Assembly (NCBI GenBank): GCA_965261965.1 | Contig: OZ253489.1 | Coordinates: 2,459,618 to 2,523,617, forward strand | Direction of reading: 5' to 3' | From: Dehalococcoidia bacterium | GTDB taxonomy: Bacteria; Chloroflexota; Dehalococcoidia; Lucifugimonadales; JAGWBF01 | Length of the DNA: 64,000 nt | Shown: in pieces, positions 1-64,000 of the stretch | Layout of the letters: each line of letters opens with the position of its first letter | How positions within the stretch are numbered: the stretch's first letter is position 1 | Notes under the pieces: model-generated | Told to the model about the DNA's origin: nothing | Seen by the model: only the letters and a program-made list of their open reading frames with translations | Database searches by the model: none | Position numbers and translations under genes: made by a program

Positions 1-134
1 CGGCTTCGGCCGCCGCTTGTTTGGCAGAGCGTTCCTGAGCTACACGCTCGGCTTCGACGGTTCTGTATCATTTGCGGGGTAGCCGAGATTCCCTTCAACC
101 GATGGTCTGAGGTTGCAACGTTGAAAGTTACTCA

Positions 135-626
135 TTAACCCTGCTCAAAGCAGTCGTCCCACAGACGATGCTCTGAGCACCATTGTCTGCTTACATCCAA
201 TGATACTCTCGCACCATACCCCAGCAAACTGCCGGTGTTGGGGTCAAACTTCGGCTTGTACACGTCTTCGGTCATTCTCCAAAGTGGGTGCTTCTTCACT
301 AGCTCCGTAAAGTAGTCGTCTAAAGCTGCTTTGCTCTCAAACTGCGGATCAGTCCCATCCTTAAAAGGAACAAGGCCAGCATCCGCCCATGTAACGGGGT
401 GATAGGCTTCAGGGTCGAGGCGGCGCAGAGCCTTTTCCACACCTTCACCCACACCTTTTACTCTCAGCCAAGTCTCGCAGTCCCAGCCCTGATCGCATAG
501 ATCACACTGCCGATCATCGTAAGGCCAACCTTCAACGCGCGGATCGCAATGAACAATTCGAATGTATCCTCTGCAAATAAGGCAGGCGTTACACGAAATC
601 CATTCGGCTGGGGTTTCGGAAGGCAT
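135..626 (-). CDS. hypothetical Cys-rich protein
   Basis: 163-aa ORF with protein-like composition and several CxxC-type pairs (CNACLIC, CDLCDQGWDC). I recognise no family. Confidence 0.45.
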   Translation of the reverse strand: MPSETPAEWISCNACLICRGYIRIVHCDPRVEGWPYDDRQCDLCDQGWDCETWLRVKGVGEGVEKALRRLDPEAYHPVTWADAGLVPFKDGTDPQFESKAALDDYFTELVKKHPLWRMTEDVYKPKFDPNTGSLLGYGARVSLDVSRQWCSEHRLWDDCFEQG

Positions 627-797
627 TAAGGCCGAGGTCCTCCCCGCTTGCTCGCAACCCTCCCAATGAATTTTTGAGTAGATGGCACGCGGCCCATATT
701 GTTCGATAATTGGCCTGTAGTGCTCGACAAGGATATCTTCGTATGCTGATGAGTTTGTCTCATAGACCGGTGGGCGGGTTGAGTAACACAGGTGTGG

Positions 798-2346
798 GAG
801 CGATGCGCCTCAACAGAGGTTGGCCCGTCCAGTTGCACCGGCCACTTGTCGGCCCCCAGAAAGGTCGTCTACTCTCTTAGTTCCATGGCGCCTTGACCCA
901 GTCCCAAGGCGCTTGGCCGCTGCGCCATAGCTTGAGCAAGTTATGGGTCGTCCCTGCCAGCGACCACTCACTCTGTGCAGCGCCCAACCCCCGTCTCATA
1001 AACCGTCGGAACCCCTGGCCTTCCTTGACCTGTCCGAACACCGGCTCCACCAGTACACCCCGCTTCTTGTACAGAGCTCGGCCTCGCTTTGTCAGCAGCT
1101 TGCGCTCCATCCTGTCCCTCGGGCTCAGTCCTTTTGGTATACGCCCTCGGGGACACCCCTTCTCCCATAGCAGCTTCCGCTGTTTCCAATCCTTGGTGGT
1201 GGCAATAAGAAGCTCAGGCATCTCTGGCCAGGGGCAAGCCCTGATGTTGGCCTCACTCCAGTACCCGGCATCGGCCAAGCCCGCTTTGGGCCGGTCCTCT
1301 ATGCCGGCTGCTTCCAGAGTATGCGCCATGGTTTGGAGCATCGGCTCCAGTTGCTGCACATCGTTGGCCTCTTGGGTCACTCCAACGGCTACTATGATCT
1401 GCTCCTCGCTCACCACCGCCTGGGCATTGTAGCCCTGCACGTACCCTTGCCTGGTCTTCATGATACGACTGTCCGGGTCGGTGGTATTAGCCTTCGCCCC
1501 TTCGGTAGGAAGTGGTTCTACCACCTTGGGCTTTCGCCCTCGCTTCTTTTTGCCTGTGACATCTTCTTCTGCCCGCCGTCGCTCCACGTGCTCTTGGACA
1601 GCCTTGGCTCCTGCTTCAGCCTCCCGCTGCAGACGTTCCTTGGCTTCCTTCAGGCGCTTGAGCCGCTCCGTCCGTCCCCCTAGCCCTTCCGGTAGCTCAT
1701 CCCCTCGCCGGTCGGGACCATAATGGGCATCCTCTTCAGCATCCGTTGCCTTGGCCTCTGCCAACATGCGCCGCACTTCTTCTTCAATGGCCTGGTGGCT
1801 CCGGTTGGTGGCCAGGGCCGCGTTGGCTGCCACCTTCGTCCCATCAAGAGCCACTACCCCCAACTTCACCAGACCCGCTTCATGGCATAACCTCAGTACC
1901 TCTACAAAGAGCTCCTCGAACGCCTCCTCGCGCTCCGCCCTAAAGCGACAGATGGTACGGAAGTCTGGCTGCCGGTTGGCCGCCACCACCCGGAATCCTA
2001 CATCTTCCTCCAGAGCACGGGCTATGCGCCTGGAACTGCGTACACCCAGGCAGTAGCCGTACAACAGGATGGCCACCATCATCCCCGGATCGTAGGCCGC
2101 TGCACCCCATCCATCACTTCGATAGACTGCATAGAACTCCCTCAGATCCATCTGGCCTACTGCATCTACAATGAACCAAGCCAAGTGACCCTCACTCAGC
2201 CAATCCCTCATGGACGGCGGCATCAAGTAGCTCTGGTCTCGCTCGCAACTCAGAAGGTTATAAGCCATAGTGTCCTACCTGCCTGATGTTTCTATGAGCT
2301 TACTGCTTCGCCAACCCCGCAGGAAGGGGGTTTATGGGACACGCTC
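798..2346 (-). mobile_element. IS1182-family insertion sequence (boundaries approximate)
   Basis: The terminus GAGCGTGTCCCATAAACC (minus strand, ending at 2346) is shared with the decayed copy at 59888. A weak inverted match, GAGCGATGCGCCTCAAC, lies at 798. It encloses the transposase gene. Confidence 0.55.
877..2268 (-). CDS. IS1182-family DDE transposase
   Basis: 463 aa. The N-terminal DUF772-like block is YDPGMMVAILLYGYCLGVRSSRRIARALEEDVGFRVVAANRQPDFRTICRFR. It has a central coiled coil and a C-terminal DDE region (ADAGYWSEANI). Confidence 0.85.
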   Translation of the reverse strand: MAYNLLSCERDQSYLMPPSMRDWLSEGHLAWFIVDAVGQMDLREFYAVYRSDGWGAAAYDPGMMVAILLYGYCLGVRSSRRIARALEEDVGFRVVAANRQPDFRTICRFRAEREEAFEELFVEVLRLCHEAGLVKLGVVALDGTKVAANAALATNRSHQAIEEEVRRMLAEAKATDAEEDAHYGPDRRGDELPEGLGGRTERLKRLKEAKERLQREAEAGAKAVQEHVERRRAEEDVTGKKKRGRKPKVVEPLPTEGAKANTTDPDSRIMKTRQGYVQGYNAQAVVSEEQIIVAVGVTQEANDVQQLEPMLQTMAHTLEAAGIEDRPKAGLADAGYWSEANIRACPWPEMPELLIATTKDWKQRKLLWEKGCPRGRIPKGLSPRDRMERKLLTKRGRALYKKRGVLVEPVFGQVKEGQGFRRFMRRGLGAAQSEWSLAGTTHNLLKLWRSGQAPWDWVKAPWN

Positions 2347-2390
2347 TGATGCCATGCTCATTACCTACATACCCTAAATGTTGCGTTCGG

Positions 2391-2924
2391 TTATGTATCA
2401 TTGCGGGGTGGCTGTACTGTAGAGAGTACCCCCCAGAAACTTAGAGTCTTTTGAAGTTCTTCCTTCAGGATGCCTCCGTTATCGAGTAAGTCCTGCCTGA
2501 TCCCGTCTGCATAGTCACCTGTATCAAAATGCAAGTACGCATCAAACGCACCCAAGTCTTTGTTGCCGAGTAGTTGCTCTTGTAGTTGCTCTTGCAGAAA
2601 AACGCGGAGCTTGTATGCGCTCATGCTGATGCCTTCCTCCAACGCTAGCCTAGCGAAGCCTTCAGCCATCCCCTTTGCCACCTTCTCCGTTATCTCCTTT
2701 ACCATCTTCTCCGTTATCTCCGCTATCTCCAGATCAGTGGCTTCCGGCAACACCGCCGCCTCATACACGCTGGCCGTCTCAACGGATGCTACGGAGTCTT
2801 CGTCCTCAGAGGGGGAGATGAATCCGTACATCATCGCCGCTCCGGCCACAAATAGCACCACAGCTCCGAACCACCCGATTCCTCCTTCATGTTCGTGGGT
2901 GTGGGTGTGTTCGTGTGTTTTCAT
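2391..2924 (-). CDS. hypothetical membrane protein with His-rich N-terminus
   Basis: 177 aa. MKTHEHTHTHEHE is followed by one TM helix (GWFGAVVLFVAGAAMMYGF). An SD-like GGAGGAG lies upstream of the ATG. Confidence 0.5.
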   Translation of the reverse strand: MKTHEHTHTHEHEGGIGWFGAVVLFVAGAAMMYGFISPSEDEDSVASVETASVYEAAVLPEATDLEIAEITEKMVKEITEKVAKGMAEGFARLALEEGISMSAYKLRVFLQEQLQEQLLGNKDLGAFDAYLHFDTGDYADGIRQDLLDNGGILKEELQKTLSFWGVLSTVQPPRNDT

Positions 2925-3717
2925 ACATATCTCCTCCGGGCATCTTACCCCGCAAATGATACAGAACCGCTTCGACTTTCTGGCGGACTTCTTCCAGTTT
3001 GGCCTCGTTCTTGATGCGCTGCTTGATTCCGGCCAGGCAGTCGTTCATCAGCAGGTTGAAGTCTGCGATGTTGGCCGGCATAGGCAACCAGTCGGATTCG
3101 GTGTTTGTCCCCAATACTTGTAGTTGTACTTTCCTGCCGTACTGATCTGTTCTTGTTTGGGGGGCCTTGATTTTTAGGGCGTGGTAGTCGCCTTGATAAC
3201 GGTAGGACCAGCCTTGACTGGCATTGTAACTGGCACCCCAGAAGACTTTTTCCGGAACGGCAGAGTTAACTGAATAGAGTACTTCGTGCGGCGGAGGACC
3301 GCCTACCACTCCATAGGGACGTCCCGGTATGATTGTTATCGAATCCGCAGTTCTGCCGACTACCGCTCTTCCAATACTGCCCCAGGTACTTCCTATTTCC
3401 CCCTGATGGTTTTTCTGCCCCATCCATACTTCTATATAAGCTTGCTCCGGTAGGTCTCGAGTGCTGTTGGAAGGTTCGAAGACCAGTACTTCGTGGCAGG
3501 TGTTGCCCTCGGTGTTCTCCACAACGTCGTAGCGGACGCTGGTTATCTCGTTTAAGTGGTAGTCCCACTTGCAGGGCGAGTTGGTGTTGGCTGGTATCTC
3601 CCGGTCCTCCGGCGCACAGTCTTCAGGCCGCTCTGCGGAGACGATGTGCGCCGCCGTGAACACGGCCAAGAGCAACGCGAGGATCAGCAGCGGGTAGCCC
3701 AGCCATCTATTCGCCAC
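2887..3717 (-). CDS. hypothetical exported protein
   Basis: 276 aa with an N-terminal signal-like helix (LGYPLLILALLLAVFTAAHIVSA). The C-terminal tail reads through a 24-nt repeat, so the true stop is uncertain. Confidence 0.5.
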   Translation of the reverse strand: MANRWLGYPLLILALLLAVFTAAHIVSAERPEDCAPEDREIPANTNSPCKWDYHLNEITSVRYDVVENTEGNTCHEVLVFEPSNSTRDLPEQAYIEVWMGQKNHQGEIGSTWGSIGRAVVGRTADSITIIPGRPYGVVGGPPPHEVLYSVNSAVPEKVFWGASYNASQGWSYRYQGDYHALKIKAPQTRTDQYGRKVQLQVLGTNTESDWLPMPANIADFNLLMNDCLAGIKQRIKNEAKLEEVRQKVEAVLYHLRGKMPGGDMYENTRTHPHPRT

Positions 3718-3720
3718 TGT

Positions 3721-4146
3721 CTAGTTCCCTCCCGTGAAGTCCACGCCAGTGGCTTTGCTGGCGGCGCAGGCGCTGTACTTGATGGCGGCTTGGGCGTACC
3801 AGTCGGCTTCGCCTGGCGAGCCGGGGGCCGGTACAGCGTCGCCCGCTTCAGCGGCGCACTCGACCAAGATCTGCGGGTTTTCCATCAATTCAGCTATCAG
3901 CTGGTCGAGTTGCTCGCGCTGGGACGAAGTAATGTCCCGCAGGATGGGGTCGCCGGTGGCTTGTGGCGTGGGTTGGCCGGGACCTGCCCCGGCAGGCCCA
4001 GTGCCCGATGCCGCCGCCGGAGTGTAGGTCGGGTAGGGAGTGTAAGTCGGGTAAGGCTCGGGTTGGCCGCCGCAAGCTGCTATTGCCGATGCTAGAAGGG
4101 CGGCGAGTACCAGCAGGATTCCTTGACTGACTATCTGTTTGGCCAT
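3721..4146 (-). CDS. putative lipoprotein
   Basis: 141 aa with a signal peptide and lipobox (LLASAIAAC), followed by a Pro/Thr/Tyr-rich linker (PEPYPTYTPYPTYTP). Confidence 0.6.
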   Translation of the reverse strand: MAKQIVSQGILLVLAALLASAIAACGGQPEPYPTYTPYPTYTPAAASGTGPAGAGPGQPTPQATGDPILRDITSSQREQLDQLIAELMENPQILVECAAEAGDAVPAPGSPGEADWYAQAAIKYSACAASKATGVDFTGGN

Positions 4147-4222
4147 TCCTCTACTTTTTGACGGGTGAGTGAGAAGAGCCGGGCGACCGCTCTTGCCATA
4201 TTGGAGTTGCAGGATGATGACA

Positions 4223-4819
4223 TCATGCGTCTTCGCTTCTCGGACGTTCGATGCTTACCCGTAGGCTGGCGATACCTTTGTTCTGCCAGTTTCCGGCTCG
4301 AAATTCCGGCCTGCTTCTCAGGTTGCCAATCACATTCGATGACGGACTCATGCGTGGGGCGTCCCAGCGGCGAACCTCTTTACGGCCATCGTTGTACGAC
4401 ACTTCAAACCACGCTTCCTTAGTGCGTAGCAAAGCGGCCAGGAAGTCTGAGGAGTTCTGCGGCTCCAGTGTGATCGGAAGGATGGGGCCCTGTCCTTCCC
4501 TGCGCATCGGATTCGCTAAAGGAGCGGGTGGGGGTCTCCGGGAAGGTGGTTCCGACGGAAGATGACGGTCAGGCAACGCGCCGCCGCGCCGTGACAGAAA
4601 TTGTTCGACCAACTCTCGTTCAGGCTTAAATCCGCAAATGCGCTCAGTAGTCTCCGAGATTAAGTCAACCAGGATTTCATCGGGAGTTTCGACGATTTGG
4701 TTCCAGGCTTCGACGATGGCTTTGCCGGCAATCTCGGCTCGCAGCTGCGACTGCACCAAGTCCTCGGCGTCGCTGACCGCCTGGCCGCTGCTTACATTTA
4801 CCTGAGAAAGGTACTCCAT
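4223..4819 (-). CDS. hypothetical protein (possibly the C-terminal part of a split gene with 4847..5245)
   Basis: 198-aa ORF starting 27 nt downstream of the stop of the HsdR_N-like ORF on the same strand. No recognisable domain. Confidence 0.4.
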   Translation of the reverse strand: MEYLSQVNVSSGQAVSDAEDLVQSQLRAEIAGKAIVEAWNQIVETPDEILVDLISETTERICGFKPERELVEQFLSRRGGALPDRHLPSEPPSRRPPPAPLANPMRREGQGPILPITLEPQNSSDFLAALLRTKEAWFEVSYNDGRKEVRRWDAPRMSPSSNVIGNLRSRPEFRAGNWQNKGIASLRVSIERPRSEDA

Positions 4820-4846
4820 GAACCGTTGTTCAATGATGTCGGGTTC

Positions 4847-5245
4847 TTAGGATTCGAGGTCGATGGTCAAGAACCGCCTCTGTTCCCAACTTCCCGGCTG
4901 CAAGGGCAGATAGAGCCACCAGGTCCGCCCATTGGTCAATGCGGCCAGCTTTACTCCTTCCTGAAAGCAATACTCCAGCAACTGCCGCTGGTGTCCTTCC
5001 AGATTTTCGCCGGACCGTTTCACCTCTATGAATACGGCGTTGGGTGAACCTGGCATGAGCGCATAATCGACCCGGCGGTTCCCGACCGTATGTTCGGGTT
5101 TAACCTCCGAGAGGTCGAACTGGTTCCACCCGCAAAGGCTGAGCAGTCTGAGGACCACTCCCTGCTTGGTGGCGGATTCATCCAAGCTACGTAGGGATAC
5201 GGTGTTGTTGATTTGCTCAACCGCTTGGGCTATTGTCCCGGCCAT
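4847..5245 (-). CDS. HsdR_N-like PD-(D/E)XK domain protein
   Basis: 132 aa. The pattern VDYAL...VFIEVKRSG...LLEY...GVKLAALTNGRTWWLY matches the restriction-enzyme R-subunit N-terminal nuclease-like fold (D...E-x-K). Confidence 0.55.
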   Translation of the reverse strand: MAGTIAQAVEQINNTVSLRSLDESATKQGVVLRLLSLCGWNQFDLSEVKPEHTVGNRRVDYALMPGSPNAVFIEVKRSGENLEGHQRQLLEYCFQEGVKLAALTNGRTWWLYLPLQPGSWEQRRFLTIDLES

Positions 5246-5464
5246 GCTCTTGTTCCTTCTGGAGCAACGAAAAGACGGGGCACCGTTCGTTGCCGGTTGC
5301 GTCGAGTATACTTTAACTTTGTATGAAGAGTGTACTGATTACCCATTTTGCCGAGTTTGTCCTCAAACCCTCCCCAAGGTCGCTGCGAATGGGCGAAGCC
5401 GTGATAATACTGCTGACCACGGATCTTAAGGCGGCCTGTAGTGCTGTCCCGATCAGGGGTCGGC

Positions 5465-6397
5465 TCAGTTCCCTCCTCTGTCTTCCTCACGGCGCGGGTT
5501 CTCCAACTCTCGTTGCTCGTGAAACAGGAGTTGATTGGCGTAGCCCGCATACTTCCCAAAGTAGTTCTGCGCCCACATCACTAGTTCATTGCCACCGGGC
5601 TGTTTCCGATTTGGGAAATACCCTGCCACCGCTCTCTTCACCCACGTGTCTGCCGGGAACGCCTCCACTTTGTCTAGTCCGAACAAGGCAATGCAGTCGG
5701 CAATCTTGTGTCCAATACCGTAACAGCCCATCAGCCCCCGTTTGGCCTCAGAGTAGGACACGTGCGGTTGCGCCAAGTAGCACAGGTCCAGTTTGCCGGC
5801 GCGTATCCGCCTGGCGGCGTCGATCATCTTGAAATGGCGATTCAGGCCCAGCTTCAGCTCCGTTAATGGCTCCACTCCGGCCTTTATCACCATCTCAGGC
5901 GTGGGGAAGGTATGGCGCACCTCTCCGTCCAGGTCTATCTGCCGCCCGAACGCCTCTGCTATCTTTTCCACGATCTTGCTGATACGGGCCACGTTGTTGT
6001 TGGCCGAACAGATGTAGGAAACCGTACATTCCCAAGGATCGGGTTGCCGTAGGATACGCAGACACGGATACTTCTTCACTAGCGCGGCTACCTTATCGTC
6101 GCGGCAGGCGATGTCAGCATGAATGGCGTCAATGTCGTCATCCAGCCGGAAATAGGATCTCAGCAGAGCGTCCAGGTCGGAGTCGGCCCGGTACTCCACA
6201 CCACGGTTGATTTGCCGAATGTGAATCAGATTCCCGCTCAGCACTCCGGAATGCCAGTCGTCTCTCCAGGCGCGCCATCGGAAATCTTGTGTTCCATCCA
6301 GGATTGCATTCAGATCAAAGCGCCGGTCCACGATGAGTTGTCGGGTCACCACGTCTGCTCCTCCAGCTGTGAGTTTCCGGTGAACCTCAGGTCGCAC
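5465..6397 (-). CDS. ogg: 8-oxoguanine DNA glycosylase/lyase, Ogg1 type (HhH-GPD)
   Basis: 310 aa. The HhH-GPD core YGIGHKIADCIALFGLDKVEAFPADTWV parallels the Ogg1 motif GVGxKVADC...PVDxH, including the catalytic Lys and Asp positions. An OGG_N-like N-terminus is present. Confidence 0.8.
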   Translation of the reverse strand: MRPEVHRKLTAGGADVVTRQLIVDRRFDLNAILDGTQDFRWRAWRDDWHSGVLSGNLIHIRQINRGVEYRADSDLDALLRSYFRLDDDIDAIHADIACRDDKVAALVKKYPCLRILRQPDPWECTVSYICSANNNVARISKIVEKIAEAFGRQIDLDGEVRHTFPTPEMVIKAGVEPLTELKLGLNRHFKMIDAARRIRAGKLDLCYLAQPHVSYSEAKRGLMGCYGIGHKIADCIALFGLDKVEAFPADTWVKRAVAGYFPNRKQPGGNELVMWAQNYFGKYAGYANQLLFHEQRELENPRREEDRGGN

Positions 6398-6943
6398 GAG
6401 GTTGTTCGGTTTTTTCGGATTGCCGAGTTGGCCTTCATTCGCAGGTTCTTTGTCTCATTTGCCGTCTTCCCTCTTGAAGGGCTTGCCGTAGGGCATCCAC
6501 CCGTCGTCTGGAGACACCACCACGTCGGGAAGGTTCACCAGTCGCGTCAGACGGCTGGCAACATCTTCTCGGCTACCTTCCACCATCAGCACGCAACGCG
6601 GTCGGCTACCTCGGTGTTTATCAAGTTGCCTGAGCCAACTCATCCAGCCCCCTGGTTCATTCGACCAACTGAAACGGGCACAACACAGGCTCGAGGAACT
6701 TTCCGGTTGGGCCTCAAGTATGACCTCCCGCAGATCTCACGCAGCAGTGAAGAACACTACCATATTTTCGGAGGACCCGGTGCTGATCGCAGTGACTACT
6801 TCTACGCGCCACAGGTGGCGCACTACAGCGCCAAGTGGAACCTCAACACGAAGGTTCTTGATTTGCCCAGGCGAACCGCCTCCTTGCGGGGCCTGCGGCG
6901 GCGGGCCGGGGTCGCTGTGTCCGTCATCCTGTCTCCCCTTTAC

Positions 6944-8661
6944 CCCTAATCCACCGAAGGACGGCGTGTAGGAGGCCTGCTGAAGAAACAAAAGGGTGCG
7001 CCTCTGAATCTGGGATAATGGTTTTGTAACAGAAAACCGGTCCCAGAAAAGGAGCACCCGATAGATGCTACCACGTAACCACCCCGACCGCATCCAAATC
7101 GCCTTCGACGATCACCGCCTGGTGGCCAATGCCGGGCTGATCCTTCCCGCCACCCTCGCCCTGCGCCTTGGCCTGCCCCAACTCCTCCGGAAGGACCTCG
7201 ACCTCGGCGGCGCACCGGGCCGGGCGAACACCGGCGACAAGATGATGACCCTGGTGGCCTCCGCCCTAGCCGGCGGAGATTGCATCGACGACGCCGATGT
7301 GCTGCGCGCCGGCGGGACCGCCCGCGTGCTCGGTTTCACGGCTAAGGCGCCCTCCACCCTGGGGACCTTCCTGCGCAGCTTCAGGTGGGGCCATGTCCGC
7401 CAACTGGACCGGGTGAGCCGCGAGTTGCTGGCCCGGGTCTGGAAGGCCGGTGCCGGACCCGGCGACGCGCCGTTCACCATCGACCTCGATTCCACCATCT
7501 GCGAGACCTACGGACTGGCCAAGGAGGGCGCCCGCCACCACGGCTATACCGGCAAGCGGGGCTACCACCCGCTGCTGGCCATCGCCGCCGGCACCGGAGA
7601 CGTGCTGATGTCCCGGCTGCGCGAGGGCCGGGCCAACACCGCCCGCGGCGCCGCCCACTTCCTGCGGGAGACGGTGGGACGGGTGCGCTACGCCGGGGCC
7701 AACGGACGACTCACGCTACGGGCCGACAGCGGGTTCTACACTCATGGCGTGGTATCCGTCTGCCGCAAGATGGATGTCCGCTTCTCCATCACCATCCGCC
7801 AGCACAAGAGCCTGCGCAATCTCATCGAGGCGATACCAGAGGATGCCTGGACTCCCATTCCCTACTGGATGGACGGCGCCGCCGATGTGGCCGAGACCAC
7901 CTGCACTCCGTTCCAGAGTGAACCTGACGCCGCACCGGTGCGGCTCATCGTCCGGCGTGTGAAGCCCACGCCCGGTTCCCAGCTGGCCCTCTTCGCCTCC
8001 TACAGCTATCACGGCTTCATCACCGACCGGGACGGGGAGATGCTCGAACTGGAGGCCGACCATCGCCGCCACGCCGAGATCGAGAATGCCATCCGAGACC
8101 TCAAGCACGGTGTGGGGTTGAACCATCTCCCCTCGGGCCGCTTCGCCGCCAACGCCGCCTGGCTGGCGGTACAGGTGATGGCCCACAACCTCGCCCGCTG
8201 GACAGCGCGCATCGGTCTGGGCGAGCAGATCGTGACCACCAAGACCCTCAGACGACGGTTCTTCTCCCTGGCCGGACGGATCACCCGCTCGGCACGCCGC
8301 CTCACACTGCATCTGCCACAGCGCTGGCCTTGGGAAGCCCAGTTCGATCGTGCCCTGGCCCGATTGCGCGCCCTGCCACTCCCTGCCTGACGGCGCCCGT
8401 CCGCCACTGACTCGCCAGCCAACCCAACGTCCCCGCAAACTCGCGCCAGCCCAGTCCGCGAGCGCCTCTTGCCGTGTCCTATCCCGCCATCTCGCTCTCC
8501 ACAGCCACTGTAGGCCGCCATCGGTGCCCCCAAAAGCGCCTGCAGACCGCCCGCCAACCTCCCGTCTACCCAAATTCGAGCCCGGATCATCGCGCCTGTA
8601 ACTCCCTCACCCCCTTCCGCTGTCCTCACGCCGTCCATCCCTGTCCATCGGTGGATTCGGG
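6944..8661 (+). mobile_element. IS1380-family insertion sequence, copy A (1718 bp)
   Basis: 100% identical to 25766..27483. Terminal IRs are CCCTAATCCACCGAAGG and CCCGAATCCACCGATGG (15/17). A 5-bp direct repeat, TTTAC, lies at 6939-6943 and 8662-8666. Confidence 0.9.
7065..8390 (+). CDS. IS1380-family DDE transposase
   Basis: 441 aa. Length and motifs (DSTICETYG, LRADSGFY, HRRHAEIENAIRDLK) are typical of IS1380-type transposases. It sits inside the IR-bounded element. Confidence 0.9.
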   Translation: MLPRNHPDRIQIAFDDHRLVANAGLILPATLALRLGLPQLLRKDLDLGGAPGRANTGDKMMTLVASALAGGDCIDDADVLRAGGTARVLGFTAKAPSTLGTFLRSFRWGHVRQLDRVSRELLARVWKAGAGPGDAPFTIDLDSTICETYGLAKEGARHHGYTGKRGYHPLLAIAAGTGDVLMSRLREGRANTARGAAHFLRETVGRVRYAGANGRLTLRADSGFYTHGVVSVCRKMDVRFSITIRQHKSLRNLIEAIPEDAWTPIPYWMDGAADVAETTCTPFQSEPDAAPVRLIVRRVKPTPGSQLALFASYSYHGFITDRDGEMLELEADHRRHAEIENAIRDLKHGVGLNHLPSGRFAANAAWLAVQVMAHNLARWTARIGLGEQIVTTKTLRRRFFSLAGRITRSARRLTLHLPQRWPWEAQFDRALARLRALPLPA

Positions 8662-8925
8662 TTTACGCATACTTCTACAGGTCACATTTTACTTCTTCGC
8701 GGCGGTCCCCGACAACAAGAGGATGCTACCGCACTGGCTGCGACAGTTTCCCCCTGTGGGTGACGACCTACCGTCCCGCGCCGACCCCGGAGCTTCTGGC
8801 CTTCCCTTCTGTGCCGGTCGGCTTCCTTCATTTGACAGTCCCGGCTGCTGCGGGCTGACATATTTCTGCGGCATTTCATCGCTATTGTGAGTAGCGTCAG
8901 GAATATTCACGAAGGAAGCGCAACG

Positions 8926-10413
8926 ATGATTCGCAGGAAACTCAAGAAGCTGGCGACGAAGACGTTCTTGGTGGGGGCGCTCCTGGGGGCCATGCTCTCC
9001 GCGGCGCTAATCATCGGGTGCACGGACAACACGGGACCCAAAGACGGCCGCGAGGCTGACCGCACCACGGTAGGTCAGAGCATCTCCGAGGGAGGGGGCG
9101 GCAAATCCGGAGGTGAGCACAGCGGAGGTGAAGGCAGCGAGTCCGGCGGAGAGGGTGCTGAAGGCAGCGGTGAGAGTGGTGGCGAATCCAGCGGCGCAGG
9201 CAGCGAAGAAACCAGCGCCAATATGCTGGCGCCGGATGAGACATTCGACGCGGCTCGCGGCGGCGCCCGGCTGACGATGAGCTACGACGCACCAAGCAAC
9301 TCCTTCAAGGGCGCCGTGGAGAACACGACCAACGGCGTCCTTGACCGGGTCAGGATCGAAGTGCACCTCTCCAACGGAGCGGAGCTGGGTCCGACGACAC
9401 CGCAGGCCCTCGCCCCCGGCGAGGTGGTGGCGATCACCCTCCCAGCGACGCAGGCGTCGTTCACTGGATGGGTGGCCCATGCCGAGGTTGGTTTCGTTAG
9501 CGAGGAGAGCGGCTCCGCTCGCGAGTCCGCCGGCGAACGCGGCGGCAGTGGCGGCGAGGCCGGCAGCGGCGGAAGCGCAGAGATCGGCGAAGCCGCCATG
9601 TCCAGCCCGATCATTCAGATCGGAGAGTCCTGGAACGGTGTCCTAGGCTGGCTGGCCGCTTCCATGCAGTACGACGCAGCGACCCAGACCGTCCACGGGA
9701 TGGTGCGAAACACGCACTCGCGGAAGCTCTGCTACGTGCAGGCCGAACCCCACCTGAAGTCGGGATCGACGACGGTTGGGGAGCTTGGCCCCGAGAAACT
9801 GGGAGACCTGATCCCCGGACAGGAAGCGACGACCAGGCTGTCGGTCGCCGGTGAACCGGGACTTGCCGGGGTTTCGTACGATGGGTACGTCATTCACCTG
9901 GAGGTGTTCGATTGTGCCGGCCCTGGGCCTGTGCCCCACACGGGTGGAGAAGGCAGTGAACAGGGTTCCGGTGAGAGTGGTGCAGAATCCGGTAGCGAGT
10001 CTGGCGCAAGAGGCGAAGAGTCCGGCGCCAACATGCTGGCGCCGGACGAGACCTTCGATGCCGTTCGCGGCGGCACCCGGCTCGTCATGAGCTACGATGC
10101 TGCAAGCAACTCCTTCAAAGGCGCCGTGGAGAACACGACCAGCGGCGTCCTTGACCGGGTCAGGATTGAAGTGCACCTCTCCAACGGAGCGGAGCTGGGT
10201 CCGACGACACCGCAGGCCCTCGCCCCCGGCGAGGTGGTGGCGATCACCCTCCCAGCGACGCAGGAGTCGTTCACCGGATGGGTGGCCCATGCCGAGGTTG
10301 GTTCCGCTAGCGAGGAGAGAGGCTCCGGCGGTGAGCCCGGTTGTGAGCAAGACGGCAGCGATGAGTCCGGCGGCGAACACGGTAGCGGCGGCGAGCGGCG
10401 GGGTTGTGGCTAG
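8926..10413 (+). CDS. lipoprotein with three homologous domains and acidic Gly/Ser/Glu linkers
   Basis: ATG at 8926 follows GAAGGAAG. Lipobox is LIIGC. Two near-identical ~90-aa domains (nt ~9216-9515 and ~10027-10326) flank a diverged third copy. The ORF-track start at 8887 is probably too early. Confidence 0.7.
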   Translation: MIRRKLKKLATKTFLVGALLGAMLSAALIIGCTDNTGPKDGREADRTTVGQSISEGGGGKSGGEHSGGEGSESGGEGAEGSGESGGESSGAGSEETSANMLAPDETFDAARGGARLTMSYDAPSNSFKGAVENTTNGVLDRVRIEVHLSNGAELGPTTPQALAPGEVVAITLPATQASFTGWVAHAEVGFVSEESGSARESAGERGGSGGEAGSGGSAEIGEAAMSSPIIQIGESWNGVLGWLAASMQYDAATQTVHGMVRNTHSRKLCYVQAEPHLKSGSTTVGELGPEKLGDLIPGQEATTRLSVAGEPGLAGVSYDGYVIHLEVFDCAGPGPVPHTGGEGSEQGSGESGAESGSESGARGEESGANMLAPDETFDAVRGGTRLVMSYDAASNSFKGAVENTTSGVLDRVRIEVHLSNGAELGPTTPQALAPGEVVAITLPATQESFTGWVAHAEVGSASEERGSGGEPGCEQDGSDESGGEHGSGGERRGCG

Positions 10414-10547
10414 AGCCGGCCGGAATCGACCGAAGGGAGATATCGAAACTTGGCTCCAGGTGAGACAATTCGACCACGAGCCCTGGTGGACAGGAGGCGG
10501 CGCTAACGTGGCGCCGCATCCTGAGATAGCTCTTTAGAGGGCAGGCG

Positions 10548-11225
10548 ATGAGCGGCACGGTATTGATAATCGAAGACGATTCGAGGATCGCGAACTGGGT
10601 CAAGGTGTACTTCGAGCGCGCTGGATTCTCCGCCGAGGTTGCCCATGACGGCGAGTCCGGTCTGGCCCTGGCCCGCAATCTGGCTCCGGGCCTGATAATC
10701 CTCGACCTGATGCTTCCCCGTCTTGATGGCGTGGACCTGTGCAGAATCCTGCGCCGTGAGTCGGACGTTCCAATCATCATGGTGACGGCCAGAGAAGCCC
10801 ACGTCGAGCGAGTCATCGGGCTGGACAGCGGAGCAGACGACTACATCGTCAAGCCCTTCGACCCGGAGGAGCTCATTGCGCGGGCCCAAGCCGTGCTTCG
10901 CCGCGTCAAGGAAAGGGTACAGCGGGTCCTGACGCACGGGGGCATCACGCTGAATGAGACCACCCGGAGCGTGACGGTCGATGGAGAACCCGCAGACTTG
11001 AGCCAGACGCAGATCGCCCTGCTGTCGACGTTCATGCGTCATCCCAACCAGGTGCTCACCCGCGACCAGTTGATCTCATTGAGCTTCAACGATGAATTCG
11101 AGGGGTCCGACCGCGCCATCGACAGCCAGGTCGCCCGCCTGCGAAGGCAGATCAGCCGGGACTGCAGCCAGCCAATTCAGACCGTCTACGGGGCTGGCTA
11201 CAGGTTCGTGGTGGAGAACGAGTGA
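10548..11225 (+). CDS. OmpR-family response regulator
   Basis: 225 aa. It has a receiver domain (IIEDD...ILDLMLP...DDYIVKPF) and a winged-helix Trans_reg_C domain (YGAGYRF). Confidence 0.9.
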   Translation: MSGTVLIIEDDSRIANWVKVYFERAGFSAEVAHDGESGLALARNLAPGLIILDLMLPRLDGVDLCRILRRESDVPIIMVTAREAHVERVIGLDSGADDYIVKPFDPEELIARAQAVLRRVKERVQRVLTHGGITLNETTRSVTVDGEPADLSQTQIALLSTFMRHPNQVLTRDQLISLSFNDEFEGSDRAIDSQVARLRRQISRDCSQPIQTVYGAGYRFVVENE

Positions 11226-12652
11226 TGTCGCTACGCTGGCGAATCATGGGGACGATGGTCCTTCTCATCGTTCTCACCGTGCTGATCAACGTCGGCGTGG
11301 GCTACTACGCCACCCAGTCCCGCCTGGGCGTGTTCGTGGACGAGATAGGCGTTGACGAGGCGGACCGGTTGGCTCGGAGTCTGAGCCGGGAGTACACCGC
11401 GACCGGTGGCTGGGAAACGGTGGACAGACTGCTGTCCGAGGCCGGATACATCTACGACGGAGTCCCGCAGAGGAAGCGGCACGAAGGAGGCGAGGGAGAG
11501 TCCTCGGATCTCTTTCACGATGACCCGGTACGAGTCGTTATCATCGGCGTTGATGGACGTGTGTTGAAGGACAACCTGTCCGAGCTGCTACCCGGGACTG
11601 CCGCGACCAACCTGGACGGGCATCGCGAGACGGTGCTCGATCTGAGCACGGACCAGCCCGTGGGCCACATCTATGTGGACGTGAACCGTGAGTTCCTGTC
11701 GGCCGAGTCGCATGGATTTCTGCGCACGCTCCTCTACACCACCCTGATCGGCGGAGTCCTGACAGTTGGTGTTACGATGCTGCTGGCCCCATGGCTGTCC
11801 AAACGGATCGCAGCGCCGGTGACGGCCTTGACGAAGGCGACCCAGGCAATTGCCCGGGGAGACTCGACCCGGCTGCCAGTCACATCCTCGGATGAGCTGG
11901 GACGGATGAGCGAAGCCTTTAACCAGATGGCCTCTGCCTTGGAAACCCAACGCGACCTCCGCAGGCGGCTGGTAAACGATGTCTCCCATGAGCTGAATAC
12001 GCCGCTGAGCGTGATACGACTGGAGGCGAGAGGGTTGCGCGATGGACTTCAGACGCCTGGGAGCTCCTCCGACCACATCATCAAGGAACTGGACAGGTTG
12101 CGTGGTCTCGTAACCGATCTGGACTGGTTAGCGGAGACCGACCATGGTGATTCTAGGCTCGCACTCGAAACGATTTCGGTTTACGAACTGCTCTCCTCAG
12201 AGGTGGACCGCTGGCAGCCACAATCTCAGTCTCGACAGATTAAATTGTCGCTTCAGGCATCCAATGACCTCCCGGAATTGAATCTCGACCGGATGCGCAT
12301 GAGCCAGGCATTGGGGAACGTCCTGAGGAACTCCCTTCTTTGTACCGAGGCCGGCGGGAGTATCGTGCTCAGGGCGGGGTTGCAGAGCGACGGCGTGTTG
12401 GCTATCTCGATCATTGATGACGGGATTGGCATTCACGCCGCGGACCTTCCCCACGTCTTTGACCGCTCCTACCGCACCGATCAGTCCCGTAGTCGCGGGA
12501 TAGGCGGCACGGGTCTGGGATTGGCCATCACCCGGGATATGGTCGAGGCGCACGGGGGCACAATAACCGTAGCAACCGACGGGCCTGGACGGGGTGTCAC
12601 CGTGACTATTCGCCTTCCGCGAAGCAGCAAGGATAATCCTTCTCCGCTTTGA
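11222..12652 (+). CDS. sensor histidine kinase (2 TM, HAMP, HisKA, HATPase_c)
   Basis: 476 aa. The H-box is VSHELNTPL and the G-boxes are DDGIGI and GGTGLGLAI. Its start overlaps the response-regulator stop (GTGATG). Confidence 0.9.
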   Translation: MMSLRWRIMGTMVLLIVLTVLINVGVGYYATQSRLGVFVDEIGVDEADRLARSLSREYTATGGWETVDRLLSEAGYIYDGVPQRKRHEGGEGESSDLFHDDPVRVVIIGVDGRVLKDNLSELLPGTAATNLDGHRETVLDLSTDQPVGHIYVDVNREFLSAESHGFLRTLLYTTLIGGVLTVGVTMLLAPWLSKRIAAPVTALTKATQAIARGDSTRLPVTSSDELGRMSEAFNQMASALETQRDLRRRLVNDVSHELNTPLSVIRLEARGLRDGLQTPGSSSDHIIKELDRLRGLVTDLDWLAETDHGDSRLALETISVYELLSSEVDRWQPQSQSRQIKLSLQASNDLPELNLDRMRMSQALGNVLRNSLLCTEAGGSIVLRAGLQSDGVLAISIIDDGIGIHAADLPHVFDRSYRTDQSRSRGIGGTGLGLAITRDMVEAHGGTITVATDGPGRGVTVTIRLPRSSKDNPSPL

Positions 12653-12904
12653 ACTCCGGCGTAACAACAGCGACGACAGCGTGCGAGGAGCTATGGATAG
12701 AGAACACGCAGGCCGAACATGGTGGGCCTAAGGAGACTGTACCACAAATTTTTCGGTGGGAGGTCTCCCTGTAGGTTTCCCACGGCGCGGCTCTGTGCGT
12801 CTCGTACTCGCTTAGAGCCGTAAAGCTGTCCCACGGCGGCGTGAGGCGATAGTCCAGTCTCTTGCAAATTGCCAAGAGGAGCACGCCAACCTGTACTACC
12901 GATT

Positions 12905-14551
12905 TTAGACCGACCTCCGACGCAACCGGAATGTCATGAACGCCACAACGACCAGGACCGCTAGTCCGGCAACAGCGGCGCTACTAGCCATAATCCATAA
13001 AGAGACCCTCCCGGTTCGTGCGTCGGTAACTTGGAATTCAATCCCCAAAGGCATAACTTCGTTAGACGCGACATCGCCCGCCGTGGTAACCACCCCCGCT
13101 TGCCCGCTAACAATGGCAGGATCAACGGCCCCCTCATTCTGGCCGTTGATGCCACCCTCGCCTTGTTGGATGCTCGCACCTTCCACAGACCCAGACATCG
13201 TGCCCAACTCGTTGGTCTCCAAAGCAGTGTTCGGAACAGGTCTATCAGACACCACTGGGTCGGCCTGCTGCGCATCGTCCGGAAGGGCGATGACGGCGCC
13301 GAATAACTTACGAGGGTCATCGCGGAGACGAACTACGACCCCCACGGCATCTGCTGGAATACCTAGTTGCGGCAGTAGAGTGGGCAGTGCGGCAGCAATT
13401 CGGTGGTGATCGGGCCCACTTAGCTCAATCGTCGGGCGAAGGTCGCGGCCTTGTTTGTGCTCTTCCGCAGGCCCCAGACCTTCTACTGGCCAGAGGCGGT
13501 CAGGGTCGCCAAATCCATCTCGGTTGCTGAAAACGGCGGCCCTTTCCAGGCCAATTGTGTTCCCTGACGACACTGTGAACCGGGAGAGGATCGTAGCCCA
13601 CCGCCACAGGTCTGCATAGTCGTACTCAACGGGAAGCACTACTACTTCCTGTCCTTCCCAGTAACCAATTGTTAGGCGAGCCTTTAATGCATCCAACTTT
13701 GTCTCGTTATCCGACTCCTTTGCAAAGAGGTGAACCTTCCCAACCATTTCACCATCTTCATTCTCATACCCCACTGACCAAAACCCGGCAACTCCACTTT
13801 CAGGGAACATGGTCCACATAGTGCAAAAGCCGCTGTAGACATCCACCGACGGGGGTTCGAAGCATTCATCACGGTCAAGCCGTGGGAAGTTCGTCAGGTC
13901 CACGTCCGAGATGTCAAACTTGTGCGGCTCCGCAGCCCCAGACGGTCTTGCCACCGGCCACAGCTGCTCCCAGGACGCCCAACTGGGCCAGGAGCGCCGC
14001 GACTCCGCTCCGCCAGTCCACAACGTAGCGCCGATGTATGAACTTGGCCAAGGAAGGTCCACCTTGTTTAGGCCGGGATGAGACCTGAACGTAAACGGCA
14101 AATTCAGAAGGCAATCCCGGTAGGTGTCCCCGGCTCCAGCTCTTTGACATTCCTCATATATCGGATTACGGGGAGCTAGATTGGGCCAGTTGTCATAGAA
14201 TTCAGTTGCCTTCCGCTTCAAGAAGGCCGCCGTCTTATCGCTGATGCCGTCCGTTTGGCGCAAGAAGATATAGAGGTTGCCTACTACGTTGTACATCGCC
14301 TCGACGCTGAGCAAGCCTTCCGCTTCAGCTTGCTCTAGTAGGTAGCAGTGCAGCGGCTCTCCCGACAGCGCGCCGCCAAAGCAGTCGCCCAGAGGAGGCT
14401 CTGCGCCGGCCCCCTCGGTCTGAGGCTCGGGGGTCTGAGCTTGCGCTTGGACAGGCAAAGCCAGATATGACATCCCTAGGGCCAAGGCGCCGAACAGCAC
14501 TATAGCCCCAATGTACTTTCGGAGCCAGGCTTGGCGCGTTTGGCAGTTCAT
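12905..14551 (-). CDS. hypothetical exported protein with C-terminal TM anchor
   Basis: 548 aa with an N-terminal signal peptide (LALPVQAQAQ) and a C-terminal hydrophobic helix followed by RLRRRS. No family recognised. Confidence 0.55.
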   Translation of the reverse strand: MNCQTRQAWLRKYIGAIVLFGALALGMSYLALPVQAQAQTPEPQTEGAGAEPPLGDCFGGALSGEPLHCYLLEQAEAEGLLSVEAMYNVVGNLYIFLRQTDGISDKTAAFLKRKATEFYDNWPNLAPRNPIYEECQRAGAGDTYRDCLLNLPFTFRSHPGLNKVDLPWPSSYIGATLWTGGAESRRSWPSWASWEQLWPVARPSGAAEPHKFDISDVDLTNFPRLDRDECFEPPSVDVYSGFCTMWTMFPESGVAGFWSVGYENEDGEMVGKVHLFAKESDNETKLDALKARLTIGYWEGQEVVVLPVEYDYADLWRWATILSRFTVSSGNTIGLERAAVFSNRDGFGDPDRLWPVEGLGPAEEHKQGRDLRPTIELSGPDHHRIAAALPTLLPQLGIPADAVGVVVRLRDDPRKLFGAVIALPDDAQQADPVVSDRPVPNTALETNELGTMSGSVEGASIQQGEGGINGQNEGAVDPAIVSGQAGVVTTAGDVASNEVMPLGIEFQVTDARTGRVSLWIMASSAAVAGLAVLVVVAFMTFRLRRRSV

Positions 14552-14697
14552 TGTGTACCCTCCCCTTCGAGAATCGGACCGGTAGCGCTACTCGTACCCT
14601 GAGCGTCCGATTGCCCGGATGCGCCGCCGGCGTGAGGGGCTGTAGGCGCTTCTTCATGCTGTCCTCTTAATCTGGCATGTGGTCGCCGTTTTCGATT

Positions 14698-15102
14698 TCA
14701 ACCCCCCGTCACACGGACCCAAACAATCCCGTCAACGTGTTCAAAGTGCCCATCGGACGAAACGAGATCGGCGCCCGTTTCCATCGCGTGAGCCGCAATC
14801 CAGACGTCGTTTGTCGGAATTGGCCGCCCTTTGGCCTTCAACGCTGTCATTACCCGTGCATAACGGTCCGCAGTCACTGGCCCCACAGGAACGAAGGACA
14901 CGTAGGGACGTTCGAGGAAGGAGCGAAGTTCCGCAAGGTTCTGCTCGAAGTGCGCTCCCTGCCGGAAGCCGAATAGCTGCTCACCTACCACAACAGCCGA
15001 GAACAGCACCTCCTCAGCAGCCTGTATCAGGTCTCTCACCTCATGGTTGCCCCGCATGAACGCGGAGTAGGCGTTGGAGTCCAGCAGAATCCTCATGTCC
15101 AC
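14698..15102 (-). CDS. vapC: PIN-domain toxin VapC
   Basis: 134 aa. It shows the PIN acidic pattern (ILLDSNA...E...ND.WIAA...L.S.D.HF) and overlaps the upstream antitoxin gene by 10 nt. Confidence 0.85.
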   Translation of the reverse strand: MDMRILLDSNAYSAFMRGNHEVRDLIQAAEEVLFSAVVVGEQLFGFRQGAHFEQNLAELRSFLERPYVSFVPVGPVTADRYARVMTALKAKGRPIPTNDVWIAAHAMETGADLVSSDGHFEHVDGIVWVRVTGG

Positions 15103-15356
15103 GCAGACTCGTCCACAGTCTCGAAGACCTCAAGGGCAGCATCGAAACTCTCTGCCTCATCTCGGCTCCATACGCCGAACAGGTCGTCTAACGAAGGCCC
15201 TATCGCGTTCGGATTCCCCTTGCTGTCCGTTATCCCGGCGCCCTTCCTGAGCAGCCTCAACGCAGCCTGATTCAGGGAGATTCCCTCCTGCTTTGCGAGA
15301 CGACGCATAATGGAGCTGAGTTCGTCGTCGAATCCCCTGACCGTAAGTTGGTTCAT
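15093..15356 (-). CDS. vapB: VapB-type antitoxin (FitA/RHH-like)
   Basis: I prefer the start at 15356 (MNQLTVRGFDDEL...), which is preceded by AAGGGAG. The ORF-track start at 15416 lacks an SD. Confidence 0.7.
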   Translation of the reverse strand: MNQLTVRGFDDELSSIMRRLAKQEGISLNQAALRLLRKGAGITDSKGNPNAIGPSLDDLFGVWSRDEAESFDAALEVFETVDESAWT

Positions 15357-15449
15357 GTTGTGCTGCTCCCTTTCTGAGTCATAAATAGAGGCTCTACGAG
15401 TCATTTTATTGGTCACTCACGCGCGAGTCAAGACCGGCTGGTCAATCTC

Positions 15450-15878
15450 CTACGTGGCCAGACGCCACGCGACCAGAACGCTGACGGCCAGCAGGACGAC
15501 CAGCCCGGCTACGGCCCAACCCAGCCGGAGAGCCACTCGTCTCGTCCTTCCGTGCGCGGCCCGCTCCTTCCGAGACGCCTCCTCCAGTTCCTCGTATGAG
15601 TCTCTGCCTGCGGAGGCGGCTTCCCTGGCCTCGTCTCGTTCCCGCTCCAATTCGCGCACGGTCCTCTCAAGCTCGTCCTCCCTGATGATGGCTTGGCGCA
15701 GCAGCTCGTCATCGCTCAGGCACTCCGGCCCGTGCATCCGCACGTAGACCCGGCGGCCCTCCCTGACCACCTCGACCTCTCCCTTCCTGATCCTCCGGTC
15801 GAGGGTGGACAGGGAAACCTCCAGCTCGCGGGCCGCCTCCGCTTTCGAGACCCAACGGCCAAGCTCCGGTACTGCCAT
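15450..15878 (-). CDS. excisionase/MerR-like HTH protein with coiled coil and C-terminal TM helix
   Basis: The HTH is VSKAEAARELEVSLSTLDRRIRKGEV. It is followed by a Glu/Arg coiled coil and the helix LGWAVAGLVVLLAVSVLVAW. An internal Met at 15878 is taken as the start. Confidence 0.55.
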   Translation of the reverse strand: MAVPELGRWVSKAEAARELEVSLSTLDRRIRKGEVEVVREGRRVYVRMHGPECLSDDELLRQAIIREDELERTVRELERERDEAREAASAGRDSYEELEEASRKERAAHGRTRRVALRLGWAVAGLVVLLAVSVLVAWRLAT

Positions 15879-16584
15879 GTGCAAACCCTGACCGGTCAGG
15901 CGACGTGTCAGCCCCGTTTCGTAGCTAAAACAGGGTGATTTGGGACTCGAACCGTGGTACGGCGGTTCCGGAAATCGCGCCAGCGCCCGCAACTTGCAAC
16001 CCCCTACAGGACGATGACGCATCCGGTGGTAGAGTGAGTCCCAGCTGTAGGCACTCAGCTCGGACAGCGCCAGTCGTGGGGATTCCGGCTCCCAGACGCC
16101 GAGCCAGCCGGCCAGGCGCTCGCGGGGGATCATCGGGTGGTCGGTCACGAGGTCGATCGTCCGCTTCTCCGACGGGCTGATGCCGAAGGCCGGCGCAGCC
16201 TGCGCCATCCGCTCAGGATCGGGTATTGATGCCCGCTTCCGGCTCGGCGACTGTGTGCGAAGCGCTCCGCCTGGGCTGCCGTGAGAGCTCACGGTCTCCA
16301 GCGAGCGGTATGAACCGTCGAACAAAAACGAGGTCTGCCGCCGGGCGCGATAGGCCCATCGTTCCAGCGCGTCGAGCCGAATTCATGGCCGAGGAGCCGG
16401 TCAAGCCCAAGGGCCGCAGGGCGACCCAGAATTGAGTAGTTGCAGGCGTATTCCATGCTGTCAATCGCATGCGCAAGGCCCTCAAGACGCGTCATTAAGA
16501 GTTCGGCACTCCTTGACAACCGATGCGGCTCCTGTGGACAATCTACAGTGGGCATTGCTACACTGCTACACACGGAGCGCGTGA

Positions 16585-17409
16585 ATGACAACTCATCAGA
16601 CATCGGCAACCCCCGACTACACAATGGGCTTCAGCGATGAGATGCTGGAGTCTATCAGGCGGTACACAGCGGAGTCCAACGCTGCCTATCTGCTCCCGTA
16701 CCTGAGGCCCGGCCTTCGCGTTCTCGACTTCGGCTGCGGGCTGGGCACTATATCGGTGGGGCTGGCCAAGGCCGTGGCCCCCGGCGAGCTGCACGGCGTG
16801 GACATGGAAGAATCGCAGATCGATCTGGCGATGGCGGTCGCCAAGGCGAATGGACTGGACAACGCGATATTCCACGTTGGCGACATCACGGACATGCCCT
16901 TCGAGGACGGCTTCTTCGACGTCGCCCACGGCCACAACGTCCTAATGCACATCCCGGACACCGGAGCCGTGCTGGCCGAGGTGAAGCGGGTCCTGAAGCC
17001 CGGCGGCATCATCGCCTGCCGGGAGATGATAAGCGGGTCGAGCTTCACGCACCCCGACTTCGGCGTCATCAGGAGCGCCTGGGACATGTTCGAGGACCTC
17101 CTGGCGGCCGATGAAGGCCATCCGCAGATGGGGAAGGAACTGAAGACGCATATAGTCGATGCAGGGTTCACAAACGGCAAGATAACCGCCTCGTTCGACA
17201 TCTACAACGCGCCTGCGGACGTTGCGTTCATCTACGAGTTCGCCCAAAAGTGGTTTCTGGCGCCGGAGATCACGGAGGCGGCCGTAAAGTACGGGGCCGC
17301 CACCCAGGAGCTGTGCAACGCCATTTCCGACGCCTACGACAGGTGGAAGGACCATCCGGGGGCCTTTTGCGGCGTGGCGTTCGGCGGGGCCGTAGCCGGC
17401 CGGCCGTAA
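16585..17409 (+). CDS. class I SAM-dependent methyltransferase
   Basis: 274 aa. Motif I is VLDFGCGLG, the post-I acidic residue is in HGVDMEE, and the Methyltransf_11-like core is DVAHGHNVLMHIPD...LKPGG. Confidence 0.85.
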   Translation: MTTHQTSATPDYTMGFSDEMLESIRRYTAESNAAYLLPYLRPGLRVLDFGCGLGTISVGLAKAVAPGELHGVDMEESQIDLAMAVAKANGLDNAIFHVGDITDMPFEDGFFDVAHGHNVLMHIPDTGAVLAEVKRVLKPGGIIACREMISGSSFTHPDFGVIRSAWDMFEDLLAADEGHPQMGKELKTHIVDAGFTNGKITASFDIYNAPADVAFIYEFAQKWFLAPEITEAAVKYGAATQELCNAISDAYDRWKDHPGAFCGVAFGGAVAGRP

Positions 17410-17660
17410 GTCCGAAGCCTCAACCGGGCCGTCAAACCCGGCGCTCCGGCCTCCCGCCACAACCTGGGCGCCGTCCCCTCCCCCGAACGGGTATTCTCAA
17501 CGCGTGTCGGTAATGCCAACGTGGGTTGGAGTGCCACGCAGTCTTCACGCCCACGCCCTGCGACAAGCTCAGGACGGACGGAAAGAGGGGCCCGCTCATG
17601 GCAAACCAAGTCCCCTGCCCGTTCATGGTGAGCCTGTCGAACCATATGAGCGGGGACAAC

Positions 17661-17708
17661 CGCGGCTTCCGTAGAGGCGGTTCGCGGACCGCCTCTACGG
17701 AAGCCGCG
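17661..17708. repeat. perfect 21-bp-stem palindrome in a convergent intergenic region (REP-like or bidirectional terminator)
   Basis: CGCGGCTTCCGTAGAGGCGGT - TCGCGG - ACCGCCTCTACGGAAGCCGCG, read directly. It lies between the ends of the methyltransferase (+) and marR (-) genes. Confidence 0.6.
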
Positions 17709-17777
17709 CCCAGACGCAGGAATGACAAACAGCGCGCCTTTTCTGATATGACGCGAGGGGTTACGCAAAGGTCTGGG

Positions 17778-18257
17778 CTACTCAGAGGCATCTAAAGTGG
17801 CAGCGTGGTTGGCGATTATCCTGGCGGTGACGGACATGAAGACGCGCATCTCATCCTCGCCAATGCCCTCCGTGAGCATGGCGTCGTAGCGCTTCATGTT
17901 CTGGAGGACCAGGGAAGTCAGATCCCTCCCCTCATCGGACAGCCGGAGCATCACAATGCGCCGGTCGTCGCGCAGGCGCCGCCTGCGCAGCAGGCCCTTG
18001 TCGACCAGCCCGGTGACTATGCGGCTTATGCGGGCGCCGTCCACCGGCAGGACCTGCGCCATCTGGGTGGCCGTGCATTCCTTCTCCAGGCAGATCCTGA
18101 GGAGGCTGAACTCCATGGGGGTGAGGCCGTAGGGGGCCACCTCTTTCGCCATTCCCTTATCCACCGCGTTCACCAAGCCGGCCACACATGCTTCCAGGTC
18201 AGCCGGCAGGTCTTCGGTCCAATGGTCAGGACAGTCTCGTGATTCCGTTTGCCTCAC
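17778..18257 (-). CDS. MarR-family transcriptional regulator
   Basis: 159 aa with a winged-HTH signature: LTPMEFSLLRIC...ATQMAQVLPVDGARISRIVTGLVDKGLLRRRRLRDDRRIVMLRLSDEG. Confidence 0.85.
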   Translation of the reverse strand: MRQTESRDCPDHWTEDLPADLEACVAGLVNAVDKGMAKEVAPYGLTPMEFSLLRICLEKECTATQMAQVLPVDGARISRIVTGLVDKGLLRRRRLRDDRRIVMLRLSDEGRDLTSLVLQNMKRYDAMLTEGIGEDEMRVFMSVTARIIANHAATLDASE

Positions 18258-18377
18258 TCCTCAACTAGCTCCAATGGGGTTTAGCCACAACTCAATGCGC
18301 TCCCCGGTTTCCCGCTCCAGCGCATGTGACCAATCTCGTACTCAGGCGCGCGCATAGCTGGGCATAGTCCTCTTTAA

Positions 18378-18392
18378 CTTGCCATTGACAAG
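18378..18392. promoter_or_regulatory. candidate MarR operator palindrome within an AT-rich divergent promoter region
   Basis: CTTGCCATTGACAAG is an imperfect dyad (6/7 per half-site). Three TTGACAAG/CTGACAAG boxes occur between 18385 and 18500, in the only strongly AT-rich patch nearby. Confidence 0.3.
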
Positions 18393-18570
18393 CAGCATAC
18401 CATACATTTATTATTTTCATCAATTATTGCTATTGACAAGAGATATTATTTGCATATATTGTACTCAACCAGTGGTTGCTGCTGACAAGATATAGGGCAT
18501 ACAGGCATTGTATCGCGCAGCCCGCGTGTCTTGCAATCACGCATTCATCACTGACGGAGACCGCGCATAG

Positions 18571-18885
18571 AGCCTGGCGAATACGGCAGAAGCGGCAACG
18601 GCCACGCAGGGCCGCAGCGCCCGAACGGCGGAGGCGCCTGCGGACCTGGGCCATCTGATCAACAGCCTGACGGCCGCAGCAGCCGAGGCCAGCCTCTCGA
18701 GCCTCGTGGAACACGACCTCTCGCCGTTGGAGTATGGGGTCCTTGACAGCTGCCACAGGGGAGAGGCGAACACGGTGACTGAGCTGGCCCGCGCCTTTCC
18801 GGTGGACGCTTCGGTGATGAGCCGTCAGGTTAGCAAGCTGGTGGACAGGGGACTGATGAGCAGGAAGCGCCGGTCGCATATTCTA
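18571..18885 (+). pseudogene. truncated marR paralogue
   Basis: The frame reads ...LSPLEYGVLDSC...TVTELARAFPVDASVMSRQVSKLVDRGLMSRKRR, then loses MarR similarity where the REP-like repeats begin. No ATG follows the upstream stop at 18568. Confidence 0.6.
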
Positions 18886-18959
18886 CACCGCGCCTGTCCG
18901 GCCTCACAAGCCGGTCGATGCGCAGGGCCTTTTCATTTTCCCCTTGCCATCGATTCCCA

Positions 18960-19410
18960 CGTTCGCCCCCGTATCAAGGGCGGGGCAGGCTCTGAGCTTG
19001 TCGAAGGGCCGTCCGATCATGGTTCGACAGGCTCACCACGAACGGGTGCCCCACGCAACCATTCCTGCGAAGGCAGGAATCCATCCATGGGGCGCGGGGG
19101 AGCGCCCCATCCCCCCTCTGGGCGCCCGCGTGCGCGGGCAAGACGACACCCCATCCGTCATTCCTGCGGAAGCAGGAATCCATCCCCATCCTCCTTGCCC
19201 CGCTCGCATGGTTCGACAGGCTCACCACGAACGGGCAAGGCGTCACGTCGTCATGCCCGCGAAGCTTGTCCTCGTGGAAACGGGGCGCGGGCATCCAGAG
19301 GGGGGAGGGGCCTCCACCGCCCCAGCCCTGGATTCCTGCCTACGCAGGAATGACGATGGATGGTTGCCCCGCCCGCATGGTTCGACAAGCTCACCACGAA
19401 CGGGCATGAC
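18960..19410. repeat. cluster of REP-like intergenic repeats
   Basis: ATGGTTCGACAGGCTCACCACGAACGGG occurs x3 (19019, 19208, 19377) and inverted at 17619. CATTCCTGCGRAGGCAGGAATCC occurs x2-3. GTATCAAGGGCGGGGCAGGCTCT recurs at ~50470. Confidence 0.65.
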
Positions 19411-19447
19411 GACAGGCGCCAACTCCACCCAATGAAGGAGAAGTGAA

Positions 19448-22400
19448 ATGAATATGCTCGCAGGCAACCATCGTTCGAAGATCAAGCTGATACCTTTGGC
19501 TACAGCGCTGGCTTTCCTCATAGTTGCGGCGGCTGTGGCCGTCCTGCTCTCCTCTCACACGGCTTCCGCGCAGGAGACGGGGCCGGAAGCGGACACCGCG
19601 CCCACAGTGTCGGACACGTCGGCGCTGCGGACGCACACCGTCGAGGTCGGCGAGTGGTTCAGCGTCACGCTGCCTGCGGCGGACGAGGGCAGCGGCAACG
19701 GCGGCCCTTACGACTACAACGTCTGGCATCAGGGGCAGGCGGCCAGCTTCATCAACGGGATTGACGGCATCACCTTCGACCCCTCATCCCGGACCCTCTC
19801 CGGCACGCCGCAGCAGTCCGACCAGTACCTGATGAGCTACGTTGTCCACGACGGCGACGGCAACCGTGACCGCACAGACGCCTTCCGCAATCGCGATGGC
19901 CTGCGCGTCGAGGTGACCGCGCCCACACCGGAACCCACACCGGAGCCGACACCTGAACCCACGCCGGAACCCACACCGGAGCCGACACCTGAACCCACGC
20001 CGGAGCCGACACCTGAACCCACGCCGGAACCCACACCGGAACCCACGCCGGAACCGACGCCGGAGGTCCCGCCCTACTTCCCGGCGGCCGTAATCAGCTA
20101 CAACTTCACCCAGGGCCAGGACATCGGGACGGTGACCTTGCCCGAGGCAGCGGGCGGCGCGGGCGGCTTCACCTACGCCCTGTCGCCTGCCCTGCCGGCC
20201 GGCCTGGCCTTTGCCCCTGCCGTCCGCGCCCTCACCGGCGCTCCAACCGGGGACAGCAGCTACTCCATGACCTACACCGCCACCGACGCCGAGGGCGCGC
20301 AGGCGGAATTGACCTTCACCATTGAGGTACTGCCCGTTGCCGTGCCGCCCAAGGGCCAATCCTCGCATCCCCCACCCCCAACGGTGGTCGACCTGACCAC
20401 CGAAAACGTCCCTTCCTCAGCGGCTACCGGCGTCACCCGGCTCAGCTGGCCCCCCTCCCCCGACAACGTCTCCTTTGACTACCTGGATTACACCGTCATG
20501 GTCAGGGTGAAGGGCGACACTGTCAGCAACCCAATCGATACCCAGCGGGAAACCTACAGTACCAGTATGGAATGGGGTGGCCTCGCTTACAATATCGACC
20601 ATCAGTTCCGGCTGCGGGCAAACGGCGCCCGCGGAAGCCACGTCACTGCCGGCATCCTGCACGAGTGGACCGACTTCACCACCGCCATCGGCCCCATGCC
20701 GACCGGCCTGACCGTAGAGCGGGAAAGAGTCGGGGAAACCGGCGCCCCCAAATTGAGAGCCAGCTGGACCAGAGTGGCGCCGGCCGCCAGTTATCAGTAC
20801 CAATTCCGCAAGGTAGAAGAAGGCGCTTCCTGGGGAGGGCCTTTTGATACCGACTCACCGGATACCACGCTCGTCGATGGTGAAGCCAGCTTGCTCTACG
20901 AAGTCCAGGTACGCGCCAGCGGTGAAGGCGTATGGAATCGTTGGACCGAGTCGGTACAGGCCCGGTTCAACCGCCCGCCGGAAAAGCGGGGCAACGATCG
21001 TCACGATGACCTCACGGTTGCTAAGGGTGCAGGGCATTCTATCGGACTTTGGAACGAGTGGTTCAGTGACCCCGAGGGCGACACGCTGATTCCCTTTGCT
21101 AAATCCAGCGACCCCGCCCGGGTGTACATCAAAAAAATCCAGGGCCTCGATGACGGGAACCTGTTCGACTATGAGGCCCTCAACCAAGGACAAGCGACGC
21201 TCACCTACGGCGTCACCGACGGGTACGGCGGTAAATTCACCGAAGAGTCTTACATCATTACCGTGACCCATTCGGAGACCCGTGAAATTGCCGGGCCGTC
21301 CCCGCAATGGACTCCCGTGGGCGCGCCGATGACCGGAGTTCCCTACCAAGGCGAAGCGCTGACCTACACGCTGACCGGCGATGCGGCCGCGCCCAGCGGC
21401 CCCTTCGTCATAGATTCGGGCAGCGGACAGATCAGCGTGGCGCCCGGCGTCACCCTGCCCTACCGGGGTGAATGGTGCCATCGCTGGAGCAAGCCGGATG
21501 GGTCCGAAGAGATTTGCCAACCCATGCCCGCGGACAAGACCTTTACCGGCCAGGTGGGCTACACCGTGGGCGGCCATCCTTCGGCCATCGACCTCACCAT
21601 CCGGGTGACCGAAGCCGTGACCCCGGACGCGCCCGATGCCCCGACGGTCACCCGCACGCGCCTCGACGTCGAGACGCTTCCGGCCCTGGACGTGACCTGG
21701 AGCGCCCCGGCGGACAACGGCGTGGCCATCACCGGCTACCAGGCGCAGTATCGCAAGCAGGGCGCCGCCGCGTGGACCGACTACACCGGCTCGCCGGCGG
21801 CAGGCGCGACCACCCTCAACCTCCCGGACCTGGAGCCCGGCGCTATCTATGAAGTGCAGGTGCGGGCAACAAGCGCCGGCGGCCCCAGCCTCTGGTCGGA
21901 GACCGGCGATGGCCGGGCCAACCGCCCGCCGCACCGGGCCACTTGGTCCTTCTCAAACGCGAGCGTAAGAGTCGGTGCATGGTACCGTGACTGGCTTACC
22001 CAGAAGCGTTTTTTCGGCGATGCCGACGGCGACACTCTGACCTTCTTTACTAGATCCAGCAACCCGGCCTTGCTCAGTACCTGGGTTGGTGACAACGGCA
22101 ACTCGTCGAACTTCGTTGCTGTCAATCCCGGCACAGCAACCGAGACCTACGGGGTCGTGGACGGGTACGGAGGGAAAGTATCCCGGACCGTTGTTTATTC
22201 GGGGTGGGTCAACGTGGTGCGACGGGCGCCGGAGTCGCCCCGGGGCTATTACGTGGGCTACCCGGTGACGGGCAACCGGACGGCGCATAACTACGCCATA
22301 TCGCCCTACACCCTGACCGGCGAGGCGGCCGCAACCTTTGACATCAACCCGTCCACCGGGCAGATTACCCTGAAGCCGGGCCACACCCTGGACTACGAGA

Positions 22401-24670
22401 CCAAGAGCGCCTACACCGGGCGGGTGGAATACACCATAAACGGCGGGGCCGCCCGCATCGGGCTGACCATCCAGGTTACGGACCTGCCGGCCCCGGACAG
22501 GCCCATGCCTCCCACGGTGACGGCGGTTGAGGGTTCCGATAGCTCGCTGAATCTGGGCTGGACGGCCCCTAGGAGCTACTACGCGCCCATCACCGATTAC
22601 GACCTGCGCTACCGCCTGCGCGGCGGCAATTCCGGCTGGACTGAACATCCCTTCGAGGGCGCGGGCGTCTCGACCGCACTCACCGGCTTCCCCAACGCGG
22701 CCAACTACGAGGCCCAGGTGCGGGCCACCAGCGCCGAAGGGACCAGCCCGTGGTCGGACAGCGGCTACACCGGCGCAGAGCCGCCGGCCCCGGACGTCGA
22801 CCCCGACCCGATCGACGACCCTGACGACGACCTCGACCAGGACCCAGACCCGGACGGCGACCCGGAAGAGAAGCCAACCGAAGGCCCCGGTGGGGCAAAC
22901 ACCGCCCCCTATTTCGGCGGACCGGAATACCGGTACGTGGACGAGATGGCGGCGGCCGGGACCGCCTTGGACGACCCCGTAACAGCCACAGACGACGAGA
23001 ACGACGCGCTGACCTACTCCATCAGCGGGGGCGGCGACTTCACCATCGACTCCGGCACAGGGCAGATCCGGGTGGCTGAGGGAGCGGCGCTGCACCGTTC
23101 GACCACCCCGTCGTACGTCGTGATAGTCAGCGTCAGCGACGGCAAGGACTCGACCGGCGCCGCGGACCCGGCGGTGGACGGCTCGGTGGAAGTGACCATC
23201 CTGGTGACCGATGCCGATAATCCCCGTCGCGCCCTGTCGTTCACGCTGGCCGGGCCGGAGGGGCCGCGCCTGACCGCCGCCCCGTTCGACGTTACCGCCA
23301 CCTTCTCCGAGCCGCCCGGACCGTATGACCTGGCTTCCGAAAACCTCGTCACTCCACTCAACGCCCAGGAGAACGGGACTGTGGTGACCTTTTCCGGCGT
23401 ACAGCCCAGCTACGACGGTTCCCGCTGGGGCACATCGCCCTACACTGCGCGGATCAGCGTCGATTGGCGCGGCCTCAGCGAGGCGTACGAGGTGAGCGTG
23501 GACCCGGACCCGCCGCGGGTGCACCGTCTCTCCGGCCCGTCGGAAACCCAGAAAGGCGTCTTCACCGTGGATATCCAGCTGACCGAAGCCGTGGAGGGCT
23601 TCACGGCGGACGACCTGGACGTGAACATCGGCGAGGTCACGGCCCTGCGGAACACCGGCCAGTGGCTCTGGGAGGCGGACATCCGCCCCAACGCCGACGG
23701 AGCGCTGACGGTGGACATCGCGGCGAACAAGTTCCAGGACGTGAGCGGCCACCGGAACACGGCGGCCCAGCAGTACACGGTGCAGGTTAACCTCTTGCCG
23801 GCCACGCCGGGCGCGCCAAAGCTGCTCCGGTCCGCCGCGGACCGATTCACGATCCTGGACGTCCTCTGGGGCGCCCCCCAGATTGTGGACGGCCCACCCA
23901 TCACCGGGTACGACGTGCGATACCAGCAGGCCGGCTCCGCTGAATGGAGCAACCACCCGTTCTCCGGCGCAAACCCCATAACCACCCTCCGGGACCTGTC
24001 GGAAGGCACGGCCTACCGGGCCCAGGTGCGGGCCCGCAACGCCCACGGCGTCAGCGAGTGGTCCGACCCGGGTGAGGGCTCCACGTTGCAGCCCCTCCTG
24101 GAGCCCACCATCTGGGAGATCGAGTTCGGGCGGAGATACCTCGACATTATCTGCGACCCGGGGAAGGACCATTATCCTGGGGCCGGGGGCTACCAAGACC
24201 AAAATGTCATCATAGGGGGGACAAGGTTGTCTCCACAGCAGCTTGCCCACCCCACGCCCGCAGAGTACTTCGTCGTGCTGGACGCCTCTTGCGTGGACGG
24301 CGACAATGTGTCCATAAGAGGATCGGATAGAGAATCGGATTTCGAATGGACTTGGCAACAGACCGGCAGCGCCAACTTCCTTCCGTACTACAGCCTTAGC
24401 GGGGGAGGCATTGCCGGCACTAAACGCTCCAGGGTAGAGGGAAGCGCCATAAGCTTCGATTGCGGCAATGAGGGCTGGAGACCGCCGCACGGGGAGTATG
24501 TGTTCGTGGTGACCGTTACCAAGGACGGGGAATTCTACCAGAAACAGTTCGTTTCGTTCACCATCGGGAATCCCGCGCCGCCCGATGGCGCGGATGGTTC
24601 CGGCGGCCCTGCCCCGGAGACCACAGCCGAAGCGGGCCCCGACCTGGCCGGCGCCCCGGGCAGATCGTGA
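19448..24670 (+). CDS. giant surface adhesin-like protein, 5' reading frame
   Basis: 1740 aa. It has a signal/TM helix, a (PTPE)n linker, Ig/cadherin-like repeats (FTYALSPALPAGL...TGAP) and several FN3 modules (W.AP...G..ITGY...YR......W.......YEVQVRA). AAGGAG lies before the ATG. Confidence 0.8.
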   Translation: MNMLAGNHRSKIKLIPLATALAFLIVAAAVAVLLSSHTASAQETGPEADTAPTVSDTSALRTHTVEVGEWFSVTLPAADEGSGNGGPYDYNVWHQGQAASFINGIDGITFDPSSRTLSGTPQQSDQYLMSYVVHDGDGNRDRTDAFRNRDGLRVEVTAPTPEPTPEPTPEPTPEPTPEPTPEPTPEPTPEPTPEPTPEPTPEPTPEVPPYFPAAVISYNFTQGQDIGTVTLPEAAGGAGGFTYALSPALPAGLAFAPAVRALTGAPTGDSSYSMTYTATDAEGAQAELTFTIEVLPVAVPPKGQSSHPPPPTVVDLTTENVPSSAATGVTRLSWPPSPDNVSFDYLDYTVMVRVKGDTVSNPIDTQRETYSTSMEWGGLAYNIDHQFRLRANGARGSHVTAGILHEWTDFTTAIGPMPTGLTVERERVGETGAPKLRASWTRVAPAASYQYQFRKVEEGASWGGPFDTDSPDTTLVDGEASLLYEVQVRASGEGVWNRWTESVQARFNRPPEKRGNDRHDDLTVAKGAGHSIGLWNEWFSDPEGDTLIPFAKSSDPARVYIKKIQGLDDGNLFDYEALNQGQATLTYGVTDGYGGKFTEESYIITVTHSETREIAGPSPQWTPVGAPMTGVPYQGEALTYTLTGDAAAPSGPFVIDSGSGQISVAPGVTLPYRGEWCHRWSKPDGSEEICQPMPADKTFTGQVGYTVGGHPSAIDLTIRVTEAVTPDAPDAPTVTRTRLDVETLPALDVTWSAPADNGVAITGYQAQYRKQGAAAWTDYTGSPAAGATTLNLPDLEPGAIYEVQVRATSAGGPSLWSETGDGRANRPPHRATWSFSNASVRVGAWYRDWLTQKRFFGDADGDTLTFFTRSSNPALLSTWVGDNGNSSNFVAVNPGTATETYGVVDGYGGKVSRTVVYSGWVNVVRRAPESPRGYYVGYPVTGNRTAHNYAISPYTLTGEAAATFDINPSTGQITLKPGHTLDYETKSAYTGRVEYTINGGAARIGLTIQVTDLPAPDRPMPPTVTAVEGSDSSLNLGWTAPRSYYAPITDYDLRYRLRGGNSGWTEHPFEGAGVSTALTGFPNAANYEAQVRATSAEGTSPWSDSGYTGAEPPAPDVDPDPIDDPDDDLDQDPDPDGDPEEKPTEGPGGANTAPYFGGPEYRYVDEMAAAGTALDDPVTATDDENDALTYSISGGGDFTIDSGTGQIRVAEGAALHRSTTPSYVVIVSVSDGKDSTGAADPAVDGSVEVTILVTDADNPRRALSFTLAGPEGPRLTAAPFDVTATFSEPPGPYDLASENLVTPLNAQENGTVVTFSGVQPSYDGSRWGTSPYTARISVDWRGLSEAYEVSVDPDPPRVHRLSGPSETQKGVFTVDIQLTEAVEGFTADDLDVNIGEVTALRNTGQWLWEADIRPNADGALTVDIAANKFQDVSGHRNTAAQQYTVQVNLLPATPGAPKLLRSAADRFTILDVLWGAPQIVDGPPITGYDVRYQQAGSAEWSNHPFSGANPITTLRDLSEGTAYRAQVRARNAHGVSEWSDPGEGSTLQPLLEPTIWEIEFGRRYLDIICDPGKDHYPGAGGYQDQNVIIGGTRLSPQQLAHPTPAEYFVVLDASCVDGDNVSIRGSDRESDFEWTWQQTGSANFLPYYSLSGGGIAGTKRSRVEGSAISFDCGNEGWRPPHGEYVFVVTVTKDGEFYQKQFVSFTIGNPAPPDGADGSGGPAPETTAEAGPDLAGAPGRS
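19922..20064 (+). repeat. in-frame tandem 12-nt repeats encoding a (PTPE)n linker
   Basis: CCN ACN CCG GAR units are repeated about 12 times with synonymous variation. They lie inside the adhesin ORF. Confidence 0.85.
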
Positions 24671-25488
24671 CCCTCCAGGGCACGGGCAGCACGAACCCCC
24701 ACGGCGAATGGTGGAAGATGGCCCACGCTTGGACGCAACTGTCCGGCCCCGCCGTAACCCTCAGCGACGCTACCGTGGGCAACCCCAGCTTCACGCTGCC
24801 GGACGACGCGGTGGTTGGGACGACGCTGGAGTTCCAGCTTACCGTCACGGATAAGGAGGGCCAGTCCGACTCCGACACCGTGACCGTCACTGTATTGCCG
24901 ACGCCCACTGCCAAGGCAGGCCCGGACCTGACGGGGACGCTGGGCGAGAGCGTGACCTTGCAGGGCAAAGGCAGCACGAATCCCTACGGCAGGTGGCACC
25001 AGATGGCCCACCGCTGGACGCAGCTATCGGGGCCGACGGTCGCGCTCAGCGATCCGACTCGGGGTAACCCCAGCTTCACCGTGCCAGCCGGCGCAGCCGA
25101 TGGTACGACTCTGGAGTTCCAGCTTACCGTCACCGACAGGGAGGGACAGTCAGACTCCGACACCATGATAGTTACGGTCACCGTCATCCTGCCCACGGCC
25201 AAGGCAGGCCCTGACCTGACGGGCGCGCCCGGCGAGAGCGTGACCCTGCAGGGCAAAGGCAGCACGAACCCCTACGGCAGTTGGTACAAGATGGCCCACG
25301 CTTGGACGCAACTATCCGGGCCGACGGTCACCCTCAGCGACGCCACCGTGGGCAACCCCAGCTTCACGCTGCCAGCCAACGCCGCGGACGGAACGACGCT
25401 GGAGTTCCGGCTGACGGTCACCGACGAGGAGGGCCATTCGGACTCGGACATCGTAACCGTGACGGTGCAGAGCGGAGACGGCGGGTAG
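24667..25488 (+). CDS. adhesin 3' reading frame: PKD-like repeats, separated from 19448..24670 by a 1-nt frameshift
   Basis: The units start at 24626, 24910 and 25198 and are 284, 288 and ~288 nt long (AKAGPDLTG..VTLQGKGSTNPYG...WTQLSGP...GNPSFT.P...TLEFQLTVTD.EGQSDSD). The first unit spans the frame break. Confidence 0.75.
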   Translation: MTLQGTGSTNPHGEWWKMAHAWTQLSGPAVTLSDATVGNPSFTLPDDAVVGTTLEFQLTVTDKEGQSDSDTVTVTVLPTPTAKAGPDLTGTLGESVTLQGKGSTNPYGRWHQMAHRWTQLSGPTVALSDPTRGNPSFTVPAGAADGTTLEFQLTVTDREGQSDSDTMIVTVTVILPTAKAGPDLTGAPGESVTLQGKGSTNPYGSWYKMAHAWTQLSGPTVTLSDATVGNPSFTLPANAADGTTLEFRLTVTDEEGHSDSDIVTVTVQSGDGG

Positions 25489-25518
25489 CGGAGAGAATCG
25501 GGGGCCGGTCCCCTGAGG

Positions 25519-25559
25519 CAACGCCGCCGGCAGGTCTGTCAAGGCTGCCGGCGGCGTTG
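25519..25559 (+). terminator. stem-loop downstream of the adhesin gene
   Basis: CAACGCCGCCGGCAG - 11 nt - CTGCCGGCGGCGTTG forms a 15-bp perfect stem 31 nt after the stop. The following T-tract is weak (TTG). Confidence 0.45.
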
Positions 25560-25765
25560 TTGCGCGAGGGCGGCTGAGGGAAGCCTTCCTGCGCCGCGAG
25601 GCTCTGCCCTACGCCACATACGCCTGGAGGATGTCCACAGCAGCGTCAAATTGGCTGGAACCGGCTTCACCGGCCACTTTGCTAGCCACAGCCCACTCCC
25701 CGCCGGAGGAGATACGGGCCGATATAATGGAATGGCATAGATCGGGAGACGTAGGGGTTGTTAAG

Positions 25766-27483
25766 CCCTAATCCACCGAAGGACGGCGTGTAGGAGGCCT
25801 GCTGAAGAAACAAAAGGGTGCGCCTCTGAATCTGGGATAATGGTTTTGTAACAGAAAACCGGTCCCAGAAAAGGAGCACCCGATAGATGCTACCACGTAA
25901 CCACCCCGACCGCATCCAAATCGCCTTCGACGATCACCGCCTGGTGGCCAATGCCGGGCTGATCCTTCCCGCCACCCTCGCCCTGCGCCTTGGCCTGCCC
26001 CAACTCCTCCGGAAGGACCTCGACCTCGGCGGCGCACCGGGCCGGGCGAACACCGGCGACAAGATGATGACCCTGGTGGCCTCCGCCCTAGCCGGCGGAG
26101 ATTGCATCGACGACGCCGATGTGCTGCGCGCCGGCGGGACCGCCCGCGTGCTCGGTTTCACGGCTAAGGCGCCCTCCACCCTGGGGACCTTCCTGCGCAG
26201 CTTCAGGTGGGGCCATGTCCGCCAACTGGACCGGGTGAGCCGCGAGTTGCTGGCCCGGGTCTGGAAGGCCGGTGCCGGACCCGGCGACGCGCCGTTCACC
26301 ATCGACCTCGATTCCACCATCTGCGAGACCTACGGACTGGCCAAGGAGGGCGCCCGCCACCACGGCTATACCGGCAAGCGGGGCTACCACCCGCTGCTGG
26401 CCATCGCCGCCGGCACCGGAGACGTGCTGATGTCCCGGCTGCGCGAGGGCCGGGCCAACACCGCCCGCGGCGCCGCCCACTTCCTGCGGGAGACGGTGGG
26501 ACGGGTGCGCTACGCCGGGGCCAACGGACGACTCACGCTACGGGCCGACAGCGGGTTCTACACTCATGGCGTGGTATCCGTCTGCCGCAAGATGGATGTC
26601 CGCTTCTCCATCACCATCCGCCAGCACAAGAGCCTGCGCAATCTCATCGAGGCGATACCAGAGGATGCCTGGACTCCCATTCCCTACTGGATGGACGGCG
26701 CCGCCGATGTGGCCGAGACCACCTGCACTCCGTTCCAGAGTGAACCTGACGCCGCACCGGTGCGGCTCATCGTCCGGCGTGTGAAGCCCACGCCCGGTTC
26801 CCAGCTGGCCCTCTTCGCCTCCTACAGCTATCACGGCTTCATCACCGACCGGGACGGGGAGATGCTCGAACTGGAGGCCGACCATCGCCGCCACGCCGAG
26901 ATCGAGAATGCCATCCGAGACCTCAAGCACGGTGTGGGGTTGAACCATCTCCCCTCGGGCCGCTTCGCCGCCAACGCCGCCTGGCTGGCGGTACAGGTGA
27001 TGGCCCACAACCTCGCCCGCTGGACAGCGCGCATCGGTCTGGGCGAGCAGATCGTGACCACCAAGACCCTCAGACGACGGTTCTTCTCCCTGGCCGGACG
27101 GATCACCCGCTCGGCACGCCGCCTCACACTGCATCTGCCACAGCGCTGGCCTTGGGAAGCCCAGTTCGATCGTGCCCTGGCCCGATTGCGCGCCCTGCCA
27201 CTCCCTGCCTGACGGCGCCCGTCCGCCACTGACTCGCCAGCCAACCCAACGTCCCCGCAAACTCGCGCCAGCCCAGTCCGCGAGCGCCTCTTGCCGTGTC
27301 CTATCCCGCCATCTCGCTCTCCACAGCCACTGTAGGCCGCCATCGGTGCCCCCAAAAGCGCCTGCAGACCGCCCGCCAACCTCCCGTCTACCCAAATTCG
27401 AGCCCGGATCATCGCGCCTGTAACTCCCTCACCCCCTTCCGCTGTCCTCACGCCGTCCATCCCTGTCCATCGGTGGATTCGGG
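25766..27483 (+). mobile_element. IS1380-family insertion sequence, copy B (1718 bp)
   Basis: Identical to 6944..8661 at a constant offset of 18822. Its own 5-bp direct repeat, TTAAG, lies at 25761-25765 and 27484-27488. Confidence 0.9.
25887..27212 (+). CDS. IS1380-family DDE transposase
   Basis: The 441-aa product is identical to that of 7065..8390. Confidence 0.9.
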   Translation: MLPRNHPDRIQIAFDDHRLVANAGLILPATLALRLGLPQLLRKDLDLGGAPGRANTGDKMMTLVASALAGGDCIDDADVLRAGGTARVLGFTAKAPSTLGTFLRSFRWGHVRQLDRVSRELLARVWKAGAGPGDAPFTIDLDSTICETYGLAKEGARHHGYTGKRGYHPLLAIAAGTGDVLMSRLREGRANTARGAAHFLRETVGRVRYAGANGRLTLRADSGFYTHGVVSVCRKMDVRFSITIRQHKSLRNLIEAIPEDAWTPIPYWMDGAADVAETTCTPFQSEPDAAPVRLIVRRVKPTPGSQLALFASYSYHGFITDRDGEMLELEADHRRHAEIENAIRDLKHGVGLNHLPSGRFAANAAWLAVQVMAHNLARWTARIGLGEQIVTTKTLRRRFFSLAGRITRSARRLTLHLPQRWPWEAQFDRALARLRALPLPA

Positions 27484-27804
27484 TTAAGGGAGATGTGGAT
27501 CCAGAATGGGACAGCTAGAGGGATCATCGGATTCCGGAGAGGTGAGCCCGCCCGTACCAGGCACGGCTTCGGCTGGACGGCTGACTATAGTATCAACCCG
27601 AACCTCAACGTGAAGGTCCTTTATTTTGTCAAGTCTGGTGGGCCTAAGGAGACTGTACTGCGAACTTTTCGCTGGGAGGTCCCAATATAGGATGGCATGA
27701 CTGAGACAATTTGGCACAGCAGTCGCAAGGAGCGGGCAGTGGTCACTCGCGCTCCTAAGCCAAAGGGTGCCATCCCCCCCCTCGCTCGACGCATTTTCGT
27801 CTCA

Positions 27805-29877
27805 TCAGACTCCATCAGCCTCCAACTGACACCCCTCCTCACGGAGACGTCGGAGGATTTCAATGGTTCTGAGGCTCTGCTTCTCAGATGGGACCTTAGC
27901 CGGCATCGAGATCGCTACATCTAGTATCCCTTGGTCATCCGGTGATAGGAATCCTCTAGACATTCCCCATGATTTGAGGTCACTCCAGAAAGCAGAACCA
28001 GCTTGGACCACGACCGTCTGAGCCTCAATCCCGTTCAGCATCCGCTGGTCTTTGACCGCACCTCTCTTCTCCTCATTCCGCTCGGCTGAACTGACCATCA
28101 TCCGTTGCAGTTCCCCGGGCCATTGCACAAGCAGTCCCATCACCCGATTCCAGCACGCCTGCTGCTTCGCCCACTCGGTCACGTTCCGCATACCATCTGG
28201 CGGATCGACGATCACGTCATGTACCGCCCTAGCTGCAACCACTAGGCTTCCCCGAAGTTCCAGGGAGATTCCCTGTTCCTGCCATATTCTCTCGAAGTTG
28301 ATTGATCGGCCACTCTGTGCCACGTCATGCGCGAGCTTGGCGATGGCATATGCTACGACGTTCGCCCGGTATCCGCCTTGGTACCAAGGCTGCTCCGTGA
28401 CCAGTCGCTCCACCGCCCTGAACACGATGGCCTTCGCAATCGCCTCTCGGTAGTACATCTCGTTGAAGTCGTTGGGGTGTCTGTTCCACTCCCCTCCAAT
28501 GAACGAGGCAAAGTCAGCAAAGTTCTTCTGTGCTCCCCTGCTCACGACCTCCGGTTTGTCATGCCAAACATTAAGAAACTTGGCGAGGTCCGTCTTGGTG
28601 AACATCTGTGCCTTCGGATATTCGAGGTCGAATCTTCTTCTCTCAGCCTGCGTGAGCCGACCCCGAGCGTCCTGATACTGACCCCGTGCCCGCTCGTAGA
28701 ACCACTTTGATTGTCGGAATGTTCCGTCCTTCGAGGGCGCGTACATTCTCGTAGAGAAGCCCTCGACCCTGATATGGAACGGGTGATTCGAGAAGAAGTC
28801 AGCCGCGCTGACGCGGTTCTGGGTGTTGGCATATTCCGATATCCTGGGGACGATCTCCATTGCCCTGTCTGGATTGACGATTGAGAGCTTCATCTGGACG
28901 AAAACCTTATCTAGGTCCGCCTCCTTGTTGCGAAGCGCCGCATGAATGGACGCCGTGGTCTGCCCTCCATTGACGATCTGAAAGTTGCGCATGCCGGTGA
29001 GGAGCAGGCCGTTAGGAGACTCCACGGTCTCGATGCTCTCTGCGGTGGCCGTAATGCCATTGTTGTAGGCGAAGAACATCTCCGGGTTGTTGTCAATCGT
29101 GTTCCTCAGCCCTCGATTGACATTCCCACGCGCCTGAAGGAACACGCGGACATTCTGTTCCAGCAAGCGGGCACCCCAGCGGCCATAAATCCTCGCGAGC
29201 TGATGCCCAGGAAAGACGGCGAGGTAGGACTCATAGTCGGTCTGCTGCATGTGCGCGGGCAGCACCAAGAGCGGGCCTCCGAACTCATTCAGGTTGACCA
29301 TGTAGTCCTCACGCTCATGCCCAGACGTGACGAAGCGGTGGAGGCGCCCCAAATCCCGTACGCTGTAGGTGACGGGGAGTCCTCGAAGTTGACCGGCCTC
29401 TCGGCCGTCCACCCTGGAGCTGAGCACCCTGTTGGTGACTAGGAACAGCCTCACCTTGGATACGGAAGGCCACCGTGCCGCGATGAGGTCGGCTAGGCCG
29501 AATGCGGGTGCCGATTCCTCCAAGCTGTTCCGAAATGCTTCATCCAGCGACCGGTCGAGAAAGTTGGACAGCCTCTTGAATGTTGCGTCCATGTTGGTCG
29601 CCGTCAGCGTTGCGATCTCCTGTGACTGGCTGAAGTCGGTGATGATCAGACTGAGCACCGCGTCGGAGTTGGCGGGGTCTCCACCATAGCCGTCAACTCG
29701 AATGCCCCGTGGGGAGACGTGGTGAACCCGGTCCGCCGTCTCAATCTCACCGGCATCTATCAGCGATTCCGTGAGTACATTGAAAAAGGCATCCTCCACG
29801 AACCTGCCCTCGGCATCGGCGAGGCTGTGAACCTCCTGAAAGAGTTCCTCGTGGTACTCTGCAATATCAATCGCCAT
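27805..29877 (-). CDS. AIPR-family protein
   Basis: 690 aa. It has the characteristic N-terminus (EYHEELFQEV...EDAFFNVLTE.L.D.GEI...) and an NGGQT motif (FQIVNGGQTTASIH). It is the last gene of the five-gene operon. Confidence 0.85.
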   Translation of the reverse strand: MAIDIAEYHEELFQEVHSLADAEGRFVEDAFFNVLTESLIDAGEIETADRVHHVSPRGIRVDGYGGDPANSDAVLSLIITDFSQSQEIATLTATNMDATFKRLSNFLDRSLDEAFRNSLEESAPAFGLADLIAARWPSVSKVRLFLVTNRVLSSRVDGREAGQLRGLPVTYSVRDLGRLHRFVTSGHEREDYMVNLNEFGGPLLVLPAHMQQTDYESYLAVFPGHQLARIYGRWGARLLEQNVRVFLQARGNVNRGLRNTIDNNPEMFFAYNNGITATAESIETVESPNGLLLTGMRNFQIVNGGQTTASIHAALRNKEADLDKVFVQMKLSIVNPDRAMEIVPRISEYANTQNRVSAADFFSNHPFHIRVEGFSTRMYAPSKDGTFRQSKWFYERARGQYQDARGRLTQAERRRFDLEYPKAQMFTKTDLAKFLNVWHDKPEVVSRGAQKNFADFASFIGGEWNRHPNDFNEMYYREAIAKAIVFRAVERLVTEQPWYQGGYRANVVAYAIAKLAHDVAQSGRSINFERIWQEQGISLELRGSLVVAARAVHDVIVDPPDGMRNVTEWAKQQACWNRVMGLLVQWPGELQRMMVSSAERNEEKRGAVKDQRMLNGIEAQTVVVQAGSAFWSDLKSWGMSRGFLSPDDQGILDVAISMPAKVPSEKQSLRTIEILRRLREEGCQLEADGV

Positions 29878-29883
29878 CGGAAC

Positions 29884-30876
29884 CTACCATCCTGCTAGGG
29901 CTTCGTTCAGAGCATCCACCGACGTTGCGAAAGGCTCGCAGTCGGCCAGCGAGACCGAGTACCGTACATTCGCGACACCCGATCGTATCTCGCCCGAAGT
30001 GATGCGAGGGAAGTTGCCAGTCACCCGATAGATGCGGCTCGCTCCCTCCAGCCAGCGGTTGCTGGAATAGTCGTCCTCCACCCTGTAGCCCGCCGCCGCC
30101 AGCCGCGTTTCGAGAATGCCGCATGAGCCTGGGTCGAGGGAGAAGAGGCGTCCGCGAATCCGCTCGGCCACGTCATGGAGGGTCACACCATGAGGGGCAT
30201 CCTCCGGGGACTCATCCAACTCCATCACATGTAGGAACAGCGAGTCAACGCCGCTCTCGTCCAGCTGATTCTCCGACGTGATTGAGACGGACGGCGTGGC
30301 TCCCCCGCGACGCGTCTTCGCCTCAATCGCAACCCGCGCAATCTCGAAGTCCTTGGGTGCACCCAACGGGCCGAGCCATGCCGTCACAGCAGATGAGGCA
30401 TCTATGCGGGGCAGTAGTAGACGCTCCAACACGAAGATCTCTCCGAGCAATCCCTTTTGTTCCTCCAGAGAGAGAAGGGTGCCACGCCCACCTCTGAGGA
30501 GATGGTGCCATCGCCATGTCCTCATCAGCGCATCAGACACCGCCCCAGCTTCGGACTCGGCCCGCGCGGCAGCAGAGATGATGTCCCGACAGAGGGTCTG
30601 GAAGATGTCCCGCTGGTTCGGGTCGAGCAGCTTGAATACGAGGAGTTGTGTGTCCGACTCATCGGGTGGGGACAGGGTCACCTCAATGTCACGCAGCCTT
30701 GGCAGGTGGGTGGTCGGTGCTGACCCTGTGGCGTGGCGCAGTGTGAGGAGAACGCTTCCGTCCACCCCCCGAGCCCAGAAGAAATCCCAGGGCAGGTTTG
30801 CGTCGACGCGACGAGCCGCGACCGAGTCGGCGATGCTGGGTGGGTCAATCTCCGCCCAAGGGTCTTCACCCATCAT
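29884..30876 (-). CDS. PD-(D/E)XK motif protein
   Basis: The start at 30876 (MMGEDPW) overlaps the Z1 stop by 11 nt. The nuclease-like core is GAPKDFEIARVAIEAKTRR. The ORF-track start at 30999 lies inside the Z1 gene. Confidence 0.75.
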   Translation of the reverse strand: MMGEDPWAEIDPPSIADSVAARRVDANLPWDFFWARGVDGSVLLTLRHATGSAPTTHLPRLRDIEVTLSPPDESDTQLLVFKLLDPNQRDIFQTLCRDIISAAARAESEAGAVSDALMRTWRWHHLLRGGRGTLLSLEEQKGLLGEIFVLERLLLPRIDASSAVTAWLGPLGAPKDFEIARVAIEAKTRRGGATPSVSITSENQLDESGVDSLFLHVMELDESPEDAPHGVTLHDVAERIRGRLFSLDPGSCGILETRLAAAGYRVEDDYSSNRWLEGASRIYRVTGNFPRITSGEIRSGVANVRYSVSLADCEPFATSVDALNEALAGW

Positions 30877-33586
30877 CGCCTCCCATCTCGTCCTCGTCGA
30901 CGTCCTCGCCGAAGTTCTCTCGGAGCCATGTCGTGTTGACCACGTACTCCACCCGCCGCTCCTCCCTGTTGGTTCGCGGAAAACTAATGCCCCATGCAAC
31001 CACTGGCTGTGTTGTGGGATCGCCTTGGCCCTCGGTATCTACGTTAATCAGGTGGACCATCAGAAGGGGCTTCGTCCTCACCTCTCTGTATGCCCGGTCC
31101 GGGTATTGGATCGGCCGGCCCTCGGCCGACCTGCCACTCCTCCCCGGATTCTCCCTGTACGTACGCTCCGCGCGCTCCCGCTCCTCACCGCTGAGGCCCG
31201 TTCGCTCGATCCCTCTGGTCGAGACCCTCTGCCGATTGCTGACCAAGAGGGTCCTCGCGTCGCTCCTCTTCCCGGCGGTTCTGTGCTGGCAACGAATAGT
31301 CCTACCAAGGGATTCGTCCGTTCGGTTGCCCTCACGTTGGCCCACGCTTGCGAAGAGCACGTCCCATTCCGCAAGCTCGTCGTCCTGGCGTTCCTCGATG
31401 TATCGCCTCACCGGTTCCCCGTTGGTCACCAACGAGCCATCGTGGTTTCGGAATTCAATCAGGAAGTCCAGTATGGGAGCCACCGGAACTCCCCGAAGAA
31501 GGAACCCGAAATTGTCCATCTCAGCAGCCTCAATGGGGAATCCGCTCTGACGGAGCCGGTGAGAGAGCCTCCGCGCGGCATTGCGGTCGACCTCCAAGCT
31601 CTCAGCATCCCTTCGAAGCGTGTGGGTCTCGATTAACCTGAACGCCAAGCCGATGCTCACCACTATCTGAGCTCCAGTTCCCATCTTATTGCGTGCGGTG
31701 ACGATCAGGGTATCCGGATGACTCCTGACCTTGAGTCCGAATTCCTCAGGTGTCGCATTGGAAGCCTCCATGCTCCTGAACTCACCTCGCAGTTCCTCAA
31801 TGGACTCTGCGACGTGCTCGTACCAACCCTCTGCCGCCTCCGGCATCCAGATGCGGCAGAGGTCCTGATAGTCCGGTCGATATCCGAACCACCGCCCCAT
31901 CTGCATCAATGTGTCGTACATCATGGAGTTGCGCAGAAAGTAGCTGACCATAAGTCCCTCGAGTGTCAGCCCACGGGACAGTGAGAAGCCGCCCACCGCT
32001 ATGACATTGAGACCGTCCTGCCGATTTCCGCTGTAGTCCAGCGTGCCAGGGGACTGAATGTTGACCTCGACCACCCTGATGGGAGAGGCGGCCTCATGCA
32101 GACGGCTCTGCACCTCAGCCCAATCGAACTCAGTGTCGCGGCACTCACGTTCCCAGACCGCGTGAAGTGCGTTGATCTCTGGGTCAAGGAGCGCTGTCTC
32201 CGGAGGCAGAGCCCCATTCACCCGAATGGAGCGTTGGATGCCATCAAGCTGCCCATGAATCTCATTGCGCAGTTGGCGCTGTACGTTCATGAAGCGGGAC
32301 GCGTTCACCAGCATTGAACAATGCTGTCGTTCGTGTCCTCTGGCGAGTCGAATGGCTCGGCCCAAGACGAAGGTCCTTACAGCATCGGTTAGGGATGGGG
32401 GGATGGAGGAGAGAACGATGTCCTTCTCATGTCTGATGGGAAGGTGGTCTTCGTTGTCCTCAATGGTGCGCATGTATTGGTCTCCGCCCTCAAGGAAGAC
32501 GGCGGTGGCTCCGAAGTAATTCGAGGGAGGATCAAGACTCACGATGAAACTGCGGGGGAACAGGTCCTCACCGCGCATCTGGTCGTCAGTGTCAGGGTCG
32601 ATGAAGATGTTGGCAAAGGGAGTGGCTGTGTATCCCAGGTAGCAACTTCTGCCGAACATGTGGAGGAGTTCGCGTATCTGTCCATTGATCCTTGAGACCT
32701 CGCCAGCTCCATGCCGGATGTTGATGGAGGCGTTGTCTGCTTCGTCATCGATCAGCAGCATCGGCTCATCAATGCTCTCGCCACCTCCCCGAGCGCTGTG
32801 CTCCCTGAGCCACTCGAGCAGATTCTTCAGCGTGCTGCTGTTCTTCTTGATCACGAACACGGCGGGCTCGGTGAGGTTCTGAAGGGGTATCCCGACGCCG
32901 GTTGCCGTCATCTTGTTAAAATCCCGGATGGTGTTGGTGAATGTGACCGGACGCCTCGTATGGTCGAATCGACCAACCCCCACGAACATGTCATCTTGCC
33001 TGCTCAGCAAGCGTGCGCTGTCCCGGCCCACGAAACCCTCGTCGATTCGTCGCTGTGTCTGGCTTCGCAGGTTGTTGTGGACACCCGCGATTACTACGAT
33101 CAACTTGTACCCTGCATCCGCGGCCTTGCATATAAGGCCCGCATAGTTGGCCGTCTTGCCCGATTGCACATGCCCAACAACCATCCCGCGCCTATCCCAA
33201 GGTCCATCCCTCAGAGGGTCCTGCATCAGTCCGAGCACACGTTCGGTGACGTCATCCAGCGTGTTGATCGCAGCGGTGGGAAACCCCTCTTGAATGAGGT
33301 GCTGTCTGTAGCGACTCCAGTAGTACGGATCTATCCGTGCCCTGGCAGCGTCCAGCCAGGGTTGGTGGTCACGCTTGATCAGAATGGAGCCGAGATGTTG
33401 GGTGATGCTCACACGTTCTTCGAACCGCTTTGCGAGCCTCTCCGCATCGTCCTCGGTGACACCCTCGAATATCGGCAACTGGCAGAGGTCCCCAATCAAC
33501 TTGCGGATATCCTCACCAGTCGGCCCCTGTTGATTGGCGAGAGCCGCGGCCACCATGCTTTCGAGGTTTGAGAGAGGGTCAGTCAT
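30866..33586 (-). CDS. Z1-domain P-loop NTPase
   Basis: 906 aa. Walker A is GHVQSGKTANYAGLI, followed by VIAGVHNNLRSQTQ. The Walker B-like motif is LLIDDEADNAS. Its start overlaps the upstream stop (ATGACTGA). Confidence 0.85.
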   Translation of the reverse strand: MTDPLSNLESMVAAALANQQGPTGEDIRKLIGDLCQLPIFEGVTEDDAERLAKRFEERVSITQHLGSILIKRDHQPWLDAARARIDPYYWSRYRQHLIQEGFPTAAINTLDDVTERVLGLMQDPLRDGPWDRRGMVVGHVQSGKTANYAGLICKAADAGYKLIVVIAGVHNNLRSQTQRRIDEGFVGRDSARLLSRQDDMFVGVGRFDHTRRPVTFTNTIRDFNKMTATGVGIPLQNLTEPAVFVIKKNSSTLKNLLEWLREHSARGGGESIDEPMLLIDDEADNASINIRHGAGEVSRINGQIRELLHMFGRSCYLGYTATPFANIFIDPDTDDQMRGEDLFPRSFIVSLDPPSNYFGATAVFLEGGDQYMRTIEDNEDHLPIRHEKDIVLSSIPPSLTDAVRTFVLGRAIRLARGHERQHCSMLVNASRFMNVQRQLRNEIHGQLDGIQRSIRVNGALPPETALLDPEINALHAVWERECRDTEFDWAEVQSRLHEAASPIRVVEVNIQSPGTLDYSGNRQDGLNVIAVGGFSLSRGLTLEGLMVSYFLRNSMMYDTLMQMGRWFGYRPDYQDLCRIWMPEAAEGWYEHVAESIEELRGEFRSMEASNATPEEFGLKVRSHPDTLIVTARNKMGTGAQIVVSIGLAFRLIETHTLRRDAESLEVDRNAARRLSHRLRQSGFPIEAAEMDNFGFLLRGVPVAPILDFLIEFRNHDGSLVTNGEPVRRYIEERQDDELAEWDVLFASVGQREGNRTDESLGRTIRCQHRTAGKRSDARTLLVSNRQRVSTRGIERTGLSGEERERAERTYRENPGRSGRSAEGRPIQYPDRAYREVRTKPLLMVHLINVDTEGQGDPTTQPVVAWGISFPRTNREERRVEYVVNTTWLRENFGEDVDEDEMGGDDG

Positions 33587-35060
33587 CCGGTAACTCCTCG
33601 TTGCAGTCTTCCTTCAGAATATGCTCCGTGCGCTCCCAGTTCGAGCGGAAAGGCTCCGCGACCCTCATCATGGTAAGCACGTCCTCGATTGACTTCATCC
33701 TTTTGCTGAGGTGAGTAAATGTCGTCACTGCTGCATAGCGCAGCGCCTGCTCCGAGGTAGCGCTGCCAACTACTGAGTCCACGTCGCCGCCGAGGTCGGA
33801 AAAGAGCGCATCCATCGGTAGCGACGCCCCTGCGACCTCAATTACTCTGCGGAGGTCGCCCCGTGCCTCTGGGGGCAATCTGGACAGAAGGTCAAGGACC
33901 ATTGGGTGCTCATCGTTGATTCGGTAGAATATCTGGTTCTTGTCCTGAATCCTGTTCCAGACGGGGATGTGGTTCTCCTTAATGAGCCTTCGGCCTCGGG
34001 TCCGGTAAACTCTCTTTGAATTTGCTGCCAGCGGCTCGATGATGCGGCGCAACCGTTCTCGAACCGGCGGTGGCAGCTGCGCAGATGCCTTCTTCACATC
34101 AATCTTCCAGGCTGCATCGAGCGCATTCGGCATATCGATGCGGACGCGCGCCAGCTTCGTGAGCTCCGTTTGACGCGCCAAGCCAAACCATGTGCCATGA
34201 ATGATCAACCGCCGCTCCCTGTACACGTAGAAACCCTGGTTCCTGAGATAGCCCTCCGGTCCTGCGTAGTGTTCCCATTCTGCGGGTGTGACCTTCCCAT
34301 GGTGCGGGAGGGTGAATGCCTGTACCAGCACGTCCTCATGTGCAACTCGAATTCGCTCCTTAGGGCCTGCAATCGTCGCTGAGTGGCTGGAATGGAAGGG
34401 ATCAAAGGGATCCAAGGACCGGTTGTTCATCTGAATGCTGACCCTACGGCGTCCCGGTTCACCGGAGAGGAAGCGATGGAATACCAGCTCTAGGTGGGAC
34501 CGGGCCTCATCCATCTGCCGCACAAAGTCAGTCATATTCCGACCGGAGTCTCCATCATCTGTTCCGAGGCCGAGTTCCTCCCAAACAACGAGTGTCCCAC
34601 TTGCTCCAAGAAACTCCGTCCAAGGGATGGATGTCAGGTCGTCAGGTATCTGGACTTGCCACCTGCCTGACTCGGCAATTCGGTCCAAGTCCCATCGGGC
34701 AATCGCGGTAGCTCCCTTGGTTCGCGTAACCACAGTGACTACACGGCATTGGGAAAATGAGGCCGTCTTCAAGCCTAGACCAAAACGGCCGAGATCGGAC
34801 TGCGCCCTTTCCTCCAAGGGGCTGCGGCTCCCCAGTCGCATTGCCTCTAGGAGTTCCTCTTCGGTCATCCCCACTCCGTCATCCAGAATGCCAATCTTCA
34901 AGTCGGGTGCTTCCAGACTTGCGAGTATCTGGATTGTCTCCGCCCGTGCCGCTATGCAGTTGTCCACGAGATCGGCAAGGGCGGTGCTCAGCGAGTATCC
35001 GATGGCCCGTATGCTTTCGATGAGTGGAGATGGCTTGGGTGGAATCTCAAGGACGCGCAT
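33579..35060 (-). CDS. GHKL-superfamily (MORC-like, HATPase_c_3) ATPase
   Basis: 493 aa. The N-box is ALADLVDNCIAA, G1 is LDDGVGMTEEEL and G2 is GRFGLGLKTAS. It overlaps the methyltransferase stop by 14 nt. Confidence 0.85.
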   Translation of the reverse strand: MRVLEIPPKPSPLIESIRAIGYSLSTALADLVDNCIAARAETIQILASLEAPDLKIGILDDGVGMTEEELLEAMRLGSRSPLEERAQSDLGRFGLGLKTASFSQCRVVTVVTRTKGATAIARWDLDRIAESGRWQVQIPDDLTSIPWTEFLGASGTLVVWEELGLGTDDGDSGRNMTDFVRQMDEARSHLELVFHRFLSGEPGRRRVSIQMNNRSLDPFDPFHSSHSATIAGPKERIRVAHEDVLVQAFTLPHHGKVTPAEWEHYAGPEGYLRNQGFYVYRERRLIIHGTWFGLARQTELTKLARVRIDMPNALDAAWKIDVKKASAQLPPPVRERLRRIIEPLAANSKRVYRTRGRRLIKENHIPVWNRIQDKNQIFYRINDEHPMVLDLLSRLPPEARGDLRRVIEVAGASLPMDALFSDLGGDVDSVVGSATSEQALRYAAVTTFTHLSKRMKSIEDVLTMMRVAEPFRSNWERTEHILKEDCNEELPDD

Positions 35061-36966
35061 TTATCACCCCAGTTCCCGTGGCACACGAGGCGCGAACGGG
35101 GCATTCATCGCACTTGGGAGCGCGGGCCGTACAGACCATCGCACCTAGGTCTAGCAGTGCCTGATTCCATTGCGCATCTGCTCCGCTGTGTCCAGCCAAT
35201 TCACGTAGGGAGAGCCTGAGCCGCCAGTTCGGTTGGTTGGAGCCACCCAACAGCCTACGAGCTATTCTCACGGTGTTTGTATCCATCAGGACGCTGGAGC
35301 GCCCGAAGGCGAAACAGAGCACAGCGGAAGCTATATAGTCTCCCACGCCTGGGATAGTGGTCAGTTCCTGCCAGTTGTCGGGAACCGTTCCTGCCAGCCT
35401 GTCCCTGACGAACTCCGCCGCAGAAACCAGATTCGCAGACCGCCAGTGGAGGCCGAGCGAGGCCAGCATCGGCGCCAGTCCTCTCCAGTTGCCCAAAAAT
35501 GAATCCGGGGTTTCACCAAGACTGAGGAGGTTGTCCGCGACCCGGGCCACTTGGTCAGCCCTTGTGCGGTGGAGGCACATTTCCAATAGCAGAATCTGCC
35601 AGGGGTTCAGATTGGGACGCCTCCACGGAAACTCCCGTTTGTTTTCCCTGAACCACCTGGCGAGGTCGTCTTGGAAGGATATCCCGTTCGCCGGTTGACG
35701 GCTGGTGGTCCCAGCATTGACCTCCCTGTCTTCGAGAGCATCTCTCACCGACGAGGCTATTGCTGAAGCGAGCAGAGGGGGAACAGCATTGCCTATCTGC
35801 TGATACCTGCTCGATGGGTGGCCCGCAAACCGGAATCTATCTGGGAAGGTCTGAATTCTGGCCGCCTCTCGTATGGAGAGGGTTCGGTCTTCCCTTGGGT
35901 GAATGTACCAATAACCATCCTTGGCTATATGGGCGGTGATGGTCCTTGACAGGCCATCGAAAGACAATCTCAGGTATTTGTCGTTGAAAATGTCTGACCG
36001 GTATCTTCGCAAGTGTTCCGGTACATCCAGATAGATGTCACCGGGTTTCAGCAATTTGTAGATTTCAGCATCGTCCGGTCGGACCGATCTCGTTACGTGG
36101 TCACGAACAAGCAGAGCTTCGGTGCCTCTTAGTCCTGTGCGTAACGATCTCGCAAGCGCCGAGGTCGGTGGTCCCTCATAGATCTGGGCCTCGTCTCGAA
36201 CACCTGCTTGCACTACCGGCAGGTCTCCGATAGCCTGTCCAACTGTAGGTCGCCTTCCTATGGGCTTAGGCCACTCGAACTCCCCATCCTCCGCGATTCC
36301 AATCACAAAGAGTCTCGACCTATGCTGCGGAACGCGGTACCTCCACGCCTCCAACACCTGTACGTGCACCCCATATCCCCTGCTCGACAGTTCGTCCATC
36401 AAAGCGATCAGCAATGCTCCTCCTTGTGCTTGAGCGAAGTTCGGAACGTTCTCGAAGAGCATTGCCCGCGGGTGCAGGCGGTCAACGACGGCAAAGAAAC
36501 TGCGCCAGAGGTCGGCTCTTTCGTCGCGCGGGCGTCGGCTCCCTCTCCTCACCAAGTCACCGATCTTTGAGGTGCCAGCCGTAGAGAATGGCTGGCATGG
36601 AGGGCCGCCTGCAAGAAGGTCTACGGTTTCGATGCCCCAATCGTCCAGCTGACAAAGGAACTCAGTGGGGCTGGAAAGGTCCCCGGTCCATGTTAGACCC
36701 TGAATGTTCGCAGCATGAGTCTCCATCGCCACGGGATCGGAATCGGCGGCGGCAACCACTGAGAACCCCGCCTTCTCAAGTCCCAGGCTCAATCCCCCGG
36801 CTCCACAGAAGAGATCTATGGCCCACGGGCGAGGTCTGCTCGCGAGCCACATGCGCACACCGGCATTGTCGTTCGGGTCGGGGGAACTGCAGTGAGGGTC
36901 AAGGCTGATACGCGGTCCACGACGGACCGCAACCCCGTACCGTGAATTGCGTTTGGTGCCATCCAT
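35047..36966 (-). CDS. DNA (cytosine-5) methyltransferase fused to a MutY/Mig-like HhH-GPD [4Fe-4S] glycosylase domain
   Basis: C5-MTase motifs are DLFCGAGG, GGPPCQPFS, FENV, QHRSRLF and QIGNAVPP (aa ~48-400). C-terminal aa ~431-639 carry the HhH IPGVGDYIASAV, the Asp in MDTN, and CX6CX2CX5C (C612, C619, C622, C628). Confidence 0.9.
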   Translation of the reverse strand: MDGTKRNSRYGVAVRRGPRISLDPHCSSPDPNDNAGVRMWLASRPRPWAIDLFCGAGGLSLGLEKAGFSVVAAADSDPVAMETHAANIQGLTWTGDLSSPTEFLCQLDDWGIETVDLLAGGPPCQPFSTAGTSKIGDLVRRGSRRPRDERADLWRSFFAVVDRLHPRAMLFENVPNFAQAQGGALLIALMDELSSRGYGVHVQVLEAWRYRVPQHRSRLFVIGIAEDGEFEWPKPIGRRPTVGQAIGDLPVVQAGVRDEAQIYEGPPTSALARSLRTGLRGTEALLVRDHVTRSVRPDDAEIYKLLKPGDIYLDVPEHLRRYRSDIFNDKYLRLSFDGLSRTITAHIAKDGYWYIHPREDRTLSIREAARIQTFPDRFRFAGHPSSRYQQIGNAVPPLLASAIASSVRDALEDREVNAGTTSRQPANGISFQDDLARWFRENKREFPWRRPNLNPWQILLLEMCLHRTRADQVARVADNLLSLGETPDSFLGNWRGLAPMLASLGLHWRSANLVSAAEFVRDRLAGTVPDNWQELTTIPGVGDYIASAVLCFAFGRSSVLMDTNTVRIARRLLGGSNQPNWRLRLSLRELAGHSGADAQWNQALLDLGAMVCTARAPKCDECPVRASCATGTGVINARP

Positions 36967-36995
36967 GCGACTATTTATGCTATCCTCTCAAAACT

Positions 36996-37442
36996 CTATA
37001 GAGGCGCGGACCACTCGCCAACCCAGTGGACATTCCCGGCGCTCTCTGCCGCCCGGTGAAATCTCTGGTCGGCGGTCCACAACTCACAGCCAAACTCCTC
37101 CGCCAGCGCCAAGTAGTGGGCATCGTACACCGCCCCTTGGCTGAGTTGACTCGCCAACTCTAGCGCCCTCACATGAAGACTTGGCGACTGGTGCAGTTCG
37201 AGCCGGGACCCGAGTAGCCGGGTCATCATGCGGGCGCTGTTGCCGACGCTCAACTGGCCGCGTGTCACCCTCCTGTGAAGGGCGTTAGCAACCTCGAATG
37301 GCATCAGGTAGGGGGCGATGCGAGTTACGTCATGGCTAACCCAAGATTCGAGAACCGCGTGGGCCTTGTCAGAGTCTTCCTCATCAACGAGCCACTTGAC
37401 GGCTAGACTCGCATCAACGACAACAACCCCGTTCATGCCCAT
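36996..37442 (-). CDS. vapC: PIN-domain toxin VapC
   Basis: 148 aa with the PIN pattern VVVDASLAVKW...E...YDAHYLALAEE....WTADQRF. It overlaps the antitoxin stop. Confidence 0.8.
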   Translation of the reverse strand: MGMNGVVVVDASLAVKWLVDEEDSDKAHAVLESWVSHDVTRIAPYLMPFEVANALHRRVTRGQLSVGNSARMMTRLLGSRLELHQSPSLHVRALELASQLSQGAVYDAHYLALAEEFGCELWTADQRFHRAAESAGNVHWVGEWSAPL

Positions 37443-37735
37443 GCCTCGGTTTCGGCATTCCGAAGCTCTCTGGCCTCCCTGATCAGGTCGGCAGAGTTAC
37501 CAGGCAGAGGCTTACCACCGAATATCTCCTGGCGGAGTTCTGCAAACATCTCATGGTCTGGCTTGTCAGCCAGCAGTTCGCCAGCGCCACCATACTCGTC
37601 CTTCGTCAACTCCCGGTCGATGGCGGCTTGGCAATACCCGCGCATGCTGACGCCCTTGAGCGCGGCGATAACCTTCAGCCGACGTTGAAAGGCGGGGTCC
37701 AAGTCCAAGGTGAGCCTTTTCTTCTTGGTTTCCAT
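37433..37735 (-). CDS. RHH/CopG-type antitoxin
   Basis: 100 aa. KKRLTLDLDPAFQRRLKVIAALKGVSMRGYCQAAI is a ribbon-helix-helix signature. The gene is paired with the PIN gene. Confidence 0.65.
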   Translation of the reverse strand: METKKKRLTLDLDPAFQRRLKVIAALKGVSMRGYCQAAIDRELTKDEYGGAGELLADKPDHEMFAELRQEIFGGKPLPGNSADLIREARELRNAETEAWA

Positions 37736-37901
37736 CGTTTGTCCTTCTCCAAGATGACTTGCTTAAAGCAAGTATAGGGCAAACACAGAAAGATGCGCAA
37801 TACACTGCCAGAATCGGGCAACAAAAAAGGCTCGCATACATCCACCGGCAAGGGGAGGACGACACTGCAAATGCGTCGTCCTCCCCCTCTGTTTTAGCGG
37901 C

Positions 37902-40032
37902 TTAGCGCCCCGCGCCGACCGGCTCCGTCTCCTGTTCCAGTGCCCACTCGAACATCGAAAGGGTGGCAGGCTGCGGCTTGCGGCCCCGGCCCTTGGGCTT
38001 GACCGGCTCGGCCATGAACTCCGCCCAGGAGAACAGCGACTGCTGCGGCTCCGGGTCCTCGTCGCGGTGGCCGTTCCCGTTGACCGGGGCAGGCGCATGG
38101 CTGTTGCCGTTGACGTGGTGGCCGTTGGTCAGCACTAGCTCGACCGTCGGCCCAATGCTGCCTGCGTGGTGACTGTTGCCGTTGACCGCGACGGCCTCCG
38201 GCTCTACCTCGACCGCCTTCCAGCCGTCATCCACGAGGTACTCCTCCGAAGCGGCCTCGGCGTCCCTGGCCTGGGCGAAGACCGACTCCACCGTCTCCGC
38301 CTCGTCTTCCTCCTCGTCGCCACTGACGATCCTGCGGGCCAGCGCCATCATCAGGTCGTCGCCGTCGTCGCCGTAGGCCGCCAGGCCGTCCTCCGGCAGT
38401 TCGCCCTCCACCGCCAGCGAGCTTTGCAGCTTCTTCGCCACCAGCTTGAGGGCGTCGGCCTGGAGGGTGTTCCGGTAGGACATGAACACCACCTTCACCG
38501 GGCGGGTCTGCCCGATGCGCCACGAGCGGCGGGACGCCTGCCGCATCACGTATACCGAGTAGTCGGTCTCGTACCAGCAGATGGTGGGGAAGTCGATGAG
38601 GTCGAGGCCGGTCTGCACCAACCTGGGGTGGCAGATGAGCACGTCGATGCCCTGCTTGACCTTATCCGCCACCCACGCCTCCCGGCGGTCCGGGGCCACG
38701 GCGTCGGCCTTCATCACCGCCACCCTGAACCCGTGCCGGGTGAGCATGTCGTCCATCCGCTCGGTGATGTCCCGCGTCCCGGTGTGGGTGGCGTAGACCA
38801 GCACCCGGCGGCCCTCCATGCGCTCGGCGGCCACGAGGTCGATGAGGGCCTTCTCCTTGGGATAGAGCTTGTCCTCATGCAGAGGAGGAACCTGGACTAT
38901 GACGTTGCCGCTCCGAGGGTCGAACACCGTCTCTCCCTTCGTGCACCCGTCAGGGTAGGCCAGCAGGGTTTGCAGGTAGGTCGCCAGCAGCCGCTTGGAA
39001 CCCTTCTTCAGGGCCTCGGCCAGCTCCCTCCGCAGCTCCTCGAACACGGTGTTGTAGGCGCTGCGCTGGGAGAACCCCGTCCCGTCCTCATCCGAGTCCA
39101 TCGAGGACAGCATTACCTGCTCCTCGTAAGGGGGCAGCCCGGAGGCCACGTCGGACAGGCGAAGGAAGACGGTGTTACCGATGAGGTGGAACAGCGCCGA
39201 GGGCACGAGGCCGGGCCGCTCCTTGACCACCTTGCGGTACTTCTTCCTGCGGCTGTACCTGCCATCCTCCGTCGAGTCGTCGTCGGGCTTGCCGACGGTG
39301 TGCTCCTCAAAGCCGTACCGCTGTATCCAGCGGCGCTCCTCCGACCGCCCGAACTCCGTCCTGATCTCCGGGCTGAACCTGTAGAGCAGGTGGAAGATGG
39401 TCGAGGAGTAGCCGCCAAGGAGGGTTCCCGTCAGGCTGAGGGACTTGCCGCAGACGTCGGCGAGGACGCCGGCGGCGATGCCCTGGGCCGAGCCGCGCCC
39501 CTTGTACTCGTGGATCTCGTCACCGACCAGCAGGTCGAAGAATCCCTTCATGTGGTGCTTCACGTAGTCGGCGAGGGGGTAGCGGGCGGGACCGGACCTG
39601 TCGGCCTGCCAGAGGGGAGCGCCGCAGTCGGGGCAGGTGTGCTTCCTGCGGTTCAGGTCCTCGTCGGTGAGGGGAACGCCGTCTTTGTCCACGATTTGCG
39701 CGGTGCAGGCGGGGCAGCAGGGGACCCGGAAGGGCTCCCCCGTCTCCTCGTCCCTCACCAGCCTGCCCTTGGACACGGCCCACCGCTCGATGACGGCGGG
39801 AATCCAGCGGTAGGACAGCTTGGCCTTCTCACGGCTCATCACCGCGAAGAGGGGGCCGGAGCCGACGGAGAAGCGCAGCCGCTCCAGGTCGGTGATGGAG
39901 CCGACGATGGCGGCGCGGGCGCCGGGCACCGTCTGCTCCACCTCCCGCTTCCACTTCTTGGTCAGGTGCGGCGGGCAGAGGATGAGAATCCTCTCGAAGC
40001 CCGCCATGTGCGCTGCTGCGGCGGCGAGTAAG
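37902..40032 (-). CDS. SNF2/DEAD-like helicase, exon 2 (3' of the group II intron)
   Basis: Motif II is VGDEIHEYKG, the zinc ribbon is CPAC...CPDC, and helicase-C motif VI is RQASRRSWRIGQ. The frame stays open upstream of the ORF-track Met (..LLAAAAAHMAGFERILILCPP) up to the intron 3' end. Confidence 0.8.
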
Positions 40033-40090
40033 GTAGGCCGCCGGCGAGTTACCCCGCGTTAGCGGGGCACTTTTCCGTCGGCCCCCTTCC

Positions 40091-40124
40091 GAACCGGACG
40101 TGCGGCTTTCACCGCATCCGGCTC
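40091..40124 (-). ncRNA. group II intron domain V
   Basis: The minus strand reads GAGCCGGAUGCGGUGAAAGCCGCACGUCCGGUUC: 34 nt with the AGC triad, a 2-nt bulge and a GAAA tetraloop. Confidence 0.85.
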
Positions 40125-40149
40125 TCCAGTGTCATTGTGGGTAGTGTCA

Positions 40150-40183
40150 GTAAAAGCAAGTACCGCGCCGGGTGGCGCGGTAC
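40150..40183 (-). terminator. intrinsic terminator after the intron-borne lipoprotein gene
   Basis: The minus strand reads GTACCGCGCC-ACCC-GGCGCGGTAC (10-bp perfect stem) followed by TTGCTTTTAC. It lies 26 nt after the stop at 40209. Confidence 0.5.
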
Positions 40184-40208
40184 GTTGTGGTTATGGGTCG
40201 TTAGGCAG

Positions 40209-40802
40209 CTAGGAACAACTGAGGACTTCCAGCACGGCGTCGTCAAACGCCTCAATCGCCCTGCCGAGTGTTGTGTAAGCTTCCTGCATCTCCGGGCCTT
40301 TGCGGTACTCGTTCCAAGCCTCTTCGTCCTCATACGACAGAGAACGATGTTCCTTTGCGAACCTCACTATCAGTTGGTCCAGCGCCACACTGGCCTCTAA
40401 GGAATCTCGAAGTTCCGCCGGGGGCTCGTTATTCTCAAGGAAGTCGATGACCTTCTGCACCCGGTCTGCCTTCTCGCCCCAGGTGGCTACCTCCTGTTCG
40501 GCGGCAACGAGAGCGCAAGCTGCCTCCATGTACTCCCGCGTCTCTCTGCTGATCCCTGTGCTCTCACCGACCTCCGCAGCCTCCGTAGGTTCGGGCGTCG
40601 GAGTGGACGCCGGGGGCGATGTTGCGGTTGAGGGGCTGCCAGTTGTGGCACCAGGGGTGCTGGTGCTGGACGAGCCGCCACAGGCGGTCAGGGCCAGGGT
40701 TAGCGCAGCCAAGCCAAGCAGCAGGACGAGGATGGGCCATTGACGGCCCTGGGCCTGCTGCGGGGAGCGTTGCCTATTCGTATGCTCAAATTCAGAAGTC
40801 AT
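40209..40802 (-). CDS. putative lipoprotein encoded inside the group II intron
   Basis: 197 aa with a signal peptide and lipobox (LALTLALTAC), a Ser/Thr/Pro linker and an alpha-helical acidic domain. GGGAGGA lies 7 nt before the ATG. It sits between the IEP stop and domain V. Confidence 0.65.
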   Translation of the reverse strand: MTSEFEHTNRQRSPQQAQGRQWPILVLLLGLAALTLALTACGGSSSTSTPGATTGSPSTATSPPASTPTPEPTEAAEVGESTGISRETREYMEAACALVAAEQEVATWGEKADRVQKVIDFLENNEPPAELRDSLEASVALDQLIVRFAKEHRSLSYEDEEAWNEYRKGPEMQEAYTTLGRAIEAFDDAVLEVLSCS

Positions 40803-40834
40803 GCGCCATCCTCCCTGTGCAGGGGTTAACTGGT

Positions 40835-40863
40835 ATTTTACCAGAGTACGGCGGAAATGTCAG
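40835..40863 (-). promoter_or_regulatory. sigma70-like promoter for the intron-borne lipoprotein
   Basis: The minus strand reads CTGACA - 17 nt - TAAAAT, with TGG just upstream of the -10 box. It ends ~32 nt upstream of the ATG at 40802. Confidence 0.45.
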
Positions 40864-40988
40864 TTACCAGAGCGTGAACTCTGGTGGGACTAACGGTATC
40901 CGTATCGTGACTATGTGCCTGCTGGGGAGAGCGTTGCTGGGGCCTCAGTCGTCTGAGTCGTGACACTACCTACTGTTGCTTGCGCGGA

Positions 40989-42797
40989 TTACTTGCGCCC
41001 GTGGTGGATGTCCATGTGACACGTCCGGCAGACCACGAGGGTCTTGCGCCGCCGCGCCGCCATGATTTGTACCCACCTGGGCTTTTCCCGTTGGCCTTTC
41101 ACGTTCAGGTCGCGAAGTGCGCGGATGTGGTGAACTTCTACGTCCACTGCCGACCCGCACATCTCGCACTCGTCCGCTTCGAGCCGTTTGATAAGCTCGT
41201 TGCGGCCGCTCCTGTACCGTTGGGGCTGTTGGTCTACGAGGACGGCCTGCCGTTGCCGTTTCAGGGGGATGCCACCGAAATATGCCACGCGAGGTGGCTT
41301 GCCGTTGTCCCGTTGCCTGACGACCTTGAGACAGACGCGCGGCCCGTGCTCGGTTTCCACGACGCTCTTGTACTGGCGTCGCATCTTCCGTGCGGTGGAC
41401 TTGTGCTTTGCCGCAAGGGTCCGTGTCAACGACATCTCCATGACCGATTGCAGTCGCCCGAAATGGGCGACGTTGGAGGCCAGGAGGTAGTAGTTGACGA
41501 CGCCCCGGAACTCCGACTGGTACTGTGCCACGATGGAGAAGTCTTCATCGTGGAGTAGGTAACTGCGGTGTGCCGGTTTGCCTTTGCGCATGTAGGCTTG
41601 GCAGTGTTGTTCGATGACGTTGGCGGGGACCCGCAATCCGATTTGGCCGTTGACCCTGCGCCGACCATTGCGGTCAAACTGGTCGTTGGCCTGTTGGTTC
41701 ACGAGTTCGTAGCCGAGGAACCGCGCCGCCTGGCTGGTGGCGTGGGTTATGAGAGTTTTCTCCTTGGATAGCTCCAGCTTGAGTGTGTCGCGCAGGAACG
41801 TCTCCAAGGACTCTTTCACCTGTTGGGCTTCGACCTTTGGCCCGATGAAACCCAGCACGAAGTCGTCCGCGTAGCGCACGTACCGTAACCGGCGGTAGCC
41901 GGGGTCGTAGGGGTCACGTGATGGCAGTTGTTGCATTTGCTTGCGCAGTTGCAGTGCCTCGGCGTGGTTCCCCCGCTTCCTCTGGCGGGCCGCTTGGTTC
42001 AGCAACCGTGTGTACTCGCGGTTGTCTCTCCGCTCTGTGCCTCGGGTGTGGGCTGGTATCAGCACGTTCTCGACAAACTTGTCCAACCGGTCTAGGTAGA
42101 TGTTGGCGAGGAGAGGGCTGACGATGCCGCCTTGCGGTGTCCCGCTCAGCGTGCGACCGTATTGCCAATCCTCAACGTAGCCTGCTTTCAGTAGGTACTT
42201 GAGCAGGCGTAGGAATCGGTTGTCGTGGAGTTTCTCGCCGAGCACCGACAACATGACCTCGTGGTCGATGTTGTCGAAGCACCCTTTGATGTCGCCCTCG
42301 ACGAACCAGCGGACACCAGACCAGTAGTCCACCACGTTGCTCAAGGCGGTGTGGCAACCCCGGTCGGGCCGAAAGCCGTGGGAGCGGTCGGAAAACTGCG
42401 GCTCGTAGTAGGCTTCCAGAATCATCCGGATGACCTCTTGCAACAGCTTGTCCGGCCCAGTTGGTATGCCCAAGGCGCGGGTCGTGCCGTTAGGCTTGGG
42501 AATGTTGACCCGTCGCACCGGCGTCCACCGGAACCGCTCGTAGCGCAAGGCTTCGATGATGCGGTCGATTTTCGCCAGTGACATACCATCCATGGTCTCT
42601 GCGGTGACGCCTTTGGTCGTAGCCCCCTGGTTTGAGTAGATACGACCGTAGGCCCGCAGGTAAAGGTTCCGGTTGTACAGCAGCCGATAGATGTTCTCCA
42701 GCGGCAATCCTCGTTCTCCGCGTTCGCGTATGACGTTCAGTACAGTTTCGGCGTTTTGCATTCTGCATACCTCTCTGTGTTTGTTCGTCGTTGACAC
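40989..42797 (-). CDS. group II intron reverse transcriptase/maturase with HNH endonuclease domain
   Basis: 602 aa. RT blocks include RRVNIPKPNGTTRALGIPTGPDKLLQEV, HGFRPDRGCHTAL and YVRYADDFVLGF. Maturase X is present. The C-terminal HNH is CEMCGS...HHI...CRTCHMDIHHG. Confidence 0.95.
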   Translation of the reverse strand: MSTTNKHREVCRMQNAETVLNVIRERGERGLPLENIYRLLYNRNLYLRAYGRIYSNQGATTKGVTAETMDGMSLAKIDRIIEALRYERFRWTPVRRVNIPKPNGTTRALGIPTGPDKLLQEVIRMILEAYYEPQFSDRSHGFRPDRGCHTALSNVVDYWSGVRWFVEGDIKGCFDNIDHEVMLSVLGEKLHDNRFLRLLKYLLKAGYVEDWQYGRTLSGTPQGGIVSPLLANIYLDRLDKFVENVLIPAHTRGTERRDNREYTRLLNQAARQRKRGNHAEALQLRKQMQQLPSRDPYDPGYRRLRYVRYADDFVLGFIGPKVEAQQVKESLETFLRDTLKLELSKEKTLITHATSQAARFLGYELVNQQANDQFDRNGRRRVNGQIGLRVPANVIEQHCQAYMRKGKPAHRSYLLHDEDFSIVAQYQSEFRGVVNYYLLASNVAHFGRLQSVMEMSLTRTLAAKHKSTARKMRRQYKSVVETEHGPRVCLKVVRQRDNGKPPRVAYFGGIPLKRQRQAVLVDQQPQRYRSGRNELIKRLEADECEMCGSAVDVEVHHIRALRDLNVKGQREKPRWVQIMAARRRKTLVVCRTCHMDIHHGRK

Positions 42798-43271
42798 CTG
42801 TCCTCCTTCGCCATGTGCCGGGCTTTCCCCGGCTCGGACTACTATGAGGACTCCGTGACCATAGGGGTCTCCCCCCGTAGGCCATCCCGCGTTCCGTTGA
42901 CATAGGACGTTCTAGCGCGACTGTAGGTGCCCCGTTCGTTCCCTTGAATTGACCGCATCGGTCATCGTCCACTCATCGGAGTTGCATTGGTACCTTCATC
43001 GTACCGAGGCAATGAGTGGCGCCGGGTTACAAGCGTTCTACCGGCGGGTGGCAAGAACACCAACTGGGAACTGGGGTTCAGGCAGTCTAGCTTTCACCGT
43101 ATCGCGCGGGCCTTGCGGAACCAGTCCTACAACGCTTTGGGACTGTAGCCGCTTTACCGACATGCTGTTGTCCCCCTAGGCTTTCGCTTCGAGGTAGGTC
43201 GGTTGGCCCAAGAACTTTCTCCGAGTTCTTCCTAGCTGAGCTAGGTATCCTATGCCGCGTAACGCGGCGCA

Positions 43272-43498
43272 CTGAAGGTCTTGCCGGTGCCCATCTCGCC
43301 AACGACGGTGGTGCCCCGGTGGGCTTCGAGGGAGAGGGCCGCGCCCCGTATGGCGTCCTCCTGCGCCCCCAAGGGCTTGCGGAGCAGGCGGGGGAGCTTG
43401 TGGCCGTTCTCCGAGGGCCGGTAGAGGGGCGGGTAGGACTCCACCACCCGCCGGGCGATGGCCTCCTTGAACGTGTCGATGAATCCTCCGAGGTTCAT
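43272..43498 (-). CDS. SNF2/DEAD-like helicase, exon 1
   Basis: It encodes MNLGGFIDTF...TTVVGEMGTGKTF (Walker A). AAGGAG lies before the ATG. The ORF-track tail SAPRYAA* is read-through into the intron. Confidence 0.8.
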
Positions 43499-43543
43499 GT
43501 CTTTCTCCTTTTATTAGAGTGTGCTTGGGGTTGGGCGATAGGC

Positions 43544-43580
43544 GAGGCCCCGCGGTCCCTCATGGGAACAACGGGGCCTC
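43544..43580 (-). repeat. intergenic GC hairpin, family member 1
   Basis: GAGGCCCCG - 19 nt - CGGGGCCTC, read directly. A second small hairpin, CGGCTCA-GGC-TGAGCCG, follows. Confidence 0.6.
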
Positions 43581-43605
43581 GTGGATGCGGCTCAGGCTGA
43601 GCCGT

Positions 43606-43800
43606 CTATGCGGCGTTGGGGAGGCGCTCCCGCCGCTTCACGTCGTCGTAGCAGCGGCCCCGGAGGTGGTAGGACTTCACCGGGGAGGAGACCGCCCTGC
43701 CGCCGATGATGTCCACCGATGCGGTCTGCATGGCGGGTTCGCCGGGGGCGATGGGCTGCCCGCACCGGGCGCAGGCTTCGAGGGTCATGGTCGTCTGCAT
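43606..43800 (-). CDS. small hypothetical protein (CxxC)
   Basis: 64 aa (LEACARCGQPI...). It is flanked on both sides by family hairpins in the operon. Confidence 0.4.
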   Translation of the reverse strand: MQTTMTLEACARCGQPIAPGEPAMQTASVDIIGGRAVSSPVKSYHLRGRCYDDVKRRERLPNAA

Positions 43801-43853
43801 CTTTGTTGCCTCTCTTTCCTTAGTGAGGGTGTTGCGTTCGGTCGAGACGAAGC

Positions 43854-43894
43854 GAGGCCCCGCCGGTTCCCGATAGGGGGAATGACGGGGCCTC
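43854..43894 (-). repeat. intergenic GC hairpin, family member 2
   Basis: GAGGCCCCG - 23 nt (loop contains CCCGATAGGGGG) - CGGGGCCTC. Confidence 0.6.
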
Positions 43895-43923
43895 GTGATG
43901 CGGCCCGGAGTGAGCCGTCTGAG

Positions 43924-44964
43924 CTAAGCGGCGATGTCGGTGATCTCGCCGCCGTCCAAGTCCAGGGCGACCACGGTGGTCTTCAGCCGCTCCCGGTGGA
44001 CCTCCTTCTCCGGGGCGTCCTCCACCATGACCATCTCCTTCGAGGTCCGGCCCTTGACCAGGATGCGCCGCCCCTCCGCCTCCAGCACCAGGTTGTCAAG
44101 GAAACCCGCCGCCACCAGCATCGCCATGTGGCCCCGGCGCAGGGGCATCAGCGGGCGGGTGCGCAGGTCCTTGGTGGGCCAGAGGGTGTCGGTTATTGCC
44201 GTGCTGGTCCACAGCCCCGAACGCCGCGCCTCCGCAGCCGCAGCCACCGGATCGACGGTGCGGGTGGTGAACAGGATGTCCCCGTTCGGCATGGTCTTCG
44301 GGGTGAACGGAGGGTATGGGTCGGGGCGCATCGGCTCCGGCTCCCCCACCGCCCACTCCAATACCTGCCCCTCGGCATGGGCGTCGAGAACGGGGTCGGC
44401 CTTCCTGTAGCCCATCAACACCACCTGGTCGAAGACCTCCCGCTCAGGGTGCGGGAACGCCCAGCACCGCATCCGCCCGTAGTGGGTGGAGAGGTAGCGG
44501 GCCGAGACCGCGAGGCGCTGCCTGGGGACGATGAACGCCAGCAGGCCGCCCTCGGCCAGGTATCGGGTCGTCTGTGTCAGGAAGGCGTGCTCCGTCCGCT
44601 TGTCTTCCGAGTCGTGATCATACGGCGGATTCAAAAGGAGCAGCCCGAAGGCCCCGTTCGCTACGGAGGTGGCGAACAGGTCGGAGGCCAGGGCGCGGCC
44701 AAGCCGCTTCTCCGCCTCCTCCGCCCGGTCCCGGTGCAGCTCGACGCCGTAGGTCTCGATGGGGATGGCGTTGGGCGTGTCCATGCGCTCGGCCAGCTGC
44801 GCCAGCGCCTCCCCCGCCCCGCAGCAGGGGTCGAGGATGCGGAGCGTCTCCCGGTTCCCGTGGTAGCCGTAGCCGGTGGGGGTGTGAATCAGCTCCGCGA
44901 GCAGGTCAACGACCCGCTCCGGCGTGGGGTAAAACCCGCCTTTCGCCTGCGCTGCAAGTCTCAT
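43924..44964 (-). CDS. SAM-dependent DNA methyltransferase (NPPY type, N6-A or N4-C)
   Basis: 346 aa. Motif I is ILDPCCGAGEAL and motif IV is LLLNPPYD. It lies next to the SNF2-like helicase, as in many ICE and plasmid loci. Confidence 0.8.
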   Translation of the reverse strand: MRLAAQAKGGFYPTPERVVDLLAELIHTPTGYGYHGNRETLRILDPCCGAGEALAQLAERMDTPNAIPIETYGVELHRDRAEEAEKRLGRALASDLFATSVANGAFGLLLLNPPYDHDSEDKRTEHAFLTQTTRYLAEGGLLAFIVPRQRLAVSARYLSTHYGRMRCWAFPHPEREVFDQVVLMGYRKADPVLDAHAEGQVLEWAVGEPEPMRPDPYPPFTPKTMPNGDILFTTRTVDPVAAAAEARRSGLWTSTAITDTLWPTKDLRTRPLMPLRRGHMAMLVAAGFLDNLVLEAEGRRILVKGRTSKEMVMVEDAPEKEVHRERLKTTVVALDLDGGEITDIAA

Positions 44965-44997
44965 GTCAGTTCTCCTTTCTGAATTCTGAATGTCGGT

Positions 44998-45231
44998 CTA
45001 GGTGGAAGGTCCGAAGTTGCAGGGGTCGGGCTTGCAGAAGTAGCAGTCCCTCCTCGCCCTGGGGGGCGGCACGTAGTCCTCGGCGGACACCGCCTGGAAG
45101 ATCACCTGGATGCCGCACGAGCCGCAGTGGTAGATCTCCCCGATGTGGATGTCCTTGTCAGGCTCCTCGACCTGCGCGAACCGCTCGTCGCAGTGGGGGC
45201 AGGTGAAGAACAGCGTCTGTTCCGTTGGCAT
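44998..45231 (-). CDS. small zinc-ribbon protein
   Basis: 77 aa with CPHC...CGSC and a further C-terminal Cys pair. Confidence 0.5.
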   Translation of the reverse strand: MPTEQTLFFTCPHCDERFAQVEEPDKDIHIGEIYHCGSCGIQVIFQAVSAEDYVPPPRARRDCYFCKPDPCNFGPST

Positions 45232-45264
45232 GGTCTCCTCTCCTTTCCTGGGTCTTGCGCCGCG

Positions 45265-45672
45265 TCAGACGGCGATTGCCAAGTCTCTGTGGCCGGTCTG
45301 CACCCCTATCACCTCTCCTACGCCCACGTTCCGCTGGTAGCAGAGCACTTGGTGCGTCTGCATGGCCTCGGCGCACGCCGTGCAGAAGGCGGTGACGAGC
45401 TCGGCGTGGTTGGCGACCACCATCCGCCTGACCAGGACGTAGCTGCCCTGGGGCAGGGTGTGGCGGTAGAGCATGACCGAGGGGTCCCGCCGTTCCGCTT
45501 CCGTCGCGGGCCGGTAGAAATGGGGCTGCCCCGAGCTGACCAGGTGCGCCGCGCCATCGTGTTTGCAGTAGCGGCAGGTCGTCCCGTCCGGCGAGAAGCG
45601 CCGCCAGGCGCCCCCGTTCCGGTTCTGCCTGCGCTTGTTCTTCCGCGTTGCCTTCTTCAGCATCCTATCCAT
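45265..45672 (-). CDS. hypothetical protein (basic N-terminus, Cys pairs)
   Basis: 135 aa with protein-like composition. It overlaps the upstream gene end by 8 nt. Confidence 0.45.
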   Translation of the reverse strand: MDRMLKKATRKNKRRQNRNGGAWRRFSPDGTTCRYCKHDGAAHLVSSGQPHFYRPATEAERRDPSVMLYRHTLPQGSYVLVRRMVVANHAELVTAFCTACAEAMQTHQVLCYQRNVGVGEVIGVQTGHRDLAIAV

Positions 45673-46321
45673 CTCTGGCCTCCTTCTCCCGGGGCAGCGT
45701 CAGCCGGCCCGACGCCACGGCGTCGGACAGGTCTTCGCGCAGCTTCTTGGCCTTGGGGGAGCACCGGTAGGCGGAGACGCCCACCGACTGGAGGGGGACT
45801 ACCTCCTCCTGTTCCAGCCCCCGCTCCCAGAGCCATCCGGCCCAGGAGCCATGCAGGGGCAACGGGCTGCGCTTGTCCAGGAAGCGATGGTGCAGGCCGG
45901 GAGGTTCTTCATCGCTGGGGCCCAGCAGCAGGAAGTTGTCCTTCTCGAAGCCGAACTCGGCTGTCTTGGTGTACACCAGGGCGTGCCAGCCGCCCGAGAC
46001 GGGCAGGCGGGCGATCTTGGTCGTCCACGTTCCCACCGTCTCGTAGGGAACCACGCACCGCTGATACCCGCCTGAGAGAGCCATGCCGTCCGCGCCTTTG
46101 ATGATGTGGGCGACGTCCGGGGGCTGCTTGAGGAGCGACGCCCAGATCGCCTTGAGCGCGGTCTGGGAGCCGACCATCGAGACGAACCAGAGGCCGTCGG
46201 TCGCCTCGTCGTGGGCGAAGGCGTCGGCGGTGGCCGAGAAGCCGCCCGCGCTTATGGTGTAGAGAGCCTGCCCCGCACCGGATGCGGGGTCTTCAGGGTC
46301 GATGATGTGGGTTGCGAGCAT
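45665..46321 (-). CDS. hypothetical protein
   Basis: 218 aa with balanced composition. The competing + strand ORF 45127..46101 is Arg/Pro/Gly-rich. Confidence 0.5.
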   Translation of the reverse strand: MLATHIIDPEDPASGAGQALYTISAGGFSATADAFAHDEATDGLWFVSMVGSQTALKAIWASLLKQPPDVAHIIKGADGMALSGGYQRCVVPYETVGTWTTKIARLPVSGGWHALVYTKTAEFGFEKDNFLLLGPSDEEPPGLHHRFLDKRSPLPLHGSWAGWLWERGLEQEEVVPLQSVGVSAYRCSPKAKKLREDLSDAVASGRLTLPREKEARDG

Positions 46322-46416
46322 GGAAAATCTCCTTCCTTATGTGTATTGTGTGAGTGCGCGGAGGCGTGGAGTCCCCTGCGTTAGGCCGGACGGCATGGGC
46401 CGCCGGTCGTGGGCGG

Positions 46417-46923
46417 TCAGGACATGAGGCCCCGCTCCTTGAGGCTGACGAATTTCTCGCCGCCGATGACCACGTGGTCAAGCAGTTCGATGCCCAGGAG
46501 CTTGCCCGCCTGGACCAGCTCGCGAGTGATGACCGCGTCCTCCGGGCTGGGCGTGGGGTCGCCGGAGGGGTGGTTGTGGCTGATGATGATGCTGGGGACG
46601 GCCTCGATGACGGCGGGGCGCAGCACCTCGGCGGGCCTAACCATCGACGAATTGACGTTGCCTTGGTAGACGACCCGCTGGCCGACGACCTTGTTCCTGG
46701 TGTTGAGGAGCAGCACCCGGAGCTGCTCCTGGGCGAGCGGGGCCATCTCGGGTCCGAGCAGCCGCCGAACGTCTTCTGGACAGTTGATGGCGGGCAGGTC
46801 CTCCAGGAGTTCCGGCCTGGTCGCCACGTCGTAGCGCACCGCCAGCTCTCCCAGCAGGTTCATGTTGGCGCGCAGCGCCTCCAGCAGAACGGAATCCTTG
46901 ATTGGGGTCTTCTTCCTGGTCAT
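46417..46923 (-). CDS. radC: RadC-like JAB/MPN domain protein
   Basis: 168 aa. The JAMM motif is IIISHNHPSGDPTPSPED, followed by GIELLDHVVIG. Confidence 0.9.
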   Translation of the reverse strand: MTRKKTPIKDSVLLEALRANMNLLGELAVRYDVATRPELLEDLPAINCPEDVRRLLGPEMAPLAQEQLRVLLLNTRNKVVGQRVVYQGNVNSSMVRPAEVLRPAVIEAVPSIIISHNHPSGDPTPSPEDAVITRELVQAGKLLGIELLDHVVIGGEKFVSLKERGLMS

Positions 46924-46955
46924 GTCGGCCTCCTTTGGTATCGGTGAAAACAGGA

Positions 46956-46990
46956 GCGGGGCCGCTCCCGATAGAGGGAAGCGGCCCCGT
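46956..46990 (-). repeat. intergenic GC hairpin, family member 3
   Basis: GCGGGGCCGCT - 13 nt (CCCGATAGAGGGA) - AGCGGCCCCGT. Confidence 0.6.
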
Positions 46991-47037
46991 GGTTGCGCCT
47001 TCGGAAAGGCGTCGCTATGCGGTCGTGGGTTGACTGG

Positions 47038-47406
47038 CTAGAAGGGGGAGTCCTCGTCTGCGGTCTGCTCCTGCTGCCCGCCGTTGCGGGAGTCGAGGAA
47101 GACGACCTCCGAGGCGTGAATCTCGGTGCGGTAGCGCCGCTGGCCGTCCTCGCCTTCCCAGGTGTTCTGGGCCAGGCAGCCCGCGACGTAGATGCGGTCG
47201 CCCTTCCCGACGTACTGGTTCACCGCCTCGGCCTGCTTGCTCCAGCAGACGATGTTGTGCCAGTCGGCCTCGACCTCCCCGTCCTGGCGGCGGCGGTCCG
47301 TCGCCAGCCGCAGCTTGGTGACGGCGGTCCCGCCAGACGTGTACTGCATCTCCGGCTCCGTGCCGACCCTGCCCAAGAGCTCTACCTTGTTGATGGTGCG
47401 TGCCAT
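47038..47406 (-). CDS. ssb: single-stranded DNA-binding protein
   Basis: The start at 47406 (MARTINKVELLGRVG) follows CAGGAGGAA. It has an OB fold (WHNIVCW...GDRIYVAG) and an acidic tail ending in DEDSPF. Confidence 0.9.
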   Translation of the reverse strand: MARTINKVELLGRVGTEPEMQYTSGGTAVTKLRLATDRRRQDGEVEADWHNIVCWSKQAEAVNQYVGKGDRIYVAGCLAQNTWEGEDGQRRYRTEIHASEVVFLDSRNGGQQEQTADEDSPF

Positions 47407-47460
47407 TTCGGTTCCTCCTGAATGGTGTGGCGCAGCCATGCCGCGCCCGTCTGAATGAGA

Positions 47461-47497
47461 GCGGGGCCGCGACCCCTGTAGAGGGAACCGGCCCCGT
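47461..47497 (-). repeat. intergenic GC hairpin, family member 4
   Basis: GCGGGGCCG - 19 nt (contains CCCTGTAGAGGG) - CGGCCCCGT. A second hairpin, CGCCTGC..GCAGGCG, follows. Confidence 0.6.
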
Positions 47498-47538
47498 CGC
47501 GCCTGCCCGTTGCAGGCGGGCGCTCCGTTGGGGAGCGT

Positions 47539-48633
47539 CTAGCTGACCCGCAGGTACTCGGAGACGTTCTCGGTGACGATCTCCGCCCTGGTCTCCGGGT
47601 CCAGCAGGTTGTTGAGCTTGCGGTAGTCCACCGAGTAGCGGCGGGACTTCACCATGCCCACGGAGCGGGTCTTCTCCCGCCCTTCGAGCTTGGCCCTGTC
47701 CACCCCCTTCCGGCCCAGCCTGGCCCGGAGCTTCTCGACCACCCACCGCTTCTCGTCCTCGAACTCCCGGATGGTGTCCTGTATCTCCTCGTACTCGTGG
47801 AGCGCATTGCGCGCTTCCTCGTCGGTCAGCGGCTCCTGTGGCTCGGTGTTCTCGGCGGGTTCCGCCTCCCCCTCGGCCTCCGCCGCCATCCCCGGCAGGC
47901 AGGCGTTGAGGAAGGGGCAGGACTTGCACTGCCAGTCCTTGGCGGTAAAGTCCCGTTCCGGCAGGGCGTCGGGGTCCGGTCCGTTGAGGACGAGGTGAGC
48001 GCCCAGCTCCCCCAGCCATTCGCAGGCCCGCTCCAGGGCATGTCCCACCCGCTCGGCGGGGATGACCTCGTAGTCCCACTGCCTGCTGCCGGTGTCCATC
48101 GTGGCGATCACCGCGTCCCGCAGCTCGCCGTAAACGCCCAGGGTGTAGAAGCCTGCCTGGGCCACCGACGCCGGGTGGCTGCGCTCCGCGCCCAGGGAGC
48201 GCCACCGCTTGAACGCCTCCGGCCCCCTGGTCTTCACCTCGATGACGCTGGGCTTGTCTCCGAAGATGGGCGTCACCCCCGTGGCGTCGGGGTGTCCCGT
48301 CACCACCATAGCCTGCCCCGTACCTGATACGGGGTTGGGGCCGATGCTCACCGACACCTGCTGCGGGTCCTGGGGGTCGGCTGGAGCCACCACCCAACCG
48401 GCCCGCTCCATCGCCCCCAGCACCACCGGCTCCAGGGCATTGCCCGCTTCGAGCACCGTCAGCGTCTCGGCGGTGGTGGGGCTGGTGGCTTCGTAGCCTG
48501 TCGCCGCGTACCAGAGGGCGCGGCGGCAGTTGCCCGCCGCCGATGCCCGGACTTCCAGGTTGCCGGCGGCGTCGAACCGCGCCGCCGGGCGGGAGTAGAC
48601 CTCCGCCTTGTTGTGGTCAATAGTCGTTGTCAT
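47539..48633 (-). CDS. Cas4/AddB-like PD-(D/E)XK exonuclease with a 4-Cys cluster
   Basis: 364 aa. The N-terminal Cys is in AAGNCRRALWY. The nuclease core is PDATG...VIEVKTR. The C-terminal motif is CKSCPFLNAC (CX2CX5C). Confidence 0.7.
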   Translation of the reverse strand: MTTTIDHNKAEVYSRPAARFDAAGNLEVRASAAGNCRRALWYAATGYEATSPTTAETLTVLEAGNALEPVVLGAMERAGWVVAPADPQDPQQVSVSIGPNPVSGTGQAMVVTGHPDATGVTPIFGDKPSVIEVKTRGPEAFKRWRSLGAERSHPASVAQAGFYTLGVYGELRDAVIATMDTGSRQWDYEVIPAERVGHALERACEWLGELGAHLVLNGPDPDALPERDFTAKDWQCKSCPFLNACLPGMAAEAEGEAEPAENTEPQEPLTDEEARNALHEYEEIQDTIREFEDEKRWVVEKLRARLGRKGVDRAKLEGREKTRSVGMVKSRRYSVDYRKLNNLLDPETRAEIVTENVSEYLRVS

Positions 48634-48674
48634 GTCGCTCTCCTTCTCTTGTCGTGGTGTCCTGTAGATGAAAA

Positions 48675-48707
48675 GCGGGGCCGCCCCCCGTGTGGAGACA
48701 GCCCCGT
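48675..48707 (-). repeat. intergenic GC hairpin, family member 5
   Basis: GCGGGGC - 19 nt - GCCCCGT. TCCTGTAG lies at 48660-48667, just upstream of the exonuclease start. Confidence 0.55.
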
Positions 48708-48739
48708 AGTTGCGCCCTGCGTCCGTTGTACGCGCCTCT

Positions 48740-49135
48740 TCAGGCGGCCTTCTGTGCTTCGCCTTCTTGCACCTCCTCTCCGGTCTTCAGGTGTTGCCTC
48801 AGCACGTGGGCGATGCCGTCGCCCAACCCCAACACCCACACCGACACGCCGTCTGCGAGCCGGTTGGCGAAGGGCTGCATCTCCTGGATGCCCCGGCACT
48901 GGTCTATGATCTCGGCCAGGGGCGTGCCCCGCCGCAGATGGAGCGAGATCAGACGGCAGGCCAGCTCGGTGACCCCGTGCTGGAACGAGCCGCCCTTGCC
49001 CATGTGCCCGAAGACCTCGAAGGGCTTGCCGTCCTCGTCCGTCGAGACGGTGACGTAGAGGTTGCCCATCTCGGTGCTGAGCTTGGTCGTCGTGCTGGGC
49101 AGGCTGCGGGGTCTAGGCCACGTGGTCGTAGCCAT
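48740..49135 (-). CDS. TSCPD-domain protein
   Basis: 131 aa. GNLYVTVSTDEDGKPFEVFGHMGKGGSFQHGVTELACRLISLHLRRGTPLAEIIDQCRGI resembles the C-terminal TSCPD module of class II ribonucleotide reductases. Confidence 0.7.
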   Translation of the reverse strand: MATTTWPRPRSLPSTTTKLSTEMGNLYVTVSTDEDGKPFEVFGHMGKGGSFQHGVTELACRLISLHLRRGTPLAEIIDQCRGIQEMQPFANRLADGVSVWVLGLGDGIAHVLRQHLKTGEEVQEGEAQKAA

Positions 49136-49451
49136 CGTCCGCCCCCTTTCCCCGGAGATAGGGCAGCGCAGGAGCGTACCGCTCGAAGTAGGCTGCGGTC
49201 CTGAGCGCGGCCTCCCGTTCCCGGTGGTCGGCGAGGCCTAGCAGCGTCCTGACGATGGGTTCCTCGCAGTCCTCCTCGGCGAAGGTTGGGGTGAACATGG
49301 CGTCCCGCACCTCGGCGGGCAGTTCGTCCCACCGCTCCCGGCTGAGCTTCAGTCCGCCGTGGCTGGGAGTGGACACCCGCCAGACGCCCTCAGCCAGCTC
49401 CTCAACGTCATGGGTCCACCCCCAAGGTGTGCACATCAAGGTTTCCGTCAT
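49113..49451 (-). CDS. hypothetical protein
   Basis: 112 aa (WGWTHDVEELAEGVWRVSTPSHGGLKLS). AAAGGAG lies upstream of the start. Confidence 0.5.
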   Translation of the reverse strand: MTETLMCTPWGWTHDVEELAEGVWRVSTPSHGGLKLSRERWDELPAEVRDAMFTPTFAEEDCEEPIVRTLLGLADHREREAALRTAAYFERYAPALPYLRGKGADDGYDHVA

Positions 49452-49480
49452 CGGTCGTGTCTCCTTTCCTGTAGATGGAG

Positions 49481-49512
49481 AGCGGGGCCGCCCCGTCTGG
49501 GACAGCCCCGCT
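49481..49512 (-). repeat. intergenic GC hairpin, family member 6
   Basis: AGCGGGGC - 16 nt - GCCCCGCT. TCCTGTAG lies at 49467-49474. Confidence 0.55.
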
Positions 49513-49541
49513 CGGTTGCGTGTTCCGATGGACTGGACGGA

Positions 49542-50411
49542 CTAGGCCGCCTGCGCCTGCCGCATCTGCTGGAGCTTCTCGGTCGCCCCCTCGATGAGGG
49601 GCGTCAGCGCCGGAGCGGGCAGCTCGTCCAGGTCTTTGCCCGTCTGCCTCTTCACGGCAGTCCTCACCTGGGCCTCGTCGAAGCCCTGCGCAACGCCAAG
49701 CTCGACGAGCCGCTCCCGCAGCTTGAGCACGGAGGTGTCGCCGCCGTGATTGGCCGGGGCCGGGTTGGACACCGCCTTTGCCTGGGTGGGAGCGCGCTGG
49801 GGGCGTGGCGAGCCGCCGCCGTTACCGCCCGTCTGCCTGGCGGCGGTCCGGCGGCCTCTGGCTTCCTCCACCGGCTGGTCGCCGTAGAACCCGCTCCCGA
49901 ACTGAAGGCCGAAGCTCCTGAGCGCCCGCTTCATGCCGTCCGTCACCGCGCCCTTGATGGCGGTGTCGTGGCCGTCGGCGGTCTCTTCGGCAACAGCGTG
50001 GAAGCCGATGTCGGTGCGGGGAGGCGCGCCGGGGACGGTGACCCGCACTGGTGCGCTGTAGGCGGAGGTGGCCGTCACCTCTCCGGTCTTCGTATCGACG
50101 GTCTCGATCTGGCGCAGGGTGACGTCACCGAGCAACTCGTACCCCCAGCCGCCGAATCCGAACACCTTGTTGGCCTGGTCGATGACCGTGTGGCCTTCCA
50201 GGTAGTCGTAGGTGCGCCCGGCGCGGCCCTTGCGCTGGGAGACCAGCGCGGGGTCGAGGGGTTGCCCTAAGGCGTTGGTGACGGCGGGCGAAAGCCCGTC
50301 CCAAAGCAGCTCGTGCGTCGCGTCAAGCGCGGCGTCGTGTCCGTTGACGTGGACGAGGCCGTTGCCGGTCCCGTTGCCATGTCCGTTGTTGCTTCCGTTC
50401 CTGTTCACCAT
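49542..50411 (-). CDS. Rad52/22-family single-strand annealing protein
   Basis: The start at 50411 (MVNRNGS) follows GAAGGAGA. The core is YLEGHTVIDQANKVFGFGGWGYE...AVTDGMKRALRSFGLQFG. Confidence 0.85.
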   Translation of the reverse strand: MVNRNGSNNGHGNGTGNGLVHVNGHDAALDATHELLWDGLSPAVTNALGQPLDPALVSQRKGRAGRTYDYLEGHTVIDQANKVFGFGGWGYELLGDVTLRQIETVDTKTGEVTATSAYSAPVRVTVPGAPPRTDIGFHAVAEETADGHDTAIKGAVTDGMKRALRSFGLQFGSGFYGDQPVEEARGRRTAARQTGGNGGGSPRPQRAPTQAKAVSNPAPANHGGDTSVLKLRERLVELGVAQGFDEAQVRTAVKRQTGKDLDELPAPALTPLIEGATEKLQQMRQAQAA

Positions 50412-50603
50412 GTCTGTCTCCTTCTGTGTGGTGCGTTCCTGTAGCGAATGGTTGGTGCGGACTCCCCCCGTATCAAGTACGGGGCAGGCTCTATGGGAGG
50501 CCGTGGGCGGGCAGAGCCCGTCGTGCATTGGGCATAGGTCCTCCAAGGCGGTGAGAGTGGCAATGGATGAAGCGGGAGCAAGTCCCGCGAGGGAAGTGGC
50601 GCG

Positions 50604-51655
50604 CTAGCGGGCGGAGCGGGCCGCCTGAGCCAACAGGCGGAGGAAGGCGGCGCGGCCGTGGGGAAGGGCCGCAAGCTCGGCCACGTCGCCGACACCCTGG
50701 GGAAGGGTGACGGCGGCGGCCCTGCGCCCAAGCAAGCCCGCAAGCCGCTCGGCGGCATCAAGGCCCGCGTCGTCGTTGTCGAAGGCGAGGAAGACGCGGG
50801 GACAGCCCCGCAGAGCTGCGGCGACCCGCTCAACGCCCTGGGTTCCCAGGGCGGCGCAGGCGGGCACGCCCCAACCGGCAAGGGCAAGCCAGTCGAAGAC
50901 CCCTTCGGCCACGACCGCCCAGGGAGGCGCAACCCCAAGACGCCCAAGCCCAAGCACCGGCTTGGGGCCGGGCAACGCCTGGAACCGGGGCGTCCGGTCG
51001 GGGTAGACGGCCCGCCCGACGAGCCAGCGGGCGAGGCAGCCGGAGGCTTCGGGGACGACCACCATCCCCGCGAACCGCTCACCGAGCGCGGTGAACAGGC
51101 CGCAGTCCCTGAGCCGGTCGGAAGCGAAGCCGTCCGACTCAAGGGCCTCCCGCAGCCCGTGTCCCGGTGCGTAGCCGAGGCCGAGCCGCAAGGCGGCGTC
51201 AAGACTGACGCCACGCGAGGCCAGGTACTCCCAAGCGGCGGGGCTGCGCCGGAGCTGCCCGGCGTAGAACCGCGTTGCCGCCGTCAGCAGCGACGGGTCC
51301 CTAGGAGGCAACGCTGTGGCGGTTGAGCCGCGAGGCTTGACCGCTGCCTGGGAGCGGACGGCGGCACCTGGAACCACCCACGCGCCGCCGTCCAGCCGCC
51401 GGATCGCATCGGGCAGGCTCAGGTTCTCGGCGAGCCGAACGAAGTCCAGCACGTCGCCGCCCGCCCCGCAGCCGAAGCAGTAGAACCGCTCGGTGTCGGC
51501 GTACACCGTGAAGCTGCCCTCGGCCTCGTTGTGGAAGGGGCAGACGCCCTGCCGGACCCTGCCCCTTCCCCTCAGCCGAACCCCCGACGCCTCCACCACG
51601 CCGCCCAGGGGGTGACGGGCCTTCAGTGCCGGGATGTCCACGTTGGCCGTGACCA

Positions 51656-51656
<1 letters not shown>
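50604..51656 (-). CDS. DnaG-like primase (CHC2 zinc finger + Toprim)
   Basis: The start at 51656 (MVTANVD) follows GGAGGTG. The zinc finger is CPFHNEAEGSFTVY...FYCFGCGAGGDV. Toprim residues are VVAEGVFD...AFDNDDAG. Confidence 0.85.
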
Positions 51657-53650
<1,994 letters not shown>

Positions 53651-54058
53651 GGTTGACGAAAGACGCACTCCGCCCACGGTCGGATGCCGGACGCGGGAGA
53701 CGGAGTGGGGTCAAAAAGGACGCAGCTCGGCCCAGGGTCAAGTCAGGGGGAATCGACTCAGGGGGAGCTGCTGTTACGTGGGGGATGAAGAAGACGCAGC
53801 CTGGCCCAGGTGATCCGTTGCGAATCGACTTGGGAAGCTGCGAGACGTGAAGCGGCCAGCCTGCTTCTCAGTGGCAGACCGGCGCGTGTCGAAGCTGCGG
53901 GACGGCTGGGGGCAGCCATGCCGCAGGCATGTGGAACCGGTCGGGGCGAAAGACGCACTCCGACCGACTGTTGAGGACGAAACGCAAGGCGCGCTCCGTT
54001 CCCGATGTCCAGCGACAGAAGCGATCAACTCCAACCGCCAGACTGGTGTCCGAGGGGT

Positions 54059-54165
54059 GAAGGACCAACGTCAAACTTCAACCACCGGACTGGGCCGAGG
54101 ACGAAGGACCAATGTCAACTCCGTAGATTCGGCCCGCGCTGCTTGCGAAGGACCAACGTCAAACT
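54059..54165. repeat. three iteron-like direct repeats at exact 44-nt phasing
   Basis: GAAGGACCAAYGTCAA(A)CT starts at 54059, 54103 and 54147. The intervening ~25-nt spacers are unrelated. Confidence 0.75.
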
Positions 54166-54388
54166 CCGCAGTGGCAGCATTCCCTCGTGGGTGACTCTAT
54201 GGTCTACCCGTGCAACAGGGATCACGCACCCAGGTTTCTATGGTTGGAAACCGTGGAAAAAGCCTAACAACGCACCCATTATTACCGCGCCCAACACCCC
54301 AACGTGAGGGCTTCCGGCACCCCTTCCGAAGATTGCCGCCAAAGTGTTCACAAAAGTTCACAACTAACCCGGCGCACGTCCGGCCCGT

Positions 54389-55252
54389 CTACTGCCGCCA
54401 CAGGCCGAGGGTCAGGACACGCCTTGCCCACCGCCGAAGCTCCTGCTGCTTCAGCACTCTCCGCGTGTCGTAGAGCGCTGTCCTGCGCCAGTTGGTCTGC
54501 CCGCTCCGGTCGAGGCCCCGCAGCGGCTGCTTCTCCGGCGGCAGCGTCATCCCGTGCTCCTCCAGCAGCGCCAGCTCCACCACCAGCAACCGCTCCCGGG
54601 TCGCCAGCCACGCAAGCCCCTTCCCGTCGTTGGGGTGCGCGTCCTTCAGCTCCCGCCACTCGACGATCAGCGGCCACGCCGCGCCGAATATCTCCTCGTC
54701 GTCCGGGGCCGGCTCCCGCGTCGCCAGGTCGGGGTGCTCCCGCCGCATCGACGGCTTCGACGGGGGTTTCCTGCCCTGGCCCGACGCACCGCCTTCCGCT
54801 TCGTCAACACCACCACGGGAGGGACCGGCGCCGGCATGACCGGCCCCGGTCCCCTGGGCAGCGTCACGCCGCAGGGCTTCGACACCGCCCTCGACAGCAG
54901 CCGCGCGCCTTCGCAGCTCCTTGCCCAGCTCGTCGTGCCCCTTCTCCAACGCCTCATGGCCCCGTTCCAGCGACTCGACCCGCTCTTCCAGCCTGTCGTT
55001 GCGTTCCCGCTGCCGGGCCGCCGCCGAGCCGACGCCCTCTTGCAGCGCCCGCTCCAAGGCTTCGCGCACCCGCCGGGACAGCTGACCCGTCTTTGCGCTC
55101 TCGGCCACCGTCCGCTGGTCAATATCCAGCACTCGCGCCGCGCCTTTGTAGCCCTTCTCCCGCACCAGCTCGCTCAGCAGAGCCATGAGCCGCATGTGGT
55201 AGACGTTCTCCACGTCCCTGCTGTCTTCGATGCCGTGTTCGGTCGTTTTCAT
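54389..55252 (-). CDS. hypothetical HTH / coiled-coil protein
   Basis: 287 aa. AAGGAG..AAAGGAG lies before the ATG. The HTH-like segment is GAARVLDIDQRTVAESAKTG, followed by an ERxE coiled coil. Confidence 0.55.
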   Translation of the reverse strand: MKTTEHGIEDSRDVENVYHMRLMALLSELVREKGYKGAARVLDIDQRTVAESAKTGQLSRRVREALERALQEGVGSAAARQRERNDRLEERVESLERGHEALEKGHDELGKELRRRAAAVEGGVEALRRDAAQGTGAGHAGAGPSRGGVDEAEGGASGQGRKPPSKPSMRREHPDLATREPAPDDEEIFGAAWPLIVEWRELKDAHPNDGKGLAWLATRERLLVVELALLEEHGMTLPPEKQPLRGLDRSGQTNWRRTALYDTRRVLKQQELRRWARRVLTLGLWRQ

Positions 55253-55927
55253 GGCTCCTTTGCTCCTTCGTAGAACTCTCTTTCAGCCACGGTGCGGCTT
55301 CCCCCCGGTCTTCGGCCATGTCATTGGGGGCCGTAACGCACCCCCACTTCAATCGCCGTTTCGGGGGTCTTTTGTCATTGAGTCGCCACTCCCACGGGCC
55401 TGCCGATGCCACGCCCCACCTTTGGCGTTGTCATTGCAATCCGGAACGCACTCTTTCAACCAAGTGTTCACTGGTTACCTCCTGTAGGGGGGCGATTTCC
55501 CCCTGTACCAGCTACGAAATCACGACTCTCGCCCCTCTGTTACCAAACTCAATCTCCTGTACACCCCCAATACTGCACGAAAGAGGCCGTCGAAAAGAGG
55601 GCCTATAAGGGGGCGCAGGTGTGCGCTGCCCTACAGGGGAGAGGGCCTATAGGGGGCCGCATTCCTGCGCAGCCCTATGGGAGGTCTTCTGCGGCGTTTG
55701 ATTTATTCACACTCTTTTGCGAGTGCCGCGACCCGGTGAGTCGCAGCAGTTCGCAGAGAGGTGAACAAGTTGGCGCTGAAATCGAGAGTCAACGTGCCCC
55801 TGTGGGTGTCCCACAGGGAGGCCGTGGACGCCCTGGGGCCGCTGGGACGCGCCTGGCGCAGCTCCGGCGACCCGGAGTCGCCCCAGGCCCTGCCGCCCCA
55901 ATGAAAGACGAGTGACGAGAGAGACCC

Positions 55928-56209
55928 ATGCCTACACAAGACGCCCACCAGCAGAAAGGCCCCCGAAGGCGCAGAGGACGGACCGTTGTCCGGCTCGACG
56001 CGGCGGCCCTCTGGAAGCGGCTCGCGCTGCTGAACCGCTCCCAGAACTGGCTCGCCAGGGAGATCGGGGTCAGCCCCGGTTACGCGTCGATGCTGGTCAA
56101 CGCGGGGCGAGCGCCCTCCGGTCGCATCCGCCGCCGGATGCTCAAGGCCCTAGAACTGACCGAATTCGGCGACCTGTTCAGATTGGAGGAGAGAGATGAA
56201 CAACCGTAA
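55928..56209 (+). CDS. XRE-family HTH regulator
   Basis: 93 aa. The HTH is LNRSQNWLAREIGVSPGYASMLVNAGR. Confidence 0.7.
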   Translation: MPTQDAHQQKGPRRRRGRTVVRLDAAALWKRLALLNRSQNWLAREIGVSPGYASMLVNAGRAPSGRIRRRMLKALELTEFGDLFRLEERDEQP

Positions 56210-56513
56210 CGACTCGACCCGTTTCGACGGGCTTCGCGACAACGGAGCGGACGGGACGCAGCCCCTGGTGAGCGGCGTGCTGTCGCAGGACTTCCCCAAG
56301 CGCCTCGAACGCCTCAAGGAGGCCAGCGGCCTCAGCTGGCGCGGCATGGCCAAGGCCCTCGGCGTGGACCCCAAGCAGCTGCTCAGGTGGCGCAAGGGCG
56401 TCGAGCCGTGCGGGGGAGCGATGCACTCGATCTTCCGCTTCGCAAGCCGGTTGCCCGGCGGCCTGGAAATTCTCATCGGCGAGGGCTTCCAGATGACCTT
56501 CTTCAAGGACTGA
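56196..56513 (+). CDS. HTH-domain protein
   Basis: 105 aa. GGAGGAGAGAG lies before the ATG. The segment is GLSWRGMAKALGVDPKQLLRWRKG. It overlaps the XRE gene by 14 nt. Confidence 0.55.
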   Translation: MNNRNDSTRFDGLRDNGADGTQPLVSGVLSQDFPKRLERLKEASGLSWRGMAKALGVDPKQLLRWRKGVEPCGGAMHSIFRFASRLPGGLEILIGEGFQMTFFKD

Positions 56514-56670
56514 CCGGAACGCCCCCCCGCGTACGCGCAACGGCGGCAAGGCGGGGCATCAGACGGCACGGAGGCCGCCGGCGCTCGCCCATTCCGTCGG
56601 CGCCGGGCGGCCCTGCCGCACACCTGCAACGAGAGGCCAGCGGCCCACGAACCGCCGCTGCGACTACGAT

Positions 56671-56896
56671 CATGAAAGATACCGAAGGTAAGAAGAGACG
56701 AAAGAGGCCCGACGAGCTGCCTCCCGAAGCCTCCCCGGACAGCCCGGAGGTGTCGTACACCCCGGAGCAGCGGAGGATGATCCGCAACGGGCTGCGCATC
56801 TGGGCCAGGGTCGCCATCCGCTCCTATATGCGCAAGCACGGGGCCGCATTGTCCCTGCCCGAGGCTGCACCGGACGGCGGCGAGGAGGAGGACTGA
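56671..56896 (+). CDS. small hypothetical protein
   Basis: This is an internal Met of ORF 56387..56896 giving a basic then acidic 74-aa product. There is no clear SD. Confidence 0.3.
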
Positions 56897-56962
56897 TGGC
56901 TCCGCAGGACGCGGGAGACTGAGATGTGCAGGAAGAAGGCACGCGGCGAGCGCCGCAGCGTC

Positions 56963-57349
56963 CTAGTACATGATCATGTGGGTGGGAACCAGCCGTTGAG
57001 CTTCCGGGTCCACCGCCAACGCCAGACCCTCCAGGGTGTAGGCCCCCAGCAGTGGAGGGGCCTCGTCCTCTCCAAAGACCACGATGGTGACTACGCTCTC
57101 GCCGTCTATCGTAGCCCACGCCTGGCCGTAGTCCATCTCGACGCGCCGCCCGTCCGCCAGCAGGAACCCGCGCTTGCCAGTAGCCTCAACGCCCAACTCC
57201 CGCAGCAGGCGCGAGGGCAGGGTGGTGAACGATGCGCCGGTATCCACCGTCGCCTCTATTTCCTGGGCCTGTTGGCCGTCCATGCTGGAGATGCGCAGCG
57301 GCCACCTGAAAGTCCCCATAGGGCGCCTCCTCGCCGAAGTGTCTACCAC
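56963..57349 (-). CDS. retropepsin-like (clan AA) aspartyl protease
   Basis: 128 aa. The active-site motif is ATVDTGASFTTLP, with a downstream LLG...LEGL flap/dimer region. Confidence 0.7.
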   Translation of the reverse strand: MVDTSARRRPMGTFRWPLRISSMDGQQAQEIEATVDTGASFTTLPSRLLRELGVEATGKRGFLLADGRRVEMDYGQAWATIDGESVVTIVVFGEDEAPPLLGAYTLEGLALAVDPEAQRLVPTHMIMY

Positions 57350-57463
57350 CCCATTTTACCCGATTTTGAGGGCCTCTTACAGAGGCCCGGACCTTGACAG
57401 CGGCCTGCCGTTTCGTTCATGATAAGGATAAGACATTGTATTACAGCGAGAGGCAAAGAGAGA

Positions 57464-57667
57464 GTGTCCACACCCAGAAAGTCGAAGGTCATCACCTTCT
57501 CCCTGCCACCGGAGATGGACGAGCAACTGCGGCAGGTGGTCGAGGAGGAGGGCCGCACCGTGAGCGAGCTTCTTCGCGAGGCATTCCGCCTCTACTTGGA
57601 GGAGAGGGCATGGCGCAGACAGGAACGGATGCAGATGCGGCGCTCACGCCAAACCGACCAGGAATGA
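57464..57667 (+). CDS. ribbon-helix-helix (CopG-like) protein
   Basis: KVITFSLPPEMDEQLRQVVEEEGRTVSELLREAFRLYL. I prefer the GTG at 57464 because TTGACA at 57394 would put the ATG at 57419 in or near the -10 region. The alternative start is 57419. Confidence 0.55.
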   Translation: MSTPRKSKVITFSLPPEMDEQLRQVVEEEGRTVSELLREAFRLYLEERAWRRQERMQMRRSRQTDQE

Positions 57668-57684
57668 ACAAGGAGGACGCACCC

Positions 57685-59346
57685 ATGAACCAGAACACCG
57701 ACTACACGCCCGTGGCCCTCTACGCCAGAGTCTCCAGTGACCGCCAGGACGTGGACCTCTCCATCGCCGCCCAGCTGCGGGCGCTCAGGGACTACGCACA
57801 GAAGAACGGCTACATCGTCTTCCGCGAGTACGTGGATGAGGCCGAGAGCGGGCGCATCGCCGACCGCCCGGAGTTCCGCAAGATGATCGACGCAGCCGCC
57901 AAGGCCAACGGCCCGTTCCGGGAGATTCTGGTCTGGAAGTTCTCCCGCTTCACCCGCAAGCGGGAGCACGCTGTGGCCTTCAAGTCCATGCTCCGGCGCA
58001 AGGGAGTTCGCGTCGTCTCCATCACCGAGCACGCCGACGACACCCCCACCGGCAAGCTCATGGAGGCCATCATCGAGAGCGTGGACGAATTCTACAGCGA
58101 GAACTTGGCCCAGGAGGTCACGAGAGGGATGCGGGAGTCCGCCTCTCGCGGCTTCTGGGTCACCAGCTACGCCCCCTTCGGCTACAACCGGGTGATGGTG
58201 CAGGACGGGCCTAAGAAGCGCCCCACCTTGGAGCCCGACCCGGATGCCTCTCGCGTGGTCAAGCGCATCTTCGACCTTGCCGAGGCCGGCAGCGGAATGA
58301 CGGACATCACCAGGACCCTCAACGGCGAGGGCATCCTTAGCCCAAAGGGAAAGCTCTGGGGCAAGACCAGCGTCCATACCATCCTCATCAACGAGTCCTA
58401 CACGGGGACCCTAGTCTGGGGAGTGAAGGCAAAGGACAACGCCGAGCCAGTGCGGGTGGAGAAGGCGTTCCCCGCCATCGTCACCAAGGCCCAGTTCAGC
58501 CGCGTCAAAAAGCTGATGCACTCTCGCGCACCCAAGACTTCCCATCCCCGTAGGGTCGGGAGCACCTATCTCCTCAGCGGACTGGTCAAGTGCAAGACGT
58601 GCAACAGGGCGCTCAGCGGCCAGGACGCCAAGAGCGGACAGTTTGCCTACTACGTCTGCCAGTCGATCATGAAGCGCGGCAAGGATGCCTGCGACACTCC
58701 CAGACTCAACGCCCGCCGCTTCGAGGAGCTTGTCGTCGACAAGATTCGCTCCAACATCCTCACCGAGGGGAGCATCACGGAGTTGGTGAAGGTGGTGGAC
58801 GAGGAGATGGACGGCATAGCCCAAGACCAGCGCAAGAGGCTTCGGATCATTGAGGATGAGCTTGAGGACGTGAAGCGGCGGCTGGGTCGCATCTGGAACG
58901 TCATCGAGACGAGTGACCTTGATATGGCCGACGCCTCGGACAGGATCAAAGAGCACCGGGAGCGGAAGGAGCGTCTTGAGGATGCGGCGGCGGATGCGAG
59001 AGCGATCCTCTCCGAGCGCAGGGCGCACCTCGACGACGTGAAGACTATCTCCGCCTACGCCAAGGACATGAGGGACTTCCTGAACGAGAGCGAATTAACC
59101 GAGCGCAGGGCCTTCATCGAGTCGTTCGTCAAGGAGATCGTCGTCATGCCCGGCGACGCCCTCATGCGATACACCATCCCCATTTCTCAATCGACACCAA
59201 AATTTGCAGTACTCGTGGGCGGTCGATTTGGATGCGACCGTGTAAGGTCAGGCGGATCGACAGGTGGGCGTGCCACCTCAACCCTGATAGCCGGTTCGAA
59301 CCCTCACAGATGGCCCTATTTTGACGATAGACAGAACCATCTTTGA
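57685..59346 (+). CDS. large serine recombinase (integrase)
   Basis: The start at 57685 follows AAGGAGGA. The resolvase domain is ALYARVSSDRQDVDLSIAAQ, followed by a recombinase domain, a zinc ribbon (CKTCNRAL...YYVCQS) and a long coiled coil. Confidence 0.9.
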   Translation: MNQNTDYTPVALYARVSSDRQDVDLSIAAQLRALRDYAQKNGYIVFREYVDEAESGRIADRPEFRKMIDAAAKANGPFREILVWKFSRFTRKREHAVAFKSMLRRKGVRVVSITEHADDTPTGKLMEAIIESVDEFYSENLAQEVTRGMRESASRGFWVTSYAPFGYNRVMVQDGPKKRPTLEPDPDASRVVKRIFDLAEAGSGMTDITRTLNGEGILSPKGKLWGKTSVHTILINESYTGTLVWGVKAKDNAEPVRVEKAFPAIVTKAQFSRVKKLMHSRAPKTSHPRRVGSTYLLSGLVKCKTCNRALSGQDAKSGQFAYYVCQSIMKRGKDACDTPRLNARRFEELVVDKIRSNILTEGSITELVKVVDEEMDGIAQDQRKRLRIIEDELEDVKRRLGRIWNVIETSDLDMADASDRIKEHRERKERLEDAAADARAILSERRAHLDDVKTISAYAKDMRDFLNESELTERRAFIESFVKEIVVMPGDALMRYTIPISQSTPKFAVLVGGRFGCDRVRSGGSTGGRATSTLIAGSNPHRWPYFDDRQNHL

Positions 59347-59376
59347 GATGTGGCTGGGGGCTCTGCGAGCCTCCGG

Positions 59377-59408
59377 CGTCCCTCGCCTAATGCTTGAGGC
59401 GAGGGACG
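59377..59408. terminator. hairpin between the convergent recombinase and mrr remnant
   Basis: CGTCCCTCGCCT - 8 nt - AGGCGAGGGACG forms a 12-bp perfect stem. Confidence 0.45.
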
Positions 59409-59460
59409 TCTTCACGTAGGTGGCGAGCAAACGGTTGGATCCCTTCGCTAGGACCTCGGT

Positions 59461-59794
59461 TCAGTTCTCCGACTCCTCGACGACAAGCATCCACCCTCGC
59501 TTGAGGGGTAACTCGGCCTGGACCTCCGCGGGTAATCGCTCGTAGGTGCGATAGATGGCCTCGACCAGGTCGCCGCTGTCCCAGAGGCGGGCGCTGAAGT
59601 GCCCAGTCCTCGCTTCCGTAAGGACCACCTTGTTGGAGCCTCCCCAGCAGACCAACAGTCCCTGTTGTGCATTGAACGTCTGCATCGCCCCTTGAAGTGT
59701 CCGATAGATCGTCATGTCGGCCGGGCTGTTCTGCGACTTCACCTGCACGCACAGTCGGGGTTCATCAAGCCCCAGCGAGCCCCGTCCCGCTAAG
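59461..59794 (-). pseudogene. Mrr-like restriction endonuclease, C-terminal remnant
   Basis: The frame reads ..LCVQVKSQNSPADMTIYRTLQGAMQTFNAQQGLLVCWGGSNKVVLTEA...RLWDSGDLVEAI (Mrr_cat pattern). The 5' part is cut off by an IS1380-like end at 59795. Confidence 0.7.
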
Positions 59795-59887
59795 CCCGAA
59801 TCCACCGAAGGACGGCCTTGGGGACAGCCCTTGAAGAAGCTAGAGGGTGCTCCTCTGAATCTGGGATAATGGTTTTGGAACAGAAAC
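59795..59887 (+). mobile_element. solo left end of a diverged IS1380-like element
   Basis: CCCGAATCCACCGAAGGACGG...CTCTGAATCTGGGATAATGGTTTTGGAACAGAAA aligns with the first ~90 nt of the IS at 6944. It is then interrupted. Confidence 0.7.
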
Positions 59888-60690
59888 GAGCGTGTCCCAT
59901 AAACCCTCTTTCCGGGGGTTGGTGAAGGAGTAAGCTGATAGAAACAACAGGTAGGTACGATACTATGGCTTATAAGCTTCTGCGCTGGGAGCGAGACCAG
60001 AGCTACTTGATGCCGCCGTCCATGAGGGATTGGTTGAGCGAGGGTCACCTGGCCTGGTTCATTGTGGATGCAGTAGGGCAGATGGATGTGAGGGAGTTCT
60101 ATGCAGTCTACCGAAGTGATGGCTGGGATGCAGCGGCCTACGATCCGGGAATGATGGTGGCCATCCTGTTGTACGCCTACTGTCTGGGTCTACGGAGTTC
60201 CAGGCGCATAGCCCGTGCTCTCGAGGAAGATGTAGGTTTCCGGGTGGTGGCGGCCAACCGGCAGCCAGACTTCCGTACCATCTGTCGCTTTAGGGCGGAG
60301 CAGGAGGAGGCGATCGAGGAGCTCTTTGTAGAGGTACTGAGGTTATGCCATGAAGCGGGTCTGGTGAAGCTGGGGGTAGTGGTTCTTGATGGGAGGAAGG
60401 TGGCAGCCAACGCGGCGCTGGCCACCAACCGGAGCCACCAGGCCATTGAGGGAAGAAGTGCAGCGCATGTTGGCAGAGGCCAAGGCAGCGGATGCTGAAG
60501 AGGATGGCCATTACGGGTCCTGCCCGGCGAGGGGATGAGCTACCGGAAGGGCTGGGAGGACGTACGGAGCGTCTCAAGCGCCTGAAGGAAGCCAAGGAAC
60601 GTCTGCAGCGGGAGGCTGAAGCAGCAGCCTAGGCTGTCCAAGAGCACGTGGAGCAACGGCGGGCAGAAGAAGAGGCCACAGGCAAAAAGA
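59888..60690 (+). pseudogene. decayed IS1182-family element (5' two-thirds)
   Basis: It has the same terminus, GAGCGTGTCCCATAAACC, and an N-terminus highly similar to 877..2268. A frameshift occurs near 60452 and an in-frame TAG near 60630. Homology is lost after ..TGKKKRE. Confidence 0.8.
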
Positions 60691-60699
60691 AGCGGGAGC

Positions 60700-60870
60700 G
60701 GCCCTCTGTTGAGGAGGCCGGTGGGAAGGCCGCCGAAGAAGCCCATCATCTGGTACGACGACTTCTGGTATCAAGCGGGGAGTTGGGACCGACCGCGTCG
60801 GGTGATAGCCAAGGTAGAATGGCACCAGGGAGAGCTATTCCCTAGAGTGGGCTTCATCGTCACCAATATG
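60700..60870 (+). pseudogene. fragment of an IS4/IS1380-superfamily transposase
   Basis: The isolated peptide YQAGSWDRPRRVIAKVEWHQGELFPRVGFIVTNMS lacks the rest of the gene. Confidence 0.5.
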
Positions 60871-61130
60871 TCGGCTGGCCTCAGGCCGAAGCGGTCTGCC
60901 TGTTCCGCGTCTCCCGCGCGACCGCCGCCAAGTGGGTGCACCTGTCCCGAGATGGCGGGCCGGATGCGTTCCACGACCGCTCCAGCTGTCCCCGGCGCAG
61001 CCCCCGCCAGACCAATCAGCTCCGGGAAGCAGCCATCTCCGGCGCCCGCCAGCAGGGCAGCTATCGCGGAATCAAACCAGCCTCCGGAGAAAGGGCTAGC
61101 AGTTGGCCGTGTACATCGGCTTGATCATCC
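60870..61130 (+). pseudogene. fragment of an IS481/IS3-type transposase N-terminal HTH
   Basis: The frame reads AEAVCLFRVSRATAAKWVHLSRDGGPDAFHDRSSCPRRSPRQT and then shifts. No catalytic domain follows. Confidence 0.5.
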
Positions 61131-61185
61131 TGGTACAGGTTTGACTCGAAGGGGCAGGGTGGCCGAGTATAATCCCGTTGGGGTG

Positions 61186-62208
61186 ATGATGACTCTTCCT
61201 CAAAATAGTCGGTTCGATTTGACCAGCGATTTACCTATTTGCCGCATCCTGAACGGGATGTGGCAGGTCTCCGGCGCTCACGGCGCCATTGACCCCGACG
61301 CTGTTATTCCCAGTATGTTCGACTACGTGGACGCCGGGTTTACCACTTGGGACTTGGCCGACCACTATGGTCCAGCCGAAGATTTCGTCGGCGAGTTCCG
61401 GCACCGGTTGGCCTCGGCCCGCGGCGGGGAAGCCGTGTCCGGCATCCAGGCCTTCACCAAGTGGGTGCCTCGGCCGGGACCCATGACCCGCCAGGTCGTC
61501 GAGAACAACATCGACATCTCCCGCCGCCGCATGGGCATGGACAGGCTGGACCTGCTGCAGTTCCACTGGTGGGACTACCGGGAAAGCGCCTACCTGGAAG
61601 CCCTCACCCACCTGTCCGATCTGCGGGACGAAGGTAAGATTCAGGAGTTGGCCCTGACGAACTTTGACACGCAACGGATGCAGGAGATCGCCGGTCAAGG
61701 GATTCGAGTGGTGTCAAATCAGGTCCAGTATTCCCTGGTCGACCGTCGCCCCGAAGTCGCAATGGTCGGGTTCTGCCGGTCGCATGAGGTCTCGCTGCTG
61801 GCCTACGGGACCCTCTGCGGCGGCCTGCTGTCGGACCTATACCTGGGCCGGCCGGAACCGACTACTGCCGTTTTGAACACCGCGAGCCTGCGCAAGTACA
61901 AGCAGATGATCGACGCCTGGGGAGGCTGGAGCCTATTTCAGCAGTTGCTGGCCGTGCTCAGGACTGTCGCCGACAAGCACAACGCCAGCATCGCCAACGT
62001 CGCGGTGCGATATGTCCTGGACCGTCCGGCCGTCGCCGGCGTCATCATTGGCGCCAGGTTAGGGGTAGCCGAACACATCAATGAGAATGTCCGGGTGTTC
62101 CGCATCCAACTGGACTCCAAAGACGTGGAAGCCATCGAGCGCGTCCTCGGGCAGTCCCGCGACCTCTATCGGATGATCGGCGACTGCGGCGACGAATATC
62201 GCCGGTAA
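61186..62208 (+). CDS. aldo/keto reductase
   Basis: MMTLPQ...ICRILNGMWQVSGAHG...DAGFTTWDLADHYGPAEDFVGEF...LDLLQFHWWD...NFD. The ORF-track 499-aa ORF is read-through from IS debris. GTG 61183 and ATG 61189 are alternative starts. Confidence 0.85.
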   Translation: MMTLPQNSRFDLTSDLPICRILNGMWQVSGAHGAIDPDAVIPSMFDYVDAGFTTWDLADHYGPAEDFVGEFRHRLASARGGEAVSGIQAFTKWVPRPGPMTRQVVENNIDISRRRMGMDRLDLLQFHWWDYRESAYLEALTHLSDLRDEGKIQELALTNFDTQRMQEIAGQGIRVVSNQVQYSLVDRRPEVAMVGFCRSHEVSLLAYGTLCGGLLSDLYLGRPEPTTAVLNTASLRKYKQMIDAWGGWSLFQQLLAVLRTVADKHNASIANVAVRYVLDRPAVAGVIIGARLGVAEHINENVRVFRIQLDSKDVEAIERVLGQSRDLYRMIGDCGDEYRR

Positions 62209-62501
62209 GAGTGGTTCAAGGGAAGGGATAGCCAATAGGCGTCCTATCATCAAGCGTCTCTACGTCCCGCGTCGCGGGATTTGCCGAAGCTCCCGTAGGT
62301 GTAGATGGCCGCTTGGGCCGCCCATGCGGGGTGGCTCCACTCGGCCCCCCAAGGCCATCCACCGCCTTGAGACCTCCGGCCCACCACCTAGCACACGACT
62401 GCACCGTCCTCGCGCAGAGGGCACCGTAATTTCAGTTCTACAAAAAGGCGTAGAGGGCTTATACTTTATGTTTGTGGATTAAGGACTGAAAAGAAAGGAA
62501 A

Positions 62502-64000
62502 TTGAGTACCCGCATAAAAATACTGGTAGGAACTGGTCTGATGGTTGTAGCCATCCTGGCCGCCGGGTGCGGGCAAGACGCCACGGCCACGCCCGTTCCC
62601 ACCCCGACGACGGCGCCCACTATCGCCCCAACGCCCACACCGGCCCCCACCCCTCTCCCAACGCCCACACCGGACAGCGACGCCTACTTCGCCCTCGACC
62701 GCGTTCTGAACATAGAGATCGAAATGGCGCCGGAGGATTGGGACACTCTGCGCCATCAGACCCGCACCTTCGAGGACGTGATGGCGGAAATAGAGGAATA
62801 CGGCCTCTCCCGTCCCTTCGCCAACATCTACACCTGGTTCTCGGGCACCGTAACCGTGGACGGCGAAACCCACTCCAACGTCGGCGTCCGCAAGAAGGGT
62901 TTCCTAGGGTCCCAGAGCGACACCAAGCCGGCGCTGAAGCTCCGGTTTGACAAGTATGTGGATGACCGGTCTCTTGGCGGCGTCATCGAGCGGATGACCC
63001 TGAACAACAGCATCCAGGACGCCTCGATGGTCAACACCTGCCTGACCTACCAGATTTTCGCAGCCGCAGGGTCGCCTTCGCCGCGATGCAATTTCGCTAC
63101 GGTTACGGTGAACGGAAAGAACCTAGGGCTGTATGTTCACACGGAGGAGATCAAGAAGCCCTTCCTGACGCGCCATTTCAATAACGCAGAGGGCAACCTG
63201 TATGAGGGAACGGTAAGCGATTTTACACCCGACTTTCGAGGCACTTTAGAGAAGAAAACCAACGAAGACGCCGACGAGTGGTCGGACATTGACGCTGTGG
63301 TGGCCGCTCTTCAGGACCCGTCGGACGGCGGGCTGGAGGCCTTGGCCAAGGCCGTTGATCTGGACCGCTTCCTGTCCTTCTGGGCCACGGAAGTGCTGGT
63401 GGGTCACTGGGACGGCTATGCTGGCGACCGCAACAACTACCACTTCTACCGGGAACCCGACGGGACCTTTGTGTTCATTCCTTGGGGAGTGGATGACACT
63501 TTCCACCTGAAGGACGACCCCAATCCCTTTGACAACATCAGCAACCCGCCCCCGTCGGTGCTAGCCCTCTCTGCCATTCCCAACCGTCTGTACAGCAATG
63601 CCGACTGGCGATTGAAATACGTCGTCCGCCTGAAAGAACTGCTGGATACCGCCTGGAACGAAGATGAGTTACTGGCAAGCGTTGACCAAATGGCGGCCAT
63701 CGTCCAGCAGCACGCCTTACCCGAAGCCAAGGCAGCGCCAGCCGAAGACACCGGGCGGGTGCAAAAGTTCATTTTGAAGCGGCGGGGCGAAATTCTGGCC
63801 GACATCACGCCGGAACCGCCGGATTGGCCCGAACCCGAAGAGGCCGCCGCGGCTGGGGAAGCAGGCTCCCTGGAACTGAGCTTTGAGACCACCTGGGCAA
63901 GCAACAAGAGCGCCAACCCCTTGGAGCAGGGGGTGGTCACCCGTCTGCTGCTGAATGAAAATGAAGAATCCGTAGATGGCGTGGCCGTCATCGCCGGTCA
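62502..64000 (+). CDS. CotH-like kinase-family lipoprotein (3' end beyond the window)
   Basis: Not in the ORF track. The TTG at 62502 follows AAGAAAGGAA. The lipobox is ILAAGC, followed by a PT linker. The CotH core is GHWDGYAGDRNNYHFYREPDGTFVFIPWGVDDTF. The frame is open to nt 64000. Confidence 0.8.
   Translation, partial: MSTRIKILVGTGLMVVAILAAGCGQDATATPVPTPTTAPTIAPTPTPAPTPLPTPTPDSDAYFALDRVLNIEIEMAPEDWDTLRHQTRTFEDVMAEIEEYGLSRPFANIYTWFSGTVTVDGETHSNVGVRKKGFLGSQSDTKPALKLRFDKYVDDRSLGGVIERMTLNNSIQDASMVNTCLTYQIFAAAGSPSPRCNFATVTVNGKNLGLYVHTEEIKKPFLTRHFNNAEGNLYEGTVSDFTPDFRGTLEKKTNEDADEWSDIDAVVAALQDPSDGGLEALAKAVDLDRFLSFWATEVLVGHWDGYAGDRNNYHFYREPDGTFVFIPWGVDDTFHLKDDPNPFDNISNPPPSVLALSAIPNRLYSNADWRLKYVVRLKELLDTAWNEDELLASVDQMAAIVQQHALPEAKAAPAEDTGRVQKFILKRRGEILADITPEPPDWPEPEEAAAAGEAGSLELSFETTWASNKSANPLEQGVVTRLLLNENEESVDGVAVIAG

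Follow-up and report, generated by a model that had tools for sequence, protein, structure and literature searches.

A Dehalococcoidia member of the Mza defense family carries a cytosine methylase fused to a glycosylase domain

INTRODUCTION

What does an operon do that joins a cytosine methylase to two ATPases, a nuclease, and an AIPR protein? In the 64,000-nucleotide stretch of Dehalococcoidia DNA that we analyzed (hereafter, the window), positions 27805-36966 hold five such minus-strand genes, encoding a C5-methylase, a GHKL ATPase, a DEAD/Z1 ATPase, a DUF4420 PD-(D/E)XK nuclease, and an AIPR protein. A sequence-only reading had described them as a restriction-like defense system, which we judge correct, and had tied them to comparative genomics of Dcm, MORC, Z1, and AIPR genes, a link that holds as well: it leads to Iyer, Abhiman, and Aravind (2008), who predicted a methylase-linked MORC/paraMORC restriction-modification (R-M) operon layout (PMC2292703). 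Here, we find that the cassette is an intact, ordinary member of the known Mza defense family, in the cytosine-methylase-linked form that is widespread in many bacteria, and that its one under-described feature is the fusion of a DNA-repair domain to the methylase.

RESULTS

Five intact and tightly packed genes

The features of the locus are as follows:

35047-36966, minus strand: C5-cytosine DNA methyltransferase-glycosylase fusion, 639 aa
35746-36819, minus strand: methyltransferase domain of the fusion, aa 50-407 (Pfam match and motifs; catalytic Cys124 in PCQ)
35077-35676, minus strand: glycosylase domain of the fusion, aa ~431-630 (PDB phmmer and diagnostic residues)
33579-35060, minus strand: MzaB, MORC/MutL-like GHKL ATPase, 493 aa (by Pfam, PADLOC, NCBIfam)
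30866-33586, minus strand: MzaC, SF2 DEAD-type ATPase with Z1 domain, 906 aa (by Pfam, PADLOC, NCBIfam)
29884-30876, minus strand: MzaD, DUF4420 PD-(D/E)XK nuclease, 329-330 aa (by Pfam, PADLOC, invariant residues)
27805-29877, minus strand: MzaE, AIPR family protein, 690 aa (by Pfam, PADLOC)
36996-37442, minus strand: PIN-domain toxin candidate (Pfam PIN 4e-9), accessory rather than core
37433-37735, minus strand: RHH/ParD-like antitoxin candidate upstream of PIN, 100 aa (ParD 0.0027, under the cut-off)
25766-27485, plus strand: insertion sequence (IS), 1,720 bp, with DDE_Tnp_1_4 transposase, 100% identical to a copy at 6944-8663

The gene packing claimed earlier is borne out by the open reading frame coordinates: the methylase gene overlaps mzaB by 14 nt, mzaB overlaps mzaC by 8 nt, and mzaC overlaps mzaD by 11 nt, while a 6-nt gap separates mzaD from mzaE. 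The 11-nt overlap is counted from an ATG at 30876, which gives mzaD 330 aa; the public gene call uses the next ATG (30873; 329 aa), with an overlap of 8 nt. A TTG start at 30999, that of the longest mzaD frame, was rejected as an artefact. All five proteins align over their full length with orthologues in other genomes, and hence none of them is truncated; fusion orthologues align to the methylase from residue 1.

Profile searches with Pfam and PADLOC, which had been suggested as a check, placed all five proteins in the claimed families and matched the PADLOC models of MzaB to MzaE. The operon structure had been read correctly as well. The catalytic signatures proved intact throughout. In the methylase (Pfam DNA_methylase 1.6e-57), we found FCGAGG53-58, PCQ123-125, ENV172-174, QHRSR214-218, and GNAV392-395, with P122/P123/C124/Q125 and E172/N173/V174 invariant in 27 fusion proteins. 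MzaB (Pfam HATPase_c_3 2.9e-33; PADLOC 1.9e-76; NCBIfam 3.2e-97) carries DLVDN30-34, DDGVG60-64, and GRFGLG91-96, and its PDB matches, to MORC4, MLH1, and PMS2, are weak. MzaC (Pfam Z1 1.5e-80; PADLOC 1.4e-147; NCBIfam 2.6e-171), which has 219 relatives in GTDB representative genomes, carries GHVQSGKT138-145 (Walker A K144) and DDEAD280-284. In MzaD (Pfam DUF4420 5.8e-66; PADLOC 6.5e-23), the nuclease residues E145/E150, D175, and E184-x-K186 (329-aa numbering) are invariant in 58 homologues, and in MzaE (Pfam AIPR 2.5e-101; PADLOC 2.7e-81), so is NGGQT303-307 of the AIPR core in 46 homologues.

A sequence search of the PDB returned no relatives of MzaC, MzaD, or MzaE. Using AF2 models, we found no PDB fold neighbor for MzaD (pLDDT 84) and no significant fold match for MzaE, whose model is only moderate (pLDDT 67.5). 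Pfam profile and fold searches detected no B3 or other recognized DNA-reading domain in these proteins.

Four genes match the effectors of the Mza system

By these profile matches, strong for all four, the genes other than the methylase are MzaB-E of a system that already has a name, MZA/mzaABCDE (PADLOC; NCBIfam NF041932-NF041935). The NCBIfam bit scores of 326, 571, 128, and 353 (MzaB, C, D, and E) lie well under the MZA equivalog cut-offs of 850, 1500, 420, and 1050, so that carrying function over from the systems of Escherichia coli and Salmonella is an extrapolation. The earlier description of a predicted system with no worked-out mechanism stands in its second half, as we found no detailed mechanism or solved structure for Mza in the literature or the PDB, and a December 2025 review puts mzaABCDE among "others" (PMC13223576). 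It falls in its first half: the Mza family has a name and has been validated against phages. The system goes back to Gao et al. 2020 by the citation in PMC9523054, where the tested systems are described as a sigma-factor-like MzaA plus B-E. The methylase fusion occupies the place of mzaA here.

Against T4(C) and T4(hmC), E. coli mzaABCDE gives 10^3-10^4-fold restriction, and against T4(ghmC) ~10-fold, with growth arrest absent at any multiplicity of infection (bioRxiv 10.1101/2022.06.16.496414). In the same study, purified MzaD degrades DNA in vitro, and the D187A and P297A mutants are weakened; C, hmC, and ghmC DNA are cut alike, which counts against methylation gating. In Listeria, mza-carrying strains show modification at GCAGC (PMC10687267), and a separate study counts a REBASE methylase among the components of mzaABCDE (bioRxiv 10.1101/2024.07.12.603236).

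These phage data bear on an explanation that we consider very unlikely, namely a system that depends on modification (Type IV-like) or works by abortive infection, where B-E would hit foreign modified DNA or sense infection, the AIPR protein would be a toxic effector killing or arresting the cell, and the methylase would act only in regulation or addiction. The restriction of hmC and ghmC T4 fits it; however, unmodified C DNA draws the strongest protection, which argues against modification dependence, and the E. coli system arrests no growth. MzaE is related to AbiU (PADLOC 2.1e-22), and earlier work classes AIPR as an abortive-infection family whose N-terminus is predicted to be a HEPN RNase (PMC3506569), yet the AF2 model of AIPR_N (Pfam 1.1e-38; aa 31-181) is alpha/beta, as opposed to the all-helical HEPN bundle, with weak best fold matches that are restriction-endonuclease-like (RPB5-N, McrC; E >= 0.25). 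Likewise, the PIN toxin pair directly upstream in the window would suit a toxic system, but just three of the 80 related loci have it (L011, L012, and L018).

A glycosylase domain fused to the methylase

The sequence-only reading overlooked a C-terminal MutY/EndoIII-type HhH glycosylase domain in residues ~431-630 of its "Dcm". Pfam EndIII_4Fe-2S and HHH matches mark it, as do a cluster motif of the form Cys-x6-Cys-x2-Cys-x5-Cys (Cys612/619/622/628), Glu462, the HhH IPGVG538-542, Tyr544, and Asp562-x-Asn564. Against NCBIfam, the fusion matches dcm (9e-52) and, far under the equivalog cut-off, mutY (9.4e-35). PDB phmmer matched the cores of Geobacillus stearothermophilus MutY (1e-28) and Mig.MthI (1KEA; 6.9e-28) equally well; the C-terminal 8-oxoG-recognition domain of MutY is absent in this comparison. 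Scoring diagnostic residues against PMC2714593, we found the Mig-type residue at five of six positions (F446, R449, R467, A470, and Y544), of which the R449 and Y544 equivalents also occur in B. stearothermophilus MutY. At the position of MutY Q182, where Mig has Leu187, the domain holds Gln, and an adenine or other specificity is thus possible.

Across 74 methylase-bearing loci, 20 have only a glycosylase, 41 only Vsr, 1 has both, and 12 have neither, a complementarity with Fisher p = 6e-9 for loci that are not independent of one another. We read the fused domain as a putative built-in repair of T:G mismatches arising from 5mC deamination, with a predicted specificity for T:G. Of 26 representative fusions, 22 have lost the catalytic glycosylase residues and retain no more than the four Cys and some Arg/Trp positions.

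A transferred block with an exchangeable methylase

The B-C-D-E order is kept in essentially all of the 80 related loci, from many phyla. A C5-methylase match is present in 74; five of the six others lie on contigs cut off at the cassette or within it (L014, L027, L031, L052, and L067), and the sixth, L062, also lacks a B match. L062 aside, a C5-methylase is adjacent wherever the contig reached far enough, at a position and on a strand that differ between loci, and every methylase checked for its Pfam family belongs to PF00145. In L001-L009, the limits of the DNA similarity (80-87%) coincide with those of the five-gene block, and the flanks are unrelated: the genes travel together, as the transferred unit, in at least nine genomes. 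The earlier claim of mobile-element cargo beside a VapBC pair and an IS was broadly right. The neighbors are a PIN gene, ending 29 nt before the methylase ATG on the same strand, with a weak RHH/ParD-like partner, and an IS whose terminus lies 320 bp beyond the mzaE stop; what is transferred is the five-gene block itself.

In L016, Dcm-Vsr-EcoRII-like genes replace the fusion, with a breakpoint 32 nt upstream of mzaB, and B-E are uniformly ~90% identical to those of L008, with no divergence hotspot. As an unrelated methylase can be swapped in with B-E unchanged, B-E probably have no sequence specificity of their own; it most likely lies in the methylase, or else B-E reads 5mC itself. A complete Type II R-M system with its own endonuclease adjoins several relatives (L016, L081, and L082), where the methylase may belong to that system and not to Mza.

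Such swapping would be expected if MzaB-E were self-contained, with a trigger unrelated to host 5mC, and the methylase-glycosylase were a separate orphan or R-M-type module that co-travels because defense genes cluster. The variable methylase position and strand, the adjoining R-M systems, the sigma-factor-like MzaA of validated systems (PMC9523054), and 65%-identical fusions standing without Mza genes in L085 (beside a DISARM-like helicase and DUF1998) and, in another context, L084 all point that way. Against it, the methylase linkage is far above chance clustering, the methylase and mzaB overlap translationally, the exact block is co-transferred, and divergent fusions in Actinomycetota mostly have an MzaB homologue directly after them, with Mza genes at 25 of 35 fusion loci versus only a few of 45 plain-methylase loci. 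We therefore hold two independent neighbors to be unlikely.

The opposite arrangement, a Type III/Type I-like holoenzyme with the methylase as a physical subunit giving the MzaB-E complex its sequence recognition for both methylation and restriction, seems improbable to us. It would account for the lack of a specificity hotspot in B-E upon methylase change and for the coupling of the methylase gene to mzaB. The Fe-S/HhH domain, kept despite lost catalytic residues, would fit a structural or docking role, and mzaB directly follows the fusion across Chloroflexota and Actinomycetota. However, similar B-E are accompanied by methylases that are only 26-30% identical, that may or may not have the extra domain, and that lie before or after B-E on either strand, so that a conserved docking surface is hard to see; the EcoRII-type methylase of L016 is even paired with B-E 90% identical to fusion-paired ones.

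DISCUSSION

In the reading that we lean toward, the cassette is a member of the Mza family that restricts DNA in an ATP-dependent manner, gated by methylation. The Dcm-type methylase would place 5-methylcytosine as a mark in a short motif of the host DNA, and the fused Mig-like glycosylase would take T out of the T:G mismatches left when 5mC deaminates, so that the cassette would carry its own Vsr-equivalent repair. MzaB-E would be the effector: MzaC, an SF2 DEAD/Z1 motor, may translocate on or loop DNA, as proposed for the related CglI/NgoAVII N-proteins; MzaB may be a MutL/MORC-like GHKL clamp that couples ATP-driven dimerization to nuclease licensing; the PD-(D/E)XK protein MzaD would cut unmarked DNA; and the AIPR protein MzaE could sense the state of the DNA, act in regulation, or serve as a second effector. 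Our analysis shows which genes are present, that their motifs are intact and their order is kept, that their linkage to a C5-methylase is constant, that glycosylase and Vsr complement each other, and that the methylase module is swapped; the 5mC self/non-self gating, the roles of MzaB, C, and E, and the T:G specificity of the glycosylase are inferred. For homologues, other studies have shown anti-phage activity without growth arrest, an MzaD nuclease active in vitro, and, in Listeria, an active Mza-linked methylase. Should the tested E. coli and Salmonella systems work and be non-toxic without a cognate methylase, 5mC gating would not be obligatory.

Comparison with known systems

The operons of Iyer et al. 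2008 share the theme of GHKL+S5 ATPase, SF2 helicase, RE-fold nuclease, cytosine methylase, Vsr-type repair, and AIPR, and DNA looping was proposed for their GHKL proteins; that paper is comparative genomics only, gives Vsr-superfamily endonucleases as the repair partner, and, in its accessible part, holds no mention of an HhH glycosylase fused to a methylase (PMC2292703). Mig.MthI (1KEA) has the same MutY-like catalytic core, the Mig size, the Fe-S cluster, no 8-oxoG-recognition domain, and the common F, R, R, A, and Y residues, but it is free-standing and has L187 in place of the MutY-like Gln, whereas the activity here is predicted and the domain is fused. Vsr and Mig, like the fused glycosylase, each accompany a 5mC methylase, and the fused glycosylase complements Vsr across loci.

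DISARM class 2 resembles the cassette in its methylase (PADLOC MTase_II/DrmMII; DrmMII 1.2e-81), and in L085 a helicase and a DUF1998/MZB protein precede the related fusion; in the window, however, DrmA, DrmB, and DrmC genes are absent beside the methylase, and its neighbors are MzaB-E. CglI/NgoAVII likewise pair a C5-methylase with a DEAD-Z1 ATPase, the N-protein, which is required for cleavage; it hydrolyzes ATP in response to unmethylated GCSGC sites, consistent with translocation (PMC4267653). They differ in having no GHKL or AIPR protein and in a PLD-B3 nuclease that itself reads sequence (PMC4267653), unlike the PD-(D/E)XK protein of the window.

Closest is MZA/mzaABCDE itself, with the same four effectors in the same order (GHKL ATPase, Z1/SF2 ATPase, DUF4420 PD-(D/E)XK, and AIPR) and a sigma-factor-like MzaA where the window has the Dcm-glycosylase fusion. 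An identical layout in L083 bears generic RefSeq names ([quoted passage not shown]), and the annotated plasmid locus L081, with a PGAP-named MzaE and an MzaC homologue only ~37% identical to that of the window, has the same core as the cassette described here.

Gene content and family membership of the cassette

The operon at 27805-36966 is real, intact and correctly dissected. An ORF listing recovered all five minus-strand genes at the coordinates that the sequence-only reading had assigned to them, and the gene junctions agreed as well: a 14-nt overlap between the methylase stop and the mzaB start (35047/35060), an 8-nt overlap between mzaB and mzaC (33579/33586), a 6-nt gap between mzaD and mzaE and, for an mzaD ATG at 30876, an 11-nt overlap between mzaC and mzaD. 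From the next mzaD ATG, 30873, which the public gene call uses, this last overlap is 8 nt. The longest-ORF listing starts mzaD at a TTG at 30999 instead, a start that we rejected as an artefact because the Pfam match, like every orthologue alignment, sets in close to 30876. Pfam bore out the proposed family placement (DNA_methylase, HATPase_c_3, Z1, DUF4420 and AIPR/AIPR_N; E-values 1e-33 to 1e-101), and every catalytic motif that had been listed is present in the five proteins and, for those motifs that we checked, invariant among homologues. MzaB contains its N, G1 and G2 boxes, MzaC both Walker A and DDEAD, and the E, D and ExK residues of MzaD are likewise invariant among homologues. Each of the five proteins can be aligned over its full length with orthologues, and the operon is therefore intact. 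A promoter scan found no sigma-70-like promoter, a consensus that may not apply to the host, probably a Chloroflexota, and a terminator scan returned fewer terminator-like sites than in shuffled sequence.

The four proteins encoded downstream of the methylase match the named Mza families throughout, while all four score far under the NCBIfam equivalog cut-offs.

Matches of MzaB-E to PADLOC, NCBIfam and Pfam models
MzaB: PADLOC 1.9e-76; NCBIfam MzaB 3.2e-97 (326 vs equivalog cut-off 850); Pfam HATPase_c_3
MzaC: PADLOC 1.4e-147; NCBIfam 2.6e-171 (571 vs cut-off 1500); Pfam Z1 1.5e-80
MzaD: PADLOC 6.5e-23; NCBIfam 3.1e-37 (128 vs cut-off 420); Pfam DUF4420 5.8e-66
MzaE: PADLOC 2.7e-81; NCBIfam 2.6e-105 (353 vs cut-off 1050); Pfam AIPR and AIPR_N

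In place of a sigma-factor-like MzaA, the first gene encodes a C5-methylase-glycosylase fusion, and tblastn with the sigma-70-like MzaA of a Thalassospira plasmid (L081) gave no match in the window. Because of this first gene and the missing MzaA match, we classify the cassette as a methylase-headed variant of the known MZA family. RefSeq names for the identical dcm-GHKL-Z1-PD-(D/E)XK-AIPR layout are generic only (locus L083). The methylase by itself could be filed under DISARM through its match to DrmMII, a label that we rejected because the Drm partners are absent: there are no DUF1998 or PLD genes in the cassette, and the resemblance is confined to the methylase.

A glycosylase domain fused to the methylase

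The sequence-only reading had overlooked that residues ~431-630 of its "Dcm" constitute a MutY/EndoIII-superfamily domain (Pfam, NCBIfam). Against the PDB, this domain matched Mig.MthI, a G-T mismatch enzyme (1KEA; 6.9e-28), just as well as it did the MutY of G. stearothermophilus (1e-28). It carries the HhH-GPD Fe-S hallmarks (IPGVG538, D562, E462 and C612/619/622/628, with the cluster motif Cys-x6-Cys-x2-Cys-x5-Cys), and the protein stops right after the Fe-S loop, and therefore has no MutY 8-oxoG-recognition domain. We scored Mig (T/G) versus MutY (A/G, A/oxoG) character, looking among other things for an F/R/Y thymine pocket, with the diagnostic residues from PMC2714593. Five positions hold the Mig-type residue (F446, R449, R467, A470 and Y544), where R449 and Y544 are shared with the B. 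stearothermophilus MutY, and A470 is an Ala at the MutY V45 position, as in Mig. The sixth position (MutY Q182, Mig L187) holds a MutY-like Gln, Q602. Catalytic Glu462 and Asp562 are retained, and fused homologues with as little as 36% identity conserve the residues listed here.

Distribution, block transfer and methylase exchange

A scan of species-representative genomes yielded 219 MzaC relatives, 80 of whose loci we examined. The nearest relatives are Dehalococcoidia MAGs (93% identity), which points to a Dehalococcoidia-like host, and those at 50-80% identity come from Acidimicrobiia, Alphaproteobacteria, Nitrospirota, Planctomycetota and other groups. The B-C-D-E order was unchanged in essentially all 80 loci. 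A C5-methylase match was found in 74 of them; among the six others, five lie on contigs that run out at the cassette or within it, and the last is locus L062. The linked methylases range from 26% to 87% identity and lie upstream or downstream, on either strand. In the nine closest genomes, the DNA similarity is bounded by the five-gene block (window ~27804-36980) with unrelated flanks, and the five genes form a discrete transferable block. In the window, the G+C content of the cassette is 58%, versus 65-67% in the flanks. Two of the related loci are decayed: in L075, mzaC and the methylase gene are each interrupted by insertions of ~1.2-1.5 kb, and in L018, which lacks mzaD/E, a deletion joins mzaB codon ~50 to mzaC, while a PIN/antitoxin pair 86-93% identical to that of the window is retained.

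A module swap bears on how methylase and effector proteins relate. In locus L016, Dcm-Vsr-EcoRII-like genes stand where the fusion would be, with a breakpoint relative to locus L008 that lies 32 nt upstream of mzaB. The B-E proteins of these two loci are nonetheless uniformly ~90% identical, with no local divergence hotspot, and this uniformity despite the exchange argues that a recognition domain matched to the methylase does not appear to exist in B-E. The subclade presents an effector module for which a C5-methylase is present wherever the contig allows a check, yet which tolerates wholesale methylase replacement. Two alternatives to the mechanism that we favour below concern the methylase. 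One holds that two independent modules are merely co-located, which we deem unlikely. In the other, which we deem very unlikely, the methylase would be the recognition subunit of a Type III-like holoenzyme.

T:G repair is nearly always encoded in the cassettes, either as Vsr or as a Mig-like glycosylase fused to the methylase. Beside the methylase (n = 74 loci), we found the glycosylase only in 20, Vsr only in 41, both in 1 and neither in 12, a complementarity with a Fisher p = 6e-9 among loci that are phylogenetically related. This pattern supports a role of the fused domain in T:G repair.

Fusions beyond the clade of the window

We searched 1.84 billion representative proteins for further fusions. 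Among the best 150 matches, 26 full-length proteins span both domains and ~18 further fragments cross the methylase-HhH junction. Only 4 of 27 aligned proteins (that of the window and the fused homologues P0121, P0122 and P0187) retain the catalytic Asp along with the Tyr and the HhH hairpin; what remains in the other aligned fusions is the set of four cysteines plus a few Arg and Trp positions. Of 35 full-length fusion loci sampled in a genome scan, mostly from Actinomycetota, 25 had Mza homologues within 10 kb of the fusion, usually with MzaB directly downstream; in the same scan, Mza neighbours of plain methylases were rare. A separate Vsr is present in most of the 25 Mza-linked loci. These data fit the idea that an active fused glycosylase replaces Vsr and a degenerate domain does not. 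Outside the clade of the window (loci L017, L046 and L086-L122), most methylase-HhH fusions no longer have the HhH hairpin or either catalytic acid, Asp or Glu, but their four Fe-S cysteines are all still there; a separate Vsr is usually encoded at these loci as well.

Locus L085 (4699-11920) has a DISARM-like gene order, in which an SF2 helicase of 1,124 aa and a protein with a DUF1998/MZB domain are directly followed by a 65%-identical fusion. With this active-type fusion in another setting, the methylase-plus-repair unit is a module that more than one effector system uses.

Genomic neighbourhood

The sequence-only reading had placed the operon next to a VapBC pair and an IS, as cargo of a mobile element. 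The IS is indeed there, ending 320 bp downstream of the cassette. Of the proposed VapBC pair, the toxin candidate matches PIN (4e-9), and the antitoxin candidate is weak, with ParD (0.0027) and RHH (0.079) matches that are both sub-cut-off. The PIN gene and its weak RHH-like partner, a 100-aa ORF that lies upstream of the PIN gene and overlaps it by 10 nt, are located directly upstream of the cassette on the same strand, and the pair is common to only three of the 80 related loci. Transport as cargo is plausible; no tRNA was found in the window.

Mobile elements and repeats in the window
877-2346: IS5-like element with a 463-aa DUF772/DDE_Tnp_1_6 transposase
6944-8663 and 25766-27485: two 1,720-bp IS copies, 100% identical, with a 441-aa DDE_Tnp_1_4 transposase
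12720-12775 and 27636-27691: 56-nt repeat, 84% identical, weak hairpin, outside the transferred cassette
~40035-43250, minus strand: group II intron, bounds from Rfam and comparison with L003
40028-40126: Rfam Intron_gpII match
40989-42797: RT/maturase/HNH ORF of the group II intron
43924-59346: integrative-element-like block with a DUF6094 methylase, RadC, a Rad52-like protein and a CHC2/Toprim primase
52084-53583: IS110-family insertion in the integrative-type block
57394-59346: large serine recombinase
59791-59903: third, fragmentary occurrence of the 1,720-bp IS (its end), shortly before an aldo/keto reductase ORF (60709-62208)
59888-60700: partial IS5-like copy, 93% identical, inverted, ~57.5 kb away

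The identity of the two complete IS copies suggests recent activity. A helicase gene and the group II intron lie further upstream of the cassette, and beyond them comes the integrative-element-like block. The syntenic locus L003 lacks exactly the intron segment and so reveals a precise insertion beside the helicase gene. The recombinase region is also found near the cassette in L001, L011 and L012. We considered the 56-nt repeat downstream of mzaE as a cassette part and rejected it: it is only weakly structured and absent from all 163 loci compared. Its copies lie ~115-130 nt downstream of two minus-strand genes, a 548-aa ORF with no Pfam match and mzaE.

Several other features of the window were recorded. 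The two IS5-like copies bracket most of it, and the aldo/keto reductase ORF has a transposase-like stretch at its N-terminus. At positions 19448-25488, the gene for a surface-type protein of 1,740 aa (domains fn3, cadherin and Big; 12-nt tandem repeat at 19909-20088) is followed by an ORF of PKD repeats that consists of three ~285-nt units. An OGG-type 8-oxoguanine glycosylase gene (OGG_N and HhH-GPD; 5465-6397) sits in a low-GC3 stretch (877-6397) with minus-strand ORFs that are otherwise unannotated.

Structure searches and proposed mechanism

In a PDB sequence search, MzaC, MzaD and MzaE returned nothing at E <= 1, and MzaB gave weak matches to MORC4, MLH1 and PMS2 only. For the AF2 model of MzaD (pLDDT 84, pTM 0.65), Foldseek returned spurious kinase-lobe matches only (E >= 0.1) and hence no structural neighbour, and no DNA-reading fold could be assigned to the N-terminal beta domain from model and search. 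The MzaE model (pLDDT 67.5, pTM 0.37) came from a shallow alignment of 46 sequences at 72-100% identity, and its Foldseek search against the PDB gave no match better than E = 0.25; in this moderate model, AIPR_N looks alpha/beta, with no obvious HEPN bundle. Pfam at E <= 10 gave nothing usable for the unassigned parts of MzaB, MzaC and MzaE. A ParB/DndB-like nature of the AIPR "NGGQT" core is stated in PMC3506569; we set this candidate aside, as that statement is its sole backing and our analysis did not confirm it.

The sequence-only description of a restriction-like system with no worked-out mechanism stood as regards mechanism: our literature search found no paper resolving that of Mza, and a December 2025 review puts mzaABCDE among "others" (PMC13223576). 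The family's defence and the nuclease activity of MzaD had, however, already been reported for homologues. Cloned E. coli Mza gave 10^3-10^4-fold protection against T4 with C or hmC DNA and ~10-fold against glucosyl-hmC T4, there was no growth arrest, and purified MzaD degraded DNA (bioRxiv 10.1101/2022.06.16.496414). As an alternative mechanism, it seems to us very unlikely that AIPR drives a system of modification-dependent or abortive type.

On balance, we lean towards the cassette being a restriction machine that is gated by 5mC, depends on ATP and brings its own T:G repair. MzaC would act as the motor, MzaB as a MutL/MORC-like clamp and MzaD as the nuclease; the source of specificity would be the methylase or a direct reading of 5mC. 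A further proposal, to which we give rather little weight, is that MzaB-E could be a sequence-agnostic 5-methylcytosine reader, pluggable onto any Dcm-type methylase. It would account for the link to C5-methylases at every evaluable locus, for the replacement of the native methylase by an unrelated one with B-E unchanged, and for MzaA-headed systems, which could rely on the host's own Dcm. Such a reader would patrol DNA via ATP-driven translocation or clamping, and cutting would be licensed only in long stretches devoid of 5mC. The Fe-S/HhH domain is, on its residues, probably catalytic in the window's clade, and most other fusions no longer have these catalytic residues. On this proposal, it could have a second role as a conserved handle that couples the methylase, or else its mismatch/repair intermediates, to the MutL-like MzaB. 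A coupling of this kind would echo the known MutL-Vsr partnership.

By itself, the locus adds little: its defence family is named, widespread and partly characterised and has hundreds of copies, of which the 219 MzaC relatives represent this subclade alone. The tolerance of the effector module for methylase replacement does narrow the possible self/non-self mechanisms for Mza. The parts worth follow-up are the methylase-glycosylase fusion and its complementarity with Vsr.

Comparison with known systems

The MZA system has been described as validated, with a sigma-factor-like MzaA (PMC9523054). This sigma-factor form is found at the Thalassospira plasmid locus, where genes for a restriction endonuclease and a Dcm come right after the PGAP-named mzaE. 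The methylase-linked architecture was predicted in 2008 as a restriction-modification theme that combines a GHKL ATPase, an SF2 helicase, an RE-fold nuclease and a cytosine methylase, often with AIPR and T:G repair (PMC2292703). All components of this MORC/paraMORC theme (Iyer 2008) are found in the cassette and are syntenic in related loci. The closest DEAD-Z1 biochemistry is that of CglI/NgoAVII, where the ATPase is activated on unmethylated sites and required for cleavage (PMC4267653). A PLD or B3 domain, as in the PLD-B3 restriction protein of those systems, occurs in none of the five cassette proteins (Pfam); the likeness lies in the DEAD-Z1 ATPase, which the cassette encodes as well.

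Follow-up and report, generated by a model that had tools for sequence, protein, structure and literature searches.

Mig.MthI (PDB 1KEA), encoded on the Methanothermobacter plasmid pFV1, is a glycosylase acting on T:G and U:G mismatches (PMC2714593). Residues F27, R47, A50 and L187 line its thymine pocket, where MutY has L22, Q42, V45 and Q182; G. stearothermophilus MutY, like Mig.MthI, has a Tyr at the position of EndoIII K120 (PMC2714593). The correction of T:G mismatches arising from 5-methylcytosine deamination at cognate methylase sites is also the task of Vsr (PF03852), which is, however, a nicking endonuclease of unrelated fold that starts short-patch repair, whereas an N-glycosylase feeds base-excision repair. 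Vsr is usually encoded by a separate gene, often divergently transcribed. Mig.MthI is likewise the product of a separate gene, which adjoins that of the M.MthTI C5-methyltransferase.

Two kinds of defence systems are also relevant here. The first comprises the anti-phage system MzaABCDE and the putative 'type II' system, Dcm+Z1+DUF4420(+AIPR+MORC), of Miller et al. 2022 (PMC9523054); neither that paper nor the MzaABCDE paper mentions a glycosylase domain on a methylase. In the END nucleases, a catalytically dead EndoIII domain senses hypermodified bases for the nuclease (PMC12191111).

Here, we describe a bacterial (Chloroflexota) protein in which a glycosylase is covalently joined to the C-terminus of a C5-methyltransferase, encoded in a 64-kb stretch of DNA that was analysed as a whole (the window). 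Unlike the archaeal plasmid-borne Mig.MthI, which belongs to a simple Type II R-M system, its partner is an MZA-like multi-gene module. The partnership of a methylase with a repair enzyme is already known; the present form of it is new and was missed by public annotation. We consider it likely that the fused enzyme is a T:G/U:G repair module that replaces Vsr and is joined to its methylase, rather than a defence effector.

The fused gene and its operon

The fused gene lies at 35047..36966 on the minus strand and encodes 639 aa plus a stop, as delimited from the ORF list, its translation, the domain matches and an AlphaFold2 model. The order within the ORF is a complete C5-methyltransferase, a variable linker of ∼12–24 aa and an HhH-GPD [4Fe-4S] glycosylase of ∼210 aa. 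In the AlphaFold2 model, made with an alignment (mean pLDDT 84.5, pTM 0.83), both domains were confidently modelled, and the pTM hints at a defined geometry between the Dcm and glycosylase halves. The inter-domain linker, residues 415–426 (35689..35724, minus strand), has a pLDDT below 50. Among the relatives, the stretch corresponding to residues 407–431 is 23–27 aa long, and the linker is unconserved in both family alignments. The database entry for the fused protein of the window is trimmed to 581 aa.

The fused gene heads an MZA-like operon, all of it on the minus strand. The end of the fused gene overlaps by 14 nt the start of a gene for an MzaB-like GHKL/MORC-type ATPase of 493 aa (33579..35060; PF13589, E=2.9e-33; NCBIfam MzaB, E=3e-97; PADLOC MzaB, E=1.9e-76). 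This is followed by an MzaC-like Z1-domain protein of 906 aa (30866..33586; PF10593, E=1.5e-80; NCBIfam MzaC, E=2.6e-171; PADLOC MzaC, E=1.4e-147), an MzaD-like DUF4420 PD-(D/E)XK protein (29884..30999; PF14390, E=5.8e-66; NCBIfam MzaD, E=3e-37), whose true start probably lies 3' of the TTG given in the ORF list, and an AIPR (MzaE-like) protein of 690 aa (27805..29877; PF10592, E=2.5e-101; PF22879, E=1.1e-38). These genes stand in the same order as in MzaABCDE. However, no MzaA was found in the operon, its place at the head being taken by the methylase-glycosylase gene, and the NCBIfam equivalog scores are all well below the cutoffs (326 bits against 850 for MzaB, 572 against 1500 for MzaC and 128 against 420 for MzaD). 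We therefore rejected MzaABCDE proper as a description of the operon; judged by its gene content, it fits best the MZA-like 'type II' that Miller et al. 2022 (PMC9523054) describe, in which a Dcm is present.

The methyltransferase and glycosylase halves

The Dcm domain comprises residues 1–414 (35725..36966, minus strand). It matched Pfam DNA_methylase PF00145 over residues 50–407 (E=1.6e-57) and TIGR00675 over its cutoff (E=9e-52). By its motifs I (FCGAGG, residue 53), IV (PPCQPFS, 122), VI (ENV, 172), VIII (QHRSRL, 214), IX (REAARIQTFPD, 366) and X (GNAVPP, 392), with the TRD between VIII and IX, the N-terminal half is classed as a C5 cytosine DNA methyltransferase. Its catalytic Cys124 is kept in 60/60 full-length relatives. 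Consistent with this, the best Foldseek matches of the fused-protein model were DNMT1, MET1, M.HaeIII and 3g7u, in a list filled by Dcm structures.

The glycosylase domain comprises residues 427–639 (35050..35688, minus strand), as delimited by PDB sequence and profile searches, Pfam, pLDDT and pocket residues. The original prediction had placed it at residues ∼431–639 of the 639-aa Dcm, positions 35050–35676. This agrees exactly with the translation of the window, where residue 431 begins at base 35676 and the final codon ends at 35050. When the C-terminal 215 aa were compared with the sequences of the PDB, the catalytic domain of G. stearothermophilus MutY (3.5e-28) and Mig.MthI, 1kea (7e-28), were matched, both aligned end to end (residues 6–206 of 215). 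A profile of the glycosylase family had 1kea as its top PDB match (E=2e-55, 209 of 221 positions). NCBIfam mutY matched residues 431–630 (E=9e-35), and Pfam EndIII_4Fe-2S (PF10576) matched residues 612–628 above its cutoff; Pfam HhH-GPD was matched in 19/29 members of the family, and Pfam HHH also matches members. In the AlphaFold2 model, the glycosylase half has an all-alpha fold, and its pLDDT exceeds 90 over most of the length. Judged from these alignments, the C-terminal half belongs to the MutY/Mig [4Fe-4S] branch of the HhH-GPD superfamily, the cluster being predicted from the Cys residues. As with Mig.MthI, an HhH-GPD fold and a cluster loop are contained in ∼210 aa without a MutY C-terminal domain, and the protein stops 11 residues past the last Cys (Cys628). 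The motif and domain matches of the fused protein far exceed chance.

The active-site residues are intact and conserved in this half also. The HhH motif, IPGVGDYIASAV, spans residues 538–549 (35320..35355, minus strand; translation and alignment to MutY and Mig.MthI). The position of EndoIII K120 is occupied in it by Tyr544, equivalent to Mig Y126, in 88/88 family members. The codon of the catalytic Asp562 is at 35281..35283 (minus strand; translation and alignment) within MDTN, residues 561–564; Asp562 and Asn564 are each kept in 87/88 members. The iron-sulfur cluster loop, CTARAPKCDECPVRASC (C612-X6-C619-X2-C622-X5-C628; 35083..35133, minus strand; translation and PF10576), has its four Cys invariant in the fused clade (38/38). 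All of these features, the HhH motif lacking Lys, the Asp context and the four Cys at their respective residues, had been part of the original prediction; the catalytic Glu462, located in LEMCLHRT and kept in 88/88 members, was absent from its list. The fold that it proposed was borne out by the end-to-end alignment with solved HhH-GPD enzymes and by the confident model. As in Mig.MthI, the catalytic Glu and Asp are present, and the Tyr in place of Lys predicts a monofunctional enzyme. The conservation of Glu, Asp, Asn, Tyr and the cluster Cys fits catalytic activity and sets the domain apart from the inactivated EndoIII sensors of the END nucleases.

Recurrence of the fusion, linkage to dcm and exclusion of Vsr

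The ORF has neither an internal stop nor a frameshift, and its domain junction is free of long homopolymers. The same uninterrupted ORF, with 53% identity, was recovered from independent short-read assemblies by tblastn and direct translation; a single open frame spans both domains in loci L006/L007 and L009/L010, and the fused ORF is also intact in L011–L015, L025 and L032. More than 120 full-length protein clusters of 635–680 aa carry the fusion, which was found in complete Dehalococcoidia MAG chromosomes and also on a plasmid of cultured Synechococcus elongatus. These sequences define the fusion as the mark of a large clade that extends beyond this window. As both domain orders exist, the fusion arose at least twice.

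Among 80 Z1-type loci, a Pfam-confirmed Vsr was found beside dcm in 58 and a glycosylase in 9 (7 fused, 2 adjacent); both were present in none and neither in 13. This exclusivity is significant (Fisher p=2e-6) when the 80 loci are counted as independent despite their kinship, and the 7 fused loci stem from a few related lineages. An HMM of Vsr built from 49 loci had no match in the 64-kb window, in L001–L010 or in any glycosylase-bearing Z1-type locus. The glycosylase thus occupies the same niche beside dcm in Z1-type operons as Vsr, and their mutual exclusion would be expected of a repair enzyme equivalent to Vsr. The original prediction had proposed that the fusion links T:G repair with the enzyme that makes the modification, and had left the frequency of the fusion in Z1/AIPR loci to a survey; the counts given above and the intact fusion favour its proposal, the substrate being deduced. 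The presence of one or the other repair partner in 67/80 Z1-type loci, beside a MutL-like ATPase, could mean a defence-integrated role and not pure housekeeping repair.

We also inspected the 80 nearest metagenome glycosylase loci. The glycosylase was fused or adjacent to dcm in 70 of the 73 informative loci (29 fused Dcm-glycosylase genes, 37 separate dcm-then-glycosylase pairs and 4 glycosylase-then-dcm pairs) and without dcm in 3. The separate dcm-then-glycosylase pairs often overlap by 4–14 nt, and Z1 is missing near 33/37 of them. The ATPase is directly 3' of 22/29 fused genes. One family member accompanies an MvaI/BcnI-family endonuclease in a Type II R-M cassette of the classical kind.

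Alternative explanations and the proposed role

An artefact of assembly or frameshift, or a methylase that is naturally split, could have given a similar picture, as the closest matches of an initial protein search were without exception 180–377 aa long and many database relatives, 320–377 aa in length, begin inside the Dcm TRD. Some loci are also disrupted: L002 and L003 are frameshifted, L008 has an in-frame stop, L005 carries an IS insertion and L001 is truncated. However, the frameshifted loci lie on low-coverage long-read contigs, and the short proteins were truncated by gene callers, as was the database entry from the window (581 aa). Together with the single frames in independent assemblies and the full-length clusters, by which the worry about an artefact that came with the original prediction was settled, this leaves such an origin extremely improbable. 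The nature of the substrate requires closer weighing, since the domain could be a MutY-type adenine (A:G, A:8-oxoG) or a general HhH-GPD repair enzyme, fused by chance and unrelated to 5-methylcytosine deamination. It shares with MutY the architecture of the catalytic domain, the cluster loop and the catalytic Glu, Asp and Asn; its overall sequence is equally far from Mig and MutY in PDB searches, mutY is its top NCBIfam glycosylase match, and wild-type Mig.MthI itself shows weak A:G activity (PMC2714593). At position 602, the window has Gln, the state of MutY Q182 and not of Mig Leu187, but most relatives have Tyr, Leu or Phe. The other pocket positions are Mig-like family-wide: residue 446 is Phe in the window and Phe or Tyr in the family (F27 in Mig, Leu in MutY), residue 467 is Arg (Mig R47, MutY Gln42) and residue 470 is Ala (Mig A50, MutY Val45), so that 3/4 of F446, R467, A470 and Gln602 are Mig-like in the window, and Tyr544 also has its counterpart in Mig. 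The 8-oxoG-recognition (NUDIX-like) C-terminal domain of MutY is absent from the translated protein, the score against the mutY equivalog TIGR01084 is 120.5 bits compared to a cutoff of 286.5, and neither the linkage to dcm in 70/73 loci nor the exclusion of Vsr is expected of a housekeeping MutY. We regard a MutY-type or chance-fused enzyme as very unlikely. The specificity residues assign the domain to the Mig.MthI-like type and not to the MutY-like one, which narrows the MutY/Mig-like monofunctional assignment made originally; the sequence identity of the domain to Mig.MthI is only ∼30%, and the T:G/U:G substrate is suggested by a handful of pocket residues.

It is also conceivable, though in our judgement unlikely, that the glycosylase domain is a part of the defence machinery, either excising bases as an effector or sensing bases that are foreign or modified. 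Lesions created or recognised by it in phage DNA would then be processed by the DUF4420 nuclease, Z1 and AIPR, in analogy to the END nucleases, where an HhH/EndoIII-superfamily domain is also joined to another DNA enzyme in a defence context and serves as a modified-base sensor (PMC12191111). The translational coupling of the fused gene to the MutL/MORC-like ATPase, which is the next gene in most fused loci, and the occurrence of Vsr or the glycosylase in 67/80 Z1-type loci would fit this proposal. E. coli Vsr physically binds MutL (PMC2715241), and a repair-type enzyme and a MutL-like ATPase could accordingly form a functional unit. However, the sensor domains of END nucleases are inactivated (PMC12191111), whereas the catalytic residues are conserved here and the partner is a methylase. 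In addition, canonical MzaABCDE defends without a methylase, Vsr or glycosylase, one glycosylase belongs to a plain Type II R-M cassette, and the family is overwhelmingly tied to dcm genes lacking Z1, ATPase and AIPR neighbours. An effector or sensor, which was the alternative offered in the original prediction, is disfavoured because the glycosylase swaps with Vsr, a nuclease devoted to T:G repair, and because the linkage of the family to dcm is near-universal outside the Z1 operons.

For the Vsr-replacing repair module, we propose the following mechanism. In the host chromosome, the recognition sites of the N-terminal domain would be methylated by it at cytosine C5, presumably marking self DNA for the MZA-like restriction module that is encoded downstream. 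Deamination of 5-methylcytosine to thymine gives T:G mismatches, which would become fixed as C-to-T mutations precisely where protection is conferred. The C-terminal domain is most likely active, as a monofunctional glycosylase of the Mig.MthI type; it would flip out and excise T (and U) mispaired with G, with predicted use of Asp562 and Glu462 and of the [4Fe-4S] loop for DNA binding, and the abasic site would pass to host base-excision repair, restoring C:G. In this branch of the system, it would thus be the functional equivalent of Vsr, fused where Vsr is usually separate. A dcm-glycosylase gene pair with coupled translation probably gave rise to the fusion when the stop codon between the two was lost. 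The fusion ensures 1:1 co-inheritance and co-expression of the two domains and possibly their co-localisation at the target sequence of the methylase, a putative targeting benefit of the covalent linkage.

Whether the covalent link is mechanistically meaningful beyond being a co-expression device seems doubtful to us, but two versions of this idea may be considered. T:G and U:G mismatches at the target base are bound with unusual tightness by C5-methylases, which can block repair. The sequence-specific TRD and the base flipping of the Dcm domain may locate deaminated target sites and pass the lesion to the tethered glycosylase. Alternatively, the Vsr or glycosylase module may work with the adjacent MutL/MORC-like ATPase, by analogy with Vsr and MutL. 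If the former is true, the fused protein would represent a naturally occurring mismatch glycosylase that is programmed by sequence; if the latter, the repair module would be integral to self/non-self discrimination by the Z1-DUF4420-AIPR machinery.

A fused methylase-glycosylase gene and its surroundings

The ORF list of the window places the Dcm-glycosylase gene at 35047..36966 on the minus strand (639 aa). The original prediction had put a MutY/Mig-like glycosylase domain at 35050-35676, and this span is exact: base 35676 opens the codon of residue 431, and 35050 is the final base of the last codon. The translation also carries the three motifs it had named, namely the HhH motif IPGVGDYIASAV (residues 538-549), the catalytic Asp context MDTN, which holds Asp562, and the cluster loop C612-X6-C619-X2-C622-X5-C628. 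The catalytic Glu known from MutY and Mig is present too, as Glu462 in LEMCLHRT. The Dcm half has the full set of canonical motifs, catalytic Cys124 included. In Pfam, residues 50-407 match DNA_methylase (E=1.6e-57) and the C-terminal part matches EndIII_4Fe-2S and HHH. Among NCBIfam models, the protein matches dcm above the cutoff, and mutY at residues 431-630 (9e-35), far under the equivalog cutoff.

The fused gene is the first of a co-directional operon. Its end is overlapped by 14 nt by the gene for a GHKL/MORC-type ATPase (33579..35060), and genes for a Z1 protein (30866..33586), a DUF4420 PD-(D/E)XK protein (29884..30999) and an AIPR protein (27805..29877) follow. The operon proteins match the MzaB, MzaC and MzaD models of NCBIfam and PADLOC, far under the equivalog cutoffs. 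MzaABCDE is a validated anti-phage system with MzaD as a nuclease; Miller et al. 2022 (PMC9523054) credit the system to Gao et al. 2020 and call MzaA a sigma factor. The Dcm-bearing relative is treated there as a putative 'type II' system, and no glycosylase is mentioned.

Several features were observed around the operon. Directly upstream of the fused gene and co-directional with it lies a PIN-domain toxin (148 aa) with a small ParD/RHH-like antitoxin (100 aa) at 36996-37735 (-); in the homologous loci L002 and L003 an HTH_17/AlpA-like gene occupies this position instead. Farther out, a large methyltransferase-helicase gene (37902-44964, minus strand) seems to be split by a group II intron: the RT/maturase/HNH ORF of the intron spans 40989-42797, Rfam finds Intron_gpII domain V/VI at 40028-40126 (65.5 bits), a DUF6094/N6-MTase-like ORF lies upstream of the intron (43924-44964), and just downstream of it is a SNF2-like helicase ORF (37902-40007) with Helicase_C and without the N-terminal ATPase motifs. 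On the other side, just past the AIPR gene, is an IS transposase, DDE_Tnp_1_4 (441 aa; 25887-27212, plus strand). In L003 a transposase of this family likewise flanks the homologous operon, and in L005 the dcm and Z1 genes are broken by IS elements; IS elements beside and inside the operon copies suggest that the island is mobile and often decaying. Beyond the transposase, a 1740-aa fn3/cadherin/Big-domain surface protein and then a PKD-domain protein are encoded at 19448-25488 (+). A 1741-aa gene without a Pfam match adjoins the homologous operon of L004, and the two neighbours may represent shared synteny.

An assembly or frameshift artefact had to be considered. A first protein search with the C-terminal 215 aa gave solely proteins of 180-377 aa, and many of the short relatives (320-377 aa) start inside the methylase target-recognition region (Dcm residues ~265-310). 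Damaged copies also occur: those of L002 and L003, on low-coverage long-read contigs, are frameshifted, that of L005 is interrupted by an IS element at residue 319, that of L008 has a single in-frame TAG, and that of L001 is a remnant lacking the N-terminal part. A natural split methylase or programmed frameshift was rejected, as the DNA is a single open frame in short-read assemblies; for the same reason we regard the 320-377-aa entries as gene-caller truncations. Two pairs of independently assembled short-read contigs (L006/L007 and L009/L010; 53% identity to the window) hold the entire fusion in one unbroken frame of ~640-648 aa. A full-length search returned more than 120 clusters of 635-680 aa with 70-85% identity, many of them on megabase contigs, and intact copies are present in complete Dehalococcoidia MAG chromosomes. 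With these intact copies, the artefact explanation fails and we consider it extremely improbable.

Public records show little of this architecture. The database entry for the window's own gene is 581 aa long, against 639 aa for the full ORF, and the annotation label of the fusions is only "DNA cytosine methyltransferase"; one full-length cluster, MYC30718.1 (NCBI), is named only 'DNA (cytosine-5-)-methyltransferase [Chloroflexota bacterium]'. Truncation of the high-GC fused gene in public calls was systematic in database entries P0003-P0120 and P0268 and in loci L006-L010, many relatives being called only from Dcm residue ~270-310 onward despite an open full ORF. In L009, a spurious antisense ORF of 224 aa was called across the Dcm N-terminus. 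As gene callers often truncate the fused proteins, most surveys miss the glycosylase half, and architecture surveys from predicted proteins will under-count the fusion.

Linkage to dcm, relation to Vsr and origin of the fusion

We took the nearest 80 relatives of the glycosylase domain from metagenome contigs (alignment A5; 33-53% identity). Fused Dcm-glycosylase genes were present in 29 of them, separate dcm-then-glycosylase genes in 37, often with 4-14 nt overlaps that are a hallmark of translational coupling, and glycosylase-then-dcm in 4. Seven were uninformative with the glycosylase at a contig edge, and an internal glycosylase without an adjacent dcm was found in three, so that linkage to dcm holds in 70 of the 73 informative loci. 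Z1, ATPase and AIPR neighbours are missing from most of the unfused pairs, and one plasmid pair is part of an ordinary Type II cassette that includes an endonuclease of the MvaI/BcnI family. This pattern ties the glycosylase family to the methylase and not to the MZA-like effector genes. The L001 copy (ENA ERZ19489113, 2.5-Mb contig) comprises Dcm residues ~269 onward and the glycosylase (352 aa), and adjoins an HNH_2 gene; DruA and an 1843-aa helicase resembling DruE make the neighbourhood Druantia-like. This copy may be just a leftover, or the glycosylase may have been kept after methylase loss.

A survey of Z1/AIPR loci had been proposed with the original prediction. We retrieved 80 loci from species-representative genomes of many phyla with a Z1 alignment, the nearest having 86% Z1 identity to the window, in keeping with a probable Dehalococcoidia/Chloroflexota source, and annotated them by homology to the window proteins and with a Vsr HMM (seed confirmed as PF03852). 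Vsr was beside dcm in 58 loci, the glycosylase in 9 (7 fused, 2 as a separate adjacent gene), both in none and neither in 13, three of which are truncated and lack dcm. The fused loci belong to Dehalococcoidia (five), Ca. Aldehydirespiratoraceae (one) and Ca. Dormibacteria (one). The exclusivity gave p=2e-6 in Fisher's exact test over the 80 loci, uncorrected for shared ancestry. The Vsr HMM found no Vsr in the 64-kb window or in L001-L010. Since none of the 58 Vsr and 9 glycosylase loci has both, we concluded that the glycosylase occupies the niche of Vsr.

Near the dcm genes, the ORF cluster that ranked second in size (33 loci) is of low complexity and looks antisense, and was taken as spurious. 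Some lineages have a permuted gene order (L032, L102, L118, L008, L004): ATPase-Z1-DUF4420-AIPR come first and Dcm-glycosylase after them, in many cases with another GHKL ATPase behind it. A tandem pair of ATPase genes without AIPR is found in L009/L010 and L096. Locus L111 (metagenome contig Ga0181520_10009350) encodes the fusion at 2338-4365, a second, much larger Dcm-containing ORF at 7490-9949 and, near the latter, a Vsr gene at 11568-12065. Therefore both repair solutions can share one genome, apparently each with its own methylase.

In a neighbour-joining tree, all window-type C-terminal fusions form one clade nested among two-gene cassettes (bootstrap 62%, or 73% with the sister locus L018 included). 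Two database proteins branch outside this clade, near Mig.MthI: P0253, a Dcm-glycosylase with 37% identity, and P0267, a Pfam-confirmed glycosylase-Dcm in the reverse order. The opposite domain orders are decisive that fusion arose at least twice; from the tree it probably arose three times. A 641-aa fusion (36% identity) is also encoded at 3895-5820 of the Synechococcus elongatus IITB6 plasmid pIITB6_1 (L171; WP_338438709.1, annotated only as DNA cytosine methyltransferase). It is the last of four genes in an operon whose other products are two hypothetical proteins and a DUF6339 protein, and an Abi-family gene adjoins. These surroundings are unlike MZA, and here the fused methylase may belong to another defence system.

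Identity and specificity of the glycosylase half

As the original prediction had suggested, we searched with the C-terminal part alone and modelled the protein. In a single-sequence PDB search, it matched end to end the catalytic domain of G. stearothermophilus MutY (3.5e-28) and Mig.MthI (1kea; 7e-28), and also E. coli MutY (1e-21) and EndoIII (~1e-13). With a 29-member family profile, Mig.MthI came top (2e-55, 209/221 positions) in a tie with G. stearothermophilus MutY, and EndoIII scored 2e-32. Single-sequence AlphaFold2 of the full protein gave a pLDDT of 36 and the alignment-based model was used instead; this was confident (mean pLDDT 84.5, pTM 0.83), its glycosylase region being all-helical and mostly above pLDDT 90, and low confidence was confined to the Dcm catalytic loop, the linker (415-426) and the termini. 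Foldseek of the full-length model confirms the methylase half (DNMT1, MET1, M.HaeIII, 3g7u). All 50 PDB matches listed were methyltransferases, and the glycosylase half was judged by the profile search against the PDB.

Residues that separate Mig.MthI from MutY are set out in PMC2714593. At four of these positions the window protein and the dcm-linked family throughout have the Mig-like state: F446 (Mig.MthI F27, E. coli MutY L22; F or Y in 83/88 members), R467 (R47, Q42; R in 84/88), A470 (A50, V45; A in 81/88) and Y544 (Y126, S120; Y in 88/88). At the fifth, Q602 (L187, Q182), the family has mostly Tyr, Leu or Phe. Gln is confined to the window and its closest relatives, so this MutY-like residue appears to be a local, derived state. 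MutY has a C-terminal 8-oxoG-recognition domain; the fused protein, in contrast, has none.

Glu462, Asp562 and Asn564 are near-invariant in the family, and no member of the fused clade departs from the four cluster Cys. Of 50 unfused members, 7 (L148, L151, L159 and L166 among them) have the loop C-X6-H-X2-C-X5-C, in which His replaces Cys as second ligand, and so does the reverse-order fusion P0267; this may reflect a variant Fe-S ligation in the family.

Proposed function and its meaning

We consider it likely that the protein combines a self-marking Dcm with tethered T:G/U:G repair of the Mig type and is equivalent to Vsr. The Dcm domain would methylate host DNA, presumably to mark it as self for the restriction module; 5mC would deaminate to give T:G mismatches, from which the tethered glycosylase would remove T (and U), and host base-excision repair would restore C:G. 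Covalent linkage would most simply secure co-inheritance and stoichiometric co-expression, and the fusion plausibly came from stop-codon loss in an overlapping gene pair. The glycosylase substrate, the methylase target and any targeting advantage of the linkage are what we infer.

Two other readings were weighed. The domain could be an effector or sensor of the defence system, for which END nucleases, with their degenerate EndoIII-type sensor domain, offer a precedent (PMC12191111). Conservation of the catalytic residues and cluster Cys argues for an active enzyme rather than such a degenerate sensor, the family follows dcm and not the effector genes, and we regard this reading as unlikely. 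The domain could also be a glycosylase of MutY type or of general purpose that has no relation to 5mC, as the tie with G. stearothermophilus MutY and Gln602 might suggest; given the dcm linkage and the Mig-like residues 446, 467 and 470, this appears somewhat less probable still. A role in excising 5mC itself was set aside. DEMETER/ROS1-like enzymes are bifunctional and have a catalytic Lys; the fused protein has Tyr at this position, and excision of its own product would be futile.

All the components, and the partnership of dcm with Mig or Vsr, are already known. In the literature searched, which left subscription-journal reviews of methylation comparative genomics outside, we found no description of the fusion as a large conserved clade, of its occurrence in both domain orders, or of Vsr exclusivity inside an MZA-like defence family. 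The fusion is less a surprise than a neat example open to testing; the Synechococcus elongatus plasmid offers a homologue in a cultured, tractable host, and as a reagent, too, a sequence-tethered T:G glycosylase could attract interest.

To our knowledge, the link between HhH-GPD proteins and repair of 5mC deamination has until now been essentially one archaeal plasmid enzyme. In the manner of a Rosetta stone, fusion in both orders links a large, unannotated family of small HhH-GPD proteins to this repair in bacteria. The Vsr nuclease and the Mig-type glycosylase, which are unrelated, fill one slot next to the methylase of a single defence-system family and make a clean natural case of non-orthologous replacement. 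The presence of a repair enzyme beside the methylase argues that MZA-like systems truly methylate the host genome, at a mutational price.

Follow-up and report, generated by a model that had tools for sequence, protein, structure and literature searches.

A Probable Passenger-Gene Cassette within an LtrA-Like Group II Intron of the Dehalococcoidia

Introduction

Bacterial group II introns are minimal selfish retroelements consisting of a ribozyme and one protein. To our knowledge, the intron-encoded protein (IEP) is the sole gene in the known members of the Ll.LtrB type, the closest described relatives of the intron presented here. Phages are known to carry accessory genes as autonomous transcription units, each flanked by a promoter and a terminator, and such units are called morons. 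A full-text literature search returned no publication in which a bacterial group II intron naturally carries a passenger gene; its matches on intron cargo concerned targetron engineering, twintrons and LAGLIDADG introns. Engineered targetrons are reported to lose efficiency when they carry cargo (PMC8524655), and the extra sequence of twintrons, IStrons and LAGLIDADG introns is reported to be a mobile element or a mobility protein (PMC4649490, PMC13190283).

We analyzed a 64,000-nt stretch of a Dehalococcoidia genome (hereafter the window), for which an earlier note, made from the sequence alone, had described a lipoprotein expression cassette lying between the IEP stop codon and domain V (DV) of a group II intron. 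It is likely, in our assessment, that the region is a genuine passenger-gene cassette in an active, LtrA-like, endonuclease-bearing group II intron.

Results and Discussion

The intron and its host gene

A SNF2-like helicase gene of the plasmid/ICE type is interrupted in frame by a group II intron of 3,245 nt (43272..40028, minus strand), with the following features:

43273..43498, minus strand: exon 1 of the SNF2-like helicase gene, whose 3' end encodes ...GEMGTGKTF
43285..43280, minus strand: IBS2, GGCAAG, within exon 1
43279..43273, minus strand: IBS1, ACCTTCA, within exon 1
40028..43272, minus strand: complete group II intron with ends GTGCG ... CCTACCTTAC, read from the sequence
43050..43055, minus strand: EBS2, CTTGCC, 6 of 6 pairs with IBS2
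42992..42998, minus strand: EBS1, TGAAGGT, 7 of 7 pairs with IBS1
40989..42797, minus strand: IEP, 602 aa, with RT, maturase and HNH endonuclease domains
40028..40126, minus strand: domains V and VI (Rfam RF00029 Intron_gpII, 65.5 bits, E=1.2e-10)
37902..40027, minus strand: exon 2 of the helicase gene (Helicase_C), from ORF and Pfam match

The intron begins with GTGCG at 43272 and finishes with ...CCTTAC at 40028, in keeping with the conserved GUGYG / AY ends; its boundaries are identical in 73 related copies, and the spliced exon junction, GTGKTF joined to IAAAAAHMAGFERIL, is in frame. Homologs of the helicase are mostly plasmid-borne (326 plasmid versus 5 phage records). The IEP matched the Pfam families RVT_1 (2.7e-30), Intron_maturas2 (1.8e-12) and AI2M-like_HNH (4.2e-14), its nearest solved structure was LtrA over the full length (E=1.5e-127), and its dN/dS was 0.2–0.3. 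Domains V and VI matched the full RF00029 model, for which the gathering score is 40, and a match to group-II-D1D4-1 scored 21.9 bits, below the threshold of 35. Both EBS1 and EBS2 fit the own exon of each family copy, with the same alignment columns changing in step: the EBS2 position co-varies with exon sequence across the family, and EBS1 co-varies with exon 1 at other homing sites (ACTCGTG/CACGAGT, CGTCGTG/CACGACG). The intron is LtrA-like (ML/IIA-type), endonuclease-bearing and complete. RNAfold also paired GUGUCA, in the last IEP codons, with UGACAC directly 5' of DV, which suggests a candidate closure of domain IV.

Cargo in the intron family

The gap between the end of the IEP ORF and the Rfam DV-DVI match measures 862 nt, close to the ~865 nt given in the earlier note, which had taken the extra DNA as the passenger of a single retroelement. 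Comparison across the intron family agrees with that reading, as the gap is absent in close relatives and filled by other genes in further ones. Seventy-three copies of the family were delimited, all in Dehalococcoidia genomes. Nineteen are bare (~2,404–2,412 nt), lacking the ~0.8-kb insert and having the IEP stop 6–12 nt from DV; 33 are loaded with 339–3,941 nt at exactly this IEP-stop/DV site; and 22 carry inserts at a second position:

42898..42899, minus strand: site 1, second cargo site, between TATGTC and AAC; empty in the window intron

More distant relatives (42–60% IEP identity) are all compact. Inserts at site 1, which by eye appears to lie in a putative hairpin loop ~100 nt upstream of the IEP start, are 190–610 nt long in relatives; their longest ORF is antisense in nearly every case, the encoded products are small membrane proteins, and Pfam searches with these ORFs gave nothing useful.

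The cargos at the IEP-stop/DV site are unrelated among copies and include members of DUF3224 (7e-41), DUF805 (5e-12; antisense in L004 and L006) and DUF4377 (1e-11), other lipoproteins, and membrane proteins. Among introns whose IEPs are 77–98% identical, some are bare, some share the same load and some carry different loads. IEP identity does not predict which 5'UTR allele, leader, mature domain or 3' end a cassette has; a single leader occurs with the mature domain of lipoA (the ORF in the window cassette), of lipoB or of DUF4377, and the same cassette was found in an ocean contig behind an IEP only 54% identical. The IEP-stop/DV site is a lineage-wide cargo slot with interchangeable contents. 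At least three different mature domains follow the same promoter/leader chassis, and contents are presumably exchanged by recombination between intron copies. Members of the family also occur as tandem head-to-tail copies (L009, L013).

Loaded introns that are 100% identical over 3,223, 3,011 and 3,269 nt lie in host-gene paralogs that are only 78–89% identical, and would therefore have moved recently together with their cargo. The window intron and that of L003 are 98.6% identical, compared with 82–86% for the flanking exons. Along with the match of EBS1 and EBS2 to their own exons, these sequence comparisons indicate that loaded introns are still mobile, a point that the earlier note had raised as a question.

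Putative expression signals of the cassette

The following elements were located within the cassette:

40835..40863, minus strand: sigma-70-like promoter, CTGACA-17-TAAAAT, with TG-n before the -10, by consensus match
40809..40815, minus strand: Shine-Dalgarno sequence GGGAGGA, conserved, 6 nt upstream of the ATG
40209..40802, minus strand: cargo ORF lipoA, 197 aa, from ORF call, homologs and fold model
40682..40680, minus strand: lipobox Cys41 codon (...LALTAC; signal peptide with LTAC)
40151..40183, minus strand: GC-rich hairpin plus TTGCTTTTAC U-tract, terminator-like, 10 bp, -19.8 kcal/mol

The promoter, the Shine-Dalgarno sequence, the ORF with its lipobox and the terminator had been described in the earlier note, and each (the Shine-Dalgarno sequence reading 40815..40809) was found as described. 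Together they would make the cassette its own transcription unit, in which a 197-aa prolipoprotein would be made from a sigma-70-type, extended -10 promoter and a strong Shine-Dalgarno sequence, and the GC hairpin with its U-tract would end transcription shortly ahead of the 3' arm of the loop-closing helix (see below). Sequence and conservation suggest such autonomous transcription. The promoter match scores 10/12 and is the single one in 3.7 kb, compared with 0.6 ± 0.8 in shuffled sequences. The -35, extended -10 (TGnTAnAAT) and Shine-Dalgarno blocks are conserved even between 5'UTR alleles with only ~70% identity elsewhere, and most unrelated sense-strand cargos have a TGnTAnnnT motif 5' of their ORF. 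The stem of the terminator-like hairpin (40183..40160) has 8 GC among its 10 bp, and the hairpin is conserved, with compensatory changes, in cassettes bearing other cargo.

We regard it as unlikely that the cargo gene, though real, is not autonomous, being translated from the host-gene/intron transcript or the IEP message, with the apparent promoter acting as an RNA hairpin or protein-binding palindrome and the 3' hairpin being structural or RNA-stabilizing. The -10 does lie inside a palindrome (CTGGTAAAATACCAG), whose perfect 6-bp arms, CTGGTA..TACCAG, are paired by RNAfold, and this pairing is kept through G-U wobble (L001, L014) and a compensatory change (L035), so that the element could alternatively act as an operator or as a hairpin in the RNA. 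In several other cargo inserts the terminal GC hairpin lacks a U-tract, and a functioning terminator ahead of DV would be expected to reduce the amount of full-length intron RNA, to the detriment of the intron. However, the -35 block is conserved despite lying outside the palindrome, and the quality of the promoter match and the recurrence of TGnTAnnnT 5' of unrelated cargos likewise count against this explanation. Antisense cargos, namely DUF805 in L004 and L006 and the site-1 ORFs, cannot be read from the intron transcript, and the family therefore evidently uses internal promoters.

The lipoprotein gene

As read from the sequence, the N-terminus of lipoA consists of a positively charged n-region, the hydrophobic stretch WPILVLLLGLAALTLAL and LTAC, and both C41 and G43 are invariant in 29 homologs. 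A Pro/Thr/Ser-rich linker (aa 44–80) precedes a domain (aa ~85–197) predicted to form a four-helix bundle with a conserved pair of cysteines, Cys96 and a C-terminal Cys; AlphaFold2 modeled residues ~90–190 as a helical bundle with pLDDT >90. Approximately 30 full-length homologs were recovered, with frames open down to 38% identity and indels in frame, in which the Cys pair, W108 and PP127-128 are conserved. A profile search with the C-terminal domain reached 98 representative clusters, and all three relatives with enough flanking sequence were free-standing genes with no IEP or DV nearby. The domain belongs to a wider unnamed family of small lipoproteins.

The searches on the 197-aa protein proposed in the earlier note were productive with respect to homologs and a helical-bundle model, but not with respect to a significant fold match: Foldseek comparison of the model with the PDB returned generic four-helix bundles alone (E>=0.77). 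PHROG matches to lipoA were weak and confined to the signal peptide and linker, PADLOC and Pfam returned nothing for it, and no relative turned up when JGI metagenome contigs were scanned with the lipoprotein alignment; members of the family seem to be limited to the assemblies sampled from ENA, NCBI and Logan. No second copy (repeat) of the lipoA ORF was seen within the window.

The whole-ORF dN/dS of lipoA was ~1 and could not show purifying selection; it was replaced by domain-wise values, an IEP control and a simulation of open frames. These measures bear on a second explanation, in our view quite improbable, in which the ORF is a decaying or neutral remnant, once a gene, tolerated in a permissive loop. 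In close pairs the dN/dS of the C-terminal domain was ~1–5, which taken alone fits relaxed constraint as well as diversifying selection. For the same pairs of introns, the dN of this domain is about as large as the IEP dS, and the three codon positions change to nearly the same extent (0.28, 0.29, 0.33). The L027 copy has in-frame stops in the lipoA leader, and the loop is also a place where IS elements accumulate (L048). However, dN/dS falls to 0.3–0.7 at larger distances, and the frame has stayed open in lineages where random substitution would seldom have left it so. The simulated probability of a stop-free frame was 0.43 for the closest copy and 0.16, 0.08, 0.05, 0.02 and 0.002 in more diverged lineages, the values from 0.08 to 0.002 counting against decay, as does the confinement of all indels to the reading frame. 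Conservation of the Cys pair, W108, the PP motif and the promoter and Shine-Dalgarno blocks, together with the confident predicted fold, is likewise at odds with decay, and ~10 of the ~11 copies located via the IEP alone are intact.

Based on the homologs, the open-frame simulation, the fold model and the free-standing relatives, the lipoA ORF is a real gene. The objection that it might be spurious, which the earlier note had entertained in case related introns showed the same spacing without an ORF, fails, since close relatives with compact introns lack the insert and the ORF has homologs, an open frame and a confident predicted fold. Its product would be exported, lipidated at Cys41 and displayed on the membrane's outer face, where a tether of ~40 aa rich in Pro/Thr would carry the disulfide-capable four-helix bundle. 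By analogy with phage morons, and with low confidence, it might be a fast-diversifying cell-surface accessory gene that aids the host or the plasmid/ICE-like element, perhaps acting in exclusion or receptor masking.

The closing helix

The cassette occupies a dedicated stem-loop, in which 811 nt between the IEP stop and DV are closed by a 10-bp helix:

40961..40970, minus strand: 5' arm of the closing helix, GGTAGTGTCA, from the fold and the anchored alignment
40140..40149, minus strand: 3' arm of the closing helix, TGACACTACC, 13 nt upstream of DV

RNAduplex analysis of the two junction windows was dominated by pairings of the terminator hairpin, with poor z-scores, and was replaced by an anchored alignment, pair counts and a full fold. 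In the RNAfold prediction the helix forms across 821 nt with a probability of 0.82–0.999 per pair (>=0.99 for 9 of the 10). The arms are kept in nearly all loaded copies, with a core of 8 bp. Two-sided changes were seen at 5 pairs, a number reached in 15 of 500 shuffles, and all four one-sided changes give G-U pairs; covariation support is modest because the helix is mostly conserved. The conserved 8–10-bp helix, flanked by the end of the IEP ORF (3' part of domain IV) on one side and by DV on the other, would hold the cargo out of the ribozyme. Structure prediction, helix conservation and the recent spread of copies suggest that the catalytic core would still fold, splice and retrohome with the cargo looped out.

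The same arms could be read as the 10-bp inverted repeats (GGTAGTGTCA...TGACACTACC) of an independent, self-moving MITE- or IS-like DNA transposon, and we consider this highly improbable. Perfect repeats do bracket the insert and the contents between them vary, but the insert holds no transposase, the arms have no target-site duplication (AGTA abuts one and CACA the other), the insert is always at the same intron position, and the cassette sequence was not detected in four non-intron loci examined. Moreover, the helix in L008 and L021 closes a loop of only 15–23 nt with the cargo lying 5' of it, and one-sided changes that are all G-U matter to RNA and not to DNA repeats. The presence of two elements, whether juxtaposed, as the earlier note had considered, or nested (tandem introns or a twintron), gains some color from the tandem copies elsewhere in the family but is rejected, as the window has one DV-DVI match even at E<=1, the gap contains no second IEP, second RT ORF or second GTGCG 5' end, and compact relatives have the two flanks of the insert joined without interruption.

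Implications

For the lineage as a whole, we tentatively suggest a broader picture that may well prove too generous. The intron would be a natural gene-delivery retroelement, with one or two loops dedicated to cargo and a promoter/signal-peptide chassis that can be reused, capturing, shuffling and spreading host surface-protein genes among copies of plasmid/ICE-like elements, and its fast-diversifying lipoproteins would be engaged in an arms race (exclusion, receptor masking). If true, group II introns would not be selfish elements pure and simple but would serve as vectors for adaptive genes. A natural lineage that routinely carries and exchanges unrelated genes also implies that retrohoming could act as a route of horizontal gene spread. 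The closing helix between the IEP ORF and DV would offer a natural design for cargo-tolerant targetrons, and the second loop ~100 nt upstream of the IEP start a further design cue. The locus is also a tractable case of a ribozyme alongside an internal putative promoter and terminator, and a pointer to an unnamed, rapidly diversifying family of small Cys-pair four-helix lipoproteins.

Comparison with known systems

Introns of the Ll.LtrB type (mitochondrial-like, IIA) share with the window intron an IEP homologous to LtrA over its full length, GUGYG...AY ends, DV-DVI, target recognition through EBS1/2-IBS1/2, and homing into a conserved motif of a plasmid/ICE gene. Unlike them, the window intron adds a post-IEP stem-loop holding an unrelated gene with its own putative expression signals, and the Dehalococcoidia lineage also has a second cargo site. 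Engineered Ll.LtrB targetrons are alike in accepting foreign DNA in a peripheral domain-IV loop while the core still folds, and in copying this cargo into the target by retrohoming. Targetrons, however, are man-made and usually ORF-less, whereas the window intron is natural and has its IEP in cis, and the loaded Dehalococcoidia copies, 100% identical at diverged sites, point to spread.

Twintrons, IStrons and LAGLIDADG group II introns likewise bear coding sequence beyond or instead of the RT; the window cargo differs in having no mobility function and in belonging to a family of ordinary small lipoproteins. In its organization the cassette resembles a phage moron, as a unit of putative promoter, one ORF and putative terminator that is dispensable for its carrier and present or absent among close relatives, and morons often encode envelope proteins. 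In contrast to a moron, which resides in a phage genome, the cassette is carried by a retroelement RNA, and it must be tolerated inside a ribozyme and copied by reverse transcription.

The group II intron and its host gene

An SNF2-like helicase gene on the minus strand of the window is split by a group II intron, with the following features:

43498..43273, minus strand: helicase exon 1, ending ...GEMGTGKTF
43272..40028, minus strand: group II intron, 3,245 nt, starting with GTGCG and ending with CCTACCTTAC
42797..40989, minus strand: intron-encoded protein (IEP), 602 aa, with RVT_1, Intron_maturas2 and HNH domains
40970..40961 and 40149..40140, minus strand: arms of the closing helix
40027..37902, minus strand: helicase exon 2, continuing with IAAAAAHMAGFERIL...

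The exon 1/exon 2 junction is in frame and lies inside helicase motif I. Domains V and VI (DV-DVI) gave a single match to the Rfam family Intron_gpII (40126..40028; 65.5 bits versus a gathering score of 40), and no second Intron_gpII match was found with Rfam down to E<=1. Among proteins of solved structure, the nearest to the IEP is LtrA from Ll.LtrB, which it matches over the full length (E=1.5e-127); this places the intron among the endonuclease-bearing introns of the mitochondrial-like/IIA kind. Two exon-binding sequences (EBS), CTTGCC (43055..43050) and TGAAGGT (42998..42992), perfectly complement the final 13 nt of exon 1. Judged by its sequence, the element is one intact intron.

Relatives of the helicase are chiefly plasmid-borne (326 plasmid records, 117 of them conjugative, versus 5 phage records), and the neighbouring genes encode a DUF6094 methyltransferase, a Cas4-like exonuclease and a CHC2/Toprim primase; the host gene is thus part of a plasmid/ICE-like module.

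Cargo sites across the intron family

Searching one genome per species with the IEP gave 77 loci with 77–98% IEP identity, all of them in Dehalococcoidia/Chloroflexi MAGs; 73 intron copies were delimited, the window's included. The earlier note had proposed comparison with related introns, and relatives that lack the insert do exist: 19 of the 73 copies are bare (2,404–2,412 nt), their IEP ending in ...HHGRINPQKQT* with the stop 6–12 nt from DV, and all 13 of the more distant relatives (viral contigs, 42–60% IEP identity) are compact. The position between the IEP stop and DV, hereafter site 2, is loaded with 339–3,941 nt in 33 of 73 copies, and a second site is loaded in 22. Cargo at site 2 matches curated families, which shows that real genes are present there.

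Table. Cargo found at site 2.
lipoA (the window's 197-aa lipoprotein): window, L003, L025, L027, L061, L065
lipoB (second lipoprotein, same leader as lipoA): L001, L002, L010, L029, L030
DUF3224: match 7e-41
DUF805: antisense strand, match 5e-12
DUF4377 lipoprotein: match 1e-11
DUF429-like proteins: weak match
Others: several further lipoproteins and membrane proteins

The second position, site 1, lies ∼100 nt upstream of the IEP start (TATGTC|AAC) and is empty in the window (42898-42899). It is filled with 190–610 nt in L009, L013, L015, L017-L019, L022, L026, L028, L031 and L032, and likewise filled in L052, L058, L072 and L074. The longest site-1 ORF is nearly always antisense and encodes small membrane proteins, several with a AENKVRMSDPILR..LLDDAI motif. 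The two sites are almost mutually exclusive, both being loaded in one copy only (L008). Insertion sequences were also observed: three transposase-like ORFs extend the cargo loop of L048 (5809-9751) to 3.9 kb, an IS630-like element sits inside domain I of L033 (2154-3995), and in L080 (1923-2950) the intron is cut short, upstream of the cassette, by a DDE_5 element.

The closing helix

With few exceptions, the inserts of loaded copies open with GGTAGTGTCA and close with TGACACTACC 13 nt before DV. When the 3′-terminal 1,001 nt of the window intron are folded, these arms, 821 nt apart, pair with P=0.82–0.999 per pair (>=0.99 in 9 of 10). An anchored alignment of 16 distinct versions had the 8-bp core paired in nearly all sequences, with two-sided changes at 5 pairs (15 of 500 shuffles attain this) and with all four one-sided changes yielding G-U; since most of the helix does not vary, covariation lends it modest support. 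In L008 and L021 the loop of this helix is merely 15–23 nt long and the cargo lies 5′ of the helix, which is therefore a structural hairpin of the sublineage; that short loop also rules out the arms as a transposon terminal repeat. The comparison shows that cargo is an insertion at a fixed site in a helix-closed loop, and the helix may be what makes the cargo tolerable to the ribozyme.

Putative expression signals of the cassette

The earlier note had described a lipoprotein cassette filling a gap of ∼865 nt between the IEP stop and DV. The gap is 862 nt, and every element listed is present in order: a promoter-like sequence, CTGACA-17-TAAAAT with an upstream TG (40863..40835); the SD GGGAGGA (40815..40809); the 197-aa ORF (40802..40209), whose N-terminal signal peptide closes with the lipobox LTAC at Cys41; and a 10-bp hairpin (40183..40160; 8 GC pairs; -19.8 kcal/mol) followed by TTGCTTTTAC. 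The CTGACA-17-TAAAAT sequence is the sole promoter-like match in 3.7 kb, where shuffles give 0.6. Four blocks are kept across differing 5′UTR alleles, namely ACTGACA, CGCCGTAC.CTGGTAWAATACCAG, CCCCTGCACAGGGAGGA and the start region, so the putative expression signals are conserved in blocks. We infer that the promoter and terminator act as such; the -10 palindrome could also be an RNA element or an operator element. With a terminator ahead of DV, the intron should lose part of its full-length transcripts.

The 3′ hairpin and TTGCTTTTAC are common to all cassettes with the window's chassis, and changes in the stem are compensatory. The loop of this palindromic hairpin (window 40170-40173) reads ACCC in most copies and GGGT in L025 and L027, and the hairpin has therefore been inverted as a whole.

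The lipoA gene and its relatives

Homology searches of the 197-aa protein, as suggested earlier, yielded ∼30 full-length homologs (53–98% identity) and two distant ones (38–41%), with the frame kept and indels in frame. The homologs all share C41, G43, W108 and PP127-128, and nearly all share Cys96 and a C-terminal Cys. Every homolog whose context was read is surrounded by an intron or intron remnant; P0019 lies within an intact intron, P0024 within one whose 5′ part was cut off by an IS, and P0037, on a TARA ocean contig, behind an IEP just 54% identical.

Pairwise dN/dS of the C-terminal domain was ∼1–5 for close pairs and 0.3–0.7 for distant pairs, with change spread nearly evenly over codon positions (0.28, 0.29, 0.33), while the IEP of the same introns gave 0.2–0.3. 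Taken alone, the lipoA rates would fit relaxed constraint. However, under random substitution at the observed divergence the probability of the frame remaining open fell from 0.43 in the closest lineage to 0.16, 0.08, 0.05, 0.02 and 0.002 in more diverged ones. AlphaFold2 predicted a four-helix bundle for residues ∼90–190 (pLDDT >90), and a profile of the C-terminal domain recovered 98 representative clusters, mostly lipoproteins of 130–200 aa with the same EY..C..TWG..PP.ELR..C pattern as lipoA, a few being larger proteins with the domain at the C-terminus. The three domain relatives with sufficient flanks are ordinary chromosomal genes, near which no IEP, DV or cassette sequence was found. 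These data show that the lipoA frame has been maintained and that its product is part of a genuine protein family. We conclude that lipoA was captured from a lipoprotein family that has no name, and that its fold is kept as its surface changes fast. Foldseek, PHROG, PADLOC and Pfam assigned no function. The leader in L027 (5995-6085) has two in-frame stops, the sole possible start being a GTG inside the signal peptide; this is probably a decaying copy.

Exchange of cargo between introns

Similarity to the window copy is mosaic along the intron. L030 is 87.9% identical in IEP DNA and 99.4% in the cassette 5′UTR, and L065 is 97.2% identical in the IEP and merely 70.5% in the 5′UTR. One leader is fused to three unrelated mature domains (lipoA, lipoB and DUF4377, the last in P0058), and in L014 and L035 the leader start is kept and followed by a different ORF. 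The mosaic similarity, the mixing of leaders and domains, and the shared 3′ hairpin together argue that intron copies recombine with one another and that their contents change in this way. The cargo may first have been captured through template switching by the reverse transcriptase.

Marine samples contain the family too: L078, a TARA ocean metagenome scaffold, has the same cassette with the most divergent of the lipoA relatives (39% identity). The 5′UTR there shares 77% identity and the 45 nt of DV included before the contig ends share 100%, yet the IEP in front is just 54% identical, so distant introns seem to pass on the cassette and the 3′ intron end to one another.

Mobility of loaded introns

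Whether mobility survives the cargo had been questioned, and comparison suggests that it does. Introns with cargo are 100% identical between L001 and L002 (3,223 nt), L047 and L049 (3,011 nt), and L011 and L012 (3,269 nt), the flanking kilobases in the host-gene paralogs being just 78–89% identical; the window intron is 98.6% identical to that of L003, with exons at 82–86%. Loaded copies have therefore spread recently. Most copies are inserted at GEMGTGKTF|I and others at different conserved motifs of the same plasmid/ICE-like module, which is a hot spot for the whole intron family. In off-site copies, cargo-bearing L027, L053, L063 and L066 included, EBS1 and EBS2 are altered to fit their own exons, which reads as a signature of working retrohoming.

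Besides helicase GTGKTF, the motifs targeted at the L020-L077 exon junctions were FIDTFKD at the helicase N-terminus, DEVHE, EHAFLT of the methylase and the primase-like CPFHDEAEGS; the window positions concerned are 43273, 43460 and the 44550 region. Tandem head-to-tail introns were seen in L009 (3264-9796, three copies) and L013 (2910-8528, two copies), with the 3′ end CCTATCCTAC fused directly to the GTGCGCC of the next copy, and L061 has a 22-nt piece of the intron 5′ end past the 3′ splice site (6774-6795).

Other features of the window

Directly downstream of the helicase (27805-37735) is a five-gene cluster of AIPR, DUF4420 (PD-(D/E)XK), Z1, HATPase_c_3 and C5 cytosine methylase, and a PIN-domain-like ORF with a small upstream ORF (36996-37735) resembles, by eye only, a vapBC toxin-antitoxin pair. 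A repeat pair (6934-8390 and 25756-27212; 99% identical over the 300 nt compared) overlaps in each copy a 441-aa DDE_Tnp_1_4 transposase ORF (Pfam on the 25756-27212 copy only). Close to the two ends of the window (1535-2318 and 59915-60700) are the arms of an inverted repeat of 785 nt (93% complementary). A gene at 19448-24670 encodes a surface protein of 1,740 aa with FN3, cadherin and Ig-like domains and contains 12-nt tandem repeats (19909-20088).

Proposed role and comparison with known systems

The lipoA protein would be lipidated and surface-exposed, and its gene may, like a phage moron, be of benefit to the host or to the carrier element. As the protein diversifies rapidly, a role in exclusion or receptor masking is a low-confidence guess.

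The element is not a twintron, an IStron, a LAGLIDADG intron or a MITE insertion. No account of bacterial group II introns with natural passenger genes appeared in the full-text literature searched, whose coverage is incomplete such that an earlier mention is possible. The window intron has those defining features of mobile group II introns that were tested, namely the conserved ends with an in-frame exon junction, DV-DVI, the IEP domains and the pairing of EBS1 and EBS2 with exon 1. In function it resembles phage morons, and also engineered targetrons whose cargo is placed in domain IV and whose efficiency drops when they are loaded (PMC8524655).
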